From NCBI GenBank assembly GCA_017563185.1, contig JAFXIL010000152.1, positions 1 to 63,247 on the forward strand: DNA of 63,247 nt, read 5' to 3'. The DNA is from Kiritimatiellia bacterium (GTDB lineage: Bacteria; Verrucomicrobiota; Kiritimatiellia; RFP12; UBA1067). Within the stretch, counting starts at the first letter, position 1. Each line of letters opens with the position of its first letter. Both the position numbers and the translations under genes were made by a program. The notes beneath the pieces are model-generated. The model searched no databases and was not told the origin of the DNA. It saw nothing but the letters and a program-made list of their open reading frames with translations. Of this stretch, positions 1 to 63,247 are shown piece by piece.

Positions 1-1
1 C

Positions 2-190
2 TTCCCTGAAGACCACCTTCCATCTTCAGACGGACTCGTCTCGATAGTCTCCCGCACGCACCTTTTCCGCTACTTCAACGGCCGCCCCGGCGCAGCGGTC
101 TTCCGCCGCCGCCTGAACGAGATTCACTCCGTTTCCGAACTCCTCGCGGCAGTCGAGGAATCCTTCGGACCCGACGCGCTTCCCATGTAG
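2..190 (+). CDS. C-terminal end of an unidentified protein (partial, continues upstream of window)
   Basis: Frame 2 is open from the window edge to TAG 188-190 (...FRRRLNEIHSVSELLAAVEESFGPDALPM*), with GC-rich third codon positions. No family recognised. Absent from the ORF track because there is no in-window start. Confidence 0.3.
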   Translation, partial: FPEDHLPSSDGLVSIVSRTHLFRYFNGRPGAAVFRRRLNEIHSVSELLAAVEESFGPDALPM

Positions 191-266
191 GCGAACTTCA
201 CCGTCTTCCGACTGGCGGAGTGTCTGTCACCTTGAAGATGCTTTTAGCATTATAAAAAGCACGCGT

Positions 267-635
267 CTACCGGAAGCGCATGATCGTGCCGTTCATGATG
301 ACCGTGAGCGTGACCTGTTTGCTGAACGAGGCGCCGTCGGGCCCGATCGCCAGCACCTTGTAGGCTCCGGCGTCGCGGCGGCCTACGTCAGACAGTTCGA
401 GAATCGAGGCGTTGGCGCCTGGAATCGGCGAACCGTTTTTGAACCACTGGTACGAAGTAGCGTCGATGGCGCGCGCCGCGAAGTAGGCGGTCTCGTGCAC
501 CTTCACGCGCCTATTCCGCGGCTGCGCGATGAAATCAAGCGGCGTGCCGAACTCGTCCACCAGCGGCGGAACCTTGCGCACGAACGCGTAGATCTTTCCG
601 GACGAAAAATACTGTGCGGCGCCTGTCTGCGTCAT
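267..635 (-). CDS. small Ig-like (I-set type) domain protein
   Basis: 122-aa ORF. YQWFKNGSPIPGANASILELSDVGRRDAGAYKV is a typical immunoglobulin I-set pattern. The C-terminus ...NGTIMRFR resembles the ends of the two giant proteins. The ATG has no SD and overlaps the stop of a 12-codon upstream ORF (see findings). Confidence 0.6.
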   Translation of the reverse strand: MTQTGAAQYFSSGKIYAFVRKVPPLVDEFGTPLDFIAQPRNRRVKVHETAYFAARAIDATSYQWFKNGSPIPGANASILELSDVGRRDAGAYKVLAIGPDGASFSKQVTLTVIMNGTIMRFR

Positions 636-699
636 GTTAAGGCGGCAAGCGCAGACACGAGTTTTTTCATGGTTTCTCCTATTTACTTTATCTGTTGAA

Positions 700-2121
700 T
701 CAAGTTGAGGGTTTCGGCTCTACGGGGACTGTCCCCGCACATCCCCACATCTTCACATGCGTGGGCCAGTCGCCAACATGCGAGAAGTCGACTCTGAAGA
801 GAAATTCGCGGAAGGGTCCGTTCTTCGCGGTGGGCGCGAAGTCGATCTCCCTTAGTAGCGAACCTTCGCGCGCAAGTTCGCGCCGCACGTGGTTGAGGGC
901 GAACCACTCGATCGTACGGCCCATCGCGCGGCAGCTCATCACGAAGTCCGTTATGCGCCCTTCGCGCGGATCCGCAATCACGTAGCACACAAGCCCCATT
1001 TCGCCGAAGGCGTCGTTCACGCGGAAAGTCCACACGCGCCGCGAAGGATCGTTCACAAGGGCGCGCATCTCGTCCTCGCCGCGCCGGATCGTCGTGGCGT
1101 TGAACTGGTTCGTCTTGCCCGCCATCTGCGCGAGGCGCGGCACGTCCGCCTCTGTGGCGCGCGCGGCGCGGCAGGTGAGCTTCAGCGACTCAAGATAGTC
1201 GTCAAGCGTGGCCGACGTGGCGGCGAGATCGCGCCGTTCTCCCTCGGCGCGGTACATTGCGGCGCGGGCGCGGTCCTCCTCCGTTGCGCCTACGGAAGAG
1301 AAATACGCGGCGTCTAGGCGGCGCAGAAACTGCGCGGAATGCGCAGGATCGTCAGGAAACGGCGGCACCGCCACTCTCGGAAGATGGGCCTTCATCTGGG
1401 CGCGCTCGAAGGGATTGTCGTCAATGAACACCACTGAATCAACGCCGAGGTTGAGCGAACGACAGGCCGCGAGGAGATTGCCGGCCTTCGGACGCCAATC
1501 CACACGAACGTCGGAAAAGTCTTCGAGCGAAAGCGGCATGTCTTCACGCGCGAAGGCCTGGGTGATCGGCGCGTCTGGAGCGGGCGGATCGTTCTTCGAG
1601 AGCAGCACTAGCAGCACGCCGCGCTCCCGCAGCGCCAGCGCGCCGCGCTGGAAATCCACGTACGGTTCAACTGCATCCGCGCCGTCTTCCGATATGATGC
1701 CGTTCCAAAGCGTGCCGTCCGCATCAAGCGCAAGCACCTTCTTCGGCGCGCCGTCGAGAAGGAAGAAGAACTCGTCTTCGATCGCCTTGATGGCGCGAAG
1801 CGAAAATGGCATGGCGGCGAGCTGGCGCATGCGCTCGTCCCAGAATCCCGACGTCTCTCGCGCGAGGGCTGCGACATCTGGCGCGACAACGCGCGCGCCT
1901 GGCAGACGCGCGGCGAGCAGGGACGTTCCCTCTTTCGCGTCTTCGCCCTCCATCACGAACATCACCGCCTCTGGCGCGAACGAATGCAGGCCGCTATTCG
2001 CATCCAGCGCCTCCTGCCGCCACGCATCGAAGCCGGACGCAAGATACACTGCATGTCCCGCACGGCGGAAGTCCTGCGCGAAGAAGTCGAGAGTCACATT
2101 GCCTAGTACAGCTATCTTCAT
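700..2121 (-). CDS. FkbH-like HAD-IIIC family protein (phosphatase / carrier-protein loading enzyme)
   Basis: 473 aa. Carries HAD motif I (LALDADGTLW), the SKN and FIDDNP motifs, and the C-terminal GNAT-like half characteristic of FkbH-type proteins. Confidence 0.8.
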   Translation of the reverse strand: MKIAVLGNVTLDFFAQDFRRAGHAVYLASGFDAWRQEALDANSGLHSFAPEAVMFVMEGEDAKEGTSLLAARLPGARVVAPDVAALARETSGFWDERMRQLAAMPFSLRAIKAIEDEFFFLLDGAPKKVLALDADGTLWNGIISEDGADAVEPYVDFQRGALALRERGVLLVLLSKNDPPAPDAPITQAFAREDMPLSLEDFSDVRVDWRPKAGNLLAACRSLNLGVDSVVFIDDNPFERAQMKAHLPRVAVPPFPDDPAHSAQFLRRLDAAYFSSVGATEEDRARAAMYRAEGERRDLAATSATLDDYLESLKLTCRAARATEADVPRLAQMAGKTNQFNATTIRRGEDEMRALVNDPSRRVWTFRVNDAFGEMGLVCYVIADPREGRITDFVMSCRAMGRTIEWFALNHVRRELAREGSLLREIDFAPTAKNGPFREFLFRVDFSHVGDWPTHVKMWGCAGTVPVEPKPST

Positions 2122-2128
2122 GGACAGA

Positions 2129-2356
2129 TCAGGAATTGTCTTTGGGATTGATGTACGGCGCGAAGTCCGCGAGCTTGCGCAGCTGCGGAACGGCGGCGAG
2201 CGGAATGGAAGTTCCGTAGCGCGCTTCGGTCTCCATCACGAGGCGAAGGTGCATCACGCTGTCCCACTCGGCCAGCGATCCATATTCCGTCTGGGGCGTA
2301 AGCGTGCCCCTCTGCACGCCAAGCACCCCGGCGGCGAACTCGAGAAAATCATCCAT
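2129..2356 (-). CDS. acyl carrier protein-like (phosphopantetheine-binding)
   Basis: 75 aa from ATG 2356, with GGAGG 8 nt upstream; the track start at 2371 is an alternative. EWDSVMHLRL contains the DS attachment-serine motif. The gene lies 7 nt upstream of the FkbH-like gene. Confidence 0.7.
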   Translation of the reverse strand: MDDFLEFAAGVLGVQRGTLTPQTEYGSLAEWDSVMHLRLVMETEARYGTSIPLAAVPQLRKLADFAPYINPKDNS

Positions 2357-3194
2357 TTCTGATTCCTCCATATGTTCCTGACCGCAGATCTATGGATCTT
2401 CCGGCGGCGGCGTCTATGGCGACTGGGCGGACGCGCGAGTAGATGCGTGAAAGCGCCTCCTGGCAGCGCACCGCGCCGCGCCAGTAAGGGACAGCGCCAA
2501 GCCGCCTCACGAGAGGCGCCGCGTCGCCCGCGCCCGCTGCCGCGGCAGCGTCGAACGAGACGAGCGCCGCGCCTGGATCGGCTGATGCGCCCGGCCCTTC
2601 CGGCACAAGATCCTCCATGTCGATTCCGCGGAGCGCGAGCAGCGCCGCAGGATGGCGCGCGATCTCCTCGCCCAGAAGAAGCAGCACTGCCACAAGATGC
2701 TTGCATGGACGTGCCCAGTCGGGGCATGTGCAGTGCATCTTGACGTCATACACAGGCTTCCCCTCGGCGTTCGTTCCAACTGGCGCCGCTTTCGGGAAAA
2801 GCGGCACGCCGTCCGCGCGCAGCAGCTCCTCGACGTCAGTTGGCAGGTCGTCCGCCAATAGCCGCGCCACCAGCATCGGCTCCGCGCGCAGCGCCGCCTC
2901 GGCACTGCTCCCCTCGGGAACTGAAGTGAAGTCGAGCGAGACCTTGTATGGATCGGGACGCGATCCCGTCACGCACGCTTCAACGTGCGACCCTTCGGAG
3001 ACAAGCTCCGTCACCTGCCCCGCGATCGCGTACTGCCTTCCCCTTCCCATGCGCGCGCCAAGGCGCATCGTCTCGAGCGAGGCCACCCACCTGCGCGCCC
3101 ACCAAGCTGAGTGCGTGAGAGTGCGCAGCCCCTGCGCGCGGATGCCGTGCGCCGTGCGCGCAATGCGCAGCGGATAGCGCTTGCGGCTTCCCAT
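2349..3194 (-). CDS. SWIM zinc-finger domain protein
   Basis: 281 aa. CTCPDWARPCKH matches the CxCx(n)CxH SWIM signature. GGAG lies 7 nt upstream of the ATG. Confidence 0.75.
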   Translation of the reverse strand: MGSRKRYPLRIARTAHGIRAQGLRTLTHSAWWARRWVASLETMRLGARMGRGRQYAIAGQVTELVSEGSHVEACVTGSRPDPYKVSLDFTSVPEGSSAEAALRAEPMLVARLLADDLPTDVEELLRADGVPLFPKAAPVGTNAEGKPVYDVKMHCTCPDWARPCKHLVAVLLLLGEEIARHPAALLALRGIDMEDLVPEGPGASADPGAALVSFDAAAAAGAGDAAPLVRRLGAVPYWRGAVRCQEALSRIYSRVRPVAIDAAAGRSIDLRSGTYGGIRNG

Positions 3195-3218
3195 GGCGCG
3201 GCTCCGTGGGTAGCGCCG

Positions 3219-5117
3219 TCAGAGCGACAGCACGTACTCGGCGAGATCCTTGATCTCCTCCTTGGAGAGCTTGGAGGTCTCGCCGTGCTTGTCGCCGGGA
3301 TTGGCGATGGTCAGCACCTCCTCCATCGTGAGGGCGCGGCCGTCGTAGAGATACGGCGCGGTGCGCCAGCACTCGGCAAGGGTGGGGGTGTCGAACTTGC
3401 GGCCGGTCTCGGTGCCGAGGCCAAGGCCGAGGTCATAGAGCTTGAGGTCGGTCCATAGCGTCTCGCCGGCGGGGCTCTTCGCCGAGGGGGCGTGACAGTC
3501 GGCGCACTTGGCCTTCTTGAAGAGAACGGCACCGCGCTTCGCGCGTTCGGAGAGATCGCCGTTCACGAGGTAGGGGCTGGGGACGGGCTTCATCGAGGTG
3601 CAGTAGGCGTCGAAGCAGTGTACGTCCTCTTCCGGGCGCGACACGAACTGGATGTGCACGAGCCCCGCTCGGTTGCAGGTGTGCATGTCCTTGCGGATGC
3701 CTGTGACCATCGTGGGAGGAGTGCAGTGCGAGAAGATTTCGCTCTTGGTCTGCTTTGGATTGCCCATGCCGTCGTTGAGAAGGTCCCAGTTGAGGCCGTC
3801 CACGCGGCCATCGGGGTGGCAGCTCGCGCAGCTCTGCCACTGCTGGAAGCACATGGAGCCGTCGTTGTAGATCATCTCGCCGCGGCGAACGCGGTCTTTG
3901 GAGAGGTCGGTCTTGGGGGCCACCTGGAAGACGCGCGCGACGGCAAGCGCGTCGTCGAGGGCGAAGGTGGAGACGGCGTCCGTGAAGTAGAGCGCCGTCA
4001 TCACGGTGCGGCCGAGGGCCACGATTCCGCGCGGGCCGTCGCCTCCGGCGAGCACCCGGCGGCGGATGGAGACGAGAAAGGCGAGGTCGTTCGGCACGTC
4101 CTCGGCGCTCTTCACGATGCCGCTTGCGCTCTCGCCCTTCGCGGCCTTGACGAGACGGTCGTGCAGCGCCGCGCGGTCGATGATGGAGAGCTCGCATGTG
4201 CCAGCGTGCGCGACGACGAGAGTCTTGCCGTCAGCGGTCACTGCGACGCCCCAGGGATTGGCGCCGCCGCGGTCCACGTCGTCGAGGAGAACGGTGTTCA
4301 CGTACGCGCCCGTGGCGCCGTCGAATACGGAGAGCGCCGCGGTGTTCATCCAGCCGCGCTCGAGCTGCGTGGTGGGCAGCTGGTAGCGTCCCATCGTGTG
4401 CGTCACGTACACGCTCTTGCCGTCCGGCGACACGCCAAGGCCGCGAACGCCGGTGGAGCCGTTAGGCAGCATCACGTGGCGCACCTTGCCGGTTGCGGAC
4501 TCTATCACGCTCACGCTCGCGGCCACAACGTCGTTCGTGGCGGCGCAGTAGGGAAGCATGTTGGCGACGAAGAGGAGACGCCCGCCCTCTCCGAAGCCGG
4601 CCGCGAACGGCTCGCGCAGCACGTCGATGACGCGCGTCACCTTCATGGTGGCGGCATCGACCGCGCTCACCTTGGCCGCGAAGCGGTTCATCACGTACAC
4701 GGTCTTGCCGTCTGGCGAAACTACGGGCGCGCACGGAGAGTGCCCCACCTGTGCCGCCGCAACGAACGTGCCGTCCTCCTTGAACTTCTGCAGCTCGCCA
4801 GCCTGCACGCCGCACGTGACGTAAACGAAGCCGCCCTTGGCCGCGACGCCCGTGGGGTTCACGCGAACGCCCTTCACGGCGCGGCTCTCGAGGCTCCATC
4901 CACCGAGCATGCGCCCGTCAAGGCCCACCCTCGCCACCTTGGCACCGGTGGCGCACGTGGCGAACACGCTCTGGCCGTCAACCGCCGCCGCGAGGAACTC
5001 TGGCGACGCGTACGCGCTCGCGGGCGCCAGCTGCTCGACCGGACCTCCCCAGGCCGCTGCACAGCATGCTCCCGCCAAAATGGAGATGAAAAACCATCCA
5101 CACGACTTATGCATCAT
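3219..5117 (-). CDS. secreted beta-propeller (YVTN/YncE-like repeats) fused to a di-haem cytochrome c peroxidase/MauG-like domain
   Basis: Signal peptide MMHKSCGWFFISILAGACCAAAWG. Repeated SPDGKTVYV-type blades. Two CxxCH haem motifs (CASCH, CADCH) and the FDTPTL...APYLYDG CCP-family signature. Confidence 0.8.
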   Translation of the reverse strand: MMHKSCGWFFISILAGACCAAAWGGPVEQLAPASAYASPEFLAAAVDGQSVFATCATGAKVARVGLDGRMLGGWSLESRAVKGVRVNPTGVAAKGGFVYVTCGVQAGELQKFKEDGTFVAAAQVGHSPCAPVVSPDGKTVYVMNRFAAKVSAVDAATMKVTRVIDVLREPFAAGFGEGGRLLFVANMLPYCAATNDVVAASVSVIESATGKVRHVMLPNGSTGVRGLGVSPDGKSVYVTHTMGRYQLPTTQLERGWMNTAALSVFDGATGAYVNTVLLDDVDRGGANPWGVAVTADGKTLVVAHAGTCELSIIDRAALHDRLVKAAKGESASGIVKSAEDVPNDLAFLVSIRRRVLAGGDGPRGIVALGRTVMTALYFTDAVSTFALDDALAVARVFQVAPKTDLSKDRVRRGEMIYNDGSMCFQQWQSCASCHPDGRVDGLNWDLLNDGMGNPKQTKSEIFSHCTPPTMVTGIRKDMHTCNRAGLVHIQFVSRPEEDVHCFDAYCTSMKPVPSPYLVNGDLSERAKRGAVLFKKAKCADCHAPSAKSPAGETLWTDLKLYDLGLGLGTETGRKFDTPTLAECWRTAPYLYDGRALTMEEVLTIANPGDKHGETSKLSKEEIKDLAEYVLSL

Positions 5118-5163
5118 GAACTCCTTTTTTCTGCAACAATCGATTTGAAAAAGATTGTCTATT

Positions 5164-5192
5164 ATTATACCCTATTTCGTCGCTCAGGGCAA
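5164..5192 (-). promoter_or_regulatory. sigma70-like promoter of the propeller-CCP gene
   Basis: TTGCCC (5192-5187), 17-nt spacer, GGTATAAT (-10 at 5169-5164). AAGGAG SD lies in the ~40-nt leader. Confidence 0.55.
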
Positions 5193-5346
5193 GAATGAAC
5201 CCATAGAATGAACTTTACAGAGACTGTCCTCGAATATCCACAATCAGAAATTCTGCGACAAATAACGGCAGGGACGCACCCACGGCGCGTCCGCAAGACG
5301 GACGGTTCGGAAATCGTCCCCGCCATTGGCAAATACGCAACGACTG

Positions 5347-8300
5347 CTAACGGAAGAGAATGATCATTCCGCCAGGATTCGAGTTAACTAGTTTGAGCTT
5401 GCCGCCCTTCACCATGAGCGCGAAATCTTCGGAATAGTCGTTGCCCTTCTCGTCCGTAACGGCGAGGCCGATGCCCGCAACGGTCTCGGACGTGATGCCG
5501 AGAGCGTCCGATATCTCGTATTCCGAACGACCAGGCTTGCGGTTGAACGTCGCCTTGACGCTCTTGAGACCCGCGAGCGCGTTTGCGTCCGCGTTGTCGA
5601 ACGTCACCGCGCCGTTCAGCTTCACGAGACTGGAGTTTCCTGCCACCTCCCAGCAGTTGTCCTCGCCGGTGAAGCGGAACGGACCCGACAGGGTGCCTGC
5701 GCCCTTCAGCGTGCCGTACACGGGGCACCATCCGCCCTCGCGCGGCGCGTTCACGAGAGTCGATCCAGCGGCGAGCTCAGTCACACCGCCAAGACCGGGC
5801 TTCTCGAACTTCTGCGCGTCGCCGGGAGTGTAGGCGATCGGCAGATAGCGCTCGTCGAACGCATGGTATGCGCCGCCGTTCACCTTGAACTTGAGTGCGC
5901 AGACGTTGCCGTCCGCATCAGTCAGGCCGCCGCCGGTGCCGCCGCTCGTGGTGGAGGAATTGTCGCCGATGCGGATGTCGAACTTGTGCCATCCGGCGCG
6001 CAGCGACATGCTTCCGCTCGCCGTGCCGCAGTTGGCAGTGACCTTGAAGAGACGGCGGCCGTCCACATCGAGCGAGATCTGGTCATCGAAGTTGCCCTGG
6101 AAGGTCCAGAAGCCCTCCTGCCCGGGTTCGACCTTGAAGTAGCCGTCGAAGCGCGTGCATGCGCCGCCGAGGGGCGCGTTCGTGCCCGAAGAGTACTTCA
6201 CGTGCATGATCTGGAGCGAATTCGTCACGGTGTCCATGGCCACATACTTGCTCTCGTCGATCTTGTCGTAGATGCCTAGGTTGCTCGCGGGGTTGATGAA
6301 CTTGCGCCACCTCACGCTCGTGCGCGCGCCGAGGTGCTGGCGCATGCGCATCGGCAGGGTGGTGGTGTCGAACGGACGGTAGGCGGAGTCGCCCGGCGCC
6401 TTGAACGTGTACGACTCCGTTCCGTTGTTTCTGGGGCCGATGGTCTGGTTCGCAGCGTCGCAGTAGATGGAGATCATGAACTTGTGCCAGCCTTCCGTGA
6501 GCGAGATGGTCTTTTCAGTCGTGGTGTTCTTGCCGGCCCTGTCGAGTTCGGTGTCGTCGATCTGCAGGCCATTGTGCACGACGCCGCTGTGGCTGAAGTA
6601 CCATGTGCCCGCCTGCTCCGCGCTCACGTAGAACTCGCCGAAGTAGTTGAAGCCCGAACCGTTGCCGTACTTCACGTCGGAAAGCGCGGACGCCTTCCGG
6701 TTGAGGTACGTGAGCGACGTCGCGACGAACGGCGTGATGACCACATCTTCCAGGTATTTCGGCTGCATTACGTTCCATGCATTGCCGCTCCAGGTCCACG
6801 CGAGGAACTCCACCATGCTCTCGCCTGCGATGTCGAGCGTCGCGGTGGCGTTCTCCGCGAGCGAGAGGCCGCCCGCGAAGCCGGCCGCGTTGCGGAGGTC
6901 GGTCGCGCCGGTGGCGTCGATCGTCCACTTGCCGAGCGGAATGCCCTGGATGCCGGGGCGGTCAAGCGTGAAGGTGCCCGCGCCCGTAAGCGTCACGTCG
7001 CTCGCGCCCATGAGGCCCGTGCCCCACTTAACCGTCTTTCCGTTCAGGTCGAATGTCACCTTGCCGCCCTTCGCCGGGCTGCCGAATGTCGCCCTCATGC
7101 CGGCCTTGCCGATGTTGAAGTTGTCAGACGCGCGAAGCGTGCCGTTCTCCATGTTGAAGGCGGTGCGCTCAGGCGTGGTAAACGCCTCCTTTATGCCGTC
7201 CGAGCCGATTTCAAGAAGCCCGTCCCTGAAGGTGAGCGAGCCCGCGTAGTAGTCGGAACCGATCCAGTTGGCGTAGAGGCCCTTTACGGCGATGTGCGTG
7301 TCCGCGCCGGTGACTGTCCAGTCGCCGCGTCCGTTGCCGTTGCCGATCTCGAGGTTGTTGGCGGAGAACACCAAGTTGTTGGCTTGACCGTCGATGATCG
7401 GTCCACGGTCTTTCGCGGAGGAGCCAGGGCCCTGCATGAAGAACTTGCTGATCGTCCCGGAGCACGCCAGCCCGTCGATGGACGCCGAAATTGCCGGGTG
7501 GAAGAACACCGTGCCGGTATGTCCGCTCGCCGCTGTGATGGTCACCTTGTCCTTGCCGAACTTCGGCATTCCGTATCCGTCGTTGTTCGTGCCGAAAACG
7601 AACGATCCTCCGCCGGTGAGCGAAATGTCGAGCGCGTAGTCGCCCCAGTCGCTGCTGCCGGACGTGTAGGTCTGTCCGCCGGAGATGACGAGGCGGGAGT
7701 CTCCCTGCACCAGCGGCGGGTAGATGTACATGGCACGTCCGGTCCTGATCACGGGATTGCCCTCGTTCACCAGACTGCCGTAGATGTAGTGGTTGCCGTT
7801 CGCCACCGTGATCTCGCCTCTGTTCGTCACGGTCTCCATGTAGTACGTGGTGTGGCCGCCGCCCATCGTGAGCGTGGCCCCCTCGGAGACCGTCAGAGGC
7901 GTCCTGATGTAGCCTGTGCCGCTGTCGTTTCCGATGTAGGCCCTGTCGCCGACGGCCACCATGCCGCCGACGTTCCACGCGCCAGTCGCGGCCCACATCG
8001 AGAATGCGCCGTGCAGCTCGATGCCGTTGGGTATGTTCAGCGTGAAGCTGCCGCCCTCAGGGCAGTAGCAGCCCTCTTCGGCAATCACCATCTTGCCAAC
8101 GGAGATCGGGCCGTGCACGTTGAGTCCGCGCGTGCGGTTGGCCGCGCTGTTCTTGATTGTCAGCGTGGCGTCGGCCGGCCCCGTGATCGAGTTCTTCGAG
8201 TTGCCGCGGATGTCGATGCGGCTCACGCCGCCGATCGTGGCGTCGCCGGTCATTATCACCTCGTTGATCGGCGAGCCCCAGTATTCGTTCTGCGCGGTCG

Positions 8301-11300
8301 TCGTGAGCGCGCCAGAACCATCGGGGCCTTCGCCCTCGATCACGAACGTCTTGCCGCTCGTGATGTTGGCGCGTGTGCGGTTGTTTCCGCTCGCCGTCTC
8401 AATGTGGTTGAAGTCGAACTGGCCGCCGTTCTTTACGGTGATCGTTCCGTTGACCCTGCCTGCCGCGCCCTGCGCCGCGCTGTCGCCGAGCTTAACGGTG
8501 CCGCCGCGGATCTCGATGTCGGGAGTTTCGGAAAGAACGGCCGCCTCGAGAGTGAGCGTGCCGGATCCGCTCTTCACGAGCTTGGAGGAGTTTATCGCGC
8601 CCGTGCCGGCGAGTGTGTAGTCTGCCGAAGCGTCAACCATGACGTCGCGCGCAGAGACCACTTCGGGGAGCTGCACGGTCGCCACTTTCGTCGCCTCGTT
8701 TCCGTCGAAGAGCGCGGTCCACGCCGGATTGAACGCCACTGCCGGGCCCTCGCCGTTCTTCTGCCACGCGATGGACGTCCACACGTCGCCCGCGGCCTGC
8801 GGACGCCACACGCCCGCGTTCAGCTCCAGCGGGTCGCTCGCGCCCGTCGCCCCGCTCACGTTCGCGCTGTTCACGCTCGTGAAGCGGAAGTACCACGTCT
8901 CTCCCGCAGTCAGGCCCGTGGCGGTTGCCGTCACCTCTCCAGGCTCCGTAACCTCGCCAACGGCCGCAGAGCCCGCCACCGTCGCGAACGTCGGATCGGT
9001 GGACCATTCGAGCGTGAGCGTGGCCGAGGTCGCGCCCTCGCCGAAGTTCACCACCTCGCCCGTCACCGTGGCGTTGTTCCCGTCGGCGGAGATGCCGTCG
9101 ATCAGCACGAACGCCGCGTCCGCAGCTGCGTCCGCCGCAGTCCATATCTCGATCCTGGCCACCTCGTACGCGAGCGACGTGTTTCTCTCGCGCGTGTTCG
9201 CGTCGCCCATCCACGTCTGGTCGATGGCCTTGCCGTTGTGCGAGAAGTTGCCGATGCCGATCTCGTAGCAGTCCGTGCTGGTCCAGCGGTTGAAGGCGAA
9301 CATCACCTGTGCGGGATTCGCCTCGCCGGGCGTGAAGCGGTGCACCTGCATAGAGCCGTAGCCAGTCATGTTGTTGGAGCGTATGTCGTTCCAGTCGCAC
9401 CTGAACGTGTTGGCGGGGGCATCGGAAAGTCCGCTCGCGTCGACATTGTACTGGCCCGGCCAGAACTCGACCCATCCGCGCACGCCGCTCTCGGTCGCGG
9501 AGGTCGCTTCGATTCCGGGCATGTTGGTCTTCACGCGCAGGCGGTTGACAACGCACTGGTTGATCGTCGTGAGCGGGATGCCCACATCGTCGAGCGTGCG
9601 GCTGCCGAAGGCGTCCATCGACACCCAAATCCAGCGGGTGAGGTCATGGTAGTCGTCAAGAGCCGTGTCCTTGCGCCTGAGTTCTATGTAGTAGCCGACG
9701 CGCGTGAGGTTGATGGTCGGCGCGGCGGGGTCCACGAACGCGTACGGCACTTCTGCAGTCGAGGCGAGCGTGGTGCCGCCGTTCGCCGCGATGTCGAAGA
9801 CGCGGGCGCGCGTCATGCCCGCGAGGTACTCGGCGGGAACGTTGTTCTCGATGCCGCTCGTGGTGGGAACGTCAGTGTCGGCGGCGCCGGGCTGGAAGCC
9901 GGAATCGTCCGCAAGAGCCGCCTCGATCGCAGCGCAGTAGGTGGCTGCCATCTTGTCCTCGCCCGGCCAGTCGGGATGGAGATTGTTGTTCGCGTAGAAG
10001 CTGCCGGTGATGTAGTTTCCGTCTGCGTCGTAGCGGTAGCACGGCGTGTAGAGGTCGGCGAAGTAGGCGCGCTTAGCCGGGAACATTCCGCCCTTGATCG
10101 CGTTCTTCATCGCCGTGTTGAAGGCGACCACCTTCGCATCCTTCGCCGCGTCGTACGCGATGTCCACAACCGCGCCTGCGATGAACTTCGCGTGCGGCTT
10201 CTGGCGCAGCGTCTTCCACACGAGGTTGGTCCACACGGGGAAGAGCTCCTCCGCGGTGGAGCCGTTGGAGTTGATGTCGTTCGTGCATATCTTCGCGAGC
10301 ACGAAGTCGACGTCGCCCGCGCAGTCCAGCATTGCCTCGATGGCGTCGATCGTGCCGCCGCCGCCCTTCGTGACGAGCCGCTGCCCGCTTATGCCGGAGT
10401 GCCACACCCACTCCTCGGGCATGACCGCGCCGCAGATGTCGTTGCTCTCAACCTTCCAGTGACCCTTGGCGACAGGCGCGTAGCCCGCCGCTGCAAGGCG
10501 CTTCATCAGGAACACGCGCCAGTTGCCGTAGGTGGAGTCGCTTCCCTGCGTGATGGAGTCGCCGGTGCAGAGCACGTTCACTCGCTTCGTCGGGGCGGCG
10601 TAGTCGAGGTCGAGCCAGAGGCGGCCGCCATGCTCGAGGTTCTCGGCCCACACCTTCACGTCAGCGCCGTCCGCGCTTGCGGTGTCGAAGAGCGCGTTGA
10701 GCGAGGCGGCGTCCATGTCGAGGCTGCCGTTGTCCCACGTCATCAGGAGGAAGCGCCCCTTCGTCGCGGAAGCGTAGTTCGGCGTGAGCGCGATCTTCGC
10801 GCCCGATGCGAAGATCGGCGGCGATACGAGGCGTATGGAGAACTTCACGGGATCGTACACGAGCTTGCCTGCCTGGCCCATGTCGAGCCCGGCGAAGTAG
10901 AAGCCGCCCACCTCAGGGAAGGTGGCCGTGCCGTCGACCATGAACGTGGTCGAAGAGAGGTTGACCGGATCCCAGCCAATGTACGCAAACGTCGGGTTCG
11001 CGTTCTCCGGAAGGAGGATGTTGGCGTTCGCGAGCGAAGTCGCCACGGTCTCGCCCTTCGCCCAGTTGCCGACGGTGGCGAACGTCGAGTCGGTCGCGCC
11101 CGTCCAGACGAATTTGGCCATGCTCTCGCGCGTGGGCGCCTCGGCGTACTTCACCCAGAAGTCAATGCGCACGAACGAGTACGCCGCGCCGGAGATGTTC
11201 GCCATGTCGGCGCTGCCGACCTTGTCCAGAAACGTCCAGTCGAGCGTCTTGTCGCCCTGGCCGAGGTTGCCGTAGTTGGCGAGCGTGCCCATGCCGATGG

Positions 11301-14300
11301 CGCAGGAGTCGGCGCCGCCCCAGCGGTTGTAGGCGAAGAGGATCTCCGCGGCCGGGAACGCGCCGGACTCCGAGAACTTGCGCATGATCTGGAAGCAGGC
11401 GAAGTTGCCTGACGTGCCGAACGTGTCGTTGAAGCCCAGCACATTGCCGCTCCAAGGCTCGCCGACCACGTCTCCGGCCCTGTCCGTTCCGGAGTAGTTG
11501 AGGCAGTTGAACTCGATGTAGCCGCTGACGCTGTCGTCGTTCGCGGGAACCTGCCGCACCCCGCCGAAGTTGCTCCACACATGGAGCTTCGTGACGGTCT
11601 GCTGCTTCTGCTGCGCCACCGTCACGGGAAGCGCCACGTCGGCCCAGGTGGAGCCAGGCGCATCCATGTCGATCCACATCGCCTGCAGCGCGCCCGTGTC
11701 TTTGCGCACGAGCTCGATGTAGTAGCCCGCCTTGACGATTCCCGTCTCCTGCATCGGCGGAGCGTATGCGTAGGGAATCGTGTAGAGGTTCTGAGCGTAG
11801 GCCGTCGTGTCCGTAGGCTCGATGGACCTCACGCGCGTGAAGCCCTCGAGGTACTCGGCGGGCACGTTGTTCTCGGCGCCGAGCGTCACTGTGGGACGCG
11901 TCCAGGTAGATGGATTGATCTTCCCGTCCGCCGTCGCGAGCGTCACGAGCTTCGCCTTGATCGCGGCGGCGACGGCGTCGCACTCCTCGGGCGTCTGCGC
12001 CGTTGTGATCGCCGACGCCACGTCGGCGCACTCGACGTCCGCCTCCGCTGCGCACCACGCCGCGATGTCCGCGTTGAGCTGCTGCGATCCGCCGGGAATC
12101 GTGCAGGCGATGACGGTGGTCATGGGAAGCGCCGCCTTGATGCGCGTGACGGCCGCCTTGTAGTTCGCGAGGATCGTCGCGTCCGCCACCCCGTCTGCCG
12201 CATCCCTGTCGCCGCACAGGAGCACCGTGAAGTCGGGCTCGTTCGCCGCGGCGCAGTACGTTTCGAGGCCTTCGAGCAGGCCTGCGCGCGTGGCGGAAGT
12301 CTTTAGCGCGAGGTCAACCGCGCCCGCATGGCGCTTCCACGCCTCGTTGCCCGCGCAGAGCTGGCTTGCGTTCGCCGTGCGCCAGCCCGTCATCTGCACG
12401 TTCCATCCCTCCTGCAGAAGCGCCTCGCCGAGCGATGCGCGGTAGCAGTAGCCGTTCGCGCCGTACACGAACGAGCCGCCCACGTTCCATATCTTGATCG
12501 GATTGTGCGCGGAGCTGGAGGAGGCGAGCGTGTGCATCACCACGCGGTTCGCCTCGAACGTCACGTAGCTGTCGTACGGGCAGCCAGTGATGACAACGCC
12601 GCCTCCGTTCGCACGGTTGATCGAGCCCGCCGCGAGAAGCGTCACGTCCGTGCCCACCGCAGGCGCGGAGGCGCCTGCGTAGAGCTCCGTCAGGTCGAAC
12701 GTCACCACGGCCGCAATGTCGAGCGAACCCGTGAACGTGCCGAACGGCATCGGCTTCTCGTAAGTCGCCGCGCCGGCGATGCTGAGTTTGCTGTCTGCCG
12801 TGTGAAGAAGCGTGCCGCCTTCGTCTATCGTCATCTTGGTGACCTTGAACGGAGCGCTCGTGCAGAGGCGCATGTCGAGCGTGCCGCCGGCGTGGATCGT
12901 CACGGGAACCGCGGCGGCGGAGATCGCTATCTCGGGCTTGGGGGTGGAGGCGGTGGAGTCCATCACCACCGTGCCGCCGAATATCTCAACGCCGGAGTTC
13001 ATCTGCTGGTCGGTGTGGTTGTTTTTGATGTAGAACGTGCCCGCGCCGTACTTGAGAAGCTTCGCGCTCGTGCCGTTGACGGCGATGGGCGGATGGATCG
13101 TCACGTCCGTCGTCTCGTTGGAGACGACGACCTCGTTGGCGACGTATATCCACTTGACATAGCTTGGAACAAGAGCACCGTCAAGCAGCGTCAGTTCCTT
13201 AATGTATGTCCTGTTCTCCTGCTCTTCGATCTGGCCGCCGTTCAGCGCGGTGATGGACTTGAACGTGACCTTCTTCGAACCATCGTTCGGAATGCGGTAC
13301 GAGGCTCCCGTGCCGTCTACGATCACGTCCACATTGGGAAGGCTCATCTCCTTGTCTTTCTTGTATGGATAGAGGATGCCCTGCTTCAGGTAGATCGTTC
13401 CGGGCGACGAGCTGTTTGCCGATGCAAGCCAAAAACCCTTGTTGGAAGGGATGTCGATCGTGAGCGTGTAGCCGTTCAAGTCGAAGCACGTCGGCGTGTT
13501 GTAGCTGCTGTTGATCTGGCCGAAGTTGGCCGTGCCGCCAACCGTGGCGTTCGCCGAAAGCCTAAGCCCCTTCATCTGCGCCGAGCCTGCCGTCACGTCA
13601 GCGCCCGTATTGCGCAGGGCACCTTTGCCGTCCGGGCCCGTTCCGGCGATGTCGTAGATCGGCACGTTTCCGTTGCCGCTTCCGTTCATGTCGAACGCGG
13701 CGCCGTCCAGCACCTTCACCGTAATGCCGTTCGCGATGACCGACTGCGCCCCGTACTTCATGATGCCCGCTTCGACCGTGACGCCGCTGAGATCCGGCAT
13801 CGGGCTTGCGATGACGAGCGTGCCAGGACCGTCCTTGACAAGCCCCCCGGAGAAAACGAGCTTGTCAGACGAGGCCAAGGTGAGCGTCTTGCTTTCCGCA
13901 ACGCTCAGCCGGACGCTTCCCGTTCCGTCGAAGATGACGCCCTTGGAGGAGAACGCAACGTAGTCGGCGATGTGCAGCTCGTATCCGTTGAGATTGACGG
14001 TCGCGCCCGCGAGGAGGCGGCCCTCGATGGCTGACCAATCGGTGTCTGTGCCGAGCGTGATTCGCTCAAGCGTCGCCGCAGGCGTGGCGGGTTCGGTCAT
14101 CGCGACCACCCAGCCCTGGCGCGCGGCGGCCGCGCCCTTGGTGAAGTCCGTGCCAGACGGGTTCTCGAACACCGTGCCGCTCACGCGGTCGAAGAGGGCG
14201 CCCTTCCCTGCCGCGGTCTGCACCGGCACGAGGTCGCGCACCACCATTCCGCCGTCCGTCACGGTCATGGAGTCGAAGCGGAACTTCGCGGGATACCCGC

Positions 14301-15840
14301 AGCCGTACGACGCGAACACGCAGAGTTCGGAGTAGGGATACGACTGCAGGTTCTCGGTTATGACGGACGTTGCCGCTCCGTTGTCGAGCACGCATTTGCC
14401 GTTCGCCATGATGCGGCATCTGTAGTCGGTGTTCGCAGCAGGCACGATGCCGTCGAAGATCTTGCCGGATCCGTGGAAGCGGAAGGAGTCGTACTGCATG
14501 TTGAAGAGGTAGCAGTTGCCGGTCCATCCCTGCCCGAAGAACGTCTTCTGGTGCTCGTAGGTCACGTCGCCGCAGCGGAAGTCTACGGCCGTCTCAGCGC
14601 CAGGCACGTAGTCCAGGCGCACCGTCTGCGCGCCGGTGGAGGTGATGGAGGCGATTTCCGAGGCGTAGGGAAGATCGTCCGTCTTCACGAGGAAGAAGCG
14701 GTAGAACACGCCGTCCGTCTTGAGAGCGGCGGGAAGCGTGTACTCGTACGTCGTCGCGTCGGCGGCGATCGTGGCGATCTCCTCGAAGTTGTCCCAGGCG
14801 TTCTTGCGGCTCCCGCAGTCCGCAGCGCCGTAGCCGACGTAGAGCTTGTAGGCGGCGCCGTCTGGGTTGGAGAAGGCGAGCGAAACGGCATCTGCCGTTG
14901 CAGAGGCGATGGAGACGGCGCGGCGGAAGCGGACCGCGGGCGTCGTGCCGGTGACGCGTCCGAAGCGGTCCGCCGGACGCTCCTCGCCGGCGACGAACGG
15001 CGTCGTCATCTGGTTTTTGTAGAAGACGTTGTTCACCTGGTCGTAGAGGCCGATGTCGCCATCCGCGTTGACCGCGGGTATGAAGTCGCGCACCTTCGTG
15101 ACGCCCGAGCCGATCTTCATGCTGTAGAACGTCCAGGAGCCGCGATGGTTGCCGCCCGTGTCTCCGAAGATTCCGAACACGTTGCCAGACACTGACCGGT
15201 TGACCGACTTGCGCGTCTCCGAGCCGCCGCCCGTGATCGTGAGCATGCTTGCAGGGTCGATCACAAGCCGGTAGTCAGTGTTCGCCTGCGGCGTGCTGAC
15301 CGTCTGGGGAGAGGCGCCGTAGAACCTGAACTTGGTGCCGCTGTCGTTCTGCAGGATGAACAGATACTGGTTGCCGCCCCAGCTCTGGCCGAAGAAGGTC
15401 GTGTCGTTGGGCAGGGAGGCGCCGGTTCTGAAGCGGAAGTCCATGCTCCAGTTGTTCGCCGCGGCAGTGCCGGTGTTGATCCACTGCGCGCCGGTGGAGG
15501 TGATGGACGTGAGCTCCTTCGCCATGTCGACGCCGAACTTCTGCACGAGGAAGAAGCGCATGGGGCGTCCGTCGCGAAGAGCGGACGGAACTTCGTACGT
15601 GTAGGAGGTCTGGCCGAAGGCGATGTCGGCGACCTTCTCGAACGAGTCCCATGCGTACTTGTCCTCGCCGCCGTCAGTCGTGCCGTGCGCGATGTACAGC
15701 TCCTGTTCGAGGTTGTCGTTTATCGCGAGCGTGACGGACGTCTCCGTCTGCTCCGCCACGCACACCGTGCCGGCATGCGCTCCAAACGCAACACCCAAAC
15801 CCGCAGCAATGGCGATTGCGGCCTTCACTCCTGTTTTCAT
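5347..15840 (-). CDS. giant secreted multidomain surface protein (3497 aa)
   Basis: Start chosen at ATG 15840 (AGGAGA 6 nt upstream, signal peptide MKTGVKAAIAIAAGLGVAFGAHA); ATG 15846 and 15855 are alternatives. The track ORF extension to 16344 overlaps the upstream HAD gene. Domain order: duplicated N-terminal module, PATR beta-helix repeats, 2x SGNH-like domain each followed by an unknown module, an Fn3-like domain, and 2x PA14. Motifs seen: PATR repeats (LVKDGPGTLV..., LVKSGSGTLTLE...), GDSITQG/TNDI/LHP (SGNH) and PA14-like blocks (GFNYFGEFYVSAEQAGTWYF; FDGYFKVEPGQEGFWTF). Confidence 0.9.
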   Translation of the reverse strand: MKTGVKAAIAIAAGLGVAFGAHAGTVCVAEQTETSVTLAINDNLEQELYIAHGTTDGGEDKYAWDSFEKVADIAFGQTSYTYEVPSALRDGRPMRFFLVQKFGVDMAKELTSITSTGAQWINTGTAAANNWSMDFRFRTGASLPNDTTFFGQSWGGNQYLFILQNDSGTKFRFYGASPQTVSTPQANTDYRLVIDPASMLTITGGGSETRKSVNRSVSGNVFGIFGDTGGNHRGSWTFYSMKIGSGVTKVRDFIPAVNADGDIGLYDQVNNVFYKNQMTTPFVAGEERPADRFGRVTGTTPAVRFRRAVSIASATADAVSLAFSNPDGAAYKLYVGYGAADCGSRKNAWDNFEEIATIAADATTYEYTLPAALKTDGVFYRFFLVKTDDLPYASEIASITSTGAQTVRLDYVPGAETAVDFRCGDVTYEHQKTFFGQGWTGNCYLFNMQYDSFRFHGSGKIFDGIVPAANTDYRCRIMANGKCVLDNGAATSVITENLQSYPYSELCVFASYGCGYPAKFRFDSMTVTDGGMVVRDLVPVQTAAGKGALFDRVSGTVFENPSGTDFTKGAAAARQGWVVAMTEPATPAATLERITLGTDTDWSAIEGRLLAGATVNLNGYELHIADYVAFSSKGVIFDGTGSVRLSVAESKTLTLASSDKLVFSGGLVKDGPGTLVIASPMPDLSGVTVEAGIMKYGAQSVIANGITVKVLDGAAFDMNGSGNGNVPIYDIAGTGPDGKGALRNTGADVTAGSAQMKGLRLSANATVGGTANFGQINSSYNTPTCFDLNGYTLTIDIPSNKGFWLASANSSSPGTIYLKQGILYPYKKDKEMSLPNVDVIVDGTGASYRIPNDGSKKVTFKSITALNGGQIEEQENRTYIKELTLLDGALVPSYVKWIYVANEVVVSNETTDVTIHPPIAVNGTSAKLLKYGAGTFYIKNNHTDQQMNSGVEIFGGTVVMDSTASTPKPEIAISAAAVPVTIHAGGTLDMRLCTSAPFKVTKMTIDEGGTLLHTADSKLSIAGAATYEKPMPFGTFTGSLDIAAVVTFDLTELYAGASAPAVGTDVTLLAAGSINRANGGGVVITGCPYDSYVTFEANRVVMHTLASSSSAHNPIKIWNVGGSFVYGANGYCYRASLGEALLQEGWNVQMTGWRTANASQLCAGNEAWKRHAGAVDLALKTSATRAGLLEGLETYCAAANEPDFTVLLCGDRDAADGVADATILANYKAAVTRIKAALPMTTVIACTIPGGSQQLNADIAAWCAAEADVECADVASAITTAQTPEECDAVAAAIKAKLVTLATADGKINPSTWTRPTVTLGAENNVPAEYLEGFTRVRSIEPTDTTAYAQNLYTIPYAYAPPMQETGIVKAGYYIELVRKDTGALQAMWIDMDAPGSTWADVALPVTVAQQKQQTVTKLHVWSNFGGVRQVPANDDSVSGYIEFNCLNYSGTDRAGDVVGEPWSGNVLGFNDTFGTSGNFACFQIMRKFSESGAFPAAEILFAYNRWGGADSCAIGMGTLANYGNLGQGDKTLDWTFLDKVGSADMANISGAAYSFVRIDFWVKYAEAPTRESMAKFVWTGATDSTFATVGNWAKGETVATSLANANILLPENANPTFAYIGWDPVNLSSTTFMVDGTATFPEVGGFYFAGLDMGQAGKLVYDPVKFSIRLVSPPIFASGAKIALTPNYASATKGRFLLMTWDNGSLDMDAASLNALFDTASADGADVKVWAENLEHGGRLWLDLDYAAPTKRVNVLCTGDSITQGSDSTYGNWRVFLMKRLAAAGYAPVAKGHWKVESNDICGAVMPEEWVWHSGISGQRLVTKGGGGTIDAIEAMLDCAGDVDFVLAKICTNDINSNGSTAEELFPVWTNLVWKTLRQKPHAKFIAGAVVDIAYDAAKDAKVVAFNTAMKNAIKGGMFPAKRAYFADLYTPCYRYDADGNYITGSFYANNNLHPDWPGEDKMAATYCAAIEAALADDSGFQPGAADTDVPTTSGIENNVPAEYLAGMTRARVFDIAANGGTTLASTAEVPYAFVDPAAPTINLTRVGYYIELRRKDTALDDYHDLTRWIWVSMDAFGSRTLDDVGIPLTTINQCVVNRLRVKTNMPGIEATSATESGVRGWVEFWPGQYNVDASGLSDAPANTFRCDWNDIRSNNMTGYGSMQVHRFTPGEANPAQVMFAFNRWTSTDCYEIGIGNFSHNGKAIDQTWMGDANTRERNTSLAYEVARIEIWTAADAAADAAFVLIDGISADGNNATVTGEVVNFGEGATSATLTLEWSTDPTFATVAGSAAVGEVTEPGEVTATATGLTAGETWYFRFTSVNSANVSGATGASDPLELNAGVWRPQAAGDVWTSIAWQKNGEGPAVAFNPAWTALFDGNEATKVATVQLPEVVSARDVMVDASADYTLAGTGAINSSKLVKSGSGTLTLEAAVLSETPDIEIRGGTVKLGDSAAQGAAGRVNGTITVKNGGQFDFNHIETASGNNRTRANITSGKTFVIEGEGPDGSGALTTTAQNEYWGSPINEVIMTGDATIGGVSRIDIRGNSKNSITGPADATLTIKNSAANRTRGLNVHGPISVGKMVIAEEGCYCPEGGSFTLNIPNGIELHGAFSMWAATGAWNVGGMVAVGDRAYIGNDSGTGYIRTPLTVSEGATLTMGGGHTTYYMETVTNRGEITVANGNHYIYGSLVNEGNPVIRTGRAMYIYPPLVQGDSRLVISGGQTYTSGSSDWGDYALDISLTGGGSFVFGTNNDGYGMPKFGKDKVTITAASGHTGTVFFHPAISASIDGLACSGTISKFFMQGPGSSAKDRGPIIDGQANNLVFSANNLEIGNGNGRGDWTVTGADTHIAVKGLYANWIGSDYYAGSLTFRDGLLEIGSDGIKEAFTTPERTAFNMENGTLRASDNFNIGKAGMRATFGSPAKGGKVTFDLNGKTVKWGTGLMGASDVTLTGAGTFTLDRPGIQGIPLGKWTIDATGATDLRNAAGFAGGLSLAENATATLDIAGESMVEFLAWTWSGNAWNVMQPKYLEDVVITPFVATSLTYLNRKASALSDVKYGNGSGFNYFGEFYVSAEQAGTWYFSHSGVVHNGLQIDDTELDRAGKNTTTEKTISLTEGWHKFMISIYCDAANQTIGPRNNGTESYTFKAPGDSAYRPFDTTTLPMRMRQHLGARTSVRWRKFINPASNLGIYDKIDESKYVAMDTVTNSLQIMHVKYSSGTNAPLGGACTRFDGYFKVEPGQEGFWTFQGNFDDQISLDVDGRRLFKVTANCGTASGSMSLRAGWHKFDIRIGDNSSTTSGGTGGGLTDADGNVCALKFKVNGGAYHAFDERYLPIAYTPGDAQKFEKPGLGGVTELAAGSTLVNAPREGGWCPVYGTLKGAGTLSGPFRFTGEDNCWEVAGNSSLVKLNGAVTFDNADANALAGLKSVKATFNRKPGRSEYEISDALGITSETVAGIGLAVTDEKGNDYSEDFALMVKGGKLKLVNSNPGGMIILFR

Positions 15841-15872
15841 GCTCATTCTCCTCATTTTAAAATGAATCGTGG

Positions 15873-15910
15873 AAAAAAAGAAGGCGTAGCCCAGATGCCA
15901 ACCATCTGGG
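15873..15910 (-). other. 8-bp hairpin plus U7 tract in the giant-gene leader (5' stabiliser or terminator of the upstream HAD gene)
   Basis: Minus-strand RNA reads CCCAGAUG-GUUGG-CAUCUGGG, then CUACGCCUUC, then UUUUUUU. The hairpin starts about 1-2 nt after the predicted TSS. Confidence 0.4.
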
Positions 15911-15918
15911 GCGACTAT

Positions 15919-15948
15919 ATGATAGCATAAGTTACGCCCCTTCTGCAA
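15919..15948 (-). promoter_or_regulatory. candidate promoter of the giant gene
   Basis: TTGCAG (15948-15943), 18-nt spacer ending in TGC, TATCAT (15924-15919). Confidence 0.4.
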
Positions 15949-15968
15949 GCATGAGGAATTTGCAAATT

Positions 15969-16814
15969 TCAATGCACCTTGTCGAAGGTCTCGACCACTA
16001 TGGCGGGCGGCGTGCCCTTGTAGGCCGCAAGATCTTCGAGCGTGGTCTCGCCGGAGAGCACGCACACAAAGTCGACGCCCGCATTGTCGGCGATGGCCTT
16101 GTCGGTGTAGAGCCTGTCGCCAACGACGGCTATCTCCTCCGGGGCGAATTCTGCGAGCACGGGCGCGAGCAGAGTGGGGCTGGGCTTTCCGAAGACGTGG
16201 CTGGGCTTCATGCCGTTGGTGATCTCGAGAAACTTCATCATCCCGCCGATGTCCGGTATCGGGCCGCGCTCGCTTGGGCAGCAGTTGTCGGGATGCGTGG
16301 CCACGAAGTCCACGGGCGTCTGGTTCCTCGTGCGTACGGGGCACATCGGGCTCGGCGGGCAGTTGCGCATGTTCCAGAGCGACGTCGCGTCCGCGAGCTT
16401 CGCGTACGTGAGCTCCTTGTCGTACGTGAGGGCGATGAGCTCGTTGCGCTCGGGATCGTAGTCGAGCGACACTCCGGCGTCCTCCAGCCGCGCCGCCATG
16501 TGAGCCTTCACCTTCTCGCTTGCGATGAGATACACCGACTTGTACCCCTTCTCGCGTATGTACGCCTCGAGCGTGATGAGCGGCGTGAGTATCTGCTCTG
16601 GCGTCACGGGAATCGCCGCGCCCGCGATCTTCTTCATGTACTCCTCAGGACACTTCGAGGTGTTGTTCGTGAGGTAGAAGTACCTGAACCTTCCGCTATT
16701 CGTGCTGTCGATGACGAACTTCACCGCGCTCTCGATGGGGTTCGGGCCCATGAAGAGCGTGCCGTCGAGGTCGCACACAAACGCCTTCTTCTTCGTCAGA
16801 TCAAACTTGCTCAT
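15969..16814 (-). CDS. HAD-IIA family hydrolase (NagD-like sugar phosphatase)
   Basis: 281 aa from ATG 16814 (MSKFDLTKKKAFVCDLDGTLF). Motifs DLDGTL, YLTNNTSK, GKPSP and GDRLYTD. The track start at 16895 lies upstream of the predicted promoter. Confidence 0.8.
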   Translation of the reverse strand: MSKFDLTKKKAFVCDLDGTLFMGPNPIESAVKFVIDSTNSGRFRYFYLTNNTSKCPEEYMKKIAGAAIPVTPEQILTPLITLEAYIREKGYKSVYLIASEKVKAHMAARLEDAGVSLDYDPERNELIALTYDKELTYAKLADATSLWNMRNCPPSPMCPVRTRNQTPVDFVATHPDNCCPSERGPIPDIGGMMKFLEITNGMKPSHVFGKPSPTLLAPVLAEFAPEEIAVVGDRLYTDKAIADNAGVDFVCVLSGETTLEDLAAYKGTPPAIVVETFDKVH

Positions 16815-16851
16815 CGGCTTCTTGTCCTTTTCGATGCTAGGGAACACGCAC

Positions 16852-16860
16852 ATTATACCA
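16852..16860 (-). promoter_or_regulatory. extended -10 promoter (HAD-IIA gene)
   Basis: TGGTATAAT on the minus strand, 38 nt upstream of ATG 16814. Confidence 0.5.
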
Positions 16861-16879
16861 AAAAAAACGCGTTCCGGCA

Positions 16880-16902
16880 CCGCGCCGTTTGACACGGCGC
16901 GG
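16880..16902. promoter_or_regulatory. perfect 8-bp inverted repeat flanking the -35 box (operator-like)
   Basis: CCGCGCCG-TTTGACA-CGGCGCGG. The 7-nt centre contains the TTGACA -35 hexamer. It lies between divergent promoters. Confidence 0.5.
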
Positions 16903-16917
16903 CAATGCTAGTATAAT
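16889..16917 (+). promoter_or_regulatory. consensus sigma70 promoter (Tat-signal isomerase-like gene)
   Basis: TTGACA (16889-16894), 17-nt spacer, TATAAT (16912-16917). AAGGAGG SD lies 20 nt downstream. Confidence 0.7.
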
Positions 16918-16947
16918 ATCCGCGTCTATTTTACACAAGGAGGAAAC

Positions 16948-18543
16948 ATTAACTGCACATCATGCGCACGGCGCGACTTCATCTACGGAATCCTGGCGGC
17001 CGCCGCCACTGGCGGAGCCGCGGCACGAGGAGAGCTGGCCGACTTCATCGCCGCCCTTCCCGCGCCCACCCCATCCGGCGCCATCCCCGACAAGTCAGGC
17101 GCCGTCAAGGTGCGCCTCGTGTTCTCGATCTGGGACGACGTGCAGGTCAGGAAAACATGGCCCAACGCGGGCTTCGACTTCCGTCCCGTGATGAAGAACA
17201 TCGTCGACGCGCTCAACGCCGGCGTTCCCGGCGTCAAGTTCGTCCCCGGCATGGCGTTCGACGCCAAGGGCTCCGCAAAGATCCTCGAGGAGGACGCCAA
17301 AGCCGGCGACGTCAAGGGCTATCTCGTCATCCAGATGAACTCCTGGCCAAACGCCCTCGCCGGCGTCGTCAAGGCCAACAAGCCCACCCTCTTCTGCTCC
17401 TTCCCCTACTCCGGCATCGGCGGATGGGACGTGCAGAACGCCGCAATGCTGCGCCGCGGGCAGAAGAACTACGCCTTCATGAGCTCCCTCGACTTCCGCG
17501 ACACCATCGGCGCCGCCCGCGCGTTCGAGACGCTCAAGAACGGCACCGGAGAGGACTTCGTAAAGGCCGCCACAGAATACCGCCTCGCCCATACGCCGGC
17601 GGAAACAGGCATAAAGCCGTGCGAGGGACCGCTTGAATGCCTCTCTCCCGAAGAGACGCTCGCCGCCGTGAAAGGCAAGAAGATACTCTCAGTCGAAAAC
17701 TACGACAAGAAGTCAAAGGACAAGATCCTCAAGGATTTCGGCATCGTCGTGGAGGACGTGAAGTTCGACGAGCTCAACGCCGCCTGGGAGAAGGTGCCGG
17801 AGACGCTTGCGAAGGCCAAGGTCGAAGAGTGGAAGCGCACGGCCCGCAAGATCGCCGGCGTCTCCGACGAGACTCTCCTCGGCTGCGCCAGGCAGTTCTA
17901 CGGCATGAAGGAGGTTCTGAAGGCGCACGGCGCAGTGGCCATCTCCGTCAACTGCCTCGGCGGCTGCTACACCGGCAAGCTCCACGCCTACCCCTGCCTC
18001 GGCTTCATGGAGCTTCAGGACCTCGGCCTCTTCGGCACCTGCGAGAACGACATCCGCTCCACCGTGGCCATGGTCGTGTTCAACGCGATGACGAAGGGGC
18101 GCATGGGCTACATCTCCGACCCGGCGATCGACTCGTCGCGGCGCGCCATGATATTCGCGCACTGCGTTGCAACGCGCAAGTTCCTCGGCGTGGACGGCGC
18201 GACCGCGCCCTACGAAATCGAGACGCACTCGGAAGACCGCCAGGGCGCTTCCGTGCGCTCGATCGCGCCGCTGAACTATCCAGTCACCACCGTGCAGTTC
18301 CACTTCTTCGGAGACGGCGGCAAGGGCTGCCTGCTCGTGCAGACCGGCCGCACCTTCTCGAACGACCCCGACGACCGCGCCTGCCGCACGAAGATGGTGG
18401 TGGAGGTCACCGGCGACTTCGAGAAGTCGTACCGCCTCTGGGACCTCTGGGGCTGGCACCGCGTCACGTTCCTCGGCGACTTCAAGAAGGACGTCGAGGC
18501 GCTCGCGAAGAAGATCGGCTACCGCGTCATCTACGAGTCGTAG
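16948..18543 (+). CDS. Tat-signal periplasmic protein of the L-fucose/L-arabinose isomerase-like family
   Basis: The track ORF begins at GTG 17110, but the frame is open back to 16912 and encodes a twin-arginine signal (NCTSCARRDFIYGILAAAATGGAAA). The only start-like codon after the AAGGAGG SD (16937-16943) is ATT 16948. The C-terminal half (CLGFMELQDLGLFGTCENDI...WGWHRVTFLGD) looks like a fucose-isomerase fold. Confidence 0.6.
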   Translation: MNCTSCARRDFIYGILAAAATGGAAARGELADFIAALPAPTPSGAIPDKSGAVKVRLVFSIWDDVQVRKTWPNAGFDFRPVMKNIVDALNAGVPGVKFVPGMAFDAKGSAKILEEDAKAGDVKGYLVIQMNSWPNALAGVVKANKPTLFCSFPYSGIGGWDVQNAAMLRRGQKNYAFMSSLDFRDTIGAARAFETLKNGTGEDFVKAATEYRLAHTPAETGIKPCEGPLECLSPEETLAAVKGKKILSVENYDKKSKDKILKDFGIVVEDVKFDELNAAWEKVPETLAKAKVEEWKRTARKIAGVSDETLLGCARQFYGMKEVLKAHGAVAISVNCLGGCYTGKLHAYPCLGFMELQDLGLFGTCENDIRSTVAMVVFNAMTKGRMGYISDPAIDSSRRAMIFAHCVATRKFLGVDGATAPYEIETHSEDRQGASVRSIAPLNYPVTTVQFHFFGDGGKGCLLVQTGRTFSNDPDDRACRTKMVVEVTGDFEKSYRLWDLWGWHRVTFLGDFKKDVEALAKKIGYRVIYES

Positions 18544-18576
18544 CGAGCGGCATGCGCATCGGCCACGCCGCCTCGC

Positions 18577-19020
18577 TCACGGCAGAGGTTCAACGACGAG
18601 CGTGAGGTTCTCCTGCGCAACCACCTTCACGGGGGCGCCGGGCGCAATTGCGACGGCGGACGAAGCAGACCACTCGGCGTCTCCGAGCATGATGCGCCCC
18701 GGCACTTCCGGGCGGATGGCCTCAACCACCTTGCCTACGCGCCCAACGTATTCGCTCGCGATCTTCTGCGTCTCGGCCGTGTCGCCCAGAAACACGTTCT
18801 TAACCCACTTGCGAAGGACAATGAGATAGAAGACCGAGAAGATCGAAAACAGCGCAAGCTGCCACGAGAGCGAAAGGCCCGGCACGAGCCATTTCGTGCC
18901 GGCGACCGTGGCAGCTCCAAGGCCGAAGAAGAAGATGACGAACCCTGGGCTCGCGAGCTCGGCGAGCATAAGGAACGCGCCCACGTAGAGCCATATCCAT
19001 GCTGCGGTTGTGAAGTCCAT
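18577..19020 (-). CDS. NfeD family membrane protein
   Basis: 147 aa from ATG 19020 (AAGGAG 7 nt upstream). Three TM helices followed by a C-terminal OB-like region (GRVGKVVEAIRPEVPGRIMLGDAEWSA). Confidence 0.75.
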   Translation of the reverse strand: MDFTTAAWIWLYVGAFLMLAELASPGFVIFFFGLGAATVAGTKWLVPGLSLSWQLALFSIFSVFYLIVLRKWVKNVFLGDTAETQKIASEYVGRVGKVVEAIRPEVPGRIMLGDAEWSASSAVAIAPGAPVKVVAQENLTLVVEPLP

Positions 19021-19042
19021 GGCCGTCTCCTTTCCGTCTTGA

Positions 19043-20914
19043 CTATGCAATCACGGCAAGCGTGTCGCCCTTCGCGACTGGCGAGCCGTGCTTGGCGACG
19101 AACGTGATGGTGCCCGTGGCGGTGGCCTTGATCGGGTTGAAGAGCTTCATCGCCTCGACGATGCAGCAGGCGTCGCCCGCCTTCACCGCCGCGCCGTCCT
19201 TGGCGAGCTCGGGCTTGCCGGGACTCGCGCTGCGGTAGAACGTGCCGTTCAGCGGCGCCTTCACGGGCGTGCCCGCAGGCTCTTTGACCTGGGAAGCGAC
19301 ATCCTTGTCGCTTCTTCCTGCCTGAAGCGGCGAGAGCGCCGCTTCCCCGACTCTTCCGCTTGGCGCCGCTACACCTAGCTTCACTGCGGAAAGATCCGCC
19401 TTCGTGCCGCCGCATGCAGCCATGAGCGCCGCGAAGGCGCGGCCGATCTCGGCGAACTTGGCGGTTTCAGGATCGACTGCGGCGTGAGGGCACGCCTCCT
19501 TTCCGGCAGCGCCATTCTGCATCTCCAGGTCTGCGGGGATGGGATCCTTCGCGTCGTCGCTCTGGGCGCGCCACTTGAAGTATTCAAGCGCCACTTCGGG
19601 GAAGAGGCAGTAGCTGAGGATGTCCTCCTCGGCCTTGATGAGCTTCGGGGGAATGTCCTTCGCCGCGGCGGCAAGGCCGGGCTTCAGCAGGTCCGCCGGA
19701 CGGCACGTGATGGGCTTGAGCTCGCCGATGAGCTTCTTCTGAAGCTTCTTGTCGATCGGCGCGGGCGTGCGGCCATAGTATCCTGCGGCGTAGTGCTTCG
19801 TCTCGTCGGTCACCATCGAGTAGCGTTTGCCGGAGAGCACATTCAGCACGGACTGCACCCCGACGATCTGCGAAGTGGGCGTGACGAGCGGCGGATAGCC
19901 CATGTCGGCGCGCGTCTTCGGCAGCTCCTCAAGTACTTCGGGAAGCCTGTCGAGCGCGTCCTGCGCAGCGAGCTGGCTGCGGAGGTTCGAGATCATGCCG
20001 CCTGGAATCGCATGCACCAGAACGCCGGCGTCCACGGGCTCCATCTTGGCGCTTGAAGCCGGCTGGCGCGTCTTCTTGAGCTCTGCAAAGTATGCGTTGA
20101 TCTCGGCGAGCTTCTTCATGTCGAGGCCGGTGGAGAATCCCTCCGACTCCAGAATCGAGGCCATCGACTCGCACGGCGGCTGGCTGGAGAACGAGCTCAT
20201 CGTGGAGATAGCGGTGTCCACGCAGCCCGCGCCCGCCTCCACTGCGGCCATGTACATCGCCGTGGCCATGCCGCTCGTCATGTGGGAGTGCACCTGAATG
20301 GGCATTTCGGGCAGTGCCTTCACGAGCGCGTCCACTAGCTCGCGCGCCGCGCCGGGAGTGAGGATGCCGGCCATGTCCTTGATGGCGAGAGAGTCTATGC
20401 CCATCGCCGCCTCCTGGCGGGCGAGCTTCACGTAGGCTGCGACGGTGTGCACGGGCGAGGTCGTGTAGCAGATCGTGCCCTGTGCGTGGCCGCCGTACTT
20501 CTTGACGGACGCGATGGCGGTCTCGAGGTTGCGCGGGTCGTTCAGCGCGTCGAAGACGCGGAAGATGTCCATGCCGTTCTCGCAGGCGAGCGCAACGAAA
20601 CGCTCCACGATGTCGTCGGGATAGTGCTTGTAGCCGAGGATGTTCTGGCCGCGCAGCAGCATCTGGAGAGGAGTCTTCCTGCAGACTGCCTTGATCTGGC
20701 GCAGACGCTCCCAGGGGTTCTCGCGCAGAAAGCGCATGCACACGTCGAACGTGGCGCCGCCCCAGCATTCAAGCGAGTAGTAGCCGGCGTCGTCGATCGC
20801 CGAGGCGATCTTGAGAATGTCGTCAGTGCGCATGCGCGTGGCCCATAGGGACTGGTGGGCGTCGCGCAGCGTGGTGTCGGTAATGCGTACTTTCCTCAAC
20901 GTGTCTTTTTTCAT
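19043..20914 (-). CDS. oxaloacetate decarboxylase alpha / pyruvate carboxylase subunit B type carboxyltransferase with C-terminal biotinyl domain
   Basis: 623 aa. N-terminus ITDTTLRDAHQSLWATRMRT, HMGL-like TIM barrel, and the C-terminal EAMKL biotin attachment motif. Confidence 0.85.
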   Translation of the reverse strand: MKKDTLRKVRITDTTLRDAHQSLWATRMRTDDILKIASAIDDAGYYSLECWGGATFDVCMRFLRENPWERLRQIKAVCRKTPLQMLLRGQNILGYKHYPDDIVERFVALACENGMDIFRVFDALNDPRNLETAIASVKKYGGHAQGTICYTTSPVHTVAAYVKLARQEAAMGIDSLAIKDMAGILTPGAARELVDALVKALPEMPIQVHSHMTSGMATAMYMAAVEAGAGCVDTAISTMSSFSSQPPCESMASILESEGFSTGLDMKKLAEINAYFAELKKTRQPASSAKMEPVDAGVLVHAIPGGMISNLRSQLAAQDALDRLPEVLEELPKTRADMGYPPLVTPTSQIVGVQSVLNVLSGKRYSMVTDETKHYAAGYYGRTPAPIDKKLQKKLIGELKPITCRPADLLKPGLAAAAKDIPPKLIKAEEDILSYCLFPEVALEYFKWRAQSDDAKDPIPADLEMQNGAAGKEACPHAAVDPETAKFAEIGRAFAALMAACGGTKADLSAVKLGVAAPSGRVGEAALSPLQAGRSDKDVASQVKEPAGTPVKAPLNGTFYRSASPGKPELAKDGAAVKAGDACCIVEAMKLFNPIKATATGTITFVAKHGSPVAKGDTLAVIA

Positions 20915-20921
20915 GGCAGAT

Positions 20922-20930
20922 ATTGTACCA
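20922..20930 (-). promoter_or_regulatory. extended -10 promoter, leaderless geometry (oadA/pycB-like gene)
   Basis: TGGTACAAT, then 7 nt (ATCTGCC), then ATG 20914. Confidence 0.55.
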
Positions 20931-21020
20931 TTTTTCCGCGCTTTTGTGGCGAGTGAAAATGGACAAATTGGCGAAAGTGCCTAGTGCGTGGTCATCGCAT
21001 GAACACGGGAGGCCACTCCG

Positions 21021-22253
21021 CTACTCGTAGCGGAGGCAGTCGATGGGATTGAGGCGGCTGGCGCGCCAGGCGGGATAGAAGCCGAAGAACATACCAACAA
21101 ACGCCGAGAAGAGGAACGCCACCATAGTGGAGCCGGTCTCCACGAGGATCGGCCAGCCAAGCATCTCACCGAGAGTCCTTGCGCCGACCAGGCCAAGGGC
21201 CACGCCGATTCCGCCGCCCACGGTTGAAAGCAGCACCGACTCCAGGATGAACTGGGCGAGGATGTTTGCCGGCGTCGCGCCTATAGCCATGCGAAGGCCG
21301 ATCTCGCGTATGCGCTCCGTCACGGAGACGAGCATGATGTTCATGATGCCGATTCCGCCCACTAGAAGCGAAATCGCCGCCACGGCCGCGAGAAGCACGG
21401 TCATGGTGTTCGAGACGCCGCTCATCGTGGAGGTGATCTCGGCCATGTCGATGATGCGGAAGTCGTCGTCGGAATCGTCGCTGAGTCGGTGGCGCTGGCG
21501 AAGGAGCGCGCCTATCTCGCGCTTCGCCTCCTCGATCTGGTCCATCGAGTAGAGCGAGAGCTTCAGCTGGCGCACGTTGTCGGGGAACTTCGAGGCCTGC
21601 AGCACGCGGCGCACAGTGGTGTACGGGGCCAGCACGGCGTCGTCCTGGTCCTGCCCCATGCCGCCCACGCCCTTGGCCTCCAGAAGGCCCTTCACCCTGA
21701 ATGGCATGTTGCCGATTCGTATGTTGCGGCCAACGGGATCCTCGTTCGGGAAGATGTTCGCCGCAACGGTCTTGCCGAGCACGCACACGCGGGCGCACTG
21801 GCGTTCTTCCTGGTCGGTGAAGAAGTCGCCCGACTCCACGCGCCAGTTTCGGATCGTGAGAAACTCGGTGGAGCAGCCGTAGATTGTGGTGTTCCAGTTC
21901 TTGTCCTGGAACACTATCTGCATCTGCGTGCGCACTTCGGGACTTTCGGCCTTCACTATGTGGGCGAGCTCGCGGCGGATGGCTATTCCGTCGGAGGCGG
22001 TGAGGCTCTGCCCCTCGCCGGCGCCGCCATGCACGCCTGCCGCGGCATGGCGCTGCTCGCTGAAGATCATCACCACGTTGTCGCCCATCTTCGCGATCTG
22101 CGCCACCATGTTCTGGCTCGCGCCCTTGCCGATTGCGAGCACCACGATCACGGCCGCGATGCCGAAGATGATGCCGAGCATCGTGAGGGCGCTGCGCGTC
22201 TTGTTGCGCCAGATCGCGCGCATGGCGACGCGGAGGATCATGAACACGTTCAC
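21021..22253 (-). CDS. ABC transporter permease, MacB/FtsX family
   Basis: 410 aa with a GTG start. MacB-type N-terminal TM helix, periplasmic domain and FtsX C-terminal 3-TM bundle. The start overlaps the ATPase stop (GTGA). Confidence 0.85.
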   Translation of the reverse strand: MNVFMILRVAMRAIWRNKTRSALTMLGIIFGIAAVIVVLAIGKGASQNMVAQIAKMGDNVVMIFSEQRHAAAGVHGGAGEGQSLTASDGIAIRRELAHIVKAESPEVRTQMQIVFQDKNWNTTIYGCSTEFLTIRNWRVESGDFFTDQEERQCARVCVLGKTVAANIFPNEDPVGRNIRIGNMPFRVKGLLEAKGVGGMGQDQDDAVLAPYTTVRRVLQASKFPDNVRQLKLSLYSMDQIEEAKREIGALLRQRHRLSDDSDDDFRIIDMAEITSTMSGVSNTMTVLLAAVAAISLLVGGIGIMNIMLVSVTERIREIGLRMAIGATPANILAQFILESVLLSTVGGGIGVALGLVGARTLGEMLGWPILVETGSTMVAFLFSAFVGMFFGFYPAWRASRLNPIDCLRYE

Positions 22254-22990
22254 GCGGCGCCTCCTTCGGCAGGGGCGGACGGCGCGGCGGGCGCGCGGTC
22301 GTCGCGGATGAGGTGGCCGTCGCGCATCAGAAGATGGCGCTTCGCGTAGGCGGCGATGTCGTCCTCGTGCGTCACCATGACGATCGTGATGCCCTCGTTG
22401 GAGAGCTCGGTGAAGAGGTTCATGATCTCGACGGAGCTCTTCGTGTCGAGGTTGCCGGTGGGCTCGTCGGCGAACAGGACGGGCGGCTCGTTCATGAGAG
22501 CGCGAGCGATCGCGACGCGCTGCTGCTGGCCGCCCGAGAGCTGAGCGGGGGTGTGCGTGCCGCGTCCGCCCAGGCCCACCCGCTTGAGAAGCTCAAGTGC
22601 GCGGCGACGGCGTGCGGCACGGCCGAGGCGGCCCATGTAGAAGTCGGGCAGCTCCACGTTCTCGATTGCGCTCGTGCGCGCGAGGAGGTTGAAGTTCTGG
22701 AACACGAAGCCGAGCTTGCGGTTGCGGATGTGCGCGAGCTCGGCGCGCGTGCGGCGCGCCACCTCGATGCCGTCAAGAAGATAGCTGCCGCTAGTTGGAG
22801 TGTCGAGGCAGCCCAGGATGTTGAGCATCGTGGACTTGCCGCTTCCGGAAGCGCCCATGATCGCCACGAACTCGCCCTGGTCGATTGTGAGCGACACGCC
22901 GTCAAGGGCGGCCACCGGCTCCTCGCCCAGCGCATAGATCTTGCGCAGGTCGCGGATCTCGATGAGATGGGCGCTCTCCTGTTGCTTCAC
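22250..22990 (-). CDS. ABC transporter ATP-binding protein (MacB/LolD-like)
   Basis: 246 aa from GTG 22990 ([19 protein letters not shown]). Walker [10 protein letters not shown], signature LSGGQQQRV, Walker B LFADEPT. The track N-terminal extension overlaps the TPR gene and is rejected. Confidence 0.85.
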
Positions 22991-23006
22991 GGCGGCGGCG
23001 CGGGGG

Positions 23007-24419
23007 CTAGCCCTGCTTCTGCTCGTGCATGAGCTTGTTGATCTTGAGCATGCGCTCGTTGAGGTCGCCGAATGTGACGTCGGTGGAGTACACGTCCTTG
23101 TAGTAGTTGTACGCCTTCTCGTAGTCCTTCGCTTCCTCGGCGCAGAGGCCAAGCTGATAGACCACCTTCTTCTTGAGGTCGTCCATCATGGGCAGCTGGT
23201 CGCGCGCGGTCTCGAGCTGCATCACAGCCATGTCGCGCTGGCCCTTCTTGAGGAAGCACATCGCGAGGTAGTATAGGGACTGCAGGCGGTCCTTGGGCGA
23301 CTTCTGCGCGAGCTGCAGATGCTGAATGGCCTCGTCGTAGAACGAAGGCTCCTGGTCGCCGTAGATGTAGTACTGGTAGCCGAGCTCGAAGCGCAGATGG
23401 AGGTCGTTCGGGTAGCGCTCCACGCGCGTCGCGAGGTCGTCGAACACAAACTGGTTCTTCTCGACCTCGAGGTTGTCGGCCTCCTCGGTGCGGCCCTCCT
23501 TGCGCAGCTGCTCGATCTGGTACTCGTAACTTGCGGCCGTCACGGTGGAGAGCATGCGGTCGAGCTCGGGGTCGGCCGAGCTGACGGTCTGCGCGCGCTG
23601 AAGGATGCCCACGGCCTCGGGGAAGCGCTTGTTCTGCATGTAGATTCGGGCGAGCGCGCGGTAGAAGTTGAGGTTGTTGGGCTCCTTCTCGATCTGCGCG
23701 AGCTTCTCGGCGATGAGCGCGTCGGCGTCCGCGCCGACTACGACTGCCTTGTTCGCCTGGTCGAGCTTCTTCGCCTGCTCCTGGTTGGCGAGGATCGCCT
23801 GGAAGCCGCCCTGCTTGCCCACCGTGGCGCTCCAGCCGCTGTTCATGGTGCTCTGCGCCTCGGCGTTCTTCAGAAGCTGGATGATGCGCTGGTCACCCGG
23901 CTTGAGCTGCGACAGCTTCACGTACGCGTCGCGCGCCTTGTCGTAGCGCTTGGCGATCATGTAGTACTGGGCGATGCGCTCAAGAAGCACCACGTCGCCC
24001 TGGTTGCACGAGTAGGCGGCCTCGACGGAGATCGCGGCGGCCTCGGGCATGCCTGCTGCCTCGGCGGCCTTCACGGCGGCGTCGATGTTGTCGGGGTCGA
24101 GCGGATTGACGGCCAGCAGCTTCTCCGCCTCGGCCATCGCCTCGGCGCCCTGGCCCTTCTTCGCGAGGGAGAGTATCTTGGCGCGCTTGCCCATGTTGGC
24201 AAGGCTCTGCAGCTTGAGGGAGAAGCTGGACGACGGGTTCTGGCGGAACTTGGCAATCTGGGCCGTACGCAGCAGACGGCGTGTCTCCAGCGAGCCCGGC
24301 GCGCACTCTATGGCCTGCGAAAGCATCTCCACGGCAAGCTCGTAACGGCCTGCCTCAAGCGCCTGACGGCCCCTGTTTGTAAGATTCTGCGCCTTTTGGG
24401 CGGTTGTGTCATTAGCCAT
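23007..24419 (-). CDS. TPR repeat protein
   Basis: 470 aa. Multiple 34-residue A/Y/L-rich tetratricopeptide-like repeats (e.g. YYLAMCFLKKGQRDMAVMQLETA). Confidence 0.75.
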   Translation of the reverse strand: MANDTTAQKAQNLTNRGRQALEAGRYELAVEMLSQAIECAPGSLETRRLLRTAQIAKFRQNPSSSFSLKLQSLANMGKRAKILSLAKKGQGAEAMAEAEKLLAVNPLDPDNIDAAVKAAEAAGMPEAAAISVEAAYSCNQGDVVLLERIAQYYMIAKRYDKARDAYVKLSQLKPGDQRIIQLLKNAEAQSTMNSGWSATVGKQGGFQAILANQEQAKKLDQANKAVVVGADADALIAEKLAQIEKEPNNLNFYRALARIYMQNKRFPEAVGILQRAQTVSSADPELDRMLSTVTAASYEYQIEQLRKEGRTEEADNLEVEKNQFVFDDLATRVERYPNDLHLRFELGYQYYIYGDQEPSFYDEAIQHLQLAQKSPKDRLQSLYYLAMCFLKKGQRDMAVMQLETARDQLPMMDDLKKKVVYQLGLCAEEAKDYEKAYNYYKDVYSTDVTFGDLNERMLKINKLMHEQKQG

Positions 24420-24471
24420 TTCGTTTTCCTCAATCAGTCCATTGGCTTACGTTTAAAACCGACAAGTTGTT

Positions 24472-24500
24472 ATTATAGCATTACACGGCGTTTCGCGCAA
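24472..24500 (-). promoter_or_regulatory. sigma70-like promoter (TPR / ABC transporter operon)
   Basis: TTGCGC (24500-24495), 17-nt spacer ending in TGC, TATAAT (24477-24472). Confidence 0.6.
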
Positions 24501-24509
24501 CTAGTGATT

Positions 24510-24553
24510 AAATCAATTTCAAATCAAACCCCGAAACCTAAACCACGAAACCT
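24510..24553 (-). repeat. RGTTTY short tandem repeat immediately 3' of a stop codon
   Basis: Minus strand reads AGGTTTCGTGGTTTAGGTTTCGGGGTTTGATTTGAAATTGATTT. It starts directly after the TGA of the guanylyltransferase gene and lies upstream of the TPR promoter. Confidence 0.8.
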
Positions 24554-25615
24554 TCACTTTCGGGATGTGATCTCGGCAAGCACTCGCTTGAGGTCCTGCA
24601 CGCGGTCCTTTGCCGCCACGAGCACATGGTCGGCCGTGGACACCACAACGATGCCACGCACGCCGAGGGCGGCGATTGCCGGACCCTCCGCCACGGCCAC
24701 GGAATCCTCGCAGTCGAGCAGAGTCACCGGGCCTCTCACCACGTTTCGTCTCGCGTCTGTGCGCAGGTGCTTGTCCACCGCAGCCCACGTGCCAACGTCG
24801 TCCCATCCGAAGTCTCCGCGCGACACCAGAATGCGCGGGAACTTCTCCATCACCGCGTAGTCGAACGATATCCTCGGCAGGTCCGGATAAACCTTCGCCA
24901 TCACGGGCCCCGGCGCCTGCGCGGCGGCAATGGCCGCCTCGAGGGACGCCAGCTCAGGCGCCGCCGCGGCGAGCGCGCCCTTCATCGTGCGCACCTTCCA
25001 CACGAACATTCCCGCGTTCCACACGTACTTCCCGGAGGCGAGGTATCTTTTCGCCGTTTTCTCGCACGGCTTCTCCACGAACTTAGCCGCGCGGAAGAAC
25101 ACGGTGCGCGTGCCGAGCGGCTCCGCGCGCCCCACGCGGATGTACCCGAATCCGGTGGCCGGTTCGTTCGGCGTAACGCCCATCGTCACGATGCAGTCGG
25201 TCTTGGCCGCCGCGTCGCGCGCGTCGCGCAGCACTCTGCGGAACGCCTTCACGTCGCCCATCAGGTGGTCGGCCGTGAGAATCGCCGCCACGGCATCCTC
25301 CCCGCCGCGCGCCTCCACCACGCCGCACGCCGTGGCCACGGCGGCCGCAGTGTCGCGTCGGCATGGCTCGGCCACGATGTTCTCCTCCGGCAGCTCCGGC
25401 AGCGCCTCGCGAGTGGCCGACACAAGCGTCTCGGCCGTGACCACGATCACGCGCTCCATCGGCACCACGCCGGCCAGTCGGTCCACCGCCTGGCGGATGA
25501 GTGACTTTCCTCCGAACACGGTGAGGAACTGCTTGGGCCTGTCGGGCGTGGAGAGCGGCCAGAACCGCTCGCCGTTGCCGCCCGAAAGAATCACTGCATG
25601 GAAAGGATGCGTCAT
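24554..25615 (-). CDS. mannose-1-phosphate guanylyltransferase
   Basis: 353 aa from ATG 25615. N-terminus HAVILSGGNGERFWPLS...PKQF, followed by GYIR and FVEKP motifs. Confidence 0.85.
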   Translation of the reverse strand: MTHPFHAVILSGGNGERFWPLSTPDRPKQFLTVFGGKSLIRQAVDRLAGVVPMERVIVVTAETLVSATREALPELPEENIVAEPCRRDTAAAVATACGVVEARGGEDAVAAILTADHLMGDVKAFRRVLRDARDAAAKTDCIVTMGVTPNEPATGFGYIRVGRAEPLGTRTVFFRAAKFVEKPCEKTAKRYLASGKYVWNAGMFVWKVRTMKGALAAAAPELASLEAAIAAAQAPGPVMAKVYPDLPRISFDYAVMEKFPRILVSRGDFGWDDVGTWAAVDKHLRTDARRNVVRGPVTLLDCEDSVAVAEGPAIAALGVRGIVVVSTADHVLVAAKDRVQDLKRVLAEITSRK

Positions 25616-25634
25616 GGAGTCAGCCTTGAATGGC

Positions 25635-26333
25635 CTACGAATTGCGGCGGCGCTCGGCAAGCGCTTCGACGATGGCCACGCCCGCGCTTGTGCCGATGCG
25701 CGTGGCGCCTGCACGGATCATGTCGAACGCCGCATCGAGAGTGCGGATTCCGCCTGCAGCCTTGACGCCCATCGCCGGCCCCACCGTGCGGCGCATGAGG
25801 GCGACGTCCGCAGCGGTGGCGCCGCCAGTTCCGAATCCGGTGGACGTCTTGACGAAGTCCACGCCGGCCTTCACCGCAAGCTCGCATGTGCGCACCTTCT
25901 GCTCGTCCGTGAGATAGCACGTCTCGAGAATCACCTTAGAGATCACGCCATGCTCGCGGCATGTCTTCGCAAGGTCCTCCAGCTCGGCGAGAACGAGCGC
26001 CTCGTTGCCGCTCTGAAGCGCGCGGACGTTCTGCACCATGTCCACCTCCCCAGCGCCTCTCTCAATGGCGTCCCTGATCTCGAACGCCTTGGCTGCGGAC
26101 GTCATCTGCCCGAGCGGGAATCCCACCGCCGCTCCCACGCGCGTCTTGGAGCCCCTCAGCAGCTCTGCGCACCGTTCGACTTCGGCCGGGTTCACCGCCA
26201 CCATCGCGAAGCCGTACTCGCGCGCCTCGGCGCACAGCTTCTCTATCGGCTCGGGCCCGCCGTACGCCTTGAGGAAGGTGTGATCTATCATTCCCGCAAG
26301 CTCCTGCGGCGTAATCGTGTCAACGTCTATCAT
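25635..26333 (-). CDS. deoC: deoxyribose-phosphate aldolase
   Basis: 232 aa from ATG 26333 (GGAG 8 nt upstream; the track start is a TTG one codon earlier). DHTFLK and the Schiff-base lysine context FVKTSTGF. Confidence 0.9.
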   Translation of the reverse strand: MIDVDTITPQELAGMIDHTFLKAYGGPEPIEKLCAEAREYGFAMVAVNPAEVERCAELLRGSKTRVGAAVGFPLGQMTSAAKAFEIRDAIERGAGEVDMVQNVRALQSGNEALVLAELEDLAKTCREHGVISKVILETCYLTDEQKVRTCELAVKAGVDFVKTSTGFGTGGATAADVALMRRTVGPAMGVKAAGGIRTLDAAFDMIRAGATRIGTSAGVAIVEALAERRRNS

Positions 26334-26387
26334 CAATTAATCTCCTTTCACCATCGTTTGATGTGTCTGGCGCCTGGACACTCCAGA

Positions 26388-26417
26388 CCTAAAACCAGAA
26401 ACCAGAAACTAGAAACT
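26388..26417 (-). repeat. RGTTTY heptamer tandem repeat spanning a stop codon
   Basis: Minus strand reads AGTTTCT-AGTTTCT-GGTTTCT-GGTTTTAGG. The first units encode the last two codons and the TAG of the alcohol dehydrogenase gene. Confidence 0.8.
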
Positions 26418-27428
26418 CATCATCACCTTGAGCGCCTCTCCGGCCTTCACCGCGGCAAGCGCCTTGTCGAGCTCGGAGAGCTTGAAGCGGTGCGTGACGA
26501 ACTCGTCTGCGGAAAGTCGTCCCTCGCGGATCCACTTGCAGAGCGGCTCCATCGCCATGCGTTCGCGCCAGCGCGTGGGCCACTGGTGGATCACGAGGTT
26601 GAAGTTGTAGGGGCCCTTCCCCTTCTCGACCAGGAGGGTGGGCTGCGAGACGACGCCGTACACGCCAACGGTTCCGCCGAGCTTGATCATCGGGATGGCA
26701 GAGTTGACGATCTTCTCGCTGCCGACGGCGTCGACGATCACGTCGAACGTTCCAGCGGGGAAATCGACCTCCTCAGGGGCGAACGCGGCGTCTGCGCCCA
26801 TCTTGAGGGCGAGAGCGCGCTTGTTGGCGAGAGGATCGACGAGGCCCACCCACTTGACGCCCATGAGTTTCGTGAACTTGACGAAGCTCATGCCCACCGG
26901 CCCCGCCCCGTAGATGAGGATCTTGTCCTTGGGCTGTATTCCGAAGTCGCCAATGCCTCCATACACCTCGCGCCACGTGCAGAGGAGCGCCGCCGCCTCG
27001 GGGTCCTCCCCCTCCGGCACCGCGCGCTGGATCTCGTAGCTCTCGAACCAGCCATGCTCGGCGTCCGCCACGCCGTCGCGCACCATCGCGTCATGGTCGT
27101 TCACGAGCACGTATTCGCTGAAGCCGCCCCAGCCGGACGCCAAATCCGTACCCTCAAAGCTGAACACCATTCCGCCGATCACCCTGTCGCCGGGCTTGAA
27201 CTGCGCCACCTTCTCGCCCACTTCCACGACGATTCCGGCGTTCTCGTGCCCAAGCACAAGCGGATACTGCTCCATGCCCGGGAAGTGTCCCTCCACGAGC
27301 TTTCGGTCGGTGGCGTTGCAAAGCGCCATTACCTCGGTCTTCACGAGCGCCTGGTACGGCCCCGGTTTCGGAGTCGGCACCTCGCGCACCTCCATCTCCC
27401 CCGGGCGGGAAATCACCATCGCCTTCAT
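26409..27428 (-). CDS. zinc-dependent alcohol dehydrogenase (MDR family)
   Basis: 339 aa. GHENAG catalytic-zinc motif and GAGPVG Rossmann motif. Confidence 0.85.
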   Translation of the reverse strand: MKAMVISRPGEMEVREVPTPKPGPYQALVKTEVMALCNATDRKLVEGHFPGMEQYPLVLGHENAGIVVEVGEKVAQFKPGDRVIGGMVFSFEGTDLASGWGGFSEYVLVNDHDAMVRDGVADAEHGWFESYEIQRAVPEGEDPEAAALLCTWREVYGGIGDFGIQPKDKILIYGAGPVGMSFVKFTKLMGVKWVGLVDPLANKRALALKMGADAAFAPEEVDFPAGTFDVIVDAVGSEKIVNSAIPMIKLGGTVGVYGVVSQPTLLVEKGKGPYNFNLVIHQWPTRWRERMAMEPLCKWIREGRLSADEFVTHRFKLSELDKALAAVKAGEALKVMMSF

Positions 27429-27450
27429 CTTTCATTCTCCTTTACTTTCG

Positions 27451-27476
27451 GCAAATCGCAAAACCATAAAAACCCC
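27451..27476 (-). repeat. RGTTTY-type short repeat in an intergenic spacer
   Basis: Minus strand reads GGGGTTTTTATGGTTTTGCGATTTGC. It lies between the 318-aa ORF and the alcohol dehydrogenase gene. Confidence 0.6.
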
Positions 27477-27485
27477 GCTGAAGCT

Positions 27486-27502
27486 CGCCTTCCGAAGAGG
27501 CG
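27486..27502 (-). terminator. short GC hairpin with a UUCG-containing loop 3' of the 318-aa ORF
   Basis: Minus-strand RNA reads CGCCU-CUUCGGA-AGGCG, 13 nt after the TAG. No U tract follows, although a GUUU-rich repeat does. Confidence 0.3.
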
Positions 27503-27514
27503 CCTGCGCGTAGC

Positions 27515-28471
27515 CTACACCTTCCGCGTCTGGACCGCCAGGTTCACCACGCTCTCCAGCGCTGGCTGCTTTGAAAGCTGAACGATCTTGAACGGAAGCT
27601 GCATTCCCAGCGGACGCAGAAAGCGCATCACGCGCCCTGAGCGCACATGCAGCTCGCCCGGCACGCGCCCAGCCGCGATGAAGGCGTTCAGCAGGCGCTG
27701 CGCATGCCCCTCCCAGAGTCGCAGCAGGCCGTTCTCCTTGCCGTCCACTGACATCCTCTCCCACACCATCTTCTCGCCCGTGTCGGCGTTCACCGCCGCC
27801 AGCAGATACAGAAAGCGCGGCTTCGGCGGCGGCGTGTGGTACGCGGGGATCATCACAAAGTCAAGCTCCCACGTCTCCTTGGGGTACATCGGCAGCGCCT
27901 TGGCCTTCTCGCAGTCGGCGCGCTGCAGCGACACGCTCTCCTTGTACTGCACCACCTCCTCCTGCGGCAGTGCGAGCGGGCCGTCTATCCAACGGTCTGG
28001 CAGCACCTCCTTGCGCGCGAACATCGCCTTTTTCTCGATGTACGCGAGCGGCAGGTCGGGCTTCTCCTCCATGCGCATGAGAAGACCGTAGCATTCGTAG
28101 AGGATCGGCGCGAAGAAGGCGCGCTGCTCGCTCGTGGGCGGCAACGGCACGAAACCGGGCTCGTAGCTGAACAGCTCCACGCTTCCGCTCTTTAGCCCCA
28201 CCGCCTCGAAATGGGCAAGATCAAGCGGACTCATGCATACGCCGTAGTCGCGCACCTGGCGCGAAAGCACGTAGTCGCGGAAGGCAGGCAGGCCGGCGAA
28301 GAGCATCAGGCGCCCCACCACAGGGCCATTGCCCTTCTCGGGCACGACGGTGGCGATGTACGGCACGTCGCTCATCTGCGGCACCAGCGCCCAGTTGTGG
28401 CGGCTCGCCTTCTCCCACGGGTTGAGCCCCGCGATGGCGCGCGTTATGTCGTATGGATCGCTTCTGTCCAT
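27515..28471 (-). CDS. conserved hypothetical protein
   Basis: 318-aa ORF with a coding-like composition, lying 3 nt downstream of trxB. No family confidently recognised. Confidence 0.6.
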   Translation of the reverse strand: MDRSDPYDITRAIAGLNPWEKASRHNWALVPQMSDVPYIATVVPEKGNGPVVGRLMLFAGLPAFRDYVLSRQVRDYGVCMSPLDLAHFEAVGLKSGSVELFSYEPGFVPLPPTSEQRAFFAPILYECYGLLMRMEEKPDLPLAYIEKKAMFARKEVLPDRWIDGPLALPQEEVVQYKESVSLQRADCEKAKALPMYPKETWELDFVMIPAYHTPPPKPRFLYLLAAVNADTGEKMVWERMSVDGKENGLLRLWEGHAQRLLNAFIAAGRVPGELHVRSGRVMRFLRPLGMQLPFKIVQLSKQPALESVVNLAVQTRKV

Positions 28472-28474
28472 GAC

Positions 28475-29392
28475 TCACGCCTCTGCAAGATATCGTTCCG
28501 CCTCAAGGGCCGCCATCGCGCCAGCGCCTGCCGCGACCACAGCCTGCTTGTAGAACGGGTCGGCGCAGTCGCCTGCGGCGAAAACGCCCTTCGCGCTCGT
28601 GCGCTGGCGGTCGACCACCACATAGCCGGCGTCGTCGAGATCAAGCTGCCCGGCGAGGAACTTCGTGGTGGGTTCGTGGCCGATCGCAACGAACACGCCC
28701 AAGACGGCGATCTCGCGCGTGGCGCCGGTGTTGACGTCCTTGAGGCGCAGCGCGGAGAGCTTGCGTCCATCGCCCAGAAACTCGTCCACAACCGAGTTCC
28801 ACGCAACCTGCACGTTAGGCGTGGCGAGAACGCGCTCAGCCATCACCTTGGACGCGCGGAAGGCGTCGCGGCGGTGAACCACCGTGACCGAGCGGCAGAG
28901 GCGCGAGAGATAGAGCGCGTCGCCCATGGCGGTGTCGCCGCCTCCGATGACCGCCACGTCCATGCCGCGGTAGAACGAGCCGTCGCATGTGGCGCACGCG
29001 CTCACTCCGTGGCTGCGGTACTGGCGCTCGCCGGGAAGGCCGGTCCAGCGCGCCGCGGCGCCGGTGCACACCACCACGGCGCGCGCCTCGATGGTGCCGC
29101 TCATCATCGTCTCGAGCTTCTTCACGTCGCCAGAGAAGTCGACGCTCTGCACTTCGTCCATGAGGAACTCCACCCCGCAGCGCTCCGCCTGGCGGCGCAT
29201 CGCCTCCATGAGCGCTGGGCCGGCGAGAGGCTGCTCGAAGCCGGGGAAGTTCTCCACGTCGGTAGTCTGCGTGAGCTGTCCGCCGCTCTGCATTCCCTCG
29301 ACGAGGAGCGGCCGCAGATTCGCTCGCGCCGCGTAGATGGCGGCCGTCAGGCCCGCTGGACCGCTGCCGAGAACCACTATTTCTCTCGTCAT
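28475..29392 (-). CDS. trxB: thioredoxin-disulfide reductase
   Basis: 305 aa. GSGPAG FAD motif, CATC redox-active disulfide and GGGDTA NADPH motif. Confidence 0.95.
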   Translation of the reverse strand: MTREIVVLGSGPAGLTAAIYAARANLRPLLVEGMQSGGQLTQTTDVENFPGFEQPLAGPALMEAMRRQAERCGVEFLMDEVQSVDFSGDVKKLETMMSGTIEARAVVVCTGAAARWTGLPGERQYRSHGVSACATCDGSFYRGMDVAVIGGGDTAMGDALYLSRLCRSVTVVHRRDAFRASKVMAERVLATPNVQVAWNSVVDEFLGDGRKLSALRLKDVNTGATREIAVLGVFVAIGHEPTTKFLAGQLDLDDAGYVVVDRQRTSAKGVFAAGDCADPFYKQAVVAAGAGAMAALEAERYLAEA

Positions 29393-29393
29393 G

Positions 29394-29978
29394 TCACAGC
29401 ACTCCCTTCGAGGACGGCACGCCCTTCTCGCGCGGGTCCGCCGCAGCGGCCTGCCTCAGCGCCCTGGCGAAGCTCTTGAAGATTCCCTCGCAAACATGGT
29501 GCGTCTCGTCGTCGTAGATTTCGCGCGTGTGCACGTTGAGGCGGCCCTCCACGCTAACCGAACGGAAGAACTCCTCCAGCAGCTTCACCTCGAAGTCGCG
29601 CACCATCAAGTGCTTCTTCGGGGTGATGAACACCACGTACGGACGCCCTCCGAGGTCGATGGATGTCTCGCACAGAGCCTCGTCCATCGGCACGGACGCG
29701 AATCCGTAGCGCGTTATGCCGCGCCTTTCGCCCAGCGCCTCGTTGAGCGCCTGGCCGAACACCAGCCCCACGTCCTCGACGGTGTGGTGGTAGTCAACGT
29801 CCAGATCTCCATCGCACACCACGTCGAGGTCGATCAGCGCGTGCTTCTTGAGAAGCTCAAGCATGTGGTCGAAGAAGCCGATCCCGGTATTCACCTCGCC
29901 ATTTCCCTCCCCGTCGAGGTTCAGGCGCAGACGTATCTTCGTCTCCTTCGTGTTGCGCTCTATTTCTGCTGTACGCAT
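29394..29978 (-). CDS. hisB: imidazoleglycerol-phosphate dehydratase
   Basis: 194 aa from ATG 29978 (AGGAG 5 nt upstream). RNTKETKI, GFFDHML and DxHHxxE motifs. Confidence 0.92.
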   Translation of the reverse strand: MRTAEIERNTKETKIRLRLNLDGEGNGEVNTGIGFFDHMLELLKKHALIDLDVVCDGDLDVDYHHTVEDVGLVFGQALNEALGERRGITRYGFASVPMDEALCETSIDLGGRPYVVFITPKKHLMVRDFEVKLLEEFFRSVSVEGRLNVHTREIYDDETHHVCEGIFKSFARALRQAAAADPREKGVPSSKGVL

Positions 29979-29988
29979 GTGGACTCCT

Positions 29989-30618
29989 CTAGTAGATCTT
30001 GTTCTCGCAGCCCTTGGCAAGGCGCGCGATGTTGCTCTTGTGCTTGTAGATCACGAAAAGCCCCAGCACAGTCATCACGATCTTCAACGCGAGCGTGGGC
30101 GGCGGCGAGGCGAGCGGCGTGGGCACCCAGATCATGACCGCGAGAAACGCCGCCGCGAGGCAGCTGCCAAGAGAGATGTAGTGGCTTATCCACACCGTGA
30201 GGACGAAGAGCGCGAACGCTGCCGACACCAGCCACGGCACAAGCGCCATCAGCATTCCAAAGGCGGTGGCCACGCCCTTGCCGCCCTTGAACTTCATGTA
30301 CGGCGTGAGCGTGTGGCCAACGACGCACGCGAGGCCCGTCCACACCGCGAGGTCGGCGAACGCAGGATTGTCGCCGTGTTCGCCCGCGAACCAGCGCGCC
30401 GCGAGAGTGGGCAGAAGCCCCTTGAGAAAATCGCAGAAGAACGCGAGGAATCCCCACTTGTGACCCACGGTGCGGTACACGTTCGTGGCGCCGATGTTCT
30501 TCGAGCCGACCGTGCGCACGTCGACGCCGCGCATCTTGCCGATTAGGAAACCGAAGGGAATGCCGCCGATGAGATACGCGCCTGCCACGAAGAGCGCTAT
30601 GACTGTAGCATTTGACAT
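29989..30618 (-). CDS. plsY: glycerol-3-phosphate acyltransferase PlsY
   Basis: 209 aa. GSKNIGATNVYR and KGGKGVAT motifs in a multi-TM protein. Confidence 0.92.
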   Translation of the reverse strand: MSNATVIALFVAGAYLIGGIPFGFLIGKMRGVDVRTVGSKNIGATNVYRTVGHKWGFLAFFCDFLKGLLPTLAARWFAGEHGDNPAFADLAVWTGLACVVGHTLTPYMKFKGGKGVATAFGMLMALVPWLVSAAFALFVLTVWISHYISLGSCLAAAFLAVMIWVPTPLASPPPTLALKIVMTVLGLFVIYKHKSNIARLAKGCENKIY

Positions 30619-30648
30619 GTCGAGAAATCTCCTTCAACGCCCCGCGCG

Positions 30649-30984
30649 TCAGCGCGTGCACGGCGGCAGTGACGACAGGGCGATCGACGCGGCGTACTGC
30701 GACAGGGGCGTCACCACGATGGCCACGCCCTCGCGCGCCGCAGCCTCGCGCATGTCGTCCGGCACGGGACGGGCATGGCATATCACTATCACCTCGATGC
30801 CAACTAGCGTACACACCGCGATCGTGTTTAGGTGGTTCTGTATCGTTATCAGAACGCTCTCCTCTCCGGCATGTCCCATCACGTCGGAAAGAAGGTCGCT
30901 CGCGTACGCGCAAGCGGCGGACGCCTCTGGCACGTTCACCTCGATCGTACCGCCGACCTTTTCTCTGATCTCCTCAAGATCCAC
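30649..30984 (-). CDS. DRTGG domain protein
   Basis: 111 aa with a GTG start. ASDLLSDVMG...VLITIQNHLNTIAVC pattern of stand-alone DRTGG proteins. Confidence 0.6.
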   Translation of the reverse strand: MDLEEIREKVGGTIEVNVPEASAACAYASDLLSDVMGHAGEESVLITIQNHLNTIAVCTLVGIEVIVICHARPVPDDMREAAAREGVAIVVTPLSQYAASIALSSLPPCTR

Positions 30985-31007
30985 TTGAACCGCCTTTCAC
31001 ATCCGCC

Positions 31008-31052
31008 GAACACGCGGAGGAACGCCCTTGCAGCCGTTCGCCCCGCGTGTTC
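31008..31052 (-). other. long composite stem-loop in the intergenic spacer
   Basis: 10-bp perfect outer stem GAACACGCGG/CCGCGTGTTC enclosing a 5-bp inner stem GAACG/CGTTC. Confidence 0.6.
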
Positions 31053-31058
31053 CGCATT

Positions 31059-31072
31059 GCGCCCGAAGGCGC
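31059..31072 (-). terminator. GC-rich UUCG-tetraloop hairpin 4 nt after a stop codon (U-tract-less terminator or 3' stabiliser candidate)
   Basis: Minus-strand RNA reads GCGCC-UUCG-GGCGC, directly downstream of the Gfo/Idh/MocA TAA. No U run follows. Confidence 0.35.
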
Positions 31073-31076
31073 CTTG

Positions 31077-32432
31077 TTAGAATCCGAGAGGCGCGCCGAA
31101 GACCGCCTTGTCGGAGGTCTTGGTGCCCTTGCCGAATCCGCGCCACGGACGGCCAGGGAGGTACCACTCGTTGTCGCCGCACTCGGGCATCGGCACGTCG
31201 CCGTCCTTCTCGAAGTCCTGCGGACGCGGCACGCACTCCATATTGTAGTACTTGCTGTTCTTGTCCGTGAGAATCGCCGCGAGCGAGATCTGCTGGCCAG
31301 TGTAGCACGACATGCGCCCGATCACGCCGCACGCCGTGGAGATCGCCACCGCCTCGCCCTCGTTGTAGTAGGGGCCGGTCTTCATGATGGAGCGCAGCAG
31401 GTCGTAGTGCTCGATGTCGTAGGGGTTTCCGTCGCGGAAGTCGCCGGTGAGGTTGAGCCTCTTCTTGCTGTCGATCATCCTCACGGAGCTGCCGGAGGAG
31501 ATGATGGAGTCCTTGGTGCGGAAAACCTCGCCCACGCCGCCGCCCGAGCAGCCGTCGATCTGACGGCACATGGAGTGGATGTGCACTCCGTCGCCGTAGT
31601 CGAAGTCGATGCCGAAGAAGTCGTACTGGTTGCCCGAGAAGCGGCGGGCGCGCGCGCCGAAGCCGATGGCGCTCTTCGGATAGCGGCCGATGTACCAGTT
31701 GGCGATGTCGATGTTGTGGACGTGCTGCTCGCAGATGTGATCGCCGGAAAGCTCGGTGAAGTTGAGCCAGTTGGCGCAGAGGTAGGCGGCGTTCGTCATG
31801 CCGGCCGCGCGCGTCTTGACCCACGGCACAGCGCCGTTCCAGTACACGTTGCCGCCGAGGATCGGGCTGACGATTCCCTTCTTGAGGGCGTCGGCGATCA
31901 GGCGATAGCCGCGCTGGTGGCGGCGCTGCGTGCCGGCCACGATGGTGATGCCCTTCTGGGCGGCGAGCTTGGAGGCCTCGATCATCAGGCGGCAGCCAGG
32001 ACCGTCCACGGCCACGCCCTTCTCGGCGAACACGTGCTTGCCGGCCTGCACGGCCGCCATCGTGTGGACCGGACGGAAGTTGAGCGGGGTCGTGAGAATC
32101 ACGATCTCCGCATCGCTCGCCATCACCTGCTTGTAGCCGTTGGCGCCGCCGAACGCGAACTTCTCGTCGAAGCCGTACCTGCGAGCCACCGCCTTGGCCT
32201 TCTCCACGAAGAAGTCGGCCGCGGCGACAACTTTGATCTCCACGTTGCATCCTTCGGCGCAGAGCATCTTCGCCGCGGCGTGGATGTTGCCGAGCGCGCC
32301 GTTGCCGCGTCCGCCGCAGCCAACGATGCCCACCTTGAAGACGCGCTTGGCGCCTTCTGCCCCGAGGATCGCGGGCGCGGCGCAAACGCCGGCCGCCAAG
32401 GTGGAGGTCTTGATGAAGTCTTTTCTTGTCAT
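31077..32432 (-). CDS. Gfo/Idh/MocA family oxidoreductase with Tat signal
   Basis: 451 aa from ATG 32432 (MTRKDFIKTSTLAAGVCAAPAILGA). VGIVGCGGRG Rossmann motif. Confidence 0.85.
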   Translation of the reverse strand: MTRKDFIKTSTLAAGVCAAPAILGAEGAKRVFKVGIVGCGGRGNGALGNIHAAAKMLCAEGCNVEIKVVAAADFFVEKAKAVARRYGFDEKFAFGGANGYKQVMASDAEIVILTTPLNFRPVHTMAAVQAGKHVFAEKGVAVDGPGCRLMIEASKLAAQKGITIVAGTQRRHQRGYRLIADALKKGIVSPILGGNVYWNGAVPWVKTRAAGMTNAAYLCANWLNFTELSGDHICEQHVHNIDIANWYIGRYPKSAIGFGARARRFSGNQYDFFGIDFDYGDGVHIHSMCRQIDGCSGGGVGEVFRTKDSIISSGSSVRMIDSKKRLNLTGDFRDGNPYDIEHYDLLRSIMKTGPYYNEGEAVAISTACGVIGRMSCYTGQQISLAAILTDKNSKYYNMECVPRPQDFEKDGDVPMPECGDNEWYLPGRPWRGFGKGTKTSDKAVFGAPLGF

Positions 32433-32470
32433 TTGTCTTTTCCTTTGACTTTTACTAATTAACTGATTAG

Positions 32471-32519
32471 CCATCAACCGTCAACTATTCACTGTTGCCT
32501 GTCACCTGTTCGCTGCATC
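32471..32519 (-). repeat. degenerate heptamer tandem repeat (7 units) abutting a stop codon
   Basis: Plus strand reads CCATCAA-CCGTCAA-CTATTCA-CTGTTGC-CTGTCAC-CTGTTCG-CTGCATC. On the minus strand this is RACAGKN x6, beginning right after the TGA of the TIM-barrel gene. Confidence 0.7.
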
Positions 32520-33480
32520 AGGCCTTCGCCCACTGCTCACGCAGCATGGCAGACATCTTGGCGAGGATTTCGCGCTTCTGGGCGTTGTTCGGCCAGATGG
32601 GCTTGTTCTGCGCGTTGCGGCCCACCTCGGGGAAGCCGGCCTCGACGGAGACCGCGCCGCGGTAGCCGATGAACTTGAGGCCCTTGAAGCCGTCCACATA
32701 GTCGTCTGCCGCGCCGTCCGTGCCGGGAATGCGGCGCGTCTTGAGCGATGCGATGTGCACGTGCGTGAGCAGCGGACCCGCCGCCAAGAACGCTGCGAAG
32801 AAGTTCGGCTCCTCCCAGCGCATGTGCCAGAAGTCGCCCATCACCGTGCAGCCCTTGCCGATCTCCTGCGCCATCTTCGCACCGTCTGCAACCTGACGCA
32901 GGAACGGCGTCTCGCCGCGGCGGAGTGGCTCTAGCACGATTGAGGTGCCACACTCAGCGGCCTTCACCGCAAGGCGCTTGCCGGTGTTCGTCACAAAATC
33001 CTCGCGCAGCTCCTTGAGGCCCACTTCGGGCTTGCCGCGGGCGGGGCAGATGATGAGGCCAACGCTCTTCATCTCGCCGAGAATCTCGAGAACAGGCATG
33101 AACTTCTCGACTTCGGCGTCGTTCTTCGCCTTGTCGGCATAGTCGAAGCGGGAGGGTCCGCACGCAGTGGCCAGAAGAAGTCCGCGCTTCTTCGCGCCCT
33201 CGGCCACCTTGAGGCCCTTGTCGCGCAGCCAGCCAAGTCCGCTCGGCGTTTCGACCGCCTGGAAACCGTTCTCCACAAGGAAATCGAGCTTGGCGTCGAC
33301 ATCGTCGGCGGTGGGGATCCCGCCCCATTGCAGGCAGAGGTTCAATTTCGCCGGCTGTGGCGGAGGCGCCAGCTTGGGCAGCCCCGCAGGGTATGCGCTC
33401 TTGCATTCCTCCGCCTTTGCAGGCAGCACAGCCGCAAGACCTGCCACGGACGCACCCGCGATGAATTCACGTCTGTTCAT
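32518..33480 (-). CDS. sugar phosphate isomerase/epimerase (xylose isomerase-like TIM barrel) with Tat signal
   Basis: 320 aa. MNRREFIAGASVAGLAAVLPAKA twin-arginine signal. TIM-barrel AP-endonuclease-2-like pattern (HVHIASL..., VSVEAGF). Confidence 0.75.
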   Translation of the reverse strand: MNRREFIAGASVAGLAAVLPAKAEECKSAYPAGLPKLAPPPQPAKLNLCLQWGGIPTADDVDAKLDFLVENGFQAVETPSGLGWLRDKGLKVAEGAKKRGLLLATACGPSRFDYADKAKNDAEVEKFMPVLEILGEMKSVGLIICPARGKPEVGLKELREDFVTNTGKRLAVKAAECGTSIVLEPLRRGETPFLRQVADGAKMAQEIGKGCTVMGDFWHMRWEEPNFFAAFLAAGPLLTHVHIASLKTRRIPGTDGAADDYVDGFKGLKFIGYRGAVSVEAGFPEVGRNAQNKPIWPNNAQKREILAKMSAMLREQWAKA

Positions 33481-33510
33481 TAAGACTCCTTTGATTAGTG
33501 GTTGAGAGAT

Positions 33511-33539
33511 ATTTTAGCGAAAACATCCCGCGCGCGCAA
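33511..33539 (-). promoter_or_regulatory. sigma70-like promoter (TIM-barrel / Gfo-Idh-MocA genes)
   Basis: TTGCGC (33539-33534), 17-nt spacer, TAAAAT (33516-33511). An A/T-rich tandem repeat lies just upstream. Confidence 0.55.
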
Positions 33540-33541
33540 GA

Positions 33542-33567
33542 GCTATTTTTAGTGCTATTTTTAGTGC
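33542..33567. repeat. 12-bp direct tandem duplication including a stop codon
   Basis: GCTATTTTTAGT-GCTATTTTTAGT-GC. On the minus strand this reads CAC TAA AAATAG twice and contains the trmH-like TAA. It abuts the -35 box of the next promoter. Confidence 0.85.
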
Positions 33568-34313
33568 ATGGCGCCTAATGGCTGGTGGCCGCGGAGGAAT
33601 GCGGCGGCCACGGCGAAGGCGCTCACGACATTCAGCGAGTTCTTCATGCCGTGCGAGCGGATCTCAAGCACTTCGTCGGCCATGGCCACCACGTCGGGAT
33701 CAAGCCCGAAGCGCTCGTTGCCGAGCAGAATGGCACATGGAACGACGATGGCGGCGCGCGATATGTCGGAAGCGCCGTCCACCGTCTCGAGCGCGTAGAT
33801 GCGCCGCCCTTCGGCGCGCAGGGCGTCCACTGCGTCGCGAACGTCGTCCACGTGCGTCCAGGGGGTCGTCTCGTCGGCGCCGAGCGCGGTCTTCTTGACC
33901 TGCGGATTCTCGGGCGTGGGGGAGTAGCCGCAAAGCACGAGACGCTCAGCGCCGAAGAAGTCCGCCGTGCGGAAGATGCCACCCATGTTGAATGCGCTGC
34001 GCACGTTGTCCGCCACCACCGCGAATGGTGCGCGGTCGGCGCACGCCGGGCCGTCCGTCGTGCGGATTCCCATCTCGGCGTCCGTCACCTTTGCACGCCT
34101 GTCCACGCGCTCTAGCGGCACGAGCGCCGCCTGGATTGAGCGTTCGGTAGCGCCGGGCTGCAGCAGATGGGCGATCGCCAGAAGGCGCTTCGACTGGGCT
34201 GTGCGGAGGAAGTCGAACGCCGCGGCTCGCACGGCGTCGTCTCCAGGCCGCGCAGCCGCTTCGCGCACAAGGCGATATGCTTCGCGCCACTCTTCGTTGG
34301 AGAGGTCGATCAT
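33561..34313 (-). CDS. TrmH/SpoU family RNA 2'-O-methyltransferase
   Basis: 250 aa. NMGGIFRTA, LLGNERFGL and SLNVVSAFAV motifs. The start overlaps the panC stop (ATGA). Confidence 0.85.
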   Translation of the reverse strand: MIDLSNEEWREAYRLVREAAARPGDDAVRAAAFDFLRTAQSKRLLAIAHLLQPGATERSIQAALVPLERVDRRAKVTDAEMGIRTTDGPACADRAPFAVVADNVRSAFNMGGIFRTADFFGAERLVLCGYSPTPENPQVKKTALGADETTPWTHVDDVRDAVDALRAEGRRIYALETVDGASDISRAAIVVPCAILLGNERFGLDPDVVAMADEVLEIRSHGMKNSLNVVSAFAVAAAFLRGHQPLGAMH

Positions 34314-35155
34314 TTGATCTGGATGTTGTCGATGAGGCGCGTCTTGCCGCAGTACACGGCGAGAAGCACGGCCACGCCCTTCTCAAGGCGCTTCACCGGC
34401 GCGAGCGTCTCGCCGTCAACGGCCTCCACGTAGTCCACGACGAGCCCTGCGGACTCCAACCGCCGCACTATCTTGGCGCGCTCGGCTTTCCACGGCGTCT
34501 TGCCCTTCGCCTTCACGGCCGAGGCCGCCGCGAAAAGCGCCTGCGAAAGCGCGCAAGCCCTCTTCCTCTCGTCGTCAGAAAGGTACGTGTTGCGCGAGCT
34601 GCGCGCAAGCCCGCTCGGCTCGCGCACGATCGGAGCCACAACCACGTCGAGGTCGAAGTTCAGGTCGCGCACCATGCGCCGTATCACGGCGGCCTGCTGG
34701 AAGTCCTTCTGCCCGAAAACGGCGAAGTGCGGATGCACGAGGTTGAAGAGCTTGGCGACCACTGTGCAGACGCCTCGGAAATGACCTGGACGCCGCGCTC
34801 CGCAGAGTCCCTTCGACAGATCCTCCTCGTTCACGTACACCGAATGCGCGTCGAGGTACATGTTCGCCGGCGTGGGGAAGAAGACGGCCGTTGCGCCGGC
34901 CGCACGGCACTTGGCGAGGTCGGCCTTCTCGTCGCGCGGGTACTTGTCGAAGTCCTCGTTCGGGCCAAACTGCACGGGATTCACGAACACGCTCACCACG
35001 ATCTCCTGCGCCCCGCGCCTCTTCGCCTCCGCTATTAGCGACAGATGCCCCTCGTGGAGATATCCCATCGTGGGCACAAGCGCCACCTTACGCCCCTCCA
35101 TGCGCCTGGCGGCGCACCATTTCTGAAGCTTCTTCGGCTCTGTAAAAATCTTCAT
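34310..35155 (-). CDS. panC: pantoate--beta-alanine ligase
   Basis: 281 aa. PTMGYLHEGHLSL HIGH-type motif and FGQKDFQQ. AGGAGG SD upstream. Confidence 0.95.
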   Translation of the reverse strand: MKIFTEPKKLQKWCAARRMEGRKVALVPTMGYLHEGHLSLIAEAKRRGAQEIVVSVFVNPVQFGPNEDFDKYPRDEKADLAKCRAAGATAVFFPTPANMYLDAHSVYVNEEDLSKGLCGARRPGHFRGVCTVVAKLFNLVHPHFAVFGQKDFQQAAVIRRMVRDLNFDLDVVVAPIVREPSGLARSSRNTYLSDDERKRACALSQALFAAASAVKAKGKTPWKAERAKIVRRLESAGLVVDYVEAVDGETLAPVKRLEKGVAVLLAVYCGKTRLIDNIQIK

Positions 35156-35194
35156 CTCTTCCTCCTTGAAGCAGGCACCCTGCCCGCGCCCATG

Positions 35195-35203
35195 ATTATA
35201 CCA
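35195..35203 (-). promoter_or_regulatory. extended -10 promoter (panC)
   Basis: TGGTATAAT lies 39 nt upstream of ATG 35155. AGGAGG SD lies in the leader. Confidence 0.55.
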
Positions 35204-35227
35204 AATCCGCCGCGCAAGGTGAAGGCA

Positions 35228-37681
35228 TTACCGGCGCGCCGCCAGGATGCGGCGCACATGGTCGCCCGGACCAAGCATCTCGGCCTTGCCGCCCGGCGGC
35301 GTCACCTTCGCCCTGGTGCCGGGCGGAATCGTGAACTTCCATTCAAGGCCGCCGTCCGGCGAATAGCGCCACTCGCTCTTCACCACGCCGAACTTCGTGC
35401 GGTATGAGGCCCTGCAGAAGCCAACGCGCCTGTCGGGTCTTGGCGCAAGCTCGAACTCTGCGTACCCGCCCTTCTCGCCTGGACGTATCCCCGCCATCGT
35501 GCGGTACATCCATCCCATCACCGCGCCGTAGGCGTAGTGGTTGAAGCTGTTCATCGCCACCGGGCCAAACCCGCGCTCCTTCGTATAGCCGTCCCAGCGC
35601 TCCCATATCGTCGTCGCGCCCTGGTCCACGGAGAAGAGCCACCCCGGGCACTCGTGCTGCAGCAGCACCGAATACGCAAGCTCAGGATCGTCCATCACAT
35701 CCGCCAGCACGTCGAGCAGAATCGGCGTTCCGAGGAATCCCGTTCCGATCTTGAAGTTGCCGCGCCTGATGCTGGCGGCGAGATCGGCCTTCGCCGCGGC
35801 CTCGGCGTCCTTCGACGGAAAGAGCCCCAGCCACAGCGGGAAGAGCGCGGGCGTCTGCATGTCGCGGTAGCGCTCCGCGAGCCTGCCGCGGTGGTCGAGG
35901 AAGAGGTCGCGGTAGCGTTTGACCGACTTCGCCTCGCGCGCGGCGTACGCCTTGGCTGACTTCTCGTCGCCTATCGCGCGCGCCATCTCGCGCATCATCC
36001 TGAGGTCGCTTATGTGGAAGCAGGCGCCTAGCATGTCCCAGTACTGCATGTGGTCCGCCTTCGTCTCGCCGTCCCAGAACGGCTTCGCTGCATACGGCGC
36101 GCCCCAGCCGCGGCGCCAGCTTTCGTACCGCGCGGGCGCAAGCCAGTCGGCGCACTGATTCTCGCCGAGTGGCGTTGTCCAGTCTGTGCGGTCGATAAGC
36201 GCCATGAACTTCTGCATCGCCTCCCAGTTCGCCCTGACGACGGCGGCGTCGCCAAACTGCCGCCACAGCGTGTACGGCACGATCACGCCTGCGTCGGACC
36301 AGCCGATCATGTATCCGCGCTCGCCGGACATCGGCGCCATGATGCTGAAGGTGCCCGCGTACTTGTTGTTGCCGCCGACCTGGGAATCGCGCATGTCCGT
36401 CATCCACTTCGACAGGAACCCGTACACGTCCGCCGCGTACACCGCCGCCCCCGCGAACGCCTGCGTGTCGCCTGACCATCCCCAGCGCTCGTTGCGCTGC
36501 GGGCAGTCCGTCGGCACCGAGAGGTAGTTGGAGCGCATGCCCCACACGCAGTTGGAGATGAGCCGGTTCAGGTCCTCACGCCCCGTCTCTATCGCGCCCG
36601 TCTCGTCCTCGGGCGCTATGGACATCATCGGCAGAAACCTCAGGCTCTCGATCTCCACCCTTGCCGTCGCCGCAAACGAGAAGTATCTTCCACCGAAGAA
36701 GGTGAACGACGGGCTGTACCTCTCCTTCCCGCTTCCCGCGAACTTGTACGCGATCGCCGTTCTCGCGCTTCTATAGTTCGCGAAGTACGCGCTTCCCGCA
36801 GGCCCGTCGTTGCCGCGCCTCTTCTCGCCGTTGCCGTCGTTGAGCATCTCGGCGGGATGCGCGGCGAGCTTAGTCCCGGCGGGCGCCGTTGCCACGATCT
36901 CCGGCACGCCTGCCGCGTTCTGCCCGAAGTCCACCACAAGCCGCTCATCGCCGGGCTCCAAGACGATGCGCTCGCCGTCCCTGTAGCGCCGCAGCACCTT
37001 CGCCTTCCCGTGCGCATCCTTCGACGCGCCCTCAGCGCCTTTCCACACGTAGATCTCGCGAGGCGCAAGCGCGAGGTCGCGCCGCGTCTTCACCGTGCGT
37101 CCCTCAACCGGCGTGACCGCTCCCTTGAACTCGTCGTTGATCTTCGCGCAAGGCCAGTCCACATCGCCGGTCGCGCGCCACGACGCGTCGATGCGCGCAT
37201 CGTACGTCTCGCCCCAGTAGATCGTGGCGTGCACCACGTTTCCGCCGTACGATCCGCGCCATGTCGTGTCGGTGGGGATCGAGACCTTCGTTCCATCCGC
37301 CTTCTCAATCTCGAGAACTCCCCAGAAGCTGGAGAGCTTTCCGCGGCGGCTCACGACCGCGTCGCGCCACCAGCCGGTGGAGACTTCTGCGGCAAGCACG
37401 TTGCGGCCCTTCTTCACAAGCTGCGTCACGTCGTACGAGAACGAGTGGCGGCGCTTCGCCACGTGCGTGAAGCCCGGCTTCAGGCAGTCGTCCGCTCCCA
37501 CCTCGCCGCCGTTCATGTACGCGCGGAACACGCCAAGGCCAGAAACAGTCCATGTGGCGCGGCGCACTTCGCCGCCGCACTCGAACGTCTTCACGAACCT
37601 CGCGGTGTCGCACACATTGTCGTCGCCCTTAGGCACCGGCCCGTCCACCGCGATGAACGCCGCAAGAAACATTGCCAGCAT
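35228..37681 (-). CDS. alpha-L-rhamnosidase (GH78)
   Basis: 817 aa with a signal peptide. Rhamnosidase N-terminal and six-hairpin regions (WWRDAV..., VPTDCPQRNERWGWSGD). Confidence 0.85.
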   Translation of the reverse strand: MLAMFLAAFIAVDGPVPKGDDNVCDTARFVKTFECGGEVRRATWTVSGLGVFRAYMNGGEVGADDCLKPGFTHVAKRRHSFSYDVTQLVKKGRNVLAAEVSTGWWRDAVVSRRGKLSSFWGVLEIEKADGTKVSIPTDTTWRGSYGGNVVHATIYWGETYDARIDASWRATGDVDWPCAKINDEFKGAVTPVEGRTVKTRRDLALAPREIYVWKGAEGASKDAHGKAKVLRRYRDGERIVLEPGDERLVVDFGQNAAGVPEIVATAPAGTKLAAHPAEMLNDGNGEKRRGNDGPAGSAYFANYRSARTAIAYKFAGSGKERYSPSFTFFGGRYFSFAATARVEIESLRFLPMMSIAPEDETGAIETGREDLNRLISNCVWGMRSNYLSVPTDCPQRNERWGWSGDTQAFAGAAVYAADVYGFLSKWMTDMRDSQVGGNNKYAGTFSIMAPMSGERGYMIGWSDAGVIVPYTLWRQFGDAAVVRANWEAMQKFMALIDRTDWTTPLGENQCADWLAPARYESWRRGWGAPYAAKPFWDGETKADHMQYWDMLGACFHISDLRMMREMARAIGDEKSAKAYAAREAKSVKRYRDLFLDHRGRLAERYRDMQTPALFPLWLGLFPSKDAEAAAKADLAASIRRGNFKIGTGFLGTPILLDVLADVMDDPELAYSVLLQHECPGWLFSVDQGATTIWERWDGYTKERGFGPVAMNSFNHYAYGAVMGWMYRTMAGIRPGEKGGYAEFELAPRPDRRVGFCRASYRTKFGVVKSEWRYSPDGGLEWKFTIPPGTRAKVTPPGGKAEMLGPGDHVRRILAARR

Positions 37682-37740
37682 TTTTCTCTCCTTCTTTTCT
37701 TTGAACTTGAATAGCGCAATAAAACTCTTCAGATGCGCTC

Positions 37741-37770
37741 TTGCCTTACATGCCTCAATTGTTGTATAAT
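37741..37770 (+). promoter_or_regulatory. sigma70-like promoter of tRNA-Ser
   Basis: TTGCCT (37741-37746), 18-nt spacer, TATAAT (37765-37770). The tRNA 5' end lies 15 nt downstream. Confidence 0.6.
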
Positions 37771-37784
37771 ATCCGCACCTTTCA

Positions 37785-37874
37785 GGAGGGTTGGCGGAGC
37801 GGTCGATCGCGGCGGTCTTGAAAACCGTTGACCATTCACGTGGTCCGGGAGTTCGAATCTCTCACCCTCCGCCA
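37785..37874 (+). tRNA. tRNA-Ser (anticodon UGA)
   Basis: Manual cloverleaf. Acceptor stem GGAGGGT/ACCCTCC, anticodon stem GCGGT/ACCGT with loop CTTGAAA, long variable arm GACCA/TGGTC, T-loop GGGAGTTCGAATCTCTC, and an encoded 3' GCCA. Confidence 0.92.
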
Positions 37875-37878
37875 CCTG

Positions 37879-37897
37879 CCGCGCGAAGGCCGCGCGG
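37879..37897. terminator. 7-bp GC hairpin between convergent tRNA-Ser and PNP gene (possible bidirectional terminator)
   Basis: CCGCGCG-AAGGC-CGCGCGG, located 4 nt after the tRNA CCA end and 4 nt before the PNP stop. It is flanked by an A4 run only. Confidence 0.35.
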
Positions 37898-37901
37898 AAA
37901 A

Positions 37902-38720
37902 TCAGCAAGCCGTCACAAAGTCGTCGAGGAGGCCGGCCATCACGCCCTTCGCCGCCGCAGACGCGGCAATCACCTCTTCGTGGCAGAGCGGCTTCGCCGA
38001 TATGCCGGCCGCGAGATTTGAGACTAGCGAGAGCCCGGCCACCTGCATTCCGCACGCATGGGCGAACACGGCTTCGGGAACGGTGCTCATGCCCACCACG
38101 TCGGCGCCAAGGTGTCCGTACGCGCGGATCTCCGCCGGCGTCTCGAATGCCGGACCAGATGTGAACGCATACACGCCCTCCATCACGCGGAGACCGCGCT
38201 TGTTCGCCGCGCCGTGCAGCACGTCGCGCAGATGCTGCGTATAGATTTCCGTCATGTCGGGGAAACGCGCGCCCCACTCGGGATTGTGCGGACCTATGAG
38301 CGGATTGATTCCAACGGTGTTCACATGGTCGCGCAAGATCACGAAGTCGCCCGCGCGCAGCGCGGGATTGAGCCCGCCTACCGCGTTCGTGAGCAGGATC
38401 CTGCGTCCGCCCATGCGCCTGAAGAGCTCCACAGGAAGCACCACGGCCTCCCAGCCCACGCCCTCGTACCAGTGGCGGCGTCCGCAGAACGCGGCGATGC
38501 GGCGTCCTGCGCGCTCGTAGAGGCGGAACTCGCCCGCGTGGCCCGCCACCGTGGCCGCGCCAAGGCCCGGGATGTCGGCATACGAGAAACGCGCGATCGT
38601 GCGGTCGCATGTGAGGGCGTCGCCCCAGCCGCTGCCGAGAACTATCGCGAGGTCGGCGGGGCGGTTGAAGCATTCGTCCGGCAGGAATCCCGCCGCGGCG
38701 TCAAAGAACTTCGTGTCCAT
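37902..38720 (-). CDS. purine nucleoside phosphorylase (PNP/MTAP family)
   Basis: 272 aa. GSGWG, GRRHWYEG, FVILRDH and VGMSTVPE motifs. Confidence 0.88.
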   Translation of the reverse strand: MDTKFFDAAAGFLPDECFNRPADLAIVLGSGWGDALTCDRTIARFSYADIPGLGAATVAGHAGEFRLYERAGRRIAAFCGRRHWYEGVGWEAVVLPVELFRRMGGRRILLTNAVGGLNPALRAGDFVILRDHVNTVGINPLIGPHNPEWGARFPDMTEIYTQHLRDVLHGAANKRGLRVMEGVYAFTSGPAFETPAEIRAYGHLGADVVGMSTVPEAVFAHACGMQVAGLSLVSNLAAGISAKPLCHEEVIAASAAAKGVMAGLLDDFVTAC

Positions 38721-39897
38721 TCCAGGTGATCCTTCCTTCTAGCGCCGTGCACACGGGCCATGCGGAGAAGCGCATTCCGGCGAACGGCTGGTTTGATGAT
38801 TTCGTGTGAAAGAGAGACGGGTCCACGGCGCGGTTCGCCTTGAGATCCATCACCGTGAAGCTGCGCGCGGAAGGCGTCTCGCCGATGAGGGCGGCGGGGC
38901 CTGTCGTCCACCTGGCGGCCCAGTCGGCGGGGCTCATGCCCTCCCCCTCCACCATCACGCGCCATGTTATCGCGGCCGCGGTCTCGAGGCCCACTATGCC
39001 GTTTGCCGAAGTTGCGAAGCCGCCCTGCTTGCGCGAGGCGTGGTGAGGGGCATGGTCCGTCGCGAAGAGCCCCAGAGTGCCGTCCTTCACGCCTTCGCGG
39101 ATCGCCGCCACGTCCTCGCGCGTTCCAAGGGGCGGCGCCATCTTCCAGTTGGCGTCGTCGCGCGGAATGTCGTCGCACGAGAGCAGCAGATGGTGCGGCG
39201 TCGCCTCGCCCGTCACCGGCAGGCCCTCGCGCTGCGCCGAGCGTATGAGCTCCACCGTGCCGGCGCACGAGATGTGCTGCACGTGGAGCGCGCAGCCCGT
39301 CACGCGACAGATCGAGATGTCGCGCCGCACGGCCTCGGTCTCTGCCTCGGGAGGCATCGTCGGAAGGCCGGACCGGCGCGCCACGGCGCAGTCGCGCATC
39401 ACGCCGCCTGCGAGCAGAGACGGCACCACGGCGTGCTGCATCACGGGGCGGACGAGCTTTGCCGCACGGCGCATCGCCGCCTCCATCACATGGGCGTCTT
39501 CCACGAACGAACCGTCGTCCGTGAAGGCCACCGCACCCGCTGCGGCAAGCGCCTCGAGGTCTGCCACCTCGCGCCCGAGGCGCCCCTTGGTGATGCACAC
39601 GGAAGGCGCGATGCGCACGGGCAGAGACGCATCTTCGATCTGTTCGCGCAGCCACTCCGCGCTGTCGCCCGCCGGCGTGGTGTTCGGCATCGTTGTGACG
39701 CACGTGAAGCCTCCCGCTGCAGCAGCCGCTGCCCCCGTCGCGCGCGTCTCAGCCTCCGGCGTGCCGGGATCGCGGAAGTGCACGTGCACGTCGCGCAAGC
39801 CGCCCGGTACGATGAAATACCGGGATTCGTCGCGGTACCGCTCTGGCACCGCCGCGGCATCTAAAGCAGAACCATGTGTCTTGACACTGTTTGACAT
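38701..39897 (-). CDS. pyrC: dihydroorotase
   Basis: 398 aa from ATG 39897 (MSNSVK...). The track start at 39921 is a GTG that lies inside the promoter. DVHVHFRDPG metal-binding motif and TTMPNTTP. Confidence 0.85.
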   Translation of the reverse strand: MSNSVKTHGSALDAAAVPERYRDESRYFIVPGGLRDVHVHFRDPGTPEAETRATGAAAAAAGGFTCVTTMPNTTPAGDSAEWLREQIEDASLPVRIAPSVCITKGRLGREVADLEALAAAGAVAFTDDGSFVEDAHVMEAAMRRAAKLVRPVMQHAVVPSLLAGGVMRDCAVARRSGLPTMPPEAETEAVRRDISICRVTGCALHVQHISCAGTVELIRSAQREGLPVTGEATPHHLLLSCDDIPRDDANWKMAPPLGTREDVAAIREGVKDGTLGLFATDHAPHHASRKQGGFATSANGIVGLETAAAITWRVMVEGEGMSPADWAARWTTGPAALIGETPSARSFTVMDLKANRAVDPSLFHTKSSNQPFAGMRFSAWPVCTALEGRITWNGHEVL

Positions 39898-39903
39898 GGC
39901 CCT

Positions 39904-39932
39904 ATTATACCAAATTTTCACGGTGCGCGCGA
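39904..39932 (-). promoter_or_regulatory. sigma70-like promoter, leaderless geometry (pyrC)
   Basis: TCGCGC (39932-39927), 17-nt spacer, TGGTATAAT (-10 at 39909-39904), then 6 nt (AGGGCC), then ATG 39897. Confidence 0.6.
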
Positions 39933-39936
39933 AAAT

Positions 39937-40812
39937 TCAACGGGGCTCGTCATCGTCGGCAATGCCGAATCCGCGCGGACCGTATATGCCGTTGCCAGAG
40001 CTGATGAATGCGCTGTGCGTGGCCTCGTCCACCCAGCCTGGCTTTCCGCCTGCCATGTACGGCTGGTGGAAGGCCTCCACGTGGCCGTCGAGAAACGCCA
40101 TGTTGCAGTGGCGCTTCGAGCCTGCACCGTGGCGGAAGGCCTGCGTGCCGGCCTTGCGAAGCGATGCGGCGGAATTGTCGTAGTGCTTGTCCTGAAACGG
40201 CGCACGCATGAACTTGTTCGGTCCGCCCGAGTAGCCGCCATCGCCGAACACCACCACGCGATCCGGGTGGAGCACGTCGTCGAAGCGCGTGGGATACATT
40301 CGCGAGCCCTTGTCGTTTTCAACGCGGCCGAGGAAGCAGACATTGTAGTTGTAGCCGGTCATGCGGTTGCCGTCCCAGTTGTCGCTACGCTCCTGCCGGC
40401 ACTTGGGGCAGCACATCACGTCGTCCATGCGCCAAGAGTCGAACATCTCGCCGCACTGCCATCCCTTGTCCGCACCGGCGAGGCGGCGGAAGTCCCAGCA
40501 GAAAGACGCATATTCGCTCCAGGACGATATCCCATGCCGTTCCGGACGCTCCCTTGGATACAGAATCTGCGCAAGCTCGCCTTTGCAGTACGTCTCGTCA
40601 TGCGTGGAAGGCTCAATCATTCCCCATGGGAACACCCCCTCCCTTTGCGAGTACTCGAAGCATACAAGCGCCAGCTGCCGCAGATTCGACCGGCAGCCGA
40701 CGTCAAGAGCCTCCTCCTTCGCATCCATCGCAGCGGGCACCAGCAGTGCGGCGAGCAGCACGATCATGCCCACCACTATCATCAGCTCTACGAATGTGAA
40801 GCCGCGCCGCAT
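39937..40812 (-). CDS. prepilin-type N-terminal cleavage/methylation domain protein, DUF1559 / H-X9-DG-like pseudopilin
   Basis: 291 aa from ATG 40812. RRG|FTFVELMIVVGMIVLLAALL prepilin signal with Glu+5. C-terminal NMAFLDGHV motif typical of the DUF1559 family. The ATG overlaps the stop of the upstream gene (TGATG). Confidence 0.85.
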   Translation of the reverse strand: MRRGFTFVELMIVVGMIVLLAALLVPAAMDAKEEALDVGCRSNLRQLALVCFEYSQREGVFPWGMIEPSTHDETYCKGELAQILYPRERPERHGISSWSEYASFCWDFRRLAGADKGWQCGEMFDSWRMDDVMCCPKCRQERSDNWDGNRMTGYNYNVCFLGRVENDKGSRMYPTRFDDVLHPDRVVVFGDGGYSGGPNKFMRAPFQDKHYDNSAASLRKAGTQAFRHGAGSKRHCNMAFLDGHVEAFHQPYMAGGKPGWVDEATHSAFISSGNGIYGPRGFGIADDDEPR

Positions 40813-43226
40813 CAATCCAATTCCAACGCCAGTTTGAAGAACCTTCCCGAACCGGCGGCGGGCAGCGAGAACATGTTGAGCCAGGTGCCGTCGCCCTGAT
40901 CTTCAGACGAAACGAACGTCGGCACGGCGGAAGTCCATTCCGCGCCGAGGGTATCGGCCTTCTTCACCACAAGCCCCTTCGGAGTTCCGGTGAACTGGGC
41001 GGGCGAACGGAGGCCGAAGACATGCTCCGTCTTGCCGGGCGCGAACGACTCAAGCTTGAACTGCACGCTCGCTGGAACCGCTTGCGCAGGCCCAACTCCA
41101 TACAGGTAGTTGAGGGCGTTGGGCAGTCCGTTCGCCGCAGGCGCGTCTGGCGTGGCCTGCCAGGCAGTCGCCCAGTCCGTGTAGCTGCGCTCGCGCCACA
41201 GCTCATAGCCGGATGCAGGCGCGACGTCCGCCACGGCGTCGATCTCAGGCTCCGTGAAACCGGAGTCGCCGTCATCGTTCGGCTCCTCGGAATACGCGCA
41301 GGATATCTTCACATAGCGGAACCACTTGCGCCCCTGCGCGTTGACGGGCAGGCCGTCAACGTCCGCAAGATCGTACCCCGCTCCGCCGGCCGAGCCGTTG
41401 TAGCGCTGGCACAGCTCGGCGAGCGTGAGGCCTGCGCAGTCGGAGAAGTCGATACGCGGATCGACCGGAAAGGTCGCGTCGGTCTTCGCACCCCACCATC
41501 TGTTGCCGTCGTAGAGCGAGGCGTCGGCGTTGGAAGGATCGTAGCGGTGGCCTAGCGTGGGCGCAAAGCCATCGCCCGTGCGCCACTTCGAGCTCGTGTA
41601 CCAAGGACCGTCCTTGCTCTGTGCCACCTCGATGACAGACTCTTCAGAGATGCCCCCGCCCGTGAGCCGGCATTGCGCAGGGTCGTCGAGCGCAGTCATG
41701 CCGGCTGAGGACGTCTTCGTGCAGCCGGAGTTGCCGAACACGATGAAGTCCACCCCGAACGGATTGTCGGGATCGTCCACCACGTCATGGTCGAACGCGA
41801 TCGTCACATACCCCGGCTCCTTGTCGTCGGGCGAGACGAGCGAAAGGTGCAACCCCTTCGCGTATGCCGGCACCGCGGGATTTGCCACGCCGCCGTACAA
41901 ATCCGACGACACGCCGCCAATGTTCCCCGAATAGAGCGGCAAGAAGCGGGCCGGTTCGCCCAGTACGTTCTCAGGGGCCTTGAACCACGGGTGCGTGGCT
42001 CCGGTGGAGCACTCCACCACCTCGGCGCCGTAGGGCGACTCGGTGGGGGCTGCGTGCGCCGAAGGCTCGGCGGCAGCAATGGAGCCGTCCAGCGTGGAAA
42101 GATAGTCGCCTTCGTTGTACGCGAGAATCGTCCACGCTCCATCTGCAAGGCGCTGCTCGCCGATTCCCACCGACGCCCATGTGTAGGCAGTCGCGCCAGT
42201 GCGGAAGAAATTGTCCGGCTCGGTCACGAGATTGAAGTAGTGGTACACCCACGTGTTCCAGTCGTCGGGGTCCACGTAGTCCACCGAATACGGCGCAATC
42301 CACGCCGACGGATCCGACGCGGAATACGCCTTCCAGTTGTACGTCACGCCGCCTACGTCGGCCGCGTCGTATCCGAACGTGTCGAGATTGAATCCCCAGG
42401 ATTCGGACGTGATGTGCGGGACGAGTCTGCCGTCCGCCGCCGCGATCGCCTCGATCGCATCCTTCACCGTGGGCGCCTCATCGCCGTCCCAGCGGATTCC
42501 CCACGCGCGCGTCTTGCCGGCGCCCCACGAGATCGCGATTCCGGACCTCTTCTCGCCTGCTCCTGCCCAGAGCGTGATGTCGTCGAGGCGGAACGTGCGC
42601 GGTGCGGCAGCGGGCGTCTTCTCAGGCGCGAACTCGTCGACGATGTAGGACCAGCCGGTCATCTCCATGGCATACGAGGCAAAGCGCAGCGACAGCCACT
42701 GTCCGTTGACGGGGAACACCTCCGCGATGACGGCGTCGGTGCGCCTCCATTCAAGGTCTTCGAACGACTTGCCCGTAGCATACGCCGCCGCCCAGTCGTC
42801 GCCGGCCATGTACATGTTTGACTCGTCGATCTCGTCGTAGTCGTACCACGGCTGCGGGAAAAGATCGTCCTTGTCGCTCTTGGTGTACGTCTTTCCGGTA
42901 CGGAACGTGCCGCCGTCGTCGTCCACGTCGTATCCGAATCCGCTCACCCATCCTGAGTCGGATATGAATGAGGCGAGGCGGGGATCGTCGGCTGCGATCT
43001 CGTCGAGTATCGCCTTGAAGCTAGGCGCGTCGCCGTTCCAGCGGTAGCCCCAGGCGAAGGACGAGTTCATTACGCTGCCGTCGTTGAAGTCGATCACCAC
43101 GGCGCACTCGTTCGTGCCGCTCCCGACCCAGTACTTGATGTCCGTGAACGAAAAGCCCCATGACGAGGCCGACACCAGCGAAGCAACGGCAACGGCCGTT
43201 GTCGCAAACAACTTTCTGCTCTTCAT
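40812..43226 (-). CDS. secreted 804-aa protein of unknown function with duplicated N-terminal domain
   Basis: Start at ATG 43226 (MKSRKLFATTAVAVASLVSASSWG signal peptide). Two ~80-aa repeats (WVGSGTNECAVVIDF...FAWGYRWNGDAP...ILDEIAADDPRL and WAGAGEKRSGIAISW...RAWGIRWDGDEAP...AIEAIAAADGRL). Preceded by the B12 riboswitch-like leader. Confidence 0.8.
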   Translation of the reverse strand: MKSRKLFATTAVAVASLVSASSWGFSFTDIKYWVGSGTNECAVVIDFNDGSVMNSSFAWGYRWNGDAPSFKAILDEIAADDPRLASFISDSGWVSGFGYDVDDDGGTFRTGKTYTKSDKDDLFPQPWYDYDEIDESNMYMAGDDWAAAYATGKSFEDLEWRRTDAVIAEVFPVNGQWLSLRFASYAMEMTGWSYIVDEFAPEKTPAAAPRTFRLDDITLWAGAGEKRSGIAISWGAGKTRAWGIRWDGDEAPTVKDAIEAIAAADGRLVPHITSESWGFNLDTFGYDAADVGGVTYNWKAYSASDPSAWIAPYSVDYVDPDDWNTWVYHYFNLVTEPDNFFRTGATAYTWASVGIGEQRLADGAWTILAYNEGDYLSTLDGSIAAAEPSAHAAPTESPYGAEVVECSTGATHPWFKAPENVLGEPARFLPLYSGNIGGVSSDLYGGVANPAVPAYAKGLHLSLVSPDDKEPGYVTIAFDHDVVDDPDNPFGVDFIVFGNSGCTKTSSAGMTALDDPAQCRLTGGGISEESVIEVAQSKDGPWYTSSKWRTGDGFAPTLGHRYDPSNADASLYDGNRWWGAKTDATFPVDPRIDFSDCAGLTLAELCQRYNGSAGGAGYDLADVDGLPVNAQGRKWFRYVKISCAYSEEPNDDGDSGFTEPEIDAVADVAPASGYELWRERSYTDWATAWQATPDAPAANGLPNALNYLYGVGPAQAVPASVQFKLESFAPGKTEHVFGLRSPAQFTGTPKGLVVKKADTLGAEWTSAVPTFVSSEDQGDGTWLNMFSLPAAGSGRFFKLALELD

Positions 43227-43264
43227 TTTCGTGCTTTCCCTTTTATGCGAAGGTATGCTGCCGT

Positions 43265-43410
43265 GGACGCGCAATCGTCTCCTGGCTTCCGGCTTAAAGC
43301 CTCCTCCGCCGCCTTCGCGGGCCACCCGGTCCACTGGAAATGGCGGATTCGTATCCGGTCACAGTTGCGCAACAGCGCCCGAATCGCACGAGCTTCCGTT
43401 ATCCGCGTCC
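43265..43410 (-). promoter_or_regulatory. cobalamin (B12) riboswitch aptamer (candidate)
   Basis: Minus-strand RNA reads GGACGCG-GAUAACGGAAGCUCGUGCGAUUCGGGCGCUGUUGCGCAACUGUGACC...CCAGUGG...GCGAAGGC...GAAGCCAGGAGACGAUUG-CGCGUCC. It shows the conserved GGAA/GUGCGAUUC/GCUG..GCGCAACUGU core, a B12-box-like AGCCAGGAGAC, and a 7-bp closing P1 helix (GGACGCG/CGCGUCC). It begins about 8 nt after the predicted TSS. Confidence 0.75.
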
Positions 43411-43424
43411 CTGAAACGTCCAAT

Positions 43425-43454
43425 AGTATATCGCACTCCGCCCCGCGCCGTCAA
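43425..43454 (-). promoter_or_regulatory. sigma70-like promoter of the riboswitch operon
   Basis: TTGACG (43454-43449), 18-nt spacer, TATACT (43430-43425). Confidence 0.6.
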
Positions 43455-43485
43455 TCTCCGACACGCGAAATCCGGAACGCGGCAA

Positions 43486-43514
43486 TTGACGCGAAAAGGA
43501 AAATTCGGTACAAT
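43486..43514 (+). promoter_or_regulatory. sigma70-like promoter (small ORF / tilS)
   Basis: TTGACG (43486-43491), 17-nt spacer, TACAAT (43509-43514). An ATG follows 7 nt downstream. Confidence 0.6.
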
Positions 43515-43521
43515 TCTACCC

Positions 43522-43704
43522 ATGCCACGCTACTATCCATATCAATACCGCGCGCCGCGACGTCCGAGGCGCCTCACCTGGTACTCTGTGATAACGCAGA
43601 TATTCACACTCATCGGGCGCCTTGTGGGACGCGCCGCGTCAGGCCGGGGCGGCGCCGCCGCACCCGCGCCTCGCCGCGCGCCTTCCCGCCGCGCTTCCCG
43701 CTGA
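43522..43704 (+). CDS. possible leaderless small ORF (60 aa, Arg-rich with one hydrophobic helix)
   Basis: MPRYYPYQYRAPRRPRRLTWYSVITQIFTLIGRLVGRAAS... The ATG lies 7 nt after TACAAT and the TGA overlaps the tilS ATG (TGATG). Codon usage in the first half is atypical, so this region may instead be a non-coding leader. Confidence 0.3.
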   Translation: MPRYYPYQYRAPRRPRRLTWYSVITQIFTLIGRLVGRAASGRGGAAAPAPRRAPSRRASR

Positions 43705-44828
43705 TGCCTCGCATCCCTCCACATTCCGCGCAGCCCCGCAGGCGCATCGGCCTCGCCGTCTCCGGCGGGGCCGACTCCACCGCACTCCTCGTGCTGATGG
43801 CCGGCCTTCAGGCCAAGCACAACTTCGAGGCCGTTGTGCTGCACGTGGACCACGGAATCCGCGCCGACTCCGCCGAAGACGCCGCCCACGTTCGCCGCCT
43901 CGCAGAGACGTTCGGCCTGCCGTTCCACTCCACGCGCGTCAAGGTGAGACGCCGTAAAGGCGAATCGATCGAGATGGCCGCACGCCGCGTGCGGCTCGGC
44001 TTCTTCTCGAAGATGACACGCCGCCTGAAGCTCGACGCCATCGCCACCGGGCACCACGCCGACGACGTTGCCGAGACGTTCATCCTGCGCCTCGCCCGCG
44101 GCGCCGGCCCCGCCGGGCTCGCCGGGCTCAAGCGCATCTCGCATGTTGGCGACATCACCTTCATCCGCCCGCTTCTCGACCTGCGCGGCGACGACCTTCG
44201 CGCCTTCCTCCGCTCGCGCGGAATGACATGGCGCGAAGACTCCACCAACGCCGACACGTCCATCCTCCGCAACAAGGTGCGTCACGTGGTGATTCCTTGG
44301 CTCTGCAAGAACCTCGACCCGCGCATCACCGAACACCTCTGCAAATCGGCCGCCATCCTCCGCGGAGAGCTCTCGCTTGACGCCAAGGATGCACCCCCCG
44401 CCCGCCGCCCGTCCAAGGCCGATCAGCCCAAGACAAGATTCTCCCTTGAGATATCGCCCTCCACCGGATTCGAACGCCGCCCGCAGTCGATCGGCGTCTT
44501 TCCCGCAACATGCGAAATCGCCCGCAGCGCCATTTCCGGACGCTCCATCGAACTACGGTCATGGCTTCCCGGCGACCGCATAGCCCCCACCGGCATGGGC
44601 GGCCACGCGAGAAAGCTTCAGGATGTCTTCGTGACGGCCAAGGTCCCGCCAGCTCTGCGCGCCACGCTTCCCATTCTCGCCTATGCCAACTCGAACGAGG
44701 TCATCTGGGTGCCAGGCTACAGAATCGCCGCGTCTGCGGCGGTTGCCTCGCCCCAAGCTCCCAGCTGGCGCTTCACGCTGAACGAATCAGACGCGGCTAC
44801 CTCTTCTTCCCCATCCCGAAAAGCTTGA
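43704..44828 (+). CDS. tilS: tRNA(Ile)-lysidine synthetase
   Basis: 374 aa from ATG 43704 (MPRIPPHSAQPRRRIGLAVSGGADS, PP-loop SGGxDS). HHADD motif and TilS C-terminal domain. The track extension back to 43245 is rejected. Confidence 0.88.
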   Translation: MPRIPPHSAQPRRRIGLAVSGGADSTALLVLMAGLQAKHNFEAVVLHVDHGIRADSAEDAAHVRRLAETFGLPFHSTRVKVRRRKGESIEMAARRVRLGFFSKMTRRLKLDAIATGHHADDVAETFILRLARGAGPAGLAGLKRISHVGDITFIRPLLDLRGDDLRAFLRSRGMTWREDSTNADTSILRNKVRHVVIPWLCKNLDPRITEHLCKSAAILRGELSLDAKDAPPARRPSKADQPKTRFSLEISPSTGFERRPQSIGVFPATCEIARSAISGRSIELRSWLPGDRIAPTGMGGHARKLQDVFVTAKVPPALRATLPILAYANSNEVIWVPGYRIAASAAVASPQAPSWRFTLNESDAATSSSPSRKA

Positions 44829-45744
44829 GCGCTGCGCGGAAATCCGCCGGCAGCGGAGAATGCGCCTTGATCGTCTCTCCGGGGCGCATCGGATCTGGCA
44901 GGCTTATCGAAGCCGCGTGCAGCATCTGCCGCGGCACCGTCATCAGCCTCGGATCGCGCGCGCGCTTGAGTCCAAACGTGCGGTCGCCCACAATCGGGAA
45001 GCGCACGCTCGCAAGATGGCGGCGGATCTGGTTCGTGCGGCCCGTCTCTATGCGCACGCGCAGGAACGAGGCATCCTCCCCCACGGCCTCGCGCGTCACG
45101 TAGGAAGTGGCCGGCTGGTCGTCAATCGGCGCGTCGATCTTCTGGCAAGCGTACGGGAACGCGCCCGCCACGATTGCGCGGTACGTCTTCTCCACGCGCC
45201 GCGTCTTGAACACCTCGACCGCGGCCTTGTACGCGGCGAAGGAACGCGCGAAAAGAATGCAGCCCGTGGTGTCGCGGTCGAGGCGGTGCACGGCCTGCAG
45301 CGAGGGTTCGTTCAGCTGCACGCGCAGAATGGACTCCACCGACTTCGCGTCGGCATTCGCAAGAATGCCTGCCGGCTTGTCGGCCACAACGTAGTGCGGC
45401 GTCTCGGCAAGCACGCGCACGTGCGTGCGCTCCTCGGGCTCCACCACCGCCCGTGCGCTGCCGGCCTGGCGGCGAGCCGCGGAGACTACGGTGCGCGGCA
45501 GCTCCACCAGGTCGCCGGTGGCGAGCTGATGATGCGCTATCCAAACGCAGCGCCGGTTCACCCACACGCTTCGTCCGTCGATCACCGCCTTGGCGGCGCG
45601 GCGCGAAAGGCCTAGCCGCTCCGCAAGGAAATCCTGGAGCGACTTGCCGGAAGACGTGCGCTGCACGCTTAGCGCCTCGATGTTCGTGGAGAACTTCGGC
45701 GCGCGCGGGCCGTGACTGTATGAACTTGAACGCTGAGGCTTCAT
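44797..45744 (-). CDS. RluA family pseudouridine synthase with N-terminal S4 domain
   Basis: 315 aa. HRLDRDTTG catalytic-Asp motif and S4-like LQDFLAERLGLSRRAAK. The 3' end overlaps the tilS 3' end by 32 nt (convergent). Confidence 0.85.
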   Translation of the reverse strand: MKPQRSSSYSHGPRAPKFSTNIEALSVQRTSSGKSLQDFLAERLGLSRRAAKAVIDGRSVWVNRRCVWIAHHQLATGDLVELPRTVVSAARRQAGSARAVVEPEERTHVRVLAETPHYVVADKPAGILANADAKSVESILRVQLNEPSLQAVHRLDRDTTGCILFARSFAAYKAAVEVFKTRRVEKTYRAIVAGAFPYACQKIDAPIDDQPATSYVTREAVGEDASFLRVRIETGRTNQIRRHLASVRFPIVGDRTFGLKRARDPRLMTVPRQMLHAASISLPDPMRPGETIKAHSPLPADFRAALKLFGMGKKR

Positions 45745-45746
45745 GG

Positions 45747-46460
45747 CTACACCCTGACAACCGATCCGACAACGCCAACCGTCTTCTTGCCATGGACGTC
45801 TGGCGCAAGCTGCACTTCCACATCCTGCGAGTCGTCCTCCTCCTGCGCCGTCAGGCGCACCCCCACCGTCTCTCCCTTGAGGGCGCGTTCGAAGAGGCCG
45901 GCCATCGGCTCGTCGTCGAAGACCTCGCAGAACTCCGCCTTTAGAGCGTCGTCCTCGGAATCGAAGCCGAACATCTCAAGAAACGCCGCGTTGGCGGCCC
46001 TGAACTTGCCGTCGTCGCCGCAGGCGAAAAGCGCGGCCTGCGACACGGCGTAGGCGTTCTCCTTCGTGCGGAATGCCTCTATCTGCCGGCGGCGGCGTTC
46101 GGTGTTGCGGATGGTGAACACAAGGTCGCCGGGATCAAGCAGGTCGATGAGGCTCACCGTCACCTCGGCGCTGAACGCGGTGCCGTCCTTACGCAGACAG
46201 TTCGCGTCTAGCATCATGTGGCGCGCCTGGGCGAGGCCGGAGCGGATTCGCTGGACAATCTCCGGCGTCACGCCGGGAATGAAGCGTCCCACGGGGCTGT
46301 CCATGACCTCGTCCGTCTCATACAGAAGAAATTCCTTGGCGCGCGGATTGAGCTCGAGGAGGTGGCCATTGGGATCCGTGATCAGAACAGCGTCGTACAT
46401 TCCCGCCAGAAGCTGGCGGAAAAGCGAACGATGGTCTTTCATTGTGATGTTGCTGGGCAT
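45747..46460 (-). CDS. tandem PAS domain protein without output domain
   Basis: 237 aa from ATG 46460 (alternatives are TTG 46496 and ATG 46442). Two PAS-like segments (DAVLITDPNGHLLELNPRAKEFL...; FACGDDGKFRAANAAFLEMFGF...). Confidence 0.7.
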   Translation of the reverse strand: MPSNITMKDHRSLFRQLLAGMYDAVLITDPNGHLLELNPRAKEFLLYETDEVMDSPVGRFIPGVTPEIVQRIRSGLAQARHMMLDANCLRKDGTAFSAEVTVSLIDLLDPGDLVFTIRNTERRRRQIEAFRTKENAYAVSQAALFACGDDGKFRAANAAFLEMFGFDSEDDALKAEFCEVFDDEPMAGLFERALKGETVGVRLTAQEEDDSQDVEVQLAPDVHGKKTVGVVGSVVRV

Positions 46461-46502
46461 TGCGCATTCCCTGTTCTGTCTAGTCAAAGCAGACAACTAT
46501 TT

Positions 46503-46511
46503 ATTATCTCA
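46503..46511 (-). promoter_or_regulatory. extended -10 promoter (PAS gene)
   Basis: TGAGATAAT on the minus strand, ~43 nt upstream of ATG 46460. Confidence 0.4.
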
Positions 46512-46573
46512 AATCATCCCCGAAATGGCAAGCCCGTTTCAGCAGTCCAAATCACACTCCCCCCAGGCACTAG

Positions 46574-47242
46574 TCACTGGGCACTGCACACAGGATACAC
46601 CGCTGCCTGCCAGCCGCAGGCGCGGGCACCTTCGACGTTGCGCTCGAGGTCGTCGAGGAAGAAGAGCCTCTCGGACGGCAGGCCGAGGCGCGAGGCCATG
46701 AGGGAATATATCTCGGGCTGGGGCTTGTAGAGGTGCTCAAGGCCAGAGACGACCTCGGCGTCTGCGAGGGCGCGGTATGCCGCGGCGCGCGTGACGAACA
46801 GCTTCTCGTAGAAGTCGGGGGACATGTTGGTGAGAATGCCCACCTTGCGTCCCTCCGACTTTATACGGCGCATGAGCGCGAGAGTGTCGGTGCGCAGCGT
46901 GCGGATCCATCCCTCGAGGTCGAGGCGGGCGAGGGCGGCGAAGTCCTCTCGCGTGGGCGGCTCGGCGCCGGCGTCCGCGAACGTGCGTCTGTACATCTCC
47001 TCGAATCCTATGAAGCCGCCGTCGTAGAGATGGCGGTAGCTGCGCCAGCCGGCGTCGAAGGCCTTGCGGTCGACGCCGCGCGATGCGCAGTAGTCGTACA
47101 CGGGCCAGTCATCCGTGTCGGGCGCAACCGAGATCACGCCGCCGAAGTCGAACACCACGGCGTCCGCCCCGGCGGTGCGGCGCGCCCACTCGTCTGCGAA
47201 CGCCTCGTCCCGCTCCTCCAACGTCACCGCTCCGTCCTCCAT
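46574..47242 (-). CDS. HAD-IA family hydrolase
   Basis: 222 aa. Motif I VVFDFGGVI, motif II TNM, YKPQPEIY and FLDDL. Confidence 0.75.
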   Translation of the reverse strand: MEDGAVTLEERDEAFADEWARRTAGADAVVFDFGGVISVAPDTDDWPVYDYCASRGVDRKAFDAGWRSYRHLYDGGFIGFEEMYRRTFADAGAEPPTREDFAALARLDLEGWIRTLRTDTLALMRRIKSEGRKVGILTNMSPDFYEKLFVTRAAAYRALADAEVVSGLEHLYKPQPEIYSLMASRLGLPSERLFFLDDLERNVEGARACGWQAAVYPVCSAQ

Positions 47243-47904
47243 TCAGCGGGCAGCGCGGCGAGCACGGTCTCGACCACCTGGTCGAGAGTGAGCGCGGTGG
47301 AGTCTATCTCGAGCGCGCCGTCGGCCTTCTTGAGAGGCGCGTACTTGCGCGTGGAGTCTATGGCGTCGCGCGCTAGCAGGCTCTCCTTCACGGCCTCGGC
47401 GCTCTGGTTCGCGATGCCCTTCTCGACCTCCTCCTTCTGGCGGCGTGCGGCGCGCGCCTCGGCGGACGCCGTGAGATAGAAGCGGGCGGGAGAATCGGGA
47501 AACACCGCGGTGGTGATGTCGCGCCCCTCGACTACGAGGTCCCCGTAGCGCGTCATGCCCCTAAGGAGCGCGGTGATCCTCTCGCGCACCTCCTTCACCT
47601 TCGCCACGTGCGATGCGTGGGCGTTTATCTCGGGCGTGCGGATGCGCTCGCCCGGCGGCTCGCCGCCCACATAGTATGCAATTGCGCCGCCTTCCGCGCG
47701 GCACTCCACCTCGACCTCGTTCGCGCACGCGGCCACGGCCGATTCGTCCTGCGTGTCGACGCCCTTCTCGAGGCACTGCCACGTCATTATCCTGTACAGC
47801 GCGCCGGAATCGACGTGCAGAAACCCCAGCGCCGCGCCAACGCGCTTCGAAGTGGAGCTCTTTCCCGAACCGCTCGGACCGTCTATGGCAATCACTCTCG
47901 CCAT
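47224..47904 (-). CDS. cmk: cytidylate kinase
   Basis: 226 aa. IAIDGPSGSGKSST P-loop and LHVDSGALYR. Confidence 0.92.
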   Translation of the reverse strand: MARVIAIDGPSGSGKSSTSKRVGAALGFLHVDSGALYRIMTWQCLEKGVDTQDESAVAACANEVEVECRAEGGAIAYYVGGEPPGERIRTPEINAHASHVAKVKEVRERITALLRGMTRYGDLVVEGRDITTAVFPDSPARFYLTASAEARAARRQKEEVEKGIANQSAEAVKESLLARDAIDSTRKYAPLKKADGALEIDSTALTLDQVVETVLAALPAEWRTER

Positions 47905-48043
47905 CTTCCTCTAGCCTTTCGTCTTTTGCGCGGAATCACCGTCCGCATTCATTGTTGAGCCTGCCGATGCCGCCCGAAGGCGCATTCCAGAAGAACCTCG
48001 GCGCCTGATGCTTCGGATTGAGCAACCGCTTGGTGGACTCGTT

Positions 48044-49237
48044 TCACTTCTGCCGCGCGATGGCTTCCTTCAGCGCCTCCACGCGGTCGGTCTTCTCCCA
48101 CGGGAACTCGCTGCGCCCGAAGTGGCCGCAGTTCGCCGTGTCGCGGTAGCACCACCCCTTCGGCTTCGCAAGGCCGAGGTCCGCGATGAGCGCGTACGGG
48201 CGGAAATCGAACACCTTGCCGGAGAGGATCATCTTCTCCAGCCGCTCGTTCGTGACGCCGCGGTTCGTGCCGAACGTCTTCACGCACACGGAGACGGGCC
48301 TGTCGACGCCGATCGCGTACGCCACCTGTATCTGGCAGCGGTCGGCAAGCCCCGCAGCCACGATGTTCTTCGCCGCGTAGCGCGCGTAGTAGGCTGCGCT
48401 GCGGTCAACCTTCGAGGGGTCCTTCCCGCTGAACGCGCCGCCGCCGTGCGCCGCCATGCCGCCGTACGTGTCGACGATGATCTTGCGCCCGGTGAGTCCG
48501 CTGTCTCCCGTGGGGCCGCCCACCACGAATTTGCCCGTGGGGTTCACGTAGAATCTGGTGCGGTTCGTAACGAGCCCAGTCTTTGCAAGCTCCGCGCGGG
48601 CGATCTCCTCCAGCTCCGCGTAGCACTTGCGGCACGCGCCCTCTTCCGTGGTCTGATGAGAAAGCACCACCGTCTCGATCGAGACGGGCTTGCCGTTCTC
48701 GTACACGATGGAGAGCTGGCTCTTTGCGTCGGGACGCAGATACTTCAGCTTCCCCGTCTTGCGCAGCTTCGTGAAATGGCGCAGCAGCTCGTGCGAGTAG
48801 ATGATGGGCGCGGGCATGAGGCTCTTCGTCTCGTTCGAGGCGTAGCCGAACATCATTCCCTGGTCGCCCGCGCCCTGCTTCTCGGCCTTCTTCCTGTTCA
48901 CGCCCTGCGCGATGTCGGGGCTCTGCCCGTGAAGCGCGCTCACGTAGTTGAACGTGTCCCAGCTGAAGCCCTCCGCCGGACGGTCGTATCCGATGCTCTT
49001 CACGACTTCGCGCGCGATGGCCTGCGGGTTCACGCCCTCGAAGCCGCGCGCCGTTATCTCGCCCATGTTCACCACGAGGTTCGGGCCAACCATCGTCTCG
49101 CACGCCACATGAGCGGACTCGTCGCGCGAGATGCAGGCGTCGAGAACGGCGTCGCTTATCTGGTCGGCCACCTTGTCGGGATGGCCTTCGGAAACGGCCT
49201 CTGAAGTGAAAACATGCCGCGATGCGGTATTTGCCAT
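48044..49237 (-). CDS. metK: S-adenosylmethionine synthase
   Basis: 397 aa from ATG 49237 (MANTASRHVFTSEAVSEGHPDKVADQISD). GAGDQGMMFGYA and GGGAFSGKDPSKVDRSAAY. Confidence 0.95.
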   Translation of the reverse strand: MANTASRHVFTSEAVSEGHPDKVADQISDAVLDACISRDESAHVACETMVGPNLVVNMGEITARGFEGVNPQAIAREVVKSIGYDRPAEGFSWDTFNYVSALHGQSPDIAQGVNRKKAEKQGAGDQGMMFGYASNETKSLMPAPIIYSHELLRHFTKLRKTGKLKYLRPDAKSQLSIVYENGKPVSIETVVLSHQTTEEGACRKCYAELEEIARAELAKTGLVTNRTRFYVNPTGKFVVGGPTGDSGLTGRKIIVDTYGGMAAHGGGAFSGKDPSKVDRSAAYYARYAAKNIVAAGLADRCQIQVAYAIGVDRPVSVCVKTFGTNRGVTNERLEKMILSGKVFDFRPYALIADLGLAKPKGWCYRDTANCGHFGRSEFPWEKTDRVEALKEAIARQK

Positions 49238-49289
49238 CTTAATCATCTCTCTTTCGATAAAAGCCTGAATTTTCCTGCTCGCCGCGAGC

Positions 49290-50294
49290 CTAGAGCGCGG
49301 CATGGTCGCACAGCGCAGAGACGAACAGCGCCTTGATCGTGTGCATGCGGTTCTCCGCCTCGTCGAACACCTTCGAGTACTTCGACTCGAACACCTCGTC
49401 CGTGACCTCCAGCGCTCCGCACTCCTTCGTGACCTCGGTGTTGAAGTCGTGGAACGCCGGCAGGCAGTGGAGGAACATCAGCCTTCCGCCGAGGTTCCCG
49501 GTGGCGGCCATGAGGTCCATGTTGATCTGGTACGGGCGCAGCATCGCGATGCGCTCGGCGGTCTTCGCCTCCTCGCCCATTGACACCCATACGTCCGTGT
49601 ACAGCACGTTCGCGCCCTTCACGCCCTCCTTCGGGTTCTCGAAGACGCGCACGTCGACTCCGTTCTTAGCGGCCACCGCGGCCGCCTCGGCGAGCACCTG
49701 CTCGTCGGGACGCAGCTCCTTTGGCGCGCAGCACACGTATCTGACGCCCGCCTTGGCGCAGCCCATCATGAGCGAGTTCGCCACGTTGTTGCGCCCGTCG
49801 CCCACGTACGCAACCGTGCAGTTCTCCAGCGAGCCGAACGTCTCGCGCACCGTGAGAAGGTCCGCGAGGATCTGCGTGGGGTGGTAGTCGTCCGTAAGGC
49901 CGTTCCACACCGGCACGCCGCTCCACTTCGCGAGCTCCTCCACCGTGGACTGCGCGAAGCCGCGGAAGAGGATTCCGTCGTAGATGCGCCCAAGCACGCG
50001 AGCGGTGTCCTTCACGCTCTCCTTCTTGCCGAAGTGAATGTCGGGGCGCGTGAGGTATTCCGCGCCGCCTCCCTCGTCGCGGGCTGCGATGATAGACGAG
50101 TTGCGCGTGCGCGTGGAGGACTTCTCAAAGATGAGCGCTATGTTCTTGCGGTGCAGCAGATCGCCGCGCACCCCCGCCGCGCGACGCGCCTTCAGCTGCG
50201 CTGCGAGGTCGATGAGATTCAGCATCTCTTCATCCGTGAACGAGGCAAGGCGCAGAAGCGACCGCCCCTTCAGTTCAGGCATCCATGTGAGCAT
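49290..50294 (-). CDS. argF: ornithine carbamoyltransferase
   Basis: 334 aa. STRTR, HPTQ, DVWVSMGEE and HCLPA motifs. Confidence 0.9.
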   Translation of the reverse strand: MLTWMPELKGRSLLRLASFTDEEMLNLIDLAAQLKARRAAGVRGDLLHRKNIALIFEKSSTRTRNSSIIAARDEGGGAEYLTRPDIHFGKKESVKDTARVLGRIYDGILFRGFAQSTVEELAKWSGVPVWNGLTDDYHPTQILADLLTVRETFGSLENCTVAYVGDGRNNVANSLMMGCAKAGVRYVCCAPKELRPDEQVLAEAAAVAAKNGVDVRVFENPKEGVKGANVLYTDVWVSMGEEAKTAERIAMLRPYQINMDLMAATGNLGGRLMFLHCLPAFHDFNTEVTKECGALEVTDEVFESKYSKVFDEAENRMHTIKALFVSALCDHAAL

Positions 50295-50325
50295 TTTGTC
50301 TTCTTTCTCTATTCTTCATTTTGCG

Positions 50326-50346
50326 GCCGCGCACCATTCGCGCGGC
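50326..50346 (-). other. 7-bp GC hairpin between fhs and argF
   Basis: GCCGCGC-ACCATTC-GCGCGGC on the plus strand. There is no U tract. Confidence 0.3.
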
Positions 50347-50356
50347 GGAACATTCT

Positions 50357-52123
50357 CTAGAACAGGCCGTGGACGTGTCCGGTCTCGACGTCAACGTCGA
50401 TGCGGCGGTACGCGGGCGAGGCGGACGTGCCCGGCATCAGCTTGATCTCGCCCGCCACGGGAACGATGAGTCCCGCGCCCTGGTAGATCAGGACGTCCTT
50501 CACCGGCATGCGCCATCCCTTCGGGCGGCCGAGCAGGTTCGGGTCGTGCGAAAGCGAGTATTGCGTCTTCGCGATGCATACGGGCAGCTGAGCGGTGTCG
50601 GGGTTCGCCTGGAACGCGGCAAGCTTCTCGAGGGCGAGCGGTTCGAAGTCCACTCCGTCGCCGCCATAGACCTCCTTAACCTGCTTCTCGATGCGGTCCT
50701 TCAACGGCTCCGAGAGGTCGCAGAGATAGGCGAACTCGTTAGGATCCTCGCACGCGGCGATTACGGCCTCGGCGAGCTCGAGCGCGCCCTCGCCGCCCTT
50801 GAGCCAGTGGTCCGAGACGGCGAAGCGCGCGCCGGCGGCCTCGGCGATGCGGCGCACGAGGTCGCGCTCGGCCTGCGTATCGGTGTAGAACGCGTTGAGG
50901 CACACCACTGGCTGCACGCCGCTGCGGCGGATGATGTCGATATGCGCGAGCAGATTGTCGCAGCCCTTCTCCAGAAGTTCCAGGTTCTCGGTGGTGTACA
51001 CAGGGTCCAGCGGAAGGCCGGCCTTGACCTTGGGCGCGCCGCCGTGCGCCTTGAGGGCGCGCACCGTCGCCACGAGCACCACGGCGTCGGGCCTGAGGCC
51101 GGAGCAGCGGCACTTGATGTTCCAGAACTTCTCGTAGCCCATGTCGCTTGCGAATCCGCTCTCCGTGACCACGTAGTCGCCGAGCGCGCAGGCAAGGCGG
51201 TCCGCCACAACCGAATTCTGGCCGATCGCGATGTTTGCGAATGGACCCGCATGCACGAAGACAGGCTGGCCCTCGATGGACTGCATGAGCGTGGGCTGAA
51301 TCGCGTTCACGAGAAGCGCGCACATCGCGCCGTCAACCTCGAGGTCGGCCGTCGTGACGGGCGCGCCGCTCTTCGAGTAGGCCACGATGATGCGGCCGAG
51401 GCGGCGGCGCAGGTCGGCGAGGTCGGCGCTCATCGCGAGAATCGCCATCACCTCGGAGGCGACGGTGATGTAGAAGCCGCTCTTCATGTTGAAGCCGTCC
51501 AGCCTTCCGCCAAGGCCGATCTCGATGTTCCTGAGGCCCTGCGCGCAGAAGTCGAGCGCCCAGCGCATCTGCACGCGCTCGGGGTCGATGTCGAGGCGCT
51601 TCAGCCCGCGCTCGGCGAGCCATGCGTCGTCGTGGTTGCGCTCGTGCTGCATGCGGCTGTTGAGCGCCACCATCGCGAGGTTGTTCGCGTTTGTGATGGC
51701 GTCAATGTCGCCGGTGAGGCCGAGCGAGAGCGAGGTGAGAGGCACAACCTGCGCAAGGCCACCGCCCGCCGCGCTGCCCTTGATGTTGAACGTGGGGCCG
51801 CCGGATGGCTGGCGCACGCAGCCGACCACCTTCTTGCCGAGGCGGCCGAGACCCTCCACGAGGCCGAGCGTGGTGGTGGTCTTGCCTTCGCCGAGCGCCG
51901 TGGGCGTGATTGCCGTGACGTCGATGTACTTGCCGCGCTTCTTCTCGCCGAGTCGGCGCAGAACGCGCGTGACGTCGACCTTCGCGAGCACCCTTCCGTA
52001 CGGGGTCCACTCGTCCTCCTGCAGGCCCAGCTCGGCCGCAAGCTCCTTTGCGGGACGCAGACCGGCCTCTGCCGCCTCTGCGATCTCCCAGTCCTTCATC
52101 TTCGTCGGATCAAGCTTTTGCAT
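50357..52123 (-). CDS. fhs: formate--tetrahydrofolate ligase
   Basis: 588 aa. PTALGEGKTTTT P-loop with FTHFS family similarity along the whole length. The start may be ATG 52123 or ATG 52099 (MKDWEIAEAA). Confidence 0.92.
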   Translation of the reverse strand: MQKLDPTKMKDWEIAEAAEAGLRPAKELAAELGLQEDEWTPYGRVLAKVDVTRVLRRLGEKKRGKYIDVTAITPTALGEGKTTTTLGLVEGLGRLGKKVVGCVRQPSGGPTFNIKGSAAGGGLAQVVPLTSLSLGLTGDIDAITNANNLAMVALNSRMQHERNHDDAWLAERGLKRLDIDPERVQMRWALDFCAQGLRNIEIGLGGRLDGFNMKSGFYITVASEVMAILAMSADLADLRRRLGRIIVAYSKSGAPVTTADLEVDGAMCALLVNAIQPTLMQSIEGQPVFVHAGPFANIAIGQNSVVADRLACALGDYVVTESGFASDMGYEKFWNIKCRCSGLRPDAVVLVATVRALKAHGGAPKVKAGLPLDPVYTTENLELLEKGCDNLLAHIDIIRRSGVQPVVCLNAFYTDTQAERDLVRRIAEAAGARFAVSDHWLKGGEGALELAEAVIAACEDPNEFAYLCDLSEPLKDRIEKQVKEVYGGDGVDFEPLALEKLAAFQANPDTAQLPVCIAKTQYSLSHDPNLLGRPKGWRMPVKDVLIYQGAGLIVPVAGEIKLMPGTSASPAYRRIDVDVETGHVHGLF

Positions 52124-52157
52124 TATAGTCCCTATTTAGTGCCTAGTGCCTTTTGAC

Positions 52158-52206
52158 TTTCAAACCTCGAAACTCCGAAACTTCGAAACTCATAACCCTC
52201 GAAACC
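52158..52206 (-). repeat. RGTTTCGN octamer tandem repeat immediately 3' of a stop codon
   Basis: Minus strand reads GGTTTCGA-GGGTTATGA-GTTTCGAA-GTTTCGGA-GTTTCGAG-GTTTGAAA. It starts directly after the TGA of the discoidin-like gene. Confidence 0.8.
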
Positions 52207-53085
52207 TCACTTCTCGAACGTCACGGCGCCGCCGATGACGGAACCCGCGAAACCGCTGCCCGCCGGGAAAGTTGCCGACGAGTTGACTAGTTCCACGAGG
52301 CCGCTGCCTTTCACGTTTTCGAGTCGTCCGCCAATGCCGTCCAGAATAAGGCGCCCCTTGCCGCACACCTCAATCTGGCAGTCGAGCGGGATTGTACCGC
52401 CAAGAGAGGTGGGGAACTTCTTCCCCGCCTCGGCGAATCGCTTAGTGGGCGCTTCGAAACCGCGCTCTACGCCTGCCACGCGCCATACGATCTTTCCGTT
52501 GCGCCGCTCGCCGATCTCAAGCACCCAGTCGCGCGGGTCGCGTCCGATGGCGTCGTTGGCCGTGGCGTAGGAGTATGCGTCGAAGGCAACCTCCGTGCCG
52601 AAGTCGAGGACGAACGGCGCAGATTTGTAGCATTTCGTGTGGAGGTTGCCGTCAAAGCCCTTGTCCGCCCCTTCCACATCGGAGTGCTTTGGGCTAGTGG
52701 ACCTGGTGGTCGCAGGGAACTTCACCGGCTCCCCCTTGTAGAAGAGGCGGAATTCGCTGAACTGCGGCCCGCTGCCAGAGTATTCGGCGTTCGGACGCGT
52801 CCCCGTGATCGTCCAGCGCAGATGGCGCGTCTTCACGGCCTTTGGCTCGCCGGACCTCTCCATCGCAAAGCGCACAGCGCCCTCGCGTATGACGATCGCC
52901 TTCTTGCCCTCCAGCGCCGCAGCGCTGAGATCGAGCGTTCCGGCGCCCTCCTTCACAATGGCGCCGTCGGAAATGGTGCCGACCGGACGTTTCGTTTCGC
53001 CTGCGGGCACGAACACCGTGCCCCCGCAAAGCGAGAGAGATACGGCCGCCGCGGCGGCTGTGGCAAAAAAAGCTGATGTTTTCAT
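52207..53085 (-). CDS. secreted PATR-repeat / discoidin (F5/8 type C)-like domain protein
   Basis: 292 aa from ATG 53085 (MKTSAFFATAAAAAVSLSLCGG). PATR repeat IVKEGAGTLDLS.... The central FSEFRLFYKGEP...DGNLHTKCY...DPRDWVLE looks like a galactose-binding-type fold. Confidence 0.7.
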   Translation of the reverse strand: MKTSAFFATAAAAAVSLSLCGGTVFVPAGETKRPVGTISDGAIVKEGAGTLDLSAAALEGKKAIVIREGAVRFAMERSGEPKAVKTRHLRWTITGTRPNAEYSGSGPQFSEFRLFYKGEPVKFPATTRSTSPKHSDVEGADKGFDGNLHTKCYKSAPFVLDFGTEVAFDAYSYATANDAIGRDPRDWVLEIGERRNGKIVWRVAGVERGFEAPTKRFAEAGKKFPTSLGGTIPLDCQIEVCGKGRLILDGIGGRLENVKGSGLVELVNSSATFPAGSGFAGSVIGGAVTFEK

Positions 53086-53092
53086 GGAGAAG

Positions 53093-53121
53093 ATTATACC
53101 ATCTTCCGCCCCGCCGCGCAA
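53093..53121 (-). promoter_or_regulatory. sigma70-like promoter, leaderless geometry (discoidin-like gene)
   Basis: TTGCGC (53121-53116), 17-nt spacer, GGTATAAT (-10 at 53098-53093), then 7 nt (CTTCTCC), then ATG 53085. Confidence 0.6.
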
Positions 53122-53151
53122 TATGGCATTCACTGCCAGAACGGCTCCCTG

Positions 53152-54999
53152 CTACACCTCTGTGGTGTCGCACACGAGGTTTTCCATGATGTAGTCCTTG
53201 CGCTCGGGCGTGTTCGCGCCCATGTAGAACTTGATGGTCTTGTCGAGCTCGGTGTCGTCGTGGCAGCCGACGGGCGTGAGGCGCATGTCCGGGCCGATGA
53301 AGTCGGCGAACTCCTCGGGGTTGAGCTCGCCCAGGCCCTTGAAGCGGGTGATCTCGGCGCCACGGCCGCACTTGGCGATCGCCTTCTCGCGCTCCTCGTC
53401 GGAGAAGCAGTAGAACTGCTCCTTCTTGTTGCGGACGCGGAAAAGCGGCGTCTCGAGGATGTATATGCGCTTGTCCATCACGAGCTGCTTGTAGAAGCGC
53501 ATGAAGAAGGTTATGAGCAGGTTGCGGATGTGGAGACCGTCCACGTCGGCGTCGGTTGCGAATATGATCTTGCCGTATCGGAGGTGCTCCAGGGTCTCCT
53601 CGATGTCGAGCGTCTTGATGAGGTTGAAGAACTCCACGTTCTTGTACAGTACGTCCTTGGCGAGGCCGCAGGTGTTGAGGCACTTGCCGCGCAGGAAGAA
53701 GACGGCCTGGTTCTCGGCGTTGCGGCTGCGGTTGAGGGTGCCGCCGGCCGAGACGCCCTCCGTGAGGAAGATCATCGTGTCGTCGCCTTCCGGGCGGCCG
53801 GTCTTCTTGTCCGTCTTGTCGAGCTTCAGGTGGCGCTTGCAGTCCTTGAGCTGCGGCACGCGCACGCTCACGGCCTGGCTGCGCTCTCGGGCCTGCTTCT
53901 TGATCGTGTTGAGCTGGCTGCGGAGCTTGGACGTCTCCTCCACCTTGGCGATCAGCCTGTCGGCCTCCGTCGGGTTCTTGTGGAAAAGCGCCTCAGCCTG
54001 CTTCTTGATCTCGGCGACGAGCTCGGCGCGTATCTCGGGCGAGCCCAGCTTCGTCTTCGCCTGGCCCTCGAACGTGGGGTCCTGCATCCTTATCGCAACG
54101 GCGCCTATGATGCCCTCGCGCACGTCGTCGCCGTCGAACTTCTTCTTCGAGTATTCGTTCAGCGCCTTGGTGAGGCCCTCCTTGAACGCGGATAGGTGGG
54201 TGCCGCCCTCGGTGGTGTGCTGGCCGTTGACGAAGGAGTAGTACTCCTCGGAGAAGCGGTTGGTGTGGGTGAACACGAACTCCAGCGTCTTGGAGCGGAA
54301 GTGGAAAGGCTGGTAGATCTTCTCGAACTGCGCCTCGTCCTGGATTAGGTCGGCAAGGCCCTCGTCCGAGACGACCTTCTGCCCGTTCAGGTCGAGAGTG
54401 AGGCCGGCGTTGAGGTAGGCGTACATCTTGAGGCGGCGCATCACGTGCTCTTCGCGGAAGCGGAACTTCTTGAAGATGGTGGCGTCCGGCACGAACTCGA
54501 CGAACGTGCCGTTGCGCTCGGCGGCGTCCTTGCACTTGCCGCGCTTCCTGCTCTTGAGCTCGCCCTTCTCGAACAGCGCCTCGGAGAACTCGCCGTCTCG
54601 CACGGAGCGCACGTAGAAGCGGTCGGAGAGCGCGTTGACGGCCTTGGTGCCCACGCCGTTCATGCCCACGGAGAACTGGAAGCTCTCGGTGTTGAACTTG
54701 CCGCCGGTGTTGAGCTCGCTCACGCAGTCCACGACCTTGCCGAGGGGGATGCCGCGGCCGTAGTCGCGCACGCTGCACGCGCCGGAGTTCCAGTCGAGCT
54801 TGATCTCAACGCGCCTTCCGAAGCCCATTATGAACTCGTCTATCGCGTTGTCTATGACCTCCTTCAGGAGCACGTAGATGCCGTCGTCGTAGTCGCCGCC
54901 GTCACCCGCGCGGCCGATGTACATTCCGAGGCGCAGGCGGATGTGCTCCATCGCGCTCAGGTGCTGGATGTTGTTGTCGTCGTATTTCGTAGCTGCCAT
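53152..54999 (-). CDS. type IIA topoisomerase subunit B (short ParE-like form)
   Basis: 615 aa from ATG 54999. GHKL ATPase motifs (EVIDNAIDE, DYGRGIP, GGKF), a TOPRIM region (LTEGVSAGG) and DADVDGLHI. Confidence 0.85.
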   Translation of the reverse strand: MAATKYDDNNIQHLSAMEHIRLRLGMYIGRAGDGGDYDDGIYVLLKEVIDNAIDEFIMGFGRRVEIKLDWNSGACSVRDYGRGIPLGKVVDCVSELNTGGKFNTESFQFSVGMNGVGTKAVNALSDRFYVRSVRDGEFSEALFEKGELKSRKRGKCKDAAERNGTFVEFVPDATIFKKFRFREEHVMRRLKMYAYLNAGLTLDLNGQKVVSDEGLADLIQDEAQFEKIYQPFHFRSKTLEFVFTHTNRFSEEYYSFVNGQHTTEGGTHLSAFKEGLTKALNEYSKKKFDGDDVREGIIGAVAIRMQDPTFEGQAKTKLGSPEIRAELVAEIKKQAEALFHKNPTEADRLIAKVEETSKLRSQLNTIKKQARERSQAVSVRVPQLKDCKRHLKLDKTDKKTGRPEGDDTMIFLTEGVSAGGTLNRSRNAENQAVFFLRGKCLNTCGLAKDVLYKNVEFFNLIKTLDIEETLEHLRYGKIIFATDADVDGLHIRNLLITFFMRFYKQLVMDKRIYILETPLFRVRNKKEQFYCFSDEEREKAIAKCGRGAEITRFKGLGELNPEEFADFIGPDMRLTPVGCHDDTELDKTIKFYMGANTPERKDYIMENLVCDTTEV

Positions 55000-55042
55000 G
55001 TTGTTCCCTAAAACATTTGCATATTTCCAGTGGCGAAAGGAA

Positions 55043-56374
55043 CTACGCGCGGATGAGGGCAAGCATTTCGTCGCGCTTGGCCGCCATGAGCTCGGGCGTC
55101 TTCGCCTCGAGGTTGAGGCGAACGAGGGGCTCGGTGTTTGACATTCTCACGTTGCACCACCAGCCCTCTGCGTCCCAGCGGTCCACCGAAACGCCGTCAA
55201 GTTCGAAGAAGTCGGGGAACTTCGCCCTCACCGCCTCCAGCACCGCCGCCGCGTCCGCAACCTTGGAATTGATCTCGCCGCTCTGGCTGTACTTCCTGAG
55301 CGGCGCCACGAGCTCGCTCAGCGGCTTCTCGCTCTTGGAGACGATGTTCGCGAGCGCGAACGTGGCCATCGAACTCGACTCAGCGGTGGAGTTCGCCTTG
55401 AAGTAGTAGTGCCCCGAGAGCTCGCCCGCGAAGATCGCGTCGTTCTCGCGCATCTGCGCCTTGATGAACGAATGGCCCACGCGGCTCATCATCGGCTTTC
55501 CGCCGGCCGCGGCGATCGTCTCGTCCGCAACCTTCGAGGAGCGCAGATCATAGAAGCACGCGGCGCCGGGATTGGTCTCGAGCAGGTCGCGCGCGATGAG
55601 CGCCGTCATGAAGTCCATTGGAATCACGTCGCCCTTCTCGTCGAGGAATCCCGCACGGTCGGCATCGCCGTCGAACGCGACGCCGAAGGCGTACTTGCCT
55701 GGATTCGCGCGTATGAGGGCCTGCAGATCCTTAAGCGTCTCCACATGGAGCGGGTTCGCATCGTGGTTGGGGAAGTTGCCGTCATATTCGCCGTAGAGCG
55801 CGTCGTAGGTGAGAGGCGAGCCGGCGAATGCCGCAGCCTCGGCGATTCCCATGCCGTTTGCGAAGTCAACGGCTATGCGCAGGGGGTGCGCCATGTGCTG
55901 GAACTTGGCCACATGGGCGGCGTACTCCTTCGAGACGTCCATCTTGGTGATCTCTCCGATGCCGCGCGGCGGCTCGTTGAGGTCCATCTCCGCCACCATG
56001 CGCTCGATGTCCTTGATGCCAGTCGCTCCGGAGATCGGCACCGCGCCCGCGCGGCAGAGCTTGCATCCGTTCCACTCCTTCGTGTTGTGCGAGGCCGTGA
56101 TCATCACGCTGCCGTCGGCCTTGAGGAGGGAGTTCGCGAAATAGCTCATGGGGGTGGAGGCGAGGCCGATGTCAACAACGTCCACCGCCTCGTCCACAAG
56201 CCCCTGCGCAAACGCGTCGAAGAGCGCGTTCGAGCTTGTGCGGCAGTCGCGCGCCACCACCACCTTGCGCGGCGCGATGAAGCGCGCGTAGGCGCGGGCA
56301 ATCTTGTAGAAAATGTCCTGCGTGAGATCCTGGCCGTATATGCCGCGGATGTCGTACGCCTTGAAGATGCTCAT
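55043..56374 (-). CDS. phosphomannomutase/phosphoglucomutase
   Basis: 443 aa. YDIRGIYG, active-site TASHNT, DGDADR metal loop and GELSGH. Confidence 0.9.
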   Translation of the reverse strand: MSIFKAYDIRGIYGQDLTQDIFYKIARAYARFIAPRKVVVARDCRTSSNALFDAFAQGLVDEAVDVVDIGLASTPMSYFANSLLKADGSVMITASHNTKEWNGCKLCRAGAVPISGATGIKDIERMVAEMDLNEPPRGIGEITKMDVSKEYAAHVAKFQHMAHPLRIAVDFANGMGIAEAAAFAGSPLTYDALYGEYDGNFPNHDANPLHVETLKDLQALIRANPGKYAFGVAFDGDADRAGFLDEKGDVIPMDFMTALIARDLLETNPGAACFYDLRSSKVADETIAAAGGKPMMSRVGHSFIKAQMRENDAIFAGELSGHYYFKANSTAESSSMATFALANIVSKSEKPLSELVAPLRKYSQSGEINSKVADAAAVLEAVRAKFPDFFELDGVSVDRWDAEGWWCNVRMSNTEPLVRLNLEAKTPELMAAKRDEMLALIRA

Positions 56375-56401
56375 CTGTTTTCCCTTTCGTTTGAAAGAGA
56401 T

Positions 56402-56410
56402 ATTATATCA
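56402..56410 (-). promoter_or_regulatory. extended -10 promoter (phosphomannomutase gene)
   Basis: TGATATAAT lies 28 nt upstream of ATG 56374. AAGGGAAA SD-like sequence lies in the leader. Confidence 0.45.
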
Positions 56411-56509
56411 AAAAATCGCGCATCGCGGCGCACGAATTCACTCGCGAGCCGCCGAATGGACGCATTAGTCCACGAACGGAAAATTTTGCGCGTAAAGCGT
56501 CTGGCGCGA

Positions 56510-59500
56510 TCAGCGCAGGAAGATGACGGTGCCGCAGGAGTACACGAGCTTGAGGCCCGTGCCGTCCTTGCGCACGCTGAACGCCTTCTGCTTCGTCTCG
56601 TCGTCAACCTGGAACTGCGCGCTGTCGGGCGGAAGCTCGGCCACACCGTCGGTCACCGCCCATGTGACGATGTACGGACTCGAGGACTTGGCGATCGCCC
56701 TCAGGTCCTCTCTGCCCGCAAGGTTCAGCGTCACGGACGCGCCATCTGCAAAGGAAACGGTGTTGCGCCCCTGCGAGAACGCGGACTTCACCGACCACGT
56801 TCCCGTCTTGCCGGAGAGGTCGATCGTCGAGCCGTCCTGCATCGTGCATCCGTAGAAGTAGTTGTGGTCCACGGCAGGCTTGAATATGCCATAGACGTTC
56901 AACGCCTCATAGCCCCGATTCTGGTCAGCGCCATACACCTGTTCGTAGTTGCGCACCGATGTGGGCAAATAAATCTCCAATGCGCTGCCAACGCGAATGT
57001 CGACGTCCCTCGCCTCCGTGGCGGAGGCGTAGAATTTGTTCAGGTATAGCCACCCGCCGGAAACGACGTCAAGCGTTCCGTTCTTTATCGTTGCGTCAAT
57101 CATGAAGAAGTATTTCCCGCCGGCGATCTGAACGGTCAAGGTATGTCCGCCAAGATCAAGCGTTGTTGCCCTGACGTTGCCGCCTGGCCGCAGACCGGTG
57201 TTGGCATTGAGAATGAATTTAGAGTTGTCCGTGAGCGTAATGGAATGGAACTGTCCCCAGCTGGACGGGAGGTCATTTCCGCAACCCTCCAGCGTGCCGC
57301 CGTCAAGCACGAACTTGTAGTCGGCATCCGCCTCGCCATAGAGAGAGTTCAAACGGAAGAGTCCATCTGCATGCACAGTTGTCGTGTTTCCTCTGGCGCC
57401 AAGCACCCAGCGGTCAGGCGAGTAGTGCTGGACCGGAAACACTTCGAACGTGCCGCCATAGACGTCGGTTCCTCCTGTGTACGTCTGCTGGACCTTCTCG
57501 GCCACGAAAGTTCCCTTTCCGTCCTTCACCAGCTTCACGTTGCCGCTGATTGCAACGGTGCTGTTCGTGACGAAGAGACCCTCCGCCACATCCACGTGCA
57601 GCTCGGCGCCTGCGCTCTCGGAGGAGTTGGCGACCGATGAGATCGGATAACCCTGATCGGCAAGGCCGGCGATTTTGACGGAATGCCCGTTCAGGTCGAA
57701 CGTCACGCCGTCGGCGAACATCACGCTGCCGAGAGTGCGCAGATCGCAGTCCGCATCGAAAACGACTGACGTCGTGACGACCGAAGGCAGCACGCCCTCG
57801 ACGACATCGCCATTCAGATTGCGGCACACCCAGTTTGCGGGGTTTGAGGGCGCTTCGTCCTCCGCCGCGGTCCACACGGCCGACCGCGCAACGTTCGGAG
57901 AGTTGACGTGGATTTCCGTGCCGTCGTCCGACACGGTGAGAATGTGCCCTTCCCCGCCGGAAAGCGACACATGGTCGTAGAGAGTTCCGCCCGTCAGCAG
58001 CGACACGCTTCCGAACTTGATCACCGCATGCTCCCTCTCCGCGAGTTTTGAGACGTCGAGAACCAGTCGGCCCTTGTCGTGGATCGAGAGCGTTCCCGTA
58101 ACCACGCCGCCGGGCGGCAGGGAAAGAGTCGCCCCATAGCCGATCGAGATCTCGTCCAGCGTCTCGATCTTCCGCTGAAGCGCAATAGTTCCAGGGCCGT
58201 ACACTCCCAGCTTGCCCGCAAGCGGCGCCGAGATCTTTGCCTCGACGTCTTCGGACGCGAATAGTCCCGCAACGCCTGGCGTGAGCGTGCCGCCCGAAAG
58301 CTCCGCGTTCGCCGTAAAGCCAACGCCGTCGGCCGTTGCGCCCTCGGCGGGAACCGCAGCATCCGCGTTGAACACGCGGTACTTGCCCGCACTCCACTCG
58401 GCATCGCCCGCGCCCGCCCAGCCGCAGGATCGCGTCCACTTCTTCTCGATGCGCTCGCGGATCATCTTGCGCGTAAGGCCGGAGACAGGAGTGGTGAGAA
58501 TCAGAAGTTCGGAGATCGCGCGGCCGCCGTTGCGGTCGTTGCACCAGCGGTCGGCGGAGATGGCGGACGCCGTGAGATTCTCGAACGACGCCACGTCGAA
58601 CACGTGCGTGCCGTAAGGCGGACGTTCGGTCCACATGCACGACACAGGCTCGCCGTCGCAGTACATCGGCCCTTGCCTGTATCCGGTTGCGGCAGTGCCG
58701 CTGGGGCTGTAGCAGCCAAATTCGCTTCCCTGATAGCCACGGTGGAAGTGAAACGAGTCCGCATTCTGGATCACCTCGTTCTTACCGTCGGCAAGGAAGA
58801 ACGCATCTTTGTCGCGCACGATATCCATCGCCCAGAAAACGCTGCGGACATTTGTGAGGCGCGTGAAGTACATGTCTATGTAGGAGCCATGGGGACCCAT
58901 GAGGAACGCGGGCACTCCGTTCGTGTAGCCGTACGAGCCGGGGCTGCAGGTTCGCGCATTGTTGTCCAGGTATAGAGTAGAGGGCTTCACGAGATCAGTT
59001 CCAGAGCCTTGGTTCTTCCACCCCACGATGTCGCTGCCGGAGTAGTTGAAGTTGCTGACGGACGATGCGTCCACATGCACGGGCGCGTTGGCGATGAGCG
59101 CGTCCACGTATTCCTCCGAAGGGCTCCATTTCTCCGCCAGCAGCTTCTCGATGCCGATGCGGTCCTCGTCTGAAAGCTCGCTCGAGAACGTGAATAGCTC
59201 CGCCACGCGCTTGCCACCGTTGCGGTTGGAAATGTTGCGGTCCTGGCCAAGAGTGCTCCACTCGCAGTTCTGAGACGAGCTAATGGTGTAAACACTCAGA
59301 CCGCCGGCAGGTTCTGGATACTCGACATCCGGCTTGGCTATCTTAATGCCGTTCACCCAGACTGCGCCGTACTTGTAGATGTAGCTGTGCGCAGGGTTGA
59401 AGTACACGCCGCCGCCGCCGCGGTGGAAGCGGTAGGAGGCGTTCGGGCTGTCGCCCAGCCAGAAGGCATGCTCGTTGCGATCGATCATCTCCGCCACCAA

Positions 59501-60502
59501 GAAGACCATCCGGGTGTTGGTGATGCGCGTGGCGAGTTTGAGGTCGATGCCGCTCCCCACTGAGCCCGAGTCGAAGGCCGGCTTCTCGGCGACGGTGGCC
59601 ACCGTGCCGTAGTGGATTCCGCTGTTGTTGCCATAGGTTGTGCCGGGCGTGAAGTGGTTGTTGTTGCCGGAAAGGTCGTCCCACTGCGAAACGGCGGCGG
59701 TGTTGCCTTCGACGTCGAAGTGGAAGCTCGATTCCGTGGCGGCGTCGAAGTGCACCTGCGCCTTTCTGCCCAGCATCAGCGTGGCCGCGTTTGCCTCGGA
59801 GACCGAACCTGTCCACCACTTGGCCTTGAGGTAGCCTTCCACTATGCTACGCTCTGCAATGTCGAGACTGCGGGCGAACGCCACCACCTCGCACAGGCGC
59901 TTTCCGCCGATGCGATTGGCTATTCCGCGGTCGCTGCACATCTGCGCCACCTGCGCGGACAAATCCCAGCTCCAGGTTATGAGCTGGTAGCCGACGGGCA
60001 TCTTGGTCCTCTGCGGATCTGCAATCGGCGCTCCGTCGTTCCAGTACGCAACCGATGCAATGTTGTCATGGTACCTGTACGTTCCGCCGGGATCCCGGTG
60101 GAATCCGTAGTTCCTGGGGGCCTCGCCGTCGCTTGGGCCGCCCAGGAGAAATGCGAACTGATCCTGATCGGCATCGACCACGAAGAACACCGTTTTGACC
60201 TCGCGCGTGGAGGGGAAGCGCATGTCGCACTGCGTGCCCACCGTGAAGAAGGTGACGGCCTTCTTGCCGGCCAGGGCGCCATCGGCAATCTCGATTACCT
60301 GGGGCTTCGTGGAAGTGTACGCGGAAAGCGATGGATAATTCCCGCCGCGGACGTCGGCCCACGTGTCAAGCTCAGTGCCTGCGGCCTGCTCGAGCGTCGA
60401 GGCGTCTAACCAGAAATCGGCCTCGTCGGTCACAAGCGCCGGCGCAGCCGCCATGCAGGCCGCCGCGAACATGTAAACGCAAGAACTCACGATCGTTTTC
60501 AT
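56510..60502 (-). CDS. large secreted protein (1330 aa): three LamG/ConA-like modules followed by PATR beta-helix repeats
   Basis: Start at ATG 60502 (GGAAAGAGG upstream; MKTIVSSCVYMFAAACMAAAPA). Three ~230-aa modules each end ...NGG(K)R..E...F......R..IE..L..KW. PATR repeat LVKDGKGTFVAEKVQQTYTGGTDVYGGTFEV. Ends ...CGTVIFLR. Confidence 0.85.
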   Translation of the reverse strand: MKTIVSSCVYMFAAACMAAAPALVTDEADFWLDASTLEQAAGTELDTWADVRGGNYPSLSAYTSTKPQVIEIADGALAGKKAVTFFTVGTQCDMRFPSTREVKTVFFVVDADQDQFAFLLGGPSDGEAPRNYGFHRDPGGTYRYHDNIASVAYWNDGAPIADPQRTKMPVGYQLITWSWDLSAQVAQMCSDRGIANRIGGKRLCEVVAFARSLDIAERSIVEGYLKAKWWTGSVSEANAATLMLGRKAQVHFDAATESSFHFDVEGNTAAVSQWDDLSGNNNHFTPGTTYGNNSGIHYGTVATVAEKPAFDSGSVGSGIDLKLATRITNTRMVFLVAEMIDRNEHAFWLGDSPNASYRFHRGGGGVYFNPAHSYIYKYGAVWVNGIKIAKPDVEYPEPAGGLSVYTISSSQNCEWSTLGQDRNISNRNGGKRVAELFTFSSELSDEDRIGIEKLLAEKWSPSEEYVDALIANAPVHVDASSVSNFNYSGSDIVGWKNQGSGTDLVKPSTLYLDNNARTCSPGSYGYTNGVPAFLMGPHGSYIDMYFTRLTNVRSVFWAMDIVRDKDAFFLADGKNEVIQNADSFHFHRGYQGSEFGCYSPSGTAATGYRQGPMYCDGEPVSCMWTERPPYGTHVFDVASFENLTASAISADRWCNDRNGGRAISELLILTTPVSGLTRKMIRERIEKKWTRSCGWAGAGDAEWSAGKYRVFNADAAVPAEGATADGVGFTANAELSGGTLTPGVAGLFASEDVEAKISAPLAGKLGVYGPGTIALQRKIETLDEISIGYGATLSLPPGGVVTGTLSIHDKGRLVLDVSKLAEREHAVIKFGSVSLLTGGTLYDHVSLSGGEGHILTVSDDGTEIHVNSPNVARSAVWTAAEDEAPSNPANWVCRNLNGDVVEGVLPSVVTTSVVFDADCDLRTLGSVMFADGVTFDLNGHSVKIAGLADQGYPISSVANSSESAGAELHVDVAEGLFVTNSTVAISGNVKLVKDGKGTFVAEKVQQTYTGGTDVYGGTFEVFPVQHYSPDRWVLGARGNTTTVHADGLFRLNSLYGEADADYKFVLDGGTLEGCGNDLPSSWGQFHSITLTDNSKFILNANTGLRPGGNVRATTLDLGGHTLTVQIAGGKYFFMIDATIKNGTLDVVSGGWLYLNKFYASATEARDVDIRVGSALEIYLPTSVRNYEQVYGADQNRGYEALNVYGIFKPAVDHNYFYGCTMQDGSTIDLSGKTGTWSVKSAFSQGRNTVSFADGASVTLNLAGREDLRAIAKSSSPYIVTWAVTDGVAELPPDSAQFQVDDETKQKAFSVRKDGTGLKLVYSCGTVIFLR

Positions 60503-60550
60503 GCAAGAACCTCTTTCCACAAATGAATGCCAGCCATGCTGAATTCCGCC

Positions 60551-62047
60551 CTACACGCGCACCGTGCGGATGGAGAGCAGGTCGCCCACCTTCTCGAAGA
60601 CGCCGGCGTTGCGGCCCACGGACATGGCGAAATGGTGTATCGGCGCCTCGGCGAACCAGCGCTCCATGAACGTGTCGGGATCGACGTCGAAGCGCACGTG
60701 CGTCTGCGTGTTGCCGATCATCATGATCGGGTCCTTCGTGGCCGTTGCCTCCGTGACGATGAACTTGAGCTTGCCGTCGCCGGTCTGCGTAAGGCCGAGC
60801 GTGGTCACCTCGCCCGCGCGCACCTTCGCCTCCACCGAAACGCCGGAGCCGCGCTTGCCGTGGTACACGCCAAGGCCGCGCAGAATCGGACGCCCCTCTG
60901 CGATCTTGAGATGGAACGGTCCGTCATGGCCGAGAAGGATCGTGCCCGTCAGATAATCCGTGGTTACTATCTCGCAGAAGCTGCCGCCAAGGCCGAGGAT
61001 GTCGCACGTCTTCATGGCGATGGCGGTCTTGAGGTCGCCTTCGCCGCTGCATGGAACGCCCTGCGCGGTGAGGAGAGAGTGGCCCACGATGAAGCCGCTC
61101 TGCAGCTGCTCGTAGGCGTTGCCGTCCGCGCCGTGGTAGTAGTAGACAAGCGCGTCGAGGTTGAAGTCCTTCACCATGCGCTCCTGCGCGCAGGCGACCT
61201 TTGCGGACCACTCGAGCTGCTCGTCGGTCGGGCGGCGCGCAAGCGGATCGGCCGGCGAGTCGCCCGATATCTCGAACATCGCCTCGATCTCCGCGAGCTT
61301 GGCCTTCACCTCTTCATCCGTCACCTTCTCAAGGCGCGCGTTGAGGTCGCACATCTCGAGTAGCTCCACGTGTATGCCCGTCTGCGCCTGCGCCATCGTG
61401 AAGTCGGAATACATGTCGAGCATGCCCGAGTAGTTGTTGCCGAGGAACCCGAAGCGCGCCTTCGCGAGATTCGCCTTCACCACCGCCGCGCGCGTCCACT
61501 CGCCGATCTCCTTCCACGCGCGCAGGGCCTCCGGACGCTCCGCCGTGGCCTCGTCGGCAATCGCTATCTCCGGCGCCTTCTCGAGCCCCAGAAGCCCCGA
61601 GACGATGCGGAACTTTATCCCCGCGCGGTTGAACGCGTTCGCGATCTCCGGCGCGGGGCACGCGCAGCACTGCGCCAGCCACTCGCCGGTTGACGTGTGG
61701 GCGTAGTCGATCTGCACGGCGGGCTGCAGGTTCAGCATCACCGCAGGCGCCCTGCACGCCTGGTGGACGGGCAGCACCGCGTCGCTCGTAACGTAAGTGC
61801 CGATGTGCTGGAACACGAGATCCACGTTGTGCGACTGGAAGTACTCGCCCGCCTCGATTCCGCGGTCCGAGCAGTCCACCAGCCCGAAGTTGAACACCTC
61901 CACGTCGCCGAACGCGGCGATCTTCTCGGCGATGAACCTGCCGTATCCCTCAAGCCTCTCCTTGAGCCCCTTGAACTGGGGCCAGTACGCCTTGAGGCCT
62001 GTGGTGTACACGCCGATGCGCGCCTTGCGGTTTGCCTTTCTATCCAT
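60551..62047 (-). CDS. L-arabinose isomerase family protein
   Basis: 498 aa from ATG 62047 (AAGGAAGGG SD upstream); ATG 62080 is an alternative. AraA-like N-terminus (IGVYTTGLKAYWPQF) and C-terminus (APIHHFAMSVG). Confidence 0.75.
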   Translation of the reverse strand: MDRKANRKARIGVYTTGLKAYWPQFKGLKERLEGYGRFIAEKIAAFGDVEVFNFGLVDCSDRGIEAGEYFQSHNVDLVFQHIGTYVTSDAVLPVHQACRAPAVMLNLQPAVQIDYAHTSTGEWLAQCCACPAPEIANAFNRAGIKFRIVSGLLGLEKAPEIAIADEATAERPEALRAWKEIGEWTRAAVVKANLAKARFGFLGNNYSGMLDMYSDFTMAQAQTGIHVELLEMCDLNARLEKVTDEEVKAKLAEIEAMFEISGDSPADPLARRPTDEQLEWSAKVACAQERMVKDFNLDALVYYYHGADGNAYEQLQSGFIVGHSLLTAQGVPCSGEGDLKTAIAMKTCDILGLGGSFCEIVTTDYLTGTILLGHDGPFHLKIAEGRPILRGLGVYHGKRGSGVSVEAKVRAGEVTTLGLTQTGDGKLKFIVTEATATKDPIMMIGNTQTHVRFDVDPDTFMERWFAEAPIHHFAMSVGRNAGVFEKVGDLLSIRTVRV

Positions 62048-62089
62048 TTCACCCTTCCTTTCTTGGATTGACGCCGCCATGTACGGTCG

Positions 62090-63247
62090 CTACTTGAGGC
62101 GATCCATGATGTTCTTGTTGTACGTCCAGGACGGATTGTCGATCGGGCCCTGGATTCTGAAATCAAGAAGCATGCGCGAGAGGTTCGCGAACGGCCAGGT
62201 GATCGGCGTTGCGAGCTTGCCGAGGAAGCTCTCGTTCTTCGTGAGAGTGACGCGCGCGGTGAAGTCGAGGCTGTCCTTCGGGATGTCGTACGAGCCGCGC
62301 GCCTGTATCGAGAATATCTCGCCCTCGACGCGGATGTTGGACGAGGTGAACACGCCGTTTGTTATCGCGAAGTCGAGCGAGCCATGCGACTGGTTCACCA
62401 GGCCGGCAATGCCCGGCACGTGGCGCGCAAGGTACTCGGTGAGGCCGGCGAAGATCTTCATCTGCGCGAGATGGCCGTCGCGGCTGATCACATGGCCCTC
62501 GCCGGAGAGGCGCGCCACGGCGTTGGAGGCGATGGGGCCCGCGAATGAGACATGCGCGTCAACGCGCCCGTGCCTGTCGCCGAGATCGACCTTGAACGTC
62601 TCGGCGACGTCTGTGAGCGGCACGTCGCGGCAGGTGATGTCCACGTTGAACCTGGCGTTGTCCTGCTTGAATTCCGGAATGGATATTCTGCCGTTTCCTG
62701 AAAGGGACCCTCCGCGCGTCGACTTGGCGGTCACGTTGGTGAACGTCACATCGCATCCCTTCAAGTGGAATTCGCCCGAGGCGTCCCTGAGCGGAATCGA
62801 CAGCACGGCGCCGCGTTCGAAGGCCAGCGTGCCGCGCAGGTCGTTCAATGCGGCATGGCGCGGATCAACGGCGAGTCGGCCCTTGAGGGTTATGTCGGGA
62901 ACGGTCTCGGGGACTATGCAGTCGAGCGTGCCGTCGTTCATCACGTCCGCTACCGCAAGCGCGTTGCTGAGCGAGGTGTGGCTTGCAACGTCGAAGTCAA
63001 CGTAGCCTACGTCGTTCGTGTTCTCATACACAATCGTGCCCTTCATCGACGTGCCGTCGGCAATGGCCACGTCTAGGGGCTTCTTCGCGGAGCCCACCTC
63101 GATGCGCGCGTTCTGGTAGGTGTCGCGCACGAACACCCTCACGTCCACAGTGCCGTCAGCCCGCTTGAGCGGCACGCCGTTGTAGAAGCCGCCCAGCGGA
63201 TGGAGGTCCAGAAAAATGTGCAGATCGTTGTTGCGCAGGTTCACATC
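62090..63247 (-). CDS. AsmA-like protein, C-terminal part (partial, continues past window end)
   Basis: The frame is open to the window edge. AsmA C-terminal region pattern (SLDFAITNGVFTSSNIRVEGEIFSIQARGSYDIPKDSLDF...). Confidence 0.65.
   Translation of the reverse strand, partial: DVNLRNNDLHIFLDLHPLGGFYNGVPLKRADGTVDVRVFVRDTYQNARIEVGSAKKPLDVAIADGTSMKGTIVYENTNDVGYVDFDVASHTSLSNALAVADVMNDGTLDCIVPETVPDITLKGRLAVDPRHAALNDLRGTLAFERGAVLSIPLRDASGEFHLKGCDVTFTNVTAKSTRGGSLSGNGRISIPEFKQDNARFNVDITCRDVPLTDVAETFKVDLGDRHGRVDAHVSFAGPIASNAVARLSGEGHVISRDGHLAQMKIFAGLTEYLARHVPGIAGLVNQSHGSLDFAITNGVFTSSNIRVEGEIFSIQARGSYDIPKDSLDFTARVTLTKNESFLGKLATPITWPFANLSRMLLDFRIQGPIDNPSWTYNKNIMDRLK

Follow-up and report, generated by a model that had tools for sequence, protein, structure and literature searches.

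The cobalamin-controlled unit

The window, by which we mean the whole 63,247-nucleotide stretch of DNA analyzed, carries on its minus strand two genes preceded by a cobalamin riboswitch. The features discussed here, in the direction of transcription, are the following.

43425-43454, minus strand: sigma-70-like operon promoter (TTGACG, 18 nt, TATACT)
43264-43412, minus strand: cobalamin riboswitch aptamer (RF00174 match at 43277-43397, with the P1 stem extending to 43412/43264)
40812-43226, minus strand: first regulated gene, encoding a putatively exported multidomain protein of 804 amino acids (aa) (open reading frame and translation)
43155-43226, minus strand: Sec-type signal peptide, residues 1 to ~24 (assigned by eye)
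42630-43154, minus strand: module copy 1, residues 25-199 (internal repeat, HMM domain boundaries)
42072-42593, minus strand: module copy 2, residues 212-385 (internal repeat, HMM domain boundaries)
41217-42053, minus strand: BtuH-like core, residues ~392-670, a putative corrinoid-binding domain (profile homology)
40815-41216, minus strand: C-terminal tail, residues ~671-804 (secondary structure of the model)
39937-40812, minus strand: 291-aa prepilin-like protein of a divergent DUF1559 branch (translation; TGATG overlap with the 804-aa gene)
39895-39912, minus strand: boundary of the unit, with an extended -10 (TGgTATAAT) and the pyrC ATG, outside the system (sequence)

On the minus strand, positions 43277-43397 scored 61.2 bits with the RF00174 covariance model (E 1e-12), for which the gathering score is 31.5. 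As in close relatives, the model is matched locally (model positions 47-167), and a P1 stem of 7 bp can be read from the sequence (GGACGCG at 43412-43406 with CGCGTCC at 43270-43264). The call of a B12 riboswitch in the 5' leader of the 804-aa gene, made in the first-pass annotation, was thus borne out. The aptamer lies 13 nt downstream of a promoter that matched the sigma-70 consensus at 10 of 12 positions in a consensus scan and 37 nt upstream of the ATG of the 804-aa gene, and the element directly 5' of it, TATACTAT, is kept in five related loci. Because a scan of the leader found no terminator-like site between the aptamer and the ATG at 43226, we infer that the riboswitch acts at translation initiation.

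The 804-aa reading frame runs from this ATG to a stop codon at 40814-40812, and the ATG of the 291-aa gene overlaps the TGA by one base (TGATG), by which, judged from the sequence, the second gene is translationally coupled to the first. The next gene is pyrC (NCBIfam TIGR00857, 305.8 bits), the ATG of which, at 39897, lies 6 nt past an extended -10 (TGgTATAAT, 39912-39904). No terminator-like site was found between the pseudopilin gene and pyrC. That pyrC has its own extended -10 and that the gene downstream of the cassette varies among relatives make the proposed two-gene limit of the operon plausible.

The 804-aa protein is a fusion of two modules and a BtuH-like core

The 804-aa protein has no Pfam or NCBIfam match at E<=0.01; its 125 homologues come mainly from gut or rumen Kiritimatiellia. 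It is a fusion of two modules of ~175 aa, a BtuH-like core of ~280 aa, and a C-terminal tail, and its AlphaFold2 model has a pLDDT of 86.7 and a pTM of 0.80. The N terminus, MKSRKLFATTAVAVASLVSASS, reads as a signal peptide of type I-like character that lacks a lipobox cysteine; residues 1-22 have a pLDDT of <50 in the model. The tail, for which no family match was found, consists of short helices followed by a beta-sandwich ending in FFKLALELD, and its FFKLAL motif is conserved in the consensus of the homologue alignment.

Homology of the core to BtuH is detectable at the profile-profile level only. An HMM built from PVC sequences alone matched Bacteroidota BtuH-type proteins (E ~1e-6), which in turn match the BtuH structure PDB 7BIZ with E 3e-48, and hhalign scored the core against the BtuH B12-binding domain at 95.9% (E 5e-9), with controls at 0.2-2.5%. 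At the level of single comparisons, a search of the PDB with the PVC core profile did not retrieve 7BIZ, the 804-aa protein likewise had no direct 7BIZ match, the Bacteroidota BtuH HMM gives weak reciprocal matches but none to the window's protein itself, and 7BIZ was absent among the top 50 Foldseek matches of the full 804-aa model. Motifs common to the core and BtuH are GGYVTxxFDH...DFxVFGN and EPGxVxVS, to which a terminal acidic strand can be added when alignment stringency is low. In BtuH2, Asn-399, Glu-406, Asp-522, Ser-582, and Glu-584 are ligands of a two-metal site that holds the nucleotide-loop phosphate (PMC13616437). In the confident part of our alignment, Asn-399 has its aligned counterpart in the Asn of FGN, which is invariant in the family, and Glu-406 in the Glu of EPG; for Glu-584, the Glu of PE(V/I)D takes this place only at low stringency, and the alignment gives no confident placement to equivalents of Asp-522 and Ser-582. 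The window's copy reads FGNSGC and SEES where the family consensus is FGNAF and EPG. Neither the 804-aa protein nor its parts had a Pfam match to BtuJ (DUF4465) or to BtuG/BtuK (DUF5074 propeller).

Residues ~392-670 are therefore probably a corrinoid-binding domain, a remote but specific homologue of BtuH's B12-binding domain, and on the strength of this homology we place the 804-aa protein in a known functional class, the accessory corrinoid-binding proteins. The earlier statement that the operon contains no known B12 gene is not supported as written. BtuH, from Bacteroides thetaiotaomicron, is a lipoprotein that binds B12 and is exposed at the surface (PDB 7BIZ; PMC8941943, PMC13616437). 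Both BtuH and, by its predicted binding, the 804-aa protein are riboswitch-controlled accessory corrinoid binders. They differ in that BtuH is a lipoprotein with a PKD stalk, whereas the 804-aa protein has neither lipobox nor PKD stalk, and in that BtuH is co-encoded with BtuB, whereas the unit studied here holds no BtuB or BtuG gene and no gene for a TonB-dependent receptor. The core also occurs in relatives as a stand-alone gene of ~430 aa; in the window, unlike BtuH, it is fused to two copies of another domain and to a C-terminal tail and is paired with a pseudopilin.

The two modules form an internal repeat (E 1e-12) with invariant W-G-x-R-W, D, Y, and W positions. Transcobalamin and intrinsic factor have a B12-binding beta domain, and it is this that the model of copy 1 (pLDDT 93.6) resembles most: in Foldseek, intrinsic factor, transcobalamin, or 3u7z made up eight of the nine top matches (probability 0.87-0.99), although these matches were weak (E 0.03-0.4, none <=0.001; rmsd 6-9 A), and the module and full-model searches together gave TM values of 0.52-0.71, normalized to the small carrier-domain targets. 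Across both, the best structural matches of the module (probability 0.87-1.0) are the beta domains of transcobalamin, intrinsic factor, and haptocorrin and DUF4430-type proteins (5NP4, 2PMV, 4KKI, 3U7Z). The possible likeness is at the level of the modeled fold, without sequence similarity: 35 modules had no match at E<=1 in Pfam, including DUF4430 (PF14478), and the module had none at E<=10 among PDB sequences, including transcobalamin. The transcobalamin-type beta domain is a B12-carrier domain, from which the module differs by an extra half of beta-sheet and by its tandem arrays of up to seven copies. In the eukaryotic carriers an alpha domain completes the B12 pocket, whereas the module has no alpha domain. 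As modeled, the module could well represent a new corrinoid-binding fold with kinship to the B12 carriers of animals.

The second gene encodes a divergent DUF1559-type pseudopilin

The 291-aa protein starts MRRG|FTFVE and has NMAFLDGHV in its C-terminal region. The prepilin motif TIGR02532 is above its cut-off (16.9 versus 16.3 bits), and these features confirm the prepilin-like character assigned to it earlier. The DUF1559 label fared less simply. For the window's copy, PF07596 falls below its cut-off (18.8 versus 23.3 bits, residues 31-73 only, alongside a weak N_methyl match), but a match at E<0.01 was obtained for 21 of 24 members of the subfamily, the best of them with 3e-13, and one counterpart, from Planctomycetota, reaches 141 bits. 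A possible counterpart of the H-X9-DG-type C-terminal motif is the FRH...NMAFLDGHV of the protein, for which there was no TIGR04294 match at E<=0.01. From its sequence, it is best called a divergent branch of DUF1559. Identity as GspG was rejected (TIGR01710, 24.3 bits against a cut-off of 88.85, residues 3-49 only). The subfamily alignment has as invariants F+1, E+5, WDF, CP, TGYNYN, FGDG, MRAP, AGTQxFRH, and DGH. Phe+1 and Glu+5 are needed for prepilin processing and for filament insertion, and a bulky head is typical of tip or minor pilins.

The N-terminal G|F-x-x-x-E motif and hydrophobic helix are those of GspG-K of type II secretion systems (T2SS) and of ComGC of competence systems. This likeness covers the first ~45 residues only; the head of ~260 aa has its own motifs, and the gene lies outside any gsp/pil cluster, joined to a cargo gene with a riboswitch controlling the pair. 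A partial survey of the 63-kb window recognized no gene for T2SS or type IV pilus (T4P) machinery or for a prepilin peptidase. Few protein families of PVC bacteria are as large as the DUF1559-type pseudopilins, which have hundreds of paralogues in these genomes; in the searchable literature, which scarcely mentions the family, no link to a function was found. A parallel exists in the alginate-induced PulG-like pseudopilin of Verruconatronum alginivorum, which is embedded in, and co-induced with, a substrate locus (PMC13274419). There, as here, a PulG-like/DUF1559 paralogue is co-regulated with the substrate-specific locus in which it lies, but in our case the riboswitch names the substrate and the partner is a predicted binding protein, not an enzyme.

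Riboswitch, predicted binder, and pseudopilin are linked across phyla

Related loci totaling 684 kb contained 45 RF00174 matches, every one of them upstream of the target gene and on its strand. Comparative genomics had been proposed as a check on the locus, and it came out positive for both genes. For homologues of the 804-aa protein, RF00174 was found upstream and on the same strand in all five protein-anchored contexts and was present in 26 of 32 module-anchored genomes. These genomes belong to at least five phyla and include Kiritimatiellia, Verrucomicrobiota, Planctomycetota, Lentisphaerae, Armatimonadota, Chloroflexaceae, and Bacteroidota. Two more loci fell just below threshold, a further one (L010) scored 70.7 bits, and in L013 and L015 the cassette was present with no riboswitch detected. 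For the pseudopilin, the riboswitch was found in 10 of 12 pseudopilin-anchored loci. In 52 of 87 loci the pseudopilin gene adjoins, on the same strand, a module or BtuH-like gene, and in the reverse test a BtuH-like gene was adjacent in 61 of 63 pseudopilin-anchored metagenome loci, which upholds the view that the regulated unit is a cargo/pseudopilin pair. Among non-Bacteroidota genome loci the pseudopilin was present in 46 of 56; 5 of the 10 negatives are truncated contigs, and in L027 and L067 there was none within the available flanks.

The two reading frames might have had nothing to do with B12, standing by chance beside a riboswitch left over as a relic or serving some other gene. Across phyla the arrangement has been kept, with every one of the 45 riboswitch matches upstream and correctly oriented, and it recurs, riboswitch included, in dozens of unrelated contigs; the arrangement in the window is therefore not a matter of chance, and we regard that explanation as effectively refuted. 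PVC-group bacteria that have the cassette number well over a hundred.

Relation to Btu systems and a model for corrinoid capture

In Bacteroidota loci, the module occurs with BtuB, a DUF5074 propeller, and BtuH, whereas in non-Bacteroidota loci, mostly PVC, the divergent DUF1559 pseudopilin is found instead. In 20 Bacteroidota loci, the gene directly upstream of the module gene is of BtuH type, and DUF5074 is confined to the Bacteroidota relatives. Chryseobacterium-type genomes carry a fusion of the module with a DUF5074 propeller that has homology to BtuK1-CNCbl (PDB 9S6C, E 8e-16), and the fusion gene sits in riboswitch-BtuB-DUF5074-BtuH-like operons. In two Bacteroidales loci (L008 and L080), the riboswitch directly controls single genes that consist only of module repeats and a type IX secretion (T9SS) tail. 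The module is thus itself a component of Btu-type operons in Flavobacteriia and Bacteroidales. By analogy, the cassette would follow the logic of the Bacteroides relay (BtuJ/H/K/G to BtuB to BtuFCD), in which B12-repressed exported binders of high affinity feed an importer; the TonB-dependent transporter and propeller lipoproteins of that relay are missing from the PVC and Armatimonadota units, which have the pseudopilin instead. A B12-repressed surface structure with no part in uptake, such as an adhesin for B12 producers or some other function in B12 scarcity, would suit the repeated modules and the long, adhesin-like stalk domains (Big_2, He_PIG, Flg_new_2), yet the homology to BtuH, the BtuK-like fusion, the position in BtuB operons, and the linkage to btuFCD all speak for a role in handling corrinoids, and we consider such a structure very improbable.

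Instead, we think it likely that the two genes form a B12-repressed cassette for corrinoid capture and scavenging, coupled to pseudopilus machinery. When intracellular cobamide is low, the riboswitch would leave the leader open and both genes would be expressed, the second through translational coupling. The 804-aa protein would be exported by Sec and would bring three predicted corrinoid-binding units, the two modules and the BtuH-like domain. The pseudopilin, with its Phe+1/Glu+5 and ~260-aa head, would couple this binder to a T2SS- or type IV pilus-like envelope machine, serving export and cell-surface display of the binder and possibly hand-over of ligand inward. Captured corrinoid would enter through a BtuFCD-type ABC importer, which some relatives have in the operon and which in the window's genome is presumably encoded elsewhere. 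The gene linkage and the btuFCD-type genes of some operons fit the idea of pseudopilus-associated corrinoid capture put forward in the first-pass annotation. Other binder architectures bear T9SS or PEP-CTERM sorting tails, and some PEP-CTERM-anchored binders keep the pseudopilin, so that a simple anchoring role for it is insufficient.

A FecCD gene is present in 26 loci, and in L006/7, L032, and L093 the same gene string includes Peripla_BP_2, FecCD, and ABC_tran genes. The order of binder, pseudopilin, BtuF-BtuC fusion, and ATPase in L006/7 and L093, like the large head with its invariant polar and aromatic motifs, would suit a pseudopilin that forms no fibre, remains tethered to the inner membrane through its N-terminal helix, and passes corrinoid with its head from the binder to BtuF/BtuCD in the periplasm. 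A mere anchor would have no need of the strictly conserved prepilin cleavage motif and Glu+5, and in other lineages the binders bear surface-sorting tails; this shuttle is accordingly a rather improbable alternative.

Somewhat less doubtful, though still unlikely, is a retractile, T2SS/T4P-like fibre with the pseudopilin as its specificity subunit, which would replace the BtuB step and draw corrinoid or loaded binder into the periplasm by way of a secretin, in the manner of DNA uptake by competence pseudopili. B12 is too large for general porins. Across the loci compared, BtuB and pseudopilin genes are mutually exclusive: BtuB-type receptors occur in 22 Bacteroidota loci and in none of the PVC riboswitch units, which may hold an inner-membrane importer, never an outer-membrane transporter. 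Glu+5 is invariant, as filament assembly needs. However, a role in export and display accounts for the same linkage, and the absence of BtuB applies to the loci compared. PVC bacteria and Armatimonadota might, at a stretch, bring B12 across the outer membrane by a pseudopilus machine in place of TonB-dependent BtuB; it is just as tentative to suppose, jointly with that reading, that a B12-specific DUF1559-type pseudopilin and a BtuH-like/transcobalamin-like binder pull the ligand in through the secretin.

Conclusions

Competition within gut and rumen communities depends in part on B12 scavenging, the machinery of which is, to our knowledge, understood for Proteobacteria and Bacteroides only. 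By analogy, the capture cassette looks like a PVC version of the surface B12-scavenging machinery of Bacteroides, and it is a candidate scavenging route of Kiritimatiellia, Verrucomicrobiota, Planctomycetota, and Lentisphaerae. The module is an unnamed, widespread domain, with about 1,400 clusters at 50% identity, that belongs to the B12 regulon in at least five phyla. In addition, a riboswitch connects one DUF1559 subfamily with a named ligand and with a single partner protein, which makes function in this family directly testable and offers an initial hint of what these pilin-like proteins, a large orphan family, may do. If pseudopilus import were true, DUF1559 paralogues would be substrate-specific adaptors of a general, pilus-based route of nutrient uptake.

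A riboswitch-led gene pair

The binder, a protein of 804 aa predicted to be exported, and the pseudopilin, a prepilin-like protein of 291 aa, are encoded by a translationally coupled gene pair under a cobalamin riboswitch, laid out as follows.

43454-43425, minus strand: sigma-70-like promoter of the operon, TTGACG-18-TATACT (promoter scan)
43412-43406 and 43270-43264, minus strand: closing helix P1 of the riboswitch, 7 bp, GGACGCG / CGCGTCC (read from sequence)
43277-43397, minus strand: cobalamin riboswitch aptamer (Rfam RF00174, 61.2 bits against a gathering score of 31.5, E 1e-12)
40812-43226, minus strand: binder ORF, 804 codons (ATG at 43226, TGA at 40814-40812), opening with a Sec-type signal peptide that lacks a lipobox
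39937-40812, minus strand: pseudopilin ORF, 291 codons, starting MRRG/FTFVE and containing NMAFLDGHV
39897, minus strand: ATG of pyrC, with an extended -10 element, TGgTATAAT, six bases before it

The first-pass annotation had described a riboswitch followed by two overlapping reading frames, and the RF00174 score and the ORF coordinates bear this out. The binder ATG lies 37 bases 3' of P1, the binder TGA and the pseudopilin ATG have one base in common, and the TATACTAT element of the operon promoter is kept in five related loci. Within the leader, a terminator scan returned nothing relevant and minimum-free-energy folding was uninformative (z = 0.7). The operon had also been taken to end before pyrC, which was assigned its own leaderless promoter, and the position of the extended -10 element agrees with that proposal. 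A terminator scan showed no terminator-like site between the pseudopilin gene and pyrC. The gene 3' of the cassette (riboswitch, binder and pseudopilin) is pyrC in the related locus L001, a rhamnosidase gene in L002 and a set of btuFCD-type genes in L006, and this variation among relatives marks the two-gene unit as the conserved part.

Two further promoter-like sites lie on the plus strand. The first, at 39881-39908, is a near-consensus sigma-70 promoter (TTGACA, 16 nt, TATTAT; 11/12) that shares the AT-rich pyrC -10 element and is antisense to the genes of the pseudopilin and the binder; chance occurrence and an antisense transcript are both possible readings. The second, at 43486-43514 (TTGACG, 17 nt, TACAAT), stands back-to-back with the riboswitch promoter and probably serves the divergent tilS gene (43245-44828). 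Taking the first ATG as its start would make the tilS ORF overlap, on the opposite strand, with the riboswitch region, so the true tilS start is probably further downstream.

Recurrence of the riboswitch

The suggestion that homologues of these genes would recurrently be preceded by cobalamin riboswitches gained strong support. RF00174 lies directly 5' of the target genes in all five protein-anchored contexts, and it is present in 26 of 32 module-anchored genomes at the gathering threshold (the module being a domain of about 175 aa present twice in the binder) and in 10 of 12 pseudopilin-anchored metagenome loci. Two more module-anchored loci have matches of 30.4 and 29.6 bits exactly at the expected position, and one further locus, L010, has a match of 70.7 bits. 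All 45 RF00174 matches in the 683,819 bases of these loci are upstream and on the target-gene strand, with none elsewhere. Loci L013 and L015 contain a complete cassette (modules, BtuH-like gene and pseudopilin) with no RF00174 match even at E<=0.01, which could mean that the riboswitch has been lost or has diverged, or that a different regulator is at work. Incidental Rfam matches were a TPP riboswitch in L098 (9340-9440, plus strand), a few kilobases downstream of a cassette, and a DUF805b RNA motif in L070 (4283-4319, minus strand), near a Tannerella locus.

Bacteroidota operons follow the order riboswitch, TonB-dependent receptor (Plug plus barrel), DUF5074 propeller, BtuH-like protein and module protein. 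Locus L072, labelled as a Ruminococcus flavefaciens MAG, carries a BtuB operon and T9SS-tailed proteins, features typical of Bacteroidota. It was counted as Bacteroidota-type and not as evidence from Firmicutes; an error of binning or labelling is the probable explanation.

The module and the architecture of the binder

The binder combines one domain that is probably BtuH-like with two modules of predicted transcobalamin-beta-like fold. It is a fusion, with module copies at residues 25-199 and 212-385 (BLASTP E 1e-12; HMM boundaries) followed by the BtuH-like unit (residues ~392-670), which many relatives encode in a gene of its own, about 430 aa long, between the modules-only and pseudopilin genes (P0005-P0008, L004 and L006). 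AlphaFold2 gave confident models both of the whole binder, with a pLDDT of 86.7 and a pTM of 0.80, and of the module alone, with values of 93.6 and 0.89. No family was found for the binder, its halves or the module in Pfam, NCBIfam or PDB sequences. Identities as BtuJ/DUF4465 or as a BtuG/BtuK propeller were dropped for lack of matches.

The tail of the binder (residues ~671-804; window 40815-41216, minus strand) consists of helices and a beta-sandwich that terminates in a conserved ...FFKLAL(D/E) sequence, also present in L033 and L020. In more distant relatives a thrombospondin-like motif of the type DxDGDGxxNxxEYxxGTDP precedes the beta-sandwich, and the tail might serve in sorting or attachment as a C-terminal domain specific to PVC bacteria.

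A module profile searched against 1.84 billion representative proteins matched 990 clusters at E<=1e-10, rising to 1,405 when the limit was relaxed to E<=1e-3, and the module occurs in 281 stretches of species-representative genomes. Its hosts include PVC bacteria (Kiritimatiellia, Verrucomicrobiota, Planctomycetota and Lentisphaerae), Chthonomonas, a Chloroflexaceae MAG and many Bacteroidota (Chryseobacterium, Epilithonimonas, Flavobacterium, Tannerella, Dysgonomonas and others). It always takes the N-terminal position in exported proteins, in one to seven copies; stalk domains and surface-sorting elements (Big_2, He_PIG/Flg_new_2, T9SS C-terminal domains or PEP-CTERM) come after it.

Foldseek searches of the PDB with the module model placed intrinsic factor, transcobalamin or the DUF4430-type structure 3u7z in eight of the top nine positions, with haptocorrin lower (probability 0.87-0.99; TM 0.52-0.62, normalised to small targets), and the full-length binder model matched the isolated transcobalamin beta domain with a probability of 1.00 and a TM of 0.69-0.71. 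The E-values are poor (0.03-0.4), so the predicted transcobalamin-like fold is a lead at the level of fold and not proof. There is independent support for a B12-related role of the module itself. In Bacteroidales loci L008 and L080 the riboswitch lies directly 5' of single genes that encode nothing but repeated modules with a T9SS tail. Genomes of the Chryseobacterium type fuse the module to a DUF5074 propeller with homology to PDB 9S6C (E 8e-16), which a review identifies as BtuK1 with bound cyanocobalamin (PMC13616437).

The BtuH-like unit

An HMM built exclusively from PVC sequences of the BtuH-like unit matches Bacteroidota proteins of about 400 aa (E ~1e-6), and these in turn match PDB 7BIZ, the structure of BtuH2 with cyanocobalamin (E 3e-48), as well as 8BLW_B, a 663-aa YncE-family chain (E 2e-79). 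Profile-profile comparison of the unit with Bacteroidota BtuH gave a probability of 95.9% (E 5e-9, 116 columns), against 0.2-2.5% for controls with reversed sequences and unrelated families, and at low stringency the two profiles are collinear over the whole domain. In the reverse search of 8,023 ORFs with the Bacteroidota BtuH HMM, the sole sub-threshold matches were twelve PVC ORFs with the BtuH-like unit.

The chain numbering of 7BIZ carries an offset of +100 relative to the residue numbers of the review (from QF at 333/334, GNAF at 398-401 and STE at 582-584). Once this is allowed for, the counterparts of Asn-399 and Glu-406 are the family-invariant Asn of FGN and the Glu of EPG, respectively; a third match, of Glu-584 with the Glu of PE(V/I)D, appears at low stringency only. 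Asn-399, Glu-406 and Glu-584 all serve as ligands in the metal site where the phosphate of the nucleotide loop is held (PMC13616437). The PVC profile did not retrieve 7BIZ directly from the PDB, the Bacteroidota BtuH HMM did not match the window binder alone, and two BtuH-like motif positions have diverged in that protein. When the full-length binder model was searched with Foldseek, the C-terminal half found no confident match, and 7BIZ was absent from the best 50 matches. On balance, the BtuH-like unit is probably homologous to BtuH, the link being at the profile level only.

The pseudopilin partner

The window pseudopilin had been assigned to DUF1559. This copy falls below the cut-off (18.8 against 23.3 bits) and otherwise matches generic prepilin N termini. 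Of its subfamily, 21 of 24 members match DUF1559 at E<0.01; the Planctomycetota counterpart is a bona fide DUF1559 protein (141 bits). Phe+1 and Glu+5 are invariant in the subfamily, which has its own motifs (WDF, CP, TGYNYN, FGDG, MRAP, AGTQxFRH and DGH).

Riboswitch, binder gene and pseudopilin gene form a conserved linkage of three elements, and linkage to ABC importer genes is frequent. Partner pseudopilins were found with an HMM seeded with the window protein, many having been missed by a simple prepilin-motif regular expression. By this measure a full-length homologue adjoins the module or BtuH-like gene on the same strand in 52 of 87 loci. Among genome loci without BtuB and Bacteroidota-type BtuH genes, which are mostly from PVC bacteria or Armatimonadota, the figure is 46 of 56; the ten negative loci include five on contigs truncated at the module gene, two Bacteroidales loci with T9SS and the Chloroflexaceae MAG. 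In the reverse test, metagenomes scanned with the subfamily motif yielded 303 relatives, and a BtuH-like gene adjoins the pseudopilin gene in 61 of 63 testable loci (80 loci kept). BtuF/BtuC/BtuD-type genes lie 3' of the pseudopilin gene in L006/7, L032 and L093, and FecCD is present in 26 loci. In L155, L157 and L164, from soil and mat metagenomes, the BtuH-like and pseudopilin genes are followed (~5,900-10,700) by genes with MoxR-like-looking N termini and by two further large genes.

TonB-dependent receptor genes are present in 22 Bacteroidota loci and in none of the PVC riboswitch units; the only match in PVC loci, a weak one in L010, precedes the riboswitch, which places it outside the regulated unit. 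Across the examined loci BtuB genes and pseudopilin genes exclude each other. This pattern fits a retractile import pseudopilus acting in place of BtuB, which would be a categorically new uptake route, although we regard this as unlikely. Another possibility is that the pseudopilin is a membrane-tethered periplasmic shuttle. Its most likely role is in export or display plus hand-over, partly by analogy with the alginate-induced PulG-like pseudopilin embedded in the alginate locus of a verrucomicrobium whose genome holds 67 paralogues (PMC13274419). The large head of the pseudopilin suggests a tip or minor subunit.

Other features of the contig

Pfam matches a giant ORF of 3,665 codons (5347-16344, minus strand) only at residues ~1926-2125, a segment of GDSL-like lipase/acylhydrolase type; the remainder carries no annotation. 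Two other long ORFs, of 1,336 aa (56510-60520, minus strand) and 883 aa (24930-27581, plus strand), gave no Pfam match at E<=0.001. A tRNA-Ser(UGA) with a long variable arm (37785-37874, plus strand) lies between the rhamnosidase gene and an ORF of ~314 codons (37729-38673, minus strand). Its position is syntenic in L001, from a 91%-identical relative, where the counterpart of the ORF carries PNP_UDP_1.

Conclusions

In Bacteroides, riboswitch-repressed accessory corrinoid binders (BtuG, H, J and K) feed an importer (PMC13616437, PMC8941943), and the cassette probably belongs to the same class. We propose that low cobamide would permit its expression, that the binder would be exported and capture corrinoids and that the pseudopilin would couple the binder to a T2SS/T4P-like machine. 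In the full-text literature searched, DUF1559 is mentioned in only four papers, and we found no link between B12 and pseudopilins, prepilin-type proteins or DUF1559. What the cassette adds to the known accessory binders is an unnamed module that spans at least five phyla, a divergent domain of the BtuH type beyond the Bacteroidota and a dedicated pseudopilin partner.

Follow-up and report, generated by a model that had tools for sequence, protein, structure and literature searches.

The window, a stretch of 63,247 nucleotides from a Kiritimatiellia bacterium, carries on its minus strand a complete cobalamin riboswitch aptamer (43265–43410, from the 5' strand to the 3' strand of helix P1), which is preceded by a σ70-type promoter-like site and followed by two genes. 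Gene 1 (40812–43226, minus strand) encodes an 804-aa secreted protein with the signal peptide MKSRKLFATTAVAVASLVSASS, and gene 2 (39937–40812, minus strand) a 291-aa prepilin-type protein of DUF1559/H-X9-DG-like character, recognized by TIGR02532. The ATG of gene 2 (40812–40810) overlaps the TGA of gene 1 (40814–40812) by one base (TGATG), and the two genes constitute a translationally coupled operon with the riboswitch in its 5' UTR. A first-pass annotation of this DNA had proposed a cobalamin riboswitch-like leader in front of a secreted-protein/pseudopilin operon, and the downstream genes are indeed one for a protein with a signal peptide and one for a prepilin-type protein.

The regulated unit should consist of these two genes, since the following gene, pyrC, has a separate -10-like element (TGGTATAAT) that ends 6 nt ahead of the pyrC start codon, and is located behind the cassette in no relative other than the closest, locus L001. 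pyrC and the purine-nucleoside phosphorylase gene were considered as further riboswitch targets and are unlikely to be so, being found behind the cassette in L001 only. The divergently oriented gene upstream is tilS. No importer of the BtuC, BtuF or ComEC type was found in the window, the nearest thing to it being a generic ABC ATPase (22250–23152).

The cobalamin riboswitch

The whole window was searched against all 4227 Rfam families with the curated gathering score as threshold. RF00174 (Cobalamin) matches positions 43397 to 43277 on the minus strand with 61.2 bits, about twice the gathering score of 31.5, and E = 1e-12. The sole further match at the gathering score is a tRNA-Ser(UGA), which agrees with the earlier remark that the window holds no second riboswitch-like structure. 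The alignment is local, covering model positions 47–167 of 189 with 1–46 and 168–189 unaligned, and several of the pairs in it are non-canonical.

The aptamer core (43277–43397) has all the elements of the family in the RF00174 alignment, namely the J3/4 junction GGAA, P4/L4 (GCUCG-UGCGAUU-CGGGC), P5/L5 (UG-UUGCG-CA), P6 with an extension, ACUG, GAAGG and the B12 box AGCCAGGAGAC. The B12 box is located at 43277–43289 as GAAGCCAGGAGAC, in columns that are near-invariant among related leaders, and the loop UUGCG of L5 at 43368–43372. The core string and the B12-box-like sequence pointed out in the first-pass annotation are thus both present. The hairpin CUCG/CGGG with a UGCGAUU loop is there as well, but what had been called a P3-type stem is P4/L4 in the standard numbering.

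The aptamer is closed by the 7-bp helix P1, in which GGACGCG (43404–43410) pairs with its complement CGCGUCC (43265–43271). This helix had been predicted at exactly these positions and also as part of the covariance-model match; the helix itself is present, but lies outside the local alignment. The P1–P3 stack is shortened compared with RF00174, and P1 is continued by a bulged G43272 and the pairs G43403·U43273 and A43402-U43274, with a small internal loop and then the pairs C43398-G43276 and G43397-C43277 at the inner end. A P2 segment (UUGCGACNGGGAAAAC ... GCUCCCNGCCGC) found in most related leaders is absent from both the window and L001, and the B12 box is followed by GAUUGC where the consensus has CCUGCC. 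Thermodynamic folding of the 210-nt leader gave z = +1.28, with a minimum-free-energy structure that does not reproduce the aptamer fold; this is not counted against the riboswitch, since such failure is usual for a family so rich in tertiary structure.

Twenty-four leaders, all found 5' of homologs of the downstream gene, were aligned for comparison. The alignment has 22 invariant and 17 near-invariant columns, and RNAalifold recovers P3, P4, P5 and P6 from it with compensatory double changes in 14 of the 20 consensus pairs, so the core aligns and co-varies in orthologous leaders, a failure of which the first-pass annotation had named as a refutation. A P1-type pairing, ACGCG/CGCGU, is also present in the related leaders L003, L008 and L009. 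The leader of the L001 ortholog, whose protein is 93% identical, scores 66.8 bits and is near-identical with differences that preserve the pairs. L001 is a metagenome-assembled genome from roe-deer omasum, which places the window, too, in a rumen Kiritimatiellia.

The interval 43410–43265 on the minus strand is a bona fide RF00174 cobalamin riboswitch supported by covariation. It shares both the core elements and the position in the 5' UTR with the class I AdoCbl-type members of the family, such as the leader of E. coli btuB, and because the P6 extension is present it probably responds to AdoCbl. As a riboswitch it is ordinary and adds nothing new to riboswitch biology, the lack of P2 being a minor architectural peculiarity.

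Promoter and expression platform

The σ70-type promoter-like site on the minus strand (43425–43454) has TTGACG (43454–43449) and TATACT (43430–43425) spaced by 18 nucleotides, with 10 of 12 positions matching. It had been noticed in the first-pass annotation and was found again by an independent scan, which gave two sites in a 2-kb region against 0.2 ± 0.5 in shuffled sequences. TATACT is kept in the L001 ortholog, and transcription is expected to start at about 43418, 8 nt before P1.

Downstream of the aptamer the sequence CCUUCGCAUAAAAGGG (43253–43238, minus strand) precedes the ATG of gene 1 at 43226. It holds the Shine-Dalgarno sequence AAAGGG (43238–43243), separated from the ATG by 11 nt, and the minimum-free-energy fold places here a short P13-like hairpin (43239–43253) in which CCUU (43253–43250) pairs with AAGG (43242–43239) around the loop CGCAUAA (43249–43243). 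The pairing between the Shine-Dalgarno sequence and an upstream CCUU that had been suggested earlier is therefore found in the fold, and the 3' side of the hairpin stem consists of four of the six Shine-Dalgarno bases (AAGG, 43242–43239). The stem is very short for an RF00174 expression platform (4 bp). A scan for terminator-like sites between aptamer and ATG found none.

The bases CGCA (43249–43246) of the hairpin loop are complementary to UGCG (43371–43368) in L5, and L5 is in the same way complementary to a hairpin bearing the Shine-Dalgarno sequence in class I riboswitches of RF00174. The hairpin element CCUUCGCAU(G/A/C)AAAGG is kept in L001, L007, L008, L014, L016, L017 and L042, and a variant differing in one base, CCUUCGCUUGAAAGG, in L003 and L009, which makes nine other leaders in all. 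In 17 out of 26 leaders the 35 nt preceding the ATG contain a stretch of 4 nt or more that is complementary to the leader's own L5, against 7.3 ± 2.2 when this zone was shuffled and 6.5 ± 2.1 when L5 was shuffled (maxima 15 and 13 in 1000 trials), a statistic that is inflated by the phylogenetic relatedness of the 26 leaders. The partner co-varies with L5, so that UUGCG is found with CGCA(A), UCGUG with CACG and UCGCG with CGCG. The kissing loop would comprise 4 bp in the window and 3 bp among the relatives with UCGCG as L5 and CGCAUGA as the hairpin loop, which are the largest group.

An L5–L13 kissing loop is seen in the structures of the Thermoanaerobacter tengcongensis and env8 cobalamin riboswitches, and in structurally characterised members of the class it reportedly works as a translational OFF switch. 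The complementarity between L5 and the hairpin loop fits this classic arrangement, from which we infer the OFF logic of the switch. In the mechanism suggested by these elements, the TTGACG/TATACT promoter would drive transcription of the leader together with the two-gene operon. Binding of B12 would then make the aptamer present L5 (UUGCG, 43372–43368) to the loop bases CGCA, and the kissing contact would lock the otherwise weak 4-bp hairpin, hiding the ribosome-binding site and switching translation off, while without B12 the ribosome-binding site would stay open. We regard it as rather probable that the L5/L13 contact is what makes the Shine-Dalgarno sequence inaccessible once B12 is bound. 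The sequence evidence supports the earlier reading, in which a cobalamin riboswitch controls the operon at the level of translation.

The regulated gene pair and its distribution

Gene 1 encodes two N-terminal transcobalamin-beta-like modules (about aa 30–200 and 205–392), a conserved central domain (about aa 395–672) and a C-terminal beta domain. Its signal peptide is of the Sec type with no lipobox or Cys, and the product should therefore not be a lipoprotein. No match to gene 1 was obtained in sequence searches of Pfam (E <= 0.01), NCBIfam and PDB chains (E <= 1), a profile search with gene 1 gave nothing relevant, and no Pfam family, including DUF4430 and Cobalamin_bind, was detected at E <= 1 in 30 members of the gene 1 family. 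A link between gene 1 and DUF4430 at the level of sequence was consequently rejected for want of a profile match, which leaves similarity at the level of the fold.

The AlphaFold2 model of gene 1, built with 100 homologs, has a mean pLDDT of 88. The N-terminal modules are characterized by the motif WVGxGxN..VIDW..AWGYRWNG..D.RL..FGYD, found in two copies in gene 1 and in one to four copies in relatives. When the full model was compared with the PDB by Foldseek, the only coherent matches were to the beta domain with which transcobalamin binds cobalamin (5np4, probability 1.00, TM 0.72 on target; 5no0, probability 0.99, TM 0.72), and several full-length transcobalamin entries also match. When module 2 was modelled alone (pLDDT 80), its 11 best matches were all to transcobalamin (probability 0.96 for the beta domain), intrinsic factor or the bacterial DUF4430 protein 3u7z. 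With E-values of 0.04–0.5, the Foldseek matches of the transcobalamin-like modules are marginal. The central and C-terminal domains gave no informative fold or family match.

The modules are thus predicted to have the same fold as the beta domain of the animal cobalamin carriers (transcobalamin, intrinsic factor, haptocorrin) and as bacterial DUF4430 (5np4, 5no0, 2pmv and 3u7z; probability 0.96–1.00, TM 0.62–0.72 on target), and a B12 context is common to both sides. They differ from these domains in their length of about 170–190 aa, in an extra beta-sheet part, in being repeated one to four times and in being fused to a large unknown domain. The resemblance of the modelled modules to the transcobalamin beta domain is one of fold and not a family assignment; judged from the models, we would on balance expect gene 1 to bind corrinoids through these modules.

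In the product of gene 2 the N-terminus, MRRGFTFVELMIVV, carries the prepilin cleavage/methylation motif, for which TIGR02532 scores 16.9 bits, just over its cut-off of 16.3. DUF1559 (PF07596) scores 18.8 bits, below its gathering score of 23.3, while the DUF1559 cut-off is passed by the orthologs from L019, L047, L057 and L066, and PF07596 is present in many database relatives. TIGR04294, which describes a C-terminal H-X9-DG, does not match gene 2 of the window, where the sequence RHCNMAFLDGHV reads H-X6-DG; it is passed by the orthologs in L019, L043, L047, L057 (at the 19-bit cut-off), L060 and L066. Relatives of gene 2 are named "prepilin-type processing-associated H-X9-DG protein" by JGI. 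Gene 2 shares its N-terminal motif with the pseudopilins of type II secretion and competence and with DUF1559 (Pfam SBP_bac_10), but differs from pseudopilins in being located outside a secretion or pilus cluster and in being coupled to a B12-regulated secreted protein.

The gene 1 family is unannotated and comprises about 125 clusters. One genome for each GTDB species was scanned with a narrower homolog alignment (A2) as query, and the 80 loci obtained span Kiritimatiellia from rumen and gut, Lentisphaerae, Verrucomicrobia, Planctomycetes (Phycisphaerae and Pirellulales) and Desulfobacterales. In 57 of the 80 loci the gene 1 homolog is preceded, on its own strand, by a cobalamin-class riboswitch at or above the gathering score. 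Nine of the 23 negative loci have less than 400 nt of upstream DNA, and three more (L031, L032 and L038) have a match of 26–30.6 bits, below the gathering score, exactly at the expected position; 11 loci with adequate upstream DNA have no riboswitch even when sub-threshold matches are counted. Locus L082, which lies outside the 80, has a riboswitch of 64.1 bits.

A pilin-like gene follows directly downstream on the same strand in 66 of the 80 loci, and in five of 13 loci without one the contig ends within 30 nt. Genes for a BtuFCD-type importer are located behind the cassette in at least six directly checked loci (L010, L011, L017, L019, L032 and L036), where the domains Peripla_BP_2, FecCD and ABC_tran are found in various fusions, and clustering revealed similar candidate importer genes behind the cassette in L004, L034, L035 and L037. 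The stop codon of the pilin-like gene in L020 and L025 is overlapped by a gene for a ComEC-type "Competence" channel, in place of BtuC. The association of the gene pair with the riboswitch spans several phyla, and that with BtuFCD is found in at least six loci. Bacteroidales T9SS relatives of gene 1 (P0117) were rejected as members of the cassette, as they have no B12 context and share a domain only.

Proposed function of the cassette

The link to cobalamin riboswitches, the predicted folds and the conserved gene order suggest that the gene pair is probably an undescribed B12-capture cassette. The secreted product of gene 1 would capture B12 (corrinoid) with its transcobalamin-beta-like modules, the pilin-like product of gene 2, which would be anchored to the inner membrane or assembled out of it, would pass it onward, and the recipient would be an importer of the BtuFCD type with its genes at another place in this genome. 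Taken together, a functional RF00174 riboswitch, a translational OFF switch and a B12-capture cassette are the best explanation of the locus, and we consider it likely. Relay of B12 by the pilin-like partner across the periplasm to an inner-membrane importer is a speculative and somewhat doubtful part, drawn solely from the gene linkage and from the pseudopilin and solute-binding-like features of DUF1559. A larger picture can be drawn in which the PVC superphylum (Kiritimatiellia, Lentisphaerae, Verrucomicrobia and Planctomycetes) and some Desulfobacterales share an undescribed B12 acquisition system, made up of a secreted corrinoid binder and a dedicated DUF1559/H-X9-DG pseudopilin. The pseudopilin, as a relay that either spans the periplasm or retracts, would hand B12 over to BtuFCD, with a ComEC-like channel as the recipient in some genomes. 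We hold this to be possible, a little short of probable.

Several other readings have to be set against this one. A chance resemblance, or a decayed relic without regulatory function, might be suspected from the missing P2 segment, the non-canonical pairs in the Rfam alignment and the unremarkable folding z-score. The E-value of 1e-12 in the window, the covariation over 24 leaders, the near-same leader with pair-preserving differences in the L001 ortholog and the conserved placement between promoter and Shine-Dalgarno sequence argue against it so strongly that it is very improbable, and the RF00174 match, the L001 leader and the covariation have effectively refuted it already. A genuine riboswitch might instead act mainly on transcription, by Rho-dependent termination or by mRNA decay after a translation block, and not by kissing-loop occlusion. 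Rho-dependent attenuation is known from the E. coli btuB leader, the genome here has 64% G+C and Rho sites are unreadable from sequence, and the P13-like stem of just 4 bp and the kissing loop of 3–4 bp could point the same way. There is, on the other hand, no intrinsic terminator between aptamer and ATG, the Shine-Dalgarno sequence lies within the hairpin, 11 nt from the ATG, and a position-specific complement to L5 is kept beside it in many leaders; control mainly through transcription is accordingly judged quite unlikely.

The riboswitch could also be real and the cassette no device for B12 uptake. Its products might act at the surface or in secreted form and simply be repressed under ample B12, for instance as an adhesin or enzyme for foraging from B12 producers, or a binder of corrinoid precursors or other tetrapyrroles. 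With this would agree the 280-aa central domain and the C-terminal domain, for which no fold or family match was obtained, the similarity to transcobalamin at fold level only and with marginal E-values, the B12-unrelated context of the relatives in Bacteroidales, which have about 30% of the protein in common, and the ComEC-like next gene in L020 and L025 where BtuC might have stood. Such a role is nevertheless unlikely in view of the link to the cobalamin riboswitch across several phyla (57 of 80 loci), the repeated occurrence of BtuFCD-type importer genes in the same operon, and the fact that the sole consistent structural match is the B12-binding domain of cobalamin carriers.

For the preferred reading, B12 capture by the gene pair, the closest functional analogues are BtuG and BtuH, which are reportedly surface lipoproteins of Bacteroides belonging to riboswitch-controlled btuB loci. 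They are likewise extracytoplasmic accessories under the control of a cobalamin riboswitch and beside importer genes, and are thought to scavenge B12 ahead of transporters. In contrast to BtuG and BtuH, gene 1 shows no sequence similarity to them (no PDB hit), is predicted not to be a lipoprotein and gave no beta-propeller match, the partner in the cassette is pilin-like, and the hosts are members of the PVC superphylum and certain Desulfobacterales. Among those neighbours of the cassette that were scanned with Pfam, no gene of the BtuB type was found.

The genes regulated here differ from those of other RF00174 riboswitches in not having been linked to B12 before. In the literature no paper was found that connects a cobalamin riboswitch with DUF1559, with prepilins or pseudopilins, with Kiritimatiellia or with Planctomycetes, nothing relevant was found on DUF4430 with B12, and the titles and abstracts of the DUF1559 literature gave no published function. 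A cobalamin riboswitch is a reliable label that the genes behind it concern B12, and this label sits in at least 57 genomes of several phyla in front of a gene pair for which no annotation or literature was found. The riboswitch is of value in that it directs attention to a gene pair not described so far, which is conserved widely and probably captures B12. Kiritimatiellia of rumen and gut compete for B12, and the route of uptake matters for corrinoid ecology there. If capture and relay are as proposed, the cassette would provide an envelope route for B12 independent of the TonB-dependent BtuB, and the first function for a member of the very large and enigmatic DUF1559 family.

The DUF1559/H-X9-DG family is present in many copies in Planctomycetes and their relatives, and the gene pair is a concrete entry point into what its proteins do. 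In one locus, L018, the riboswitch-controlled operon encodes two additional pseudopilins and an 893-aa unknown protein.

Organization of the cassette in related loci

Among the genomic loci with homologs of the 804-aa secreted protein (L-numbers, with positions counted within the locus), several relatives have the gene 1 family as two adjoining genes (L003:5953-9033, L006:2833-7236, L007:2488-5724 and L082:8001-11111). One of these encodes only the N-terminal transcobalamin-like repeats, in up to about 1000 aa, and the other a protein of about 430-440 aa with the central and C-terminal domains. In the window protein both parts are fused. L005 (2887-3774) is the only locus in which the pilin-like gene comes directly after gene 1 in the reverse orientation, possibly owing to an inversion or to an error of assembly.

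The riboswitch-controlled operon of L018 (1306-8633) has additional members 5' of the cassette, namely two extra pseudopilins of the N-methyl/T2SS-G type (1523-2581 and 2578-3297) and a protein of 893 aa that matches no Pfam family (3276-5957). The position held by the BtuFCD genes in other loci is occupied in L020 (9032-10669) and L025 (4263-5900) by a gene that shares 4 nt with the end of the pilin-like gene, including its stop. The 545-aa product is made up of a 'Competence' channel domain of the ComEC type (Pfam E = 2e-53). In loci from Phycisphaerae and Pirellulales, ComF-like genes (double zinc ribbon and phosphoribosyltransferase) come after the cassette, for example L047:7827-8612.

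Tandem and mixed riboswitches

Two cobalamin riboswitches in tandem precede the cassette homolog in the Kiritimatiellia loci L039 (3629-4131) and L040 (3652-4124); L062 (1789-3645), a deltaproteobacterial locus, has three in this position. The cobalamin riboswitches of the Desulfobacterales-type loci are adjoined by c-di-GMP-I riboswitches, in L055 (2424-2508 and 5304-5380), L059 (2141-2233), L062 (3769-3904) and L069 (882-959 and 5671-5793), which hints at dual control by B12 and c-di-GMP. Small central-domain paralogs, several in a row, are present in the same loci.

Genes next to the cassette in the window

An extended -10-like sequence, TGGTATAAT (39897-39912, minus strand), ends 6 nt 5' of the pyrC ATG (39897), and this placement suggests that pyrC has a promoter of its own and that its mRNA is possibly leaderless or near-leaderless. 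On the other side of the cassette, tilS (43245-44828, plus strand; PP-loop and TilS_C domains) has a promoter-like TTGACG-17-TACAAT pointing toward it (43486-43514, plus strand), back-to-back with the riboswitch promoter. A tRNA-Ser(UGA) gene (37785-37874, plus strand), immediately preceded by a promoter-like TTGCCT-18-TATAAT (37741-37770, plus strand), lies between the genes for a purine-nucleoside phosphorylase and an alpha-L-rhamnosidase, in the orientation opposite to both.
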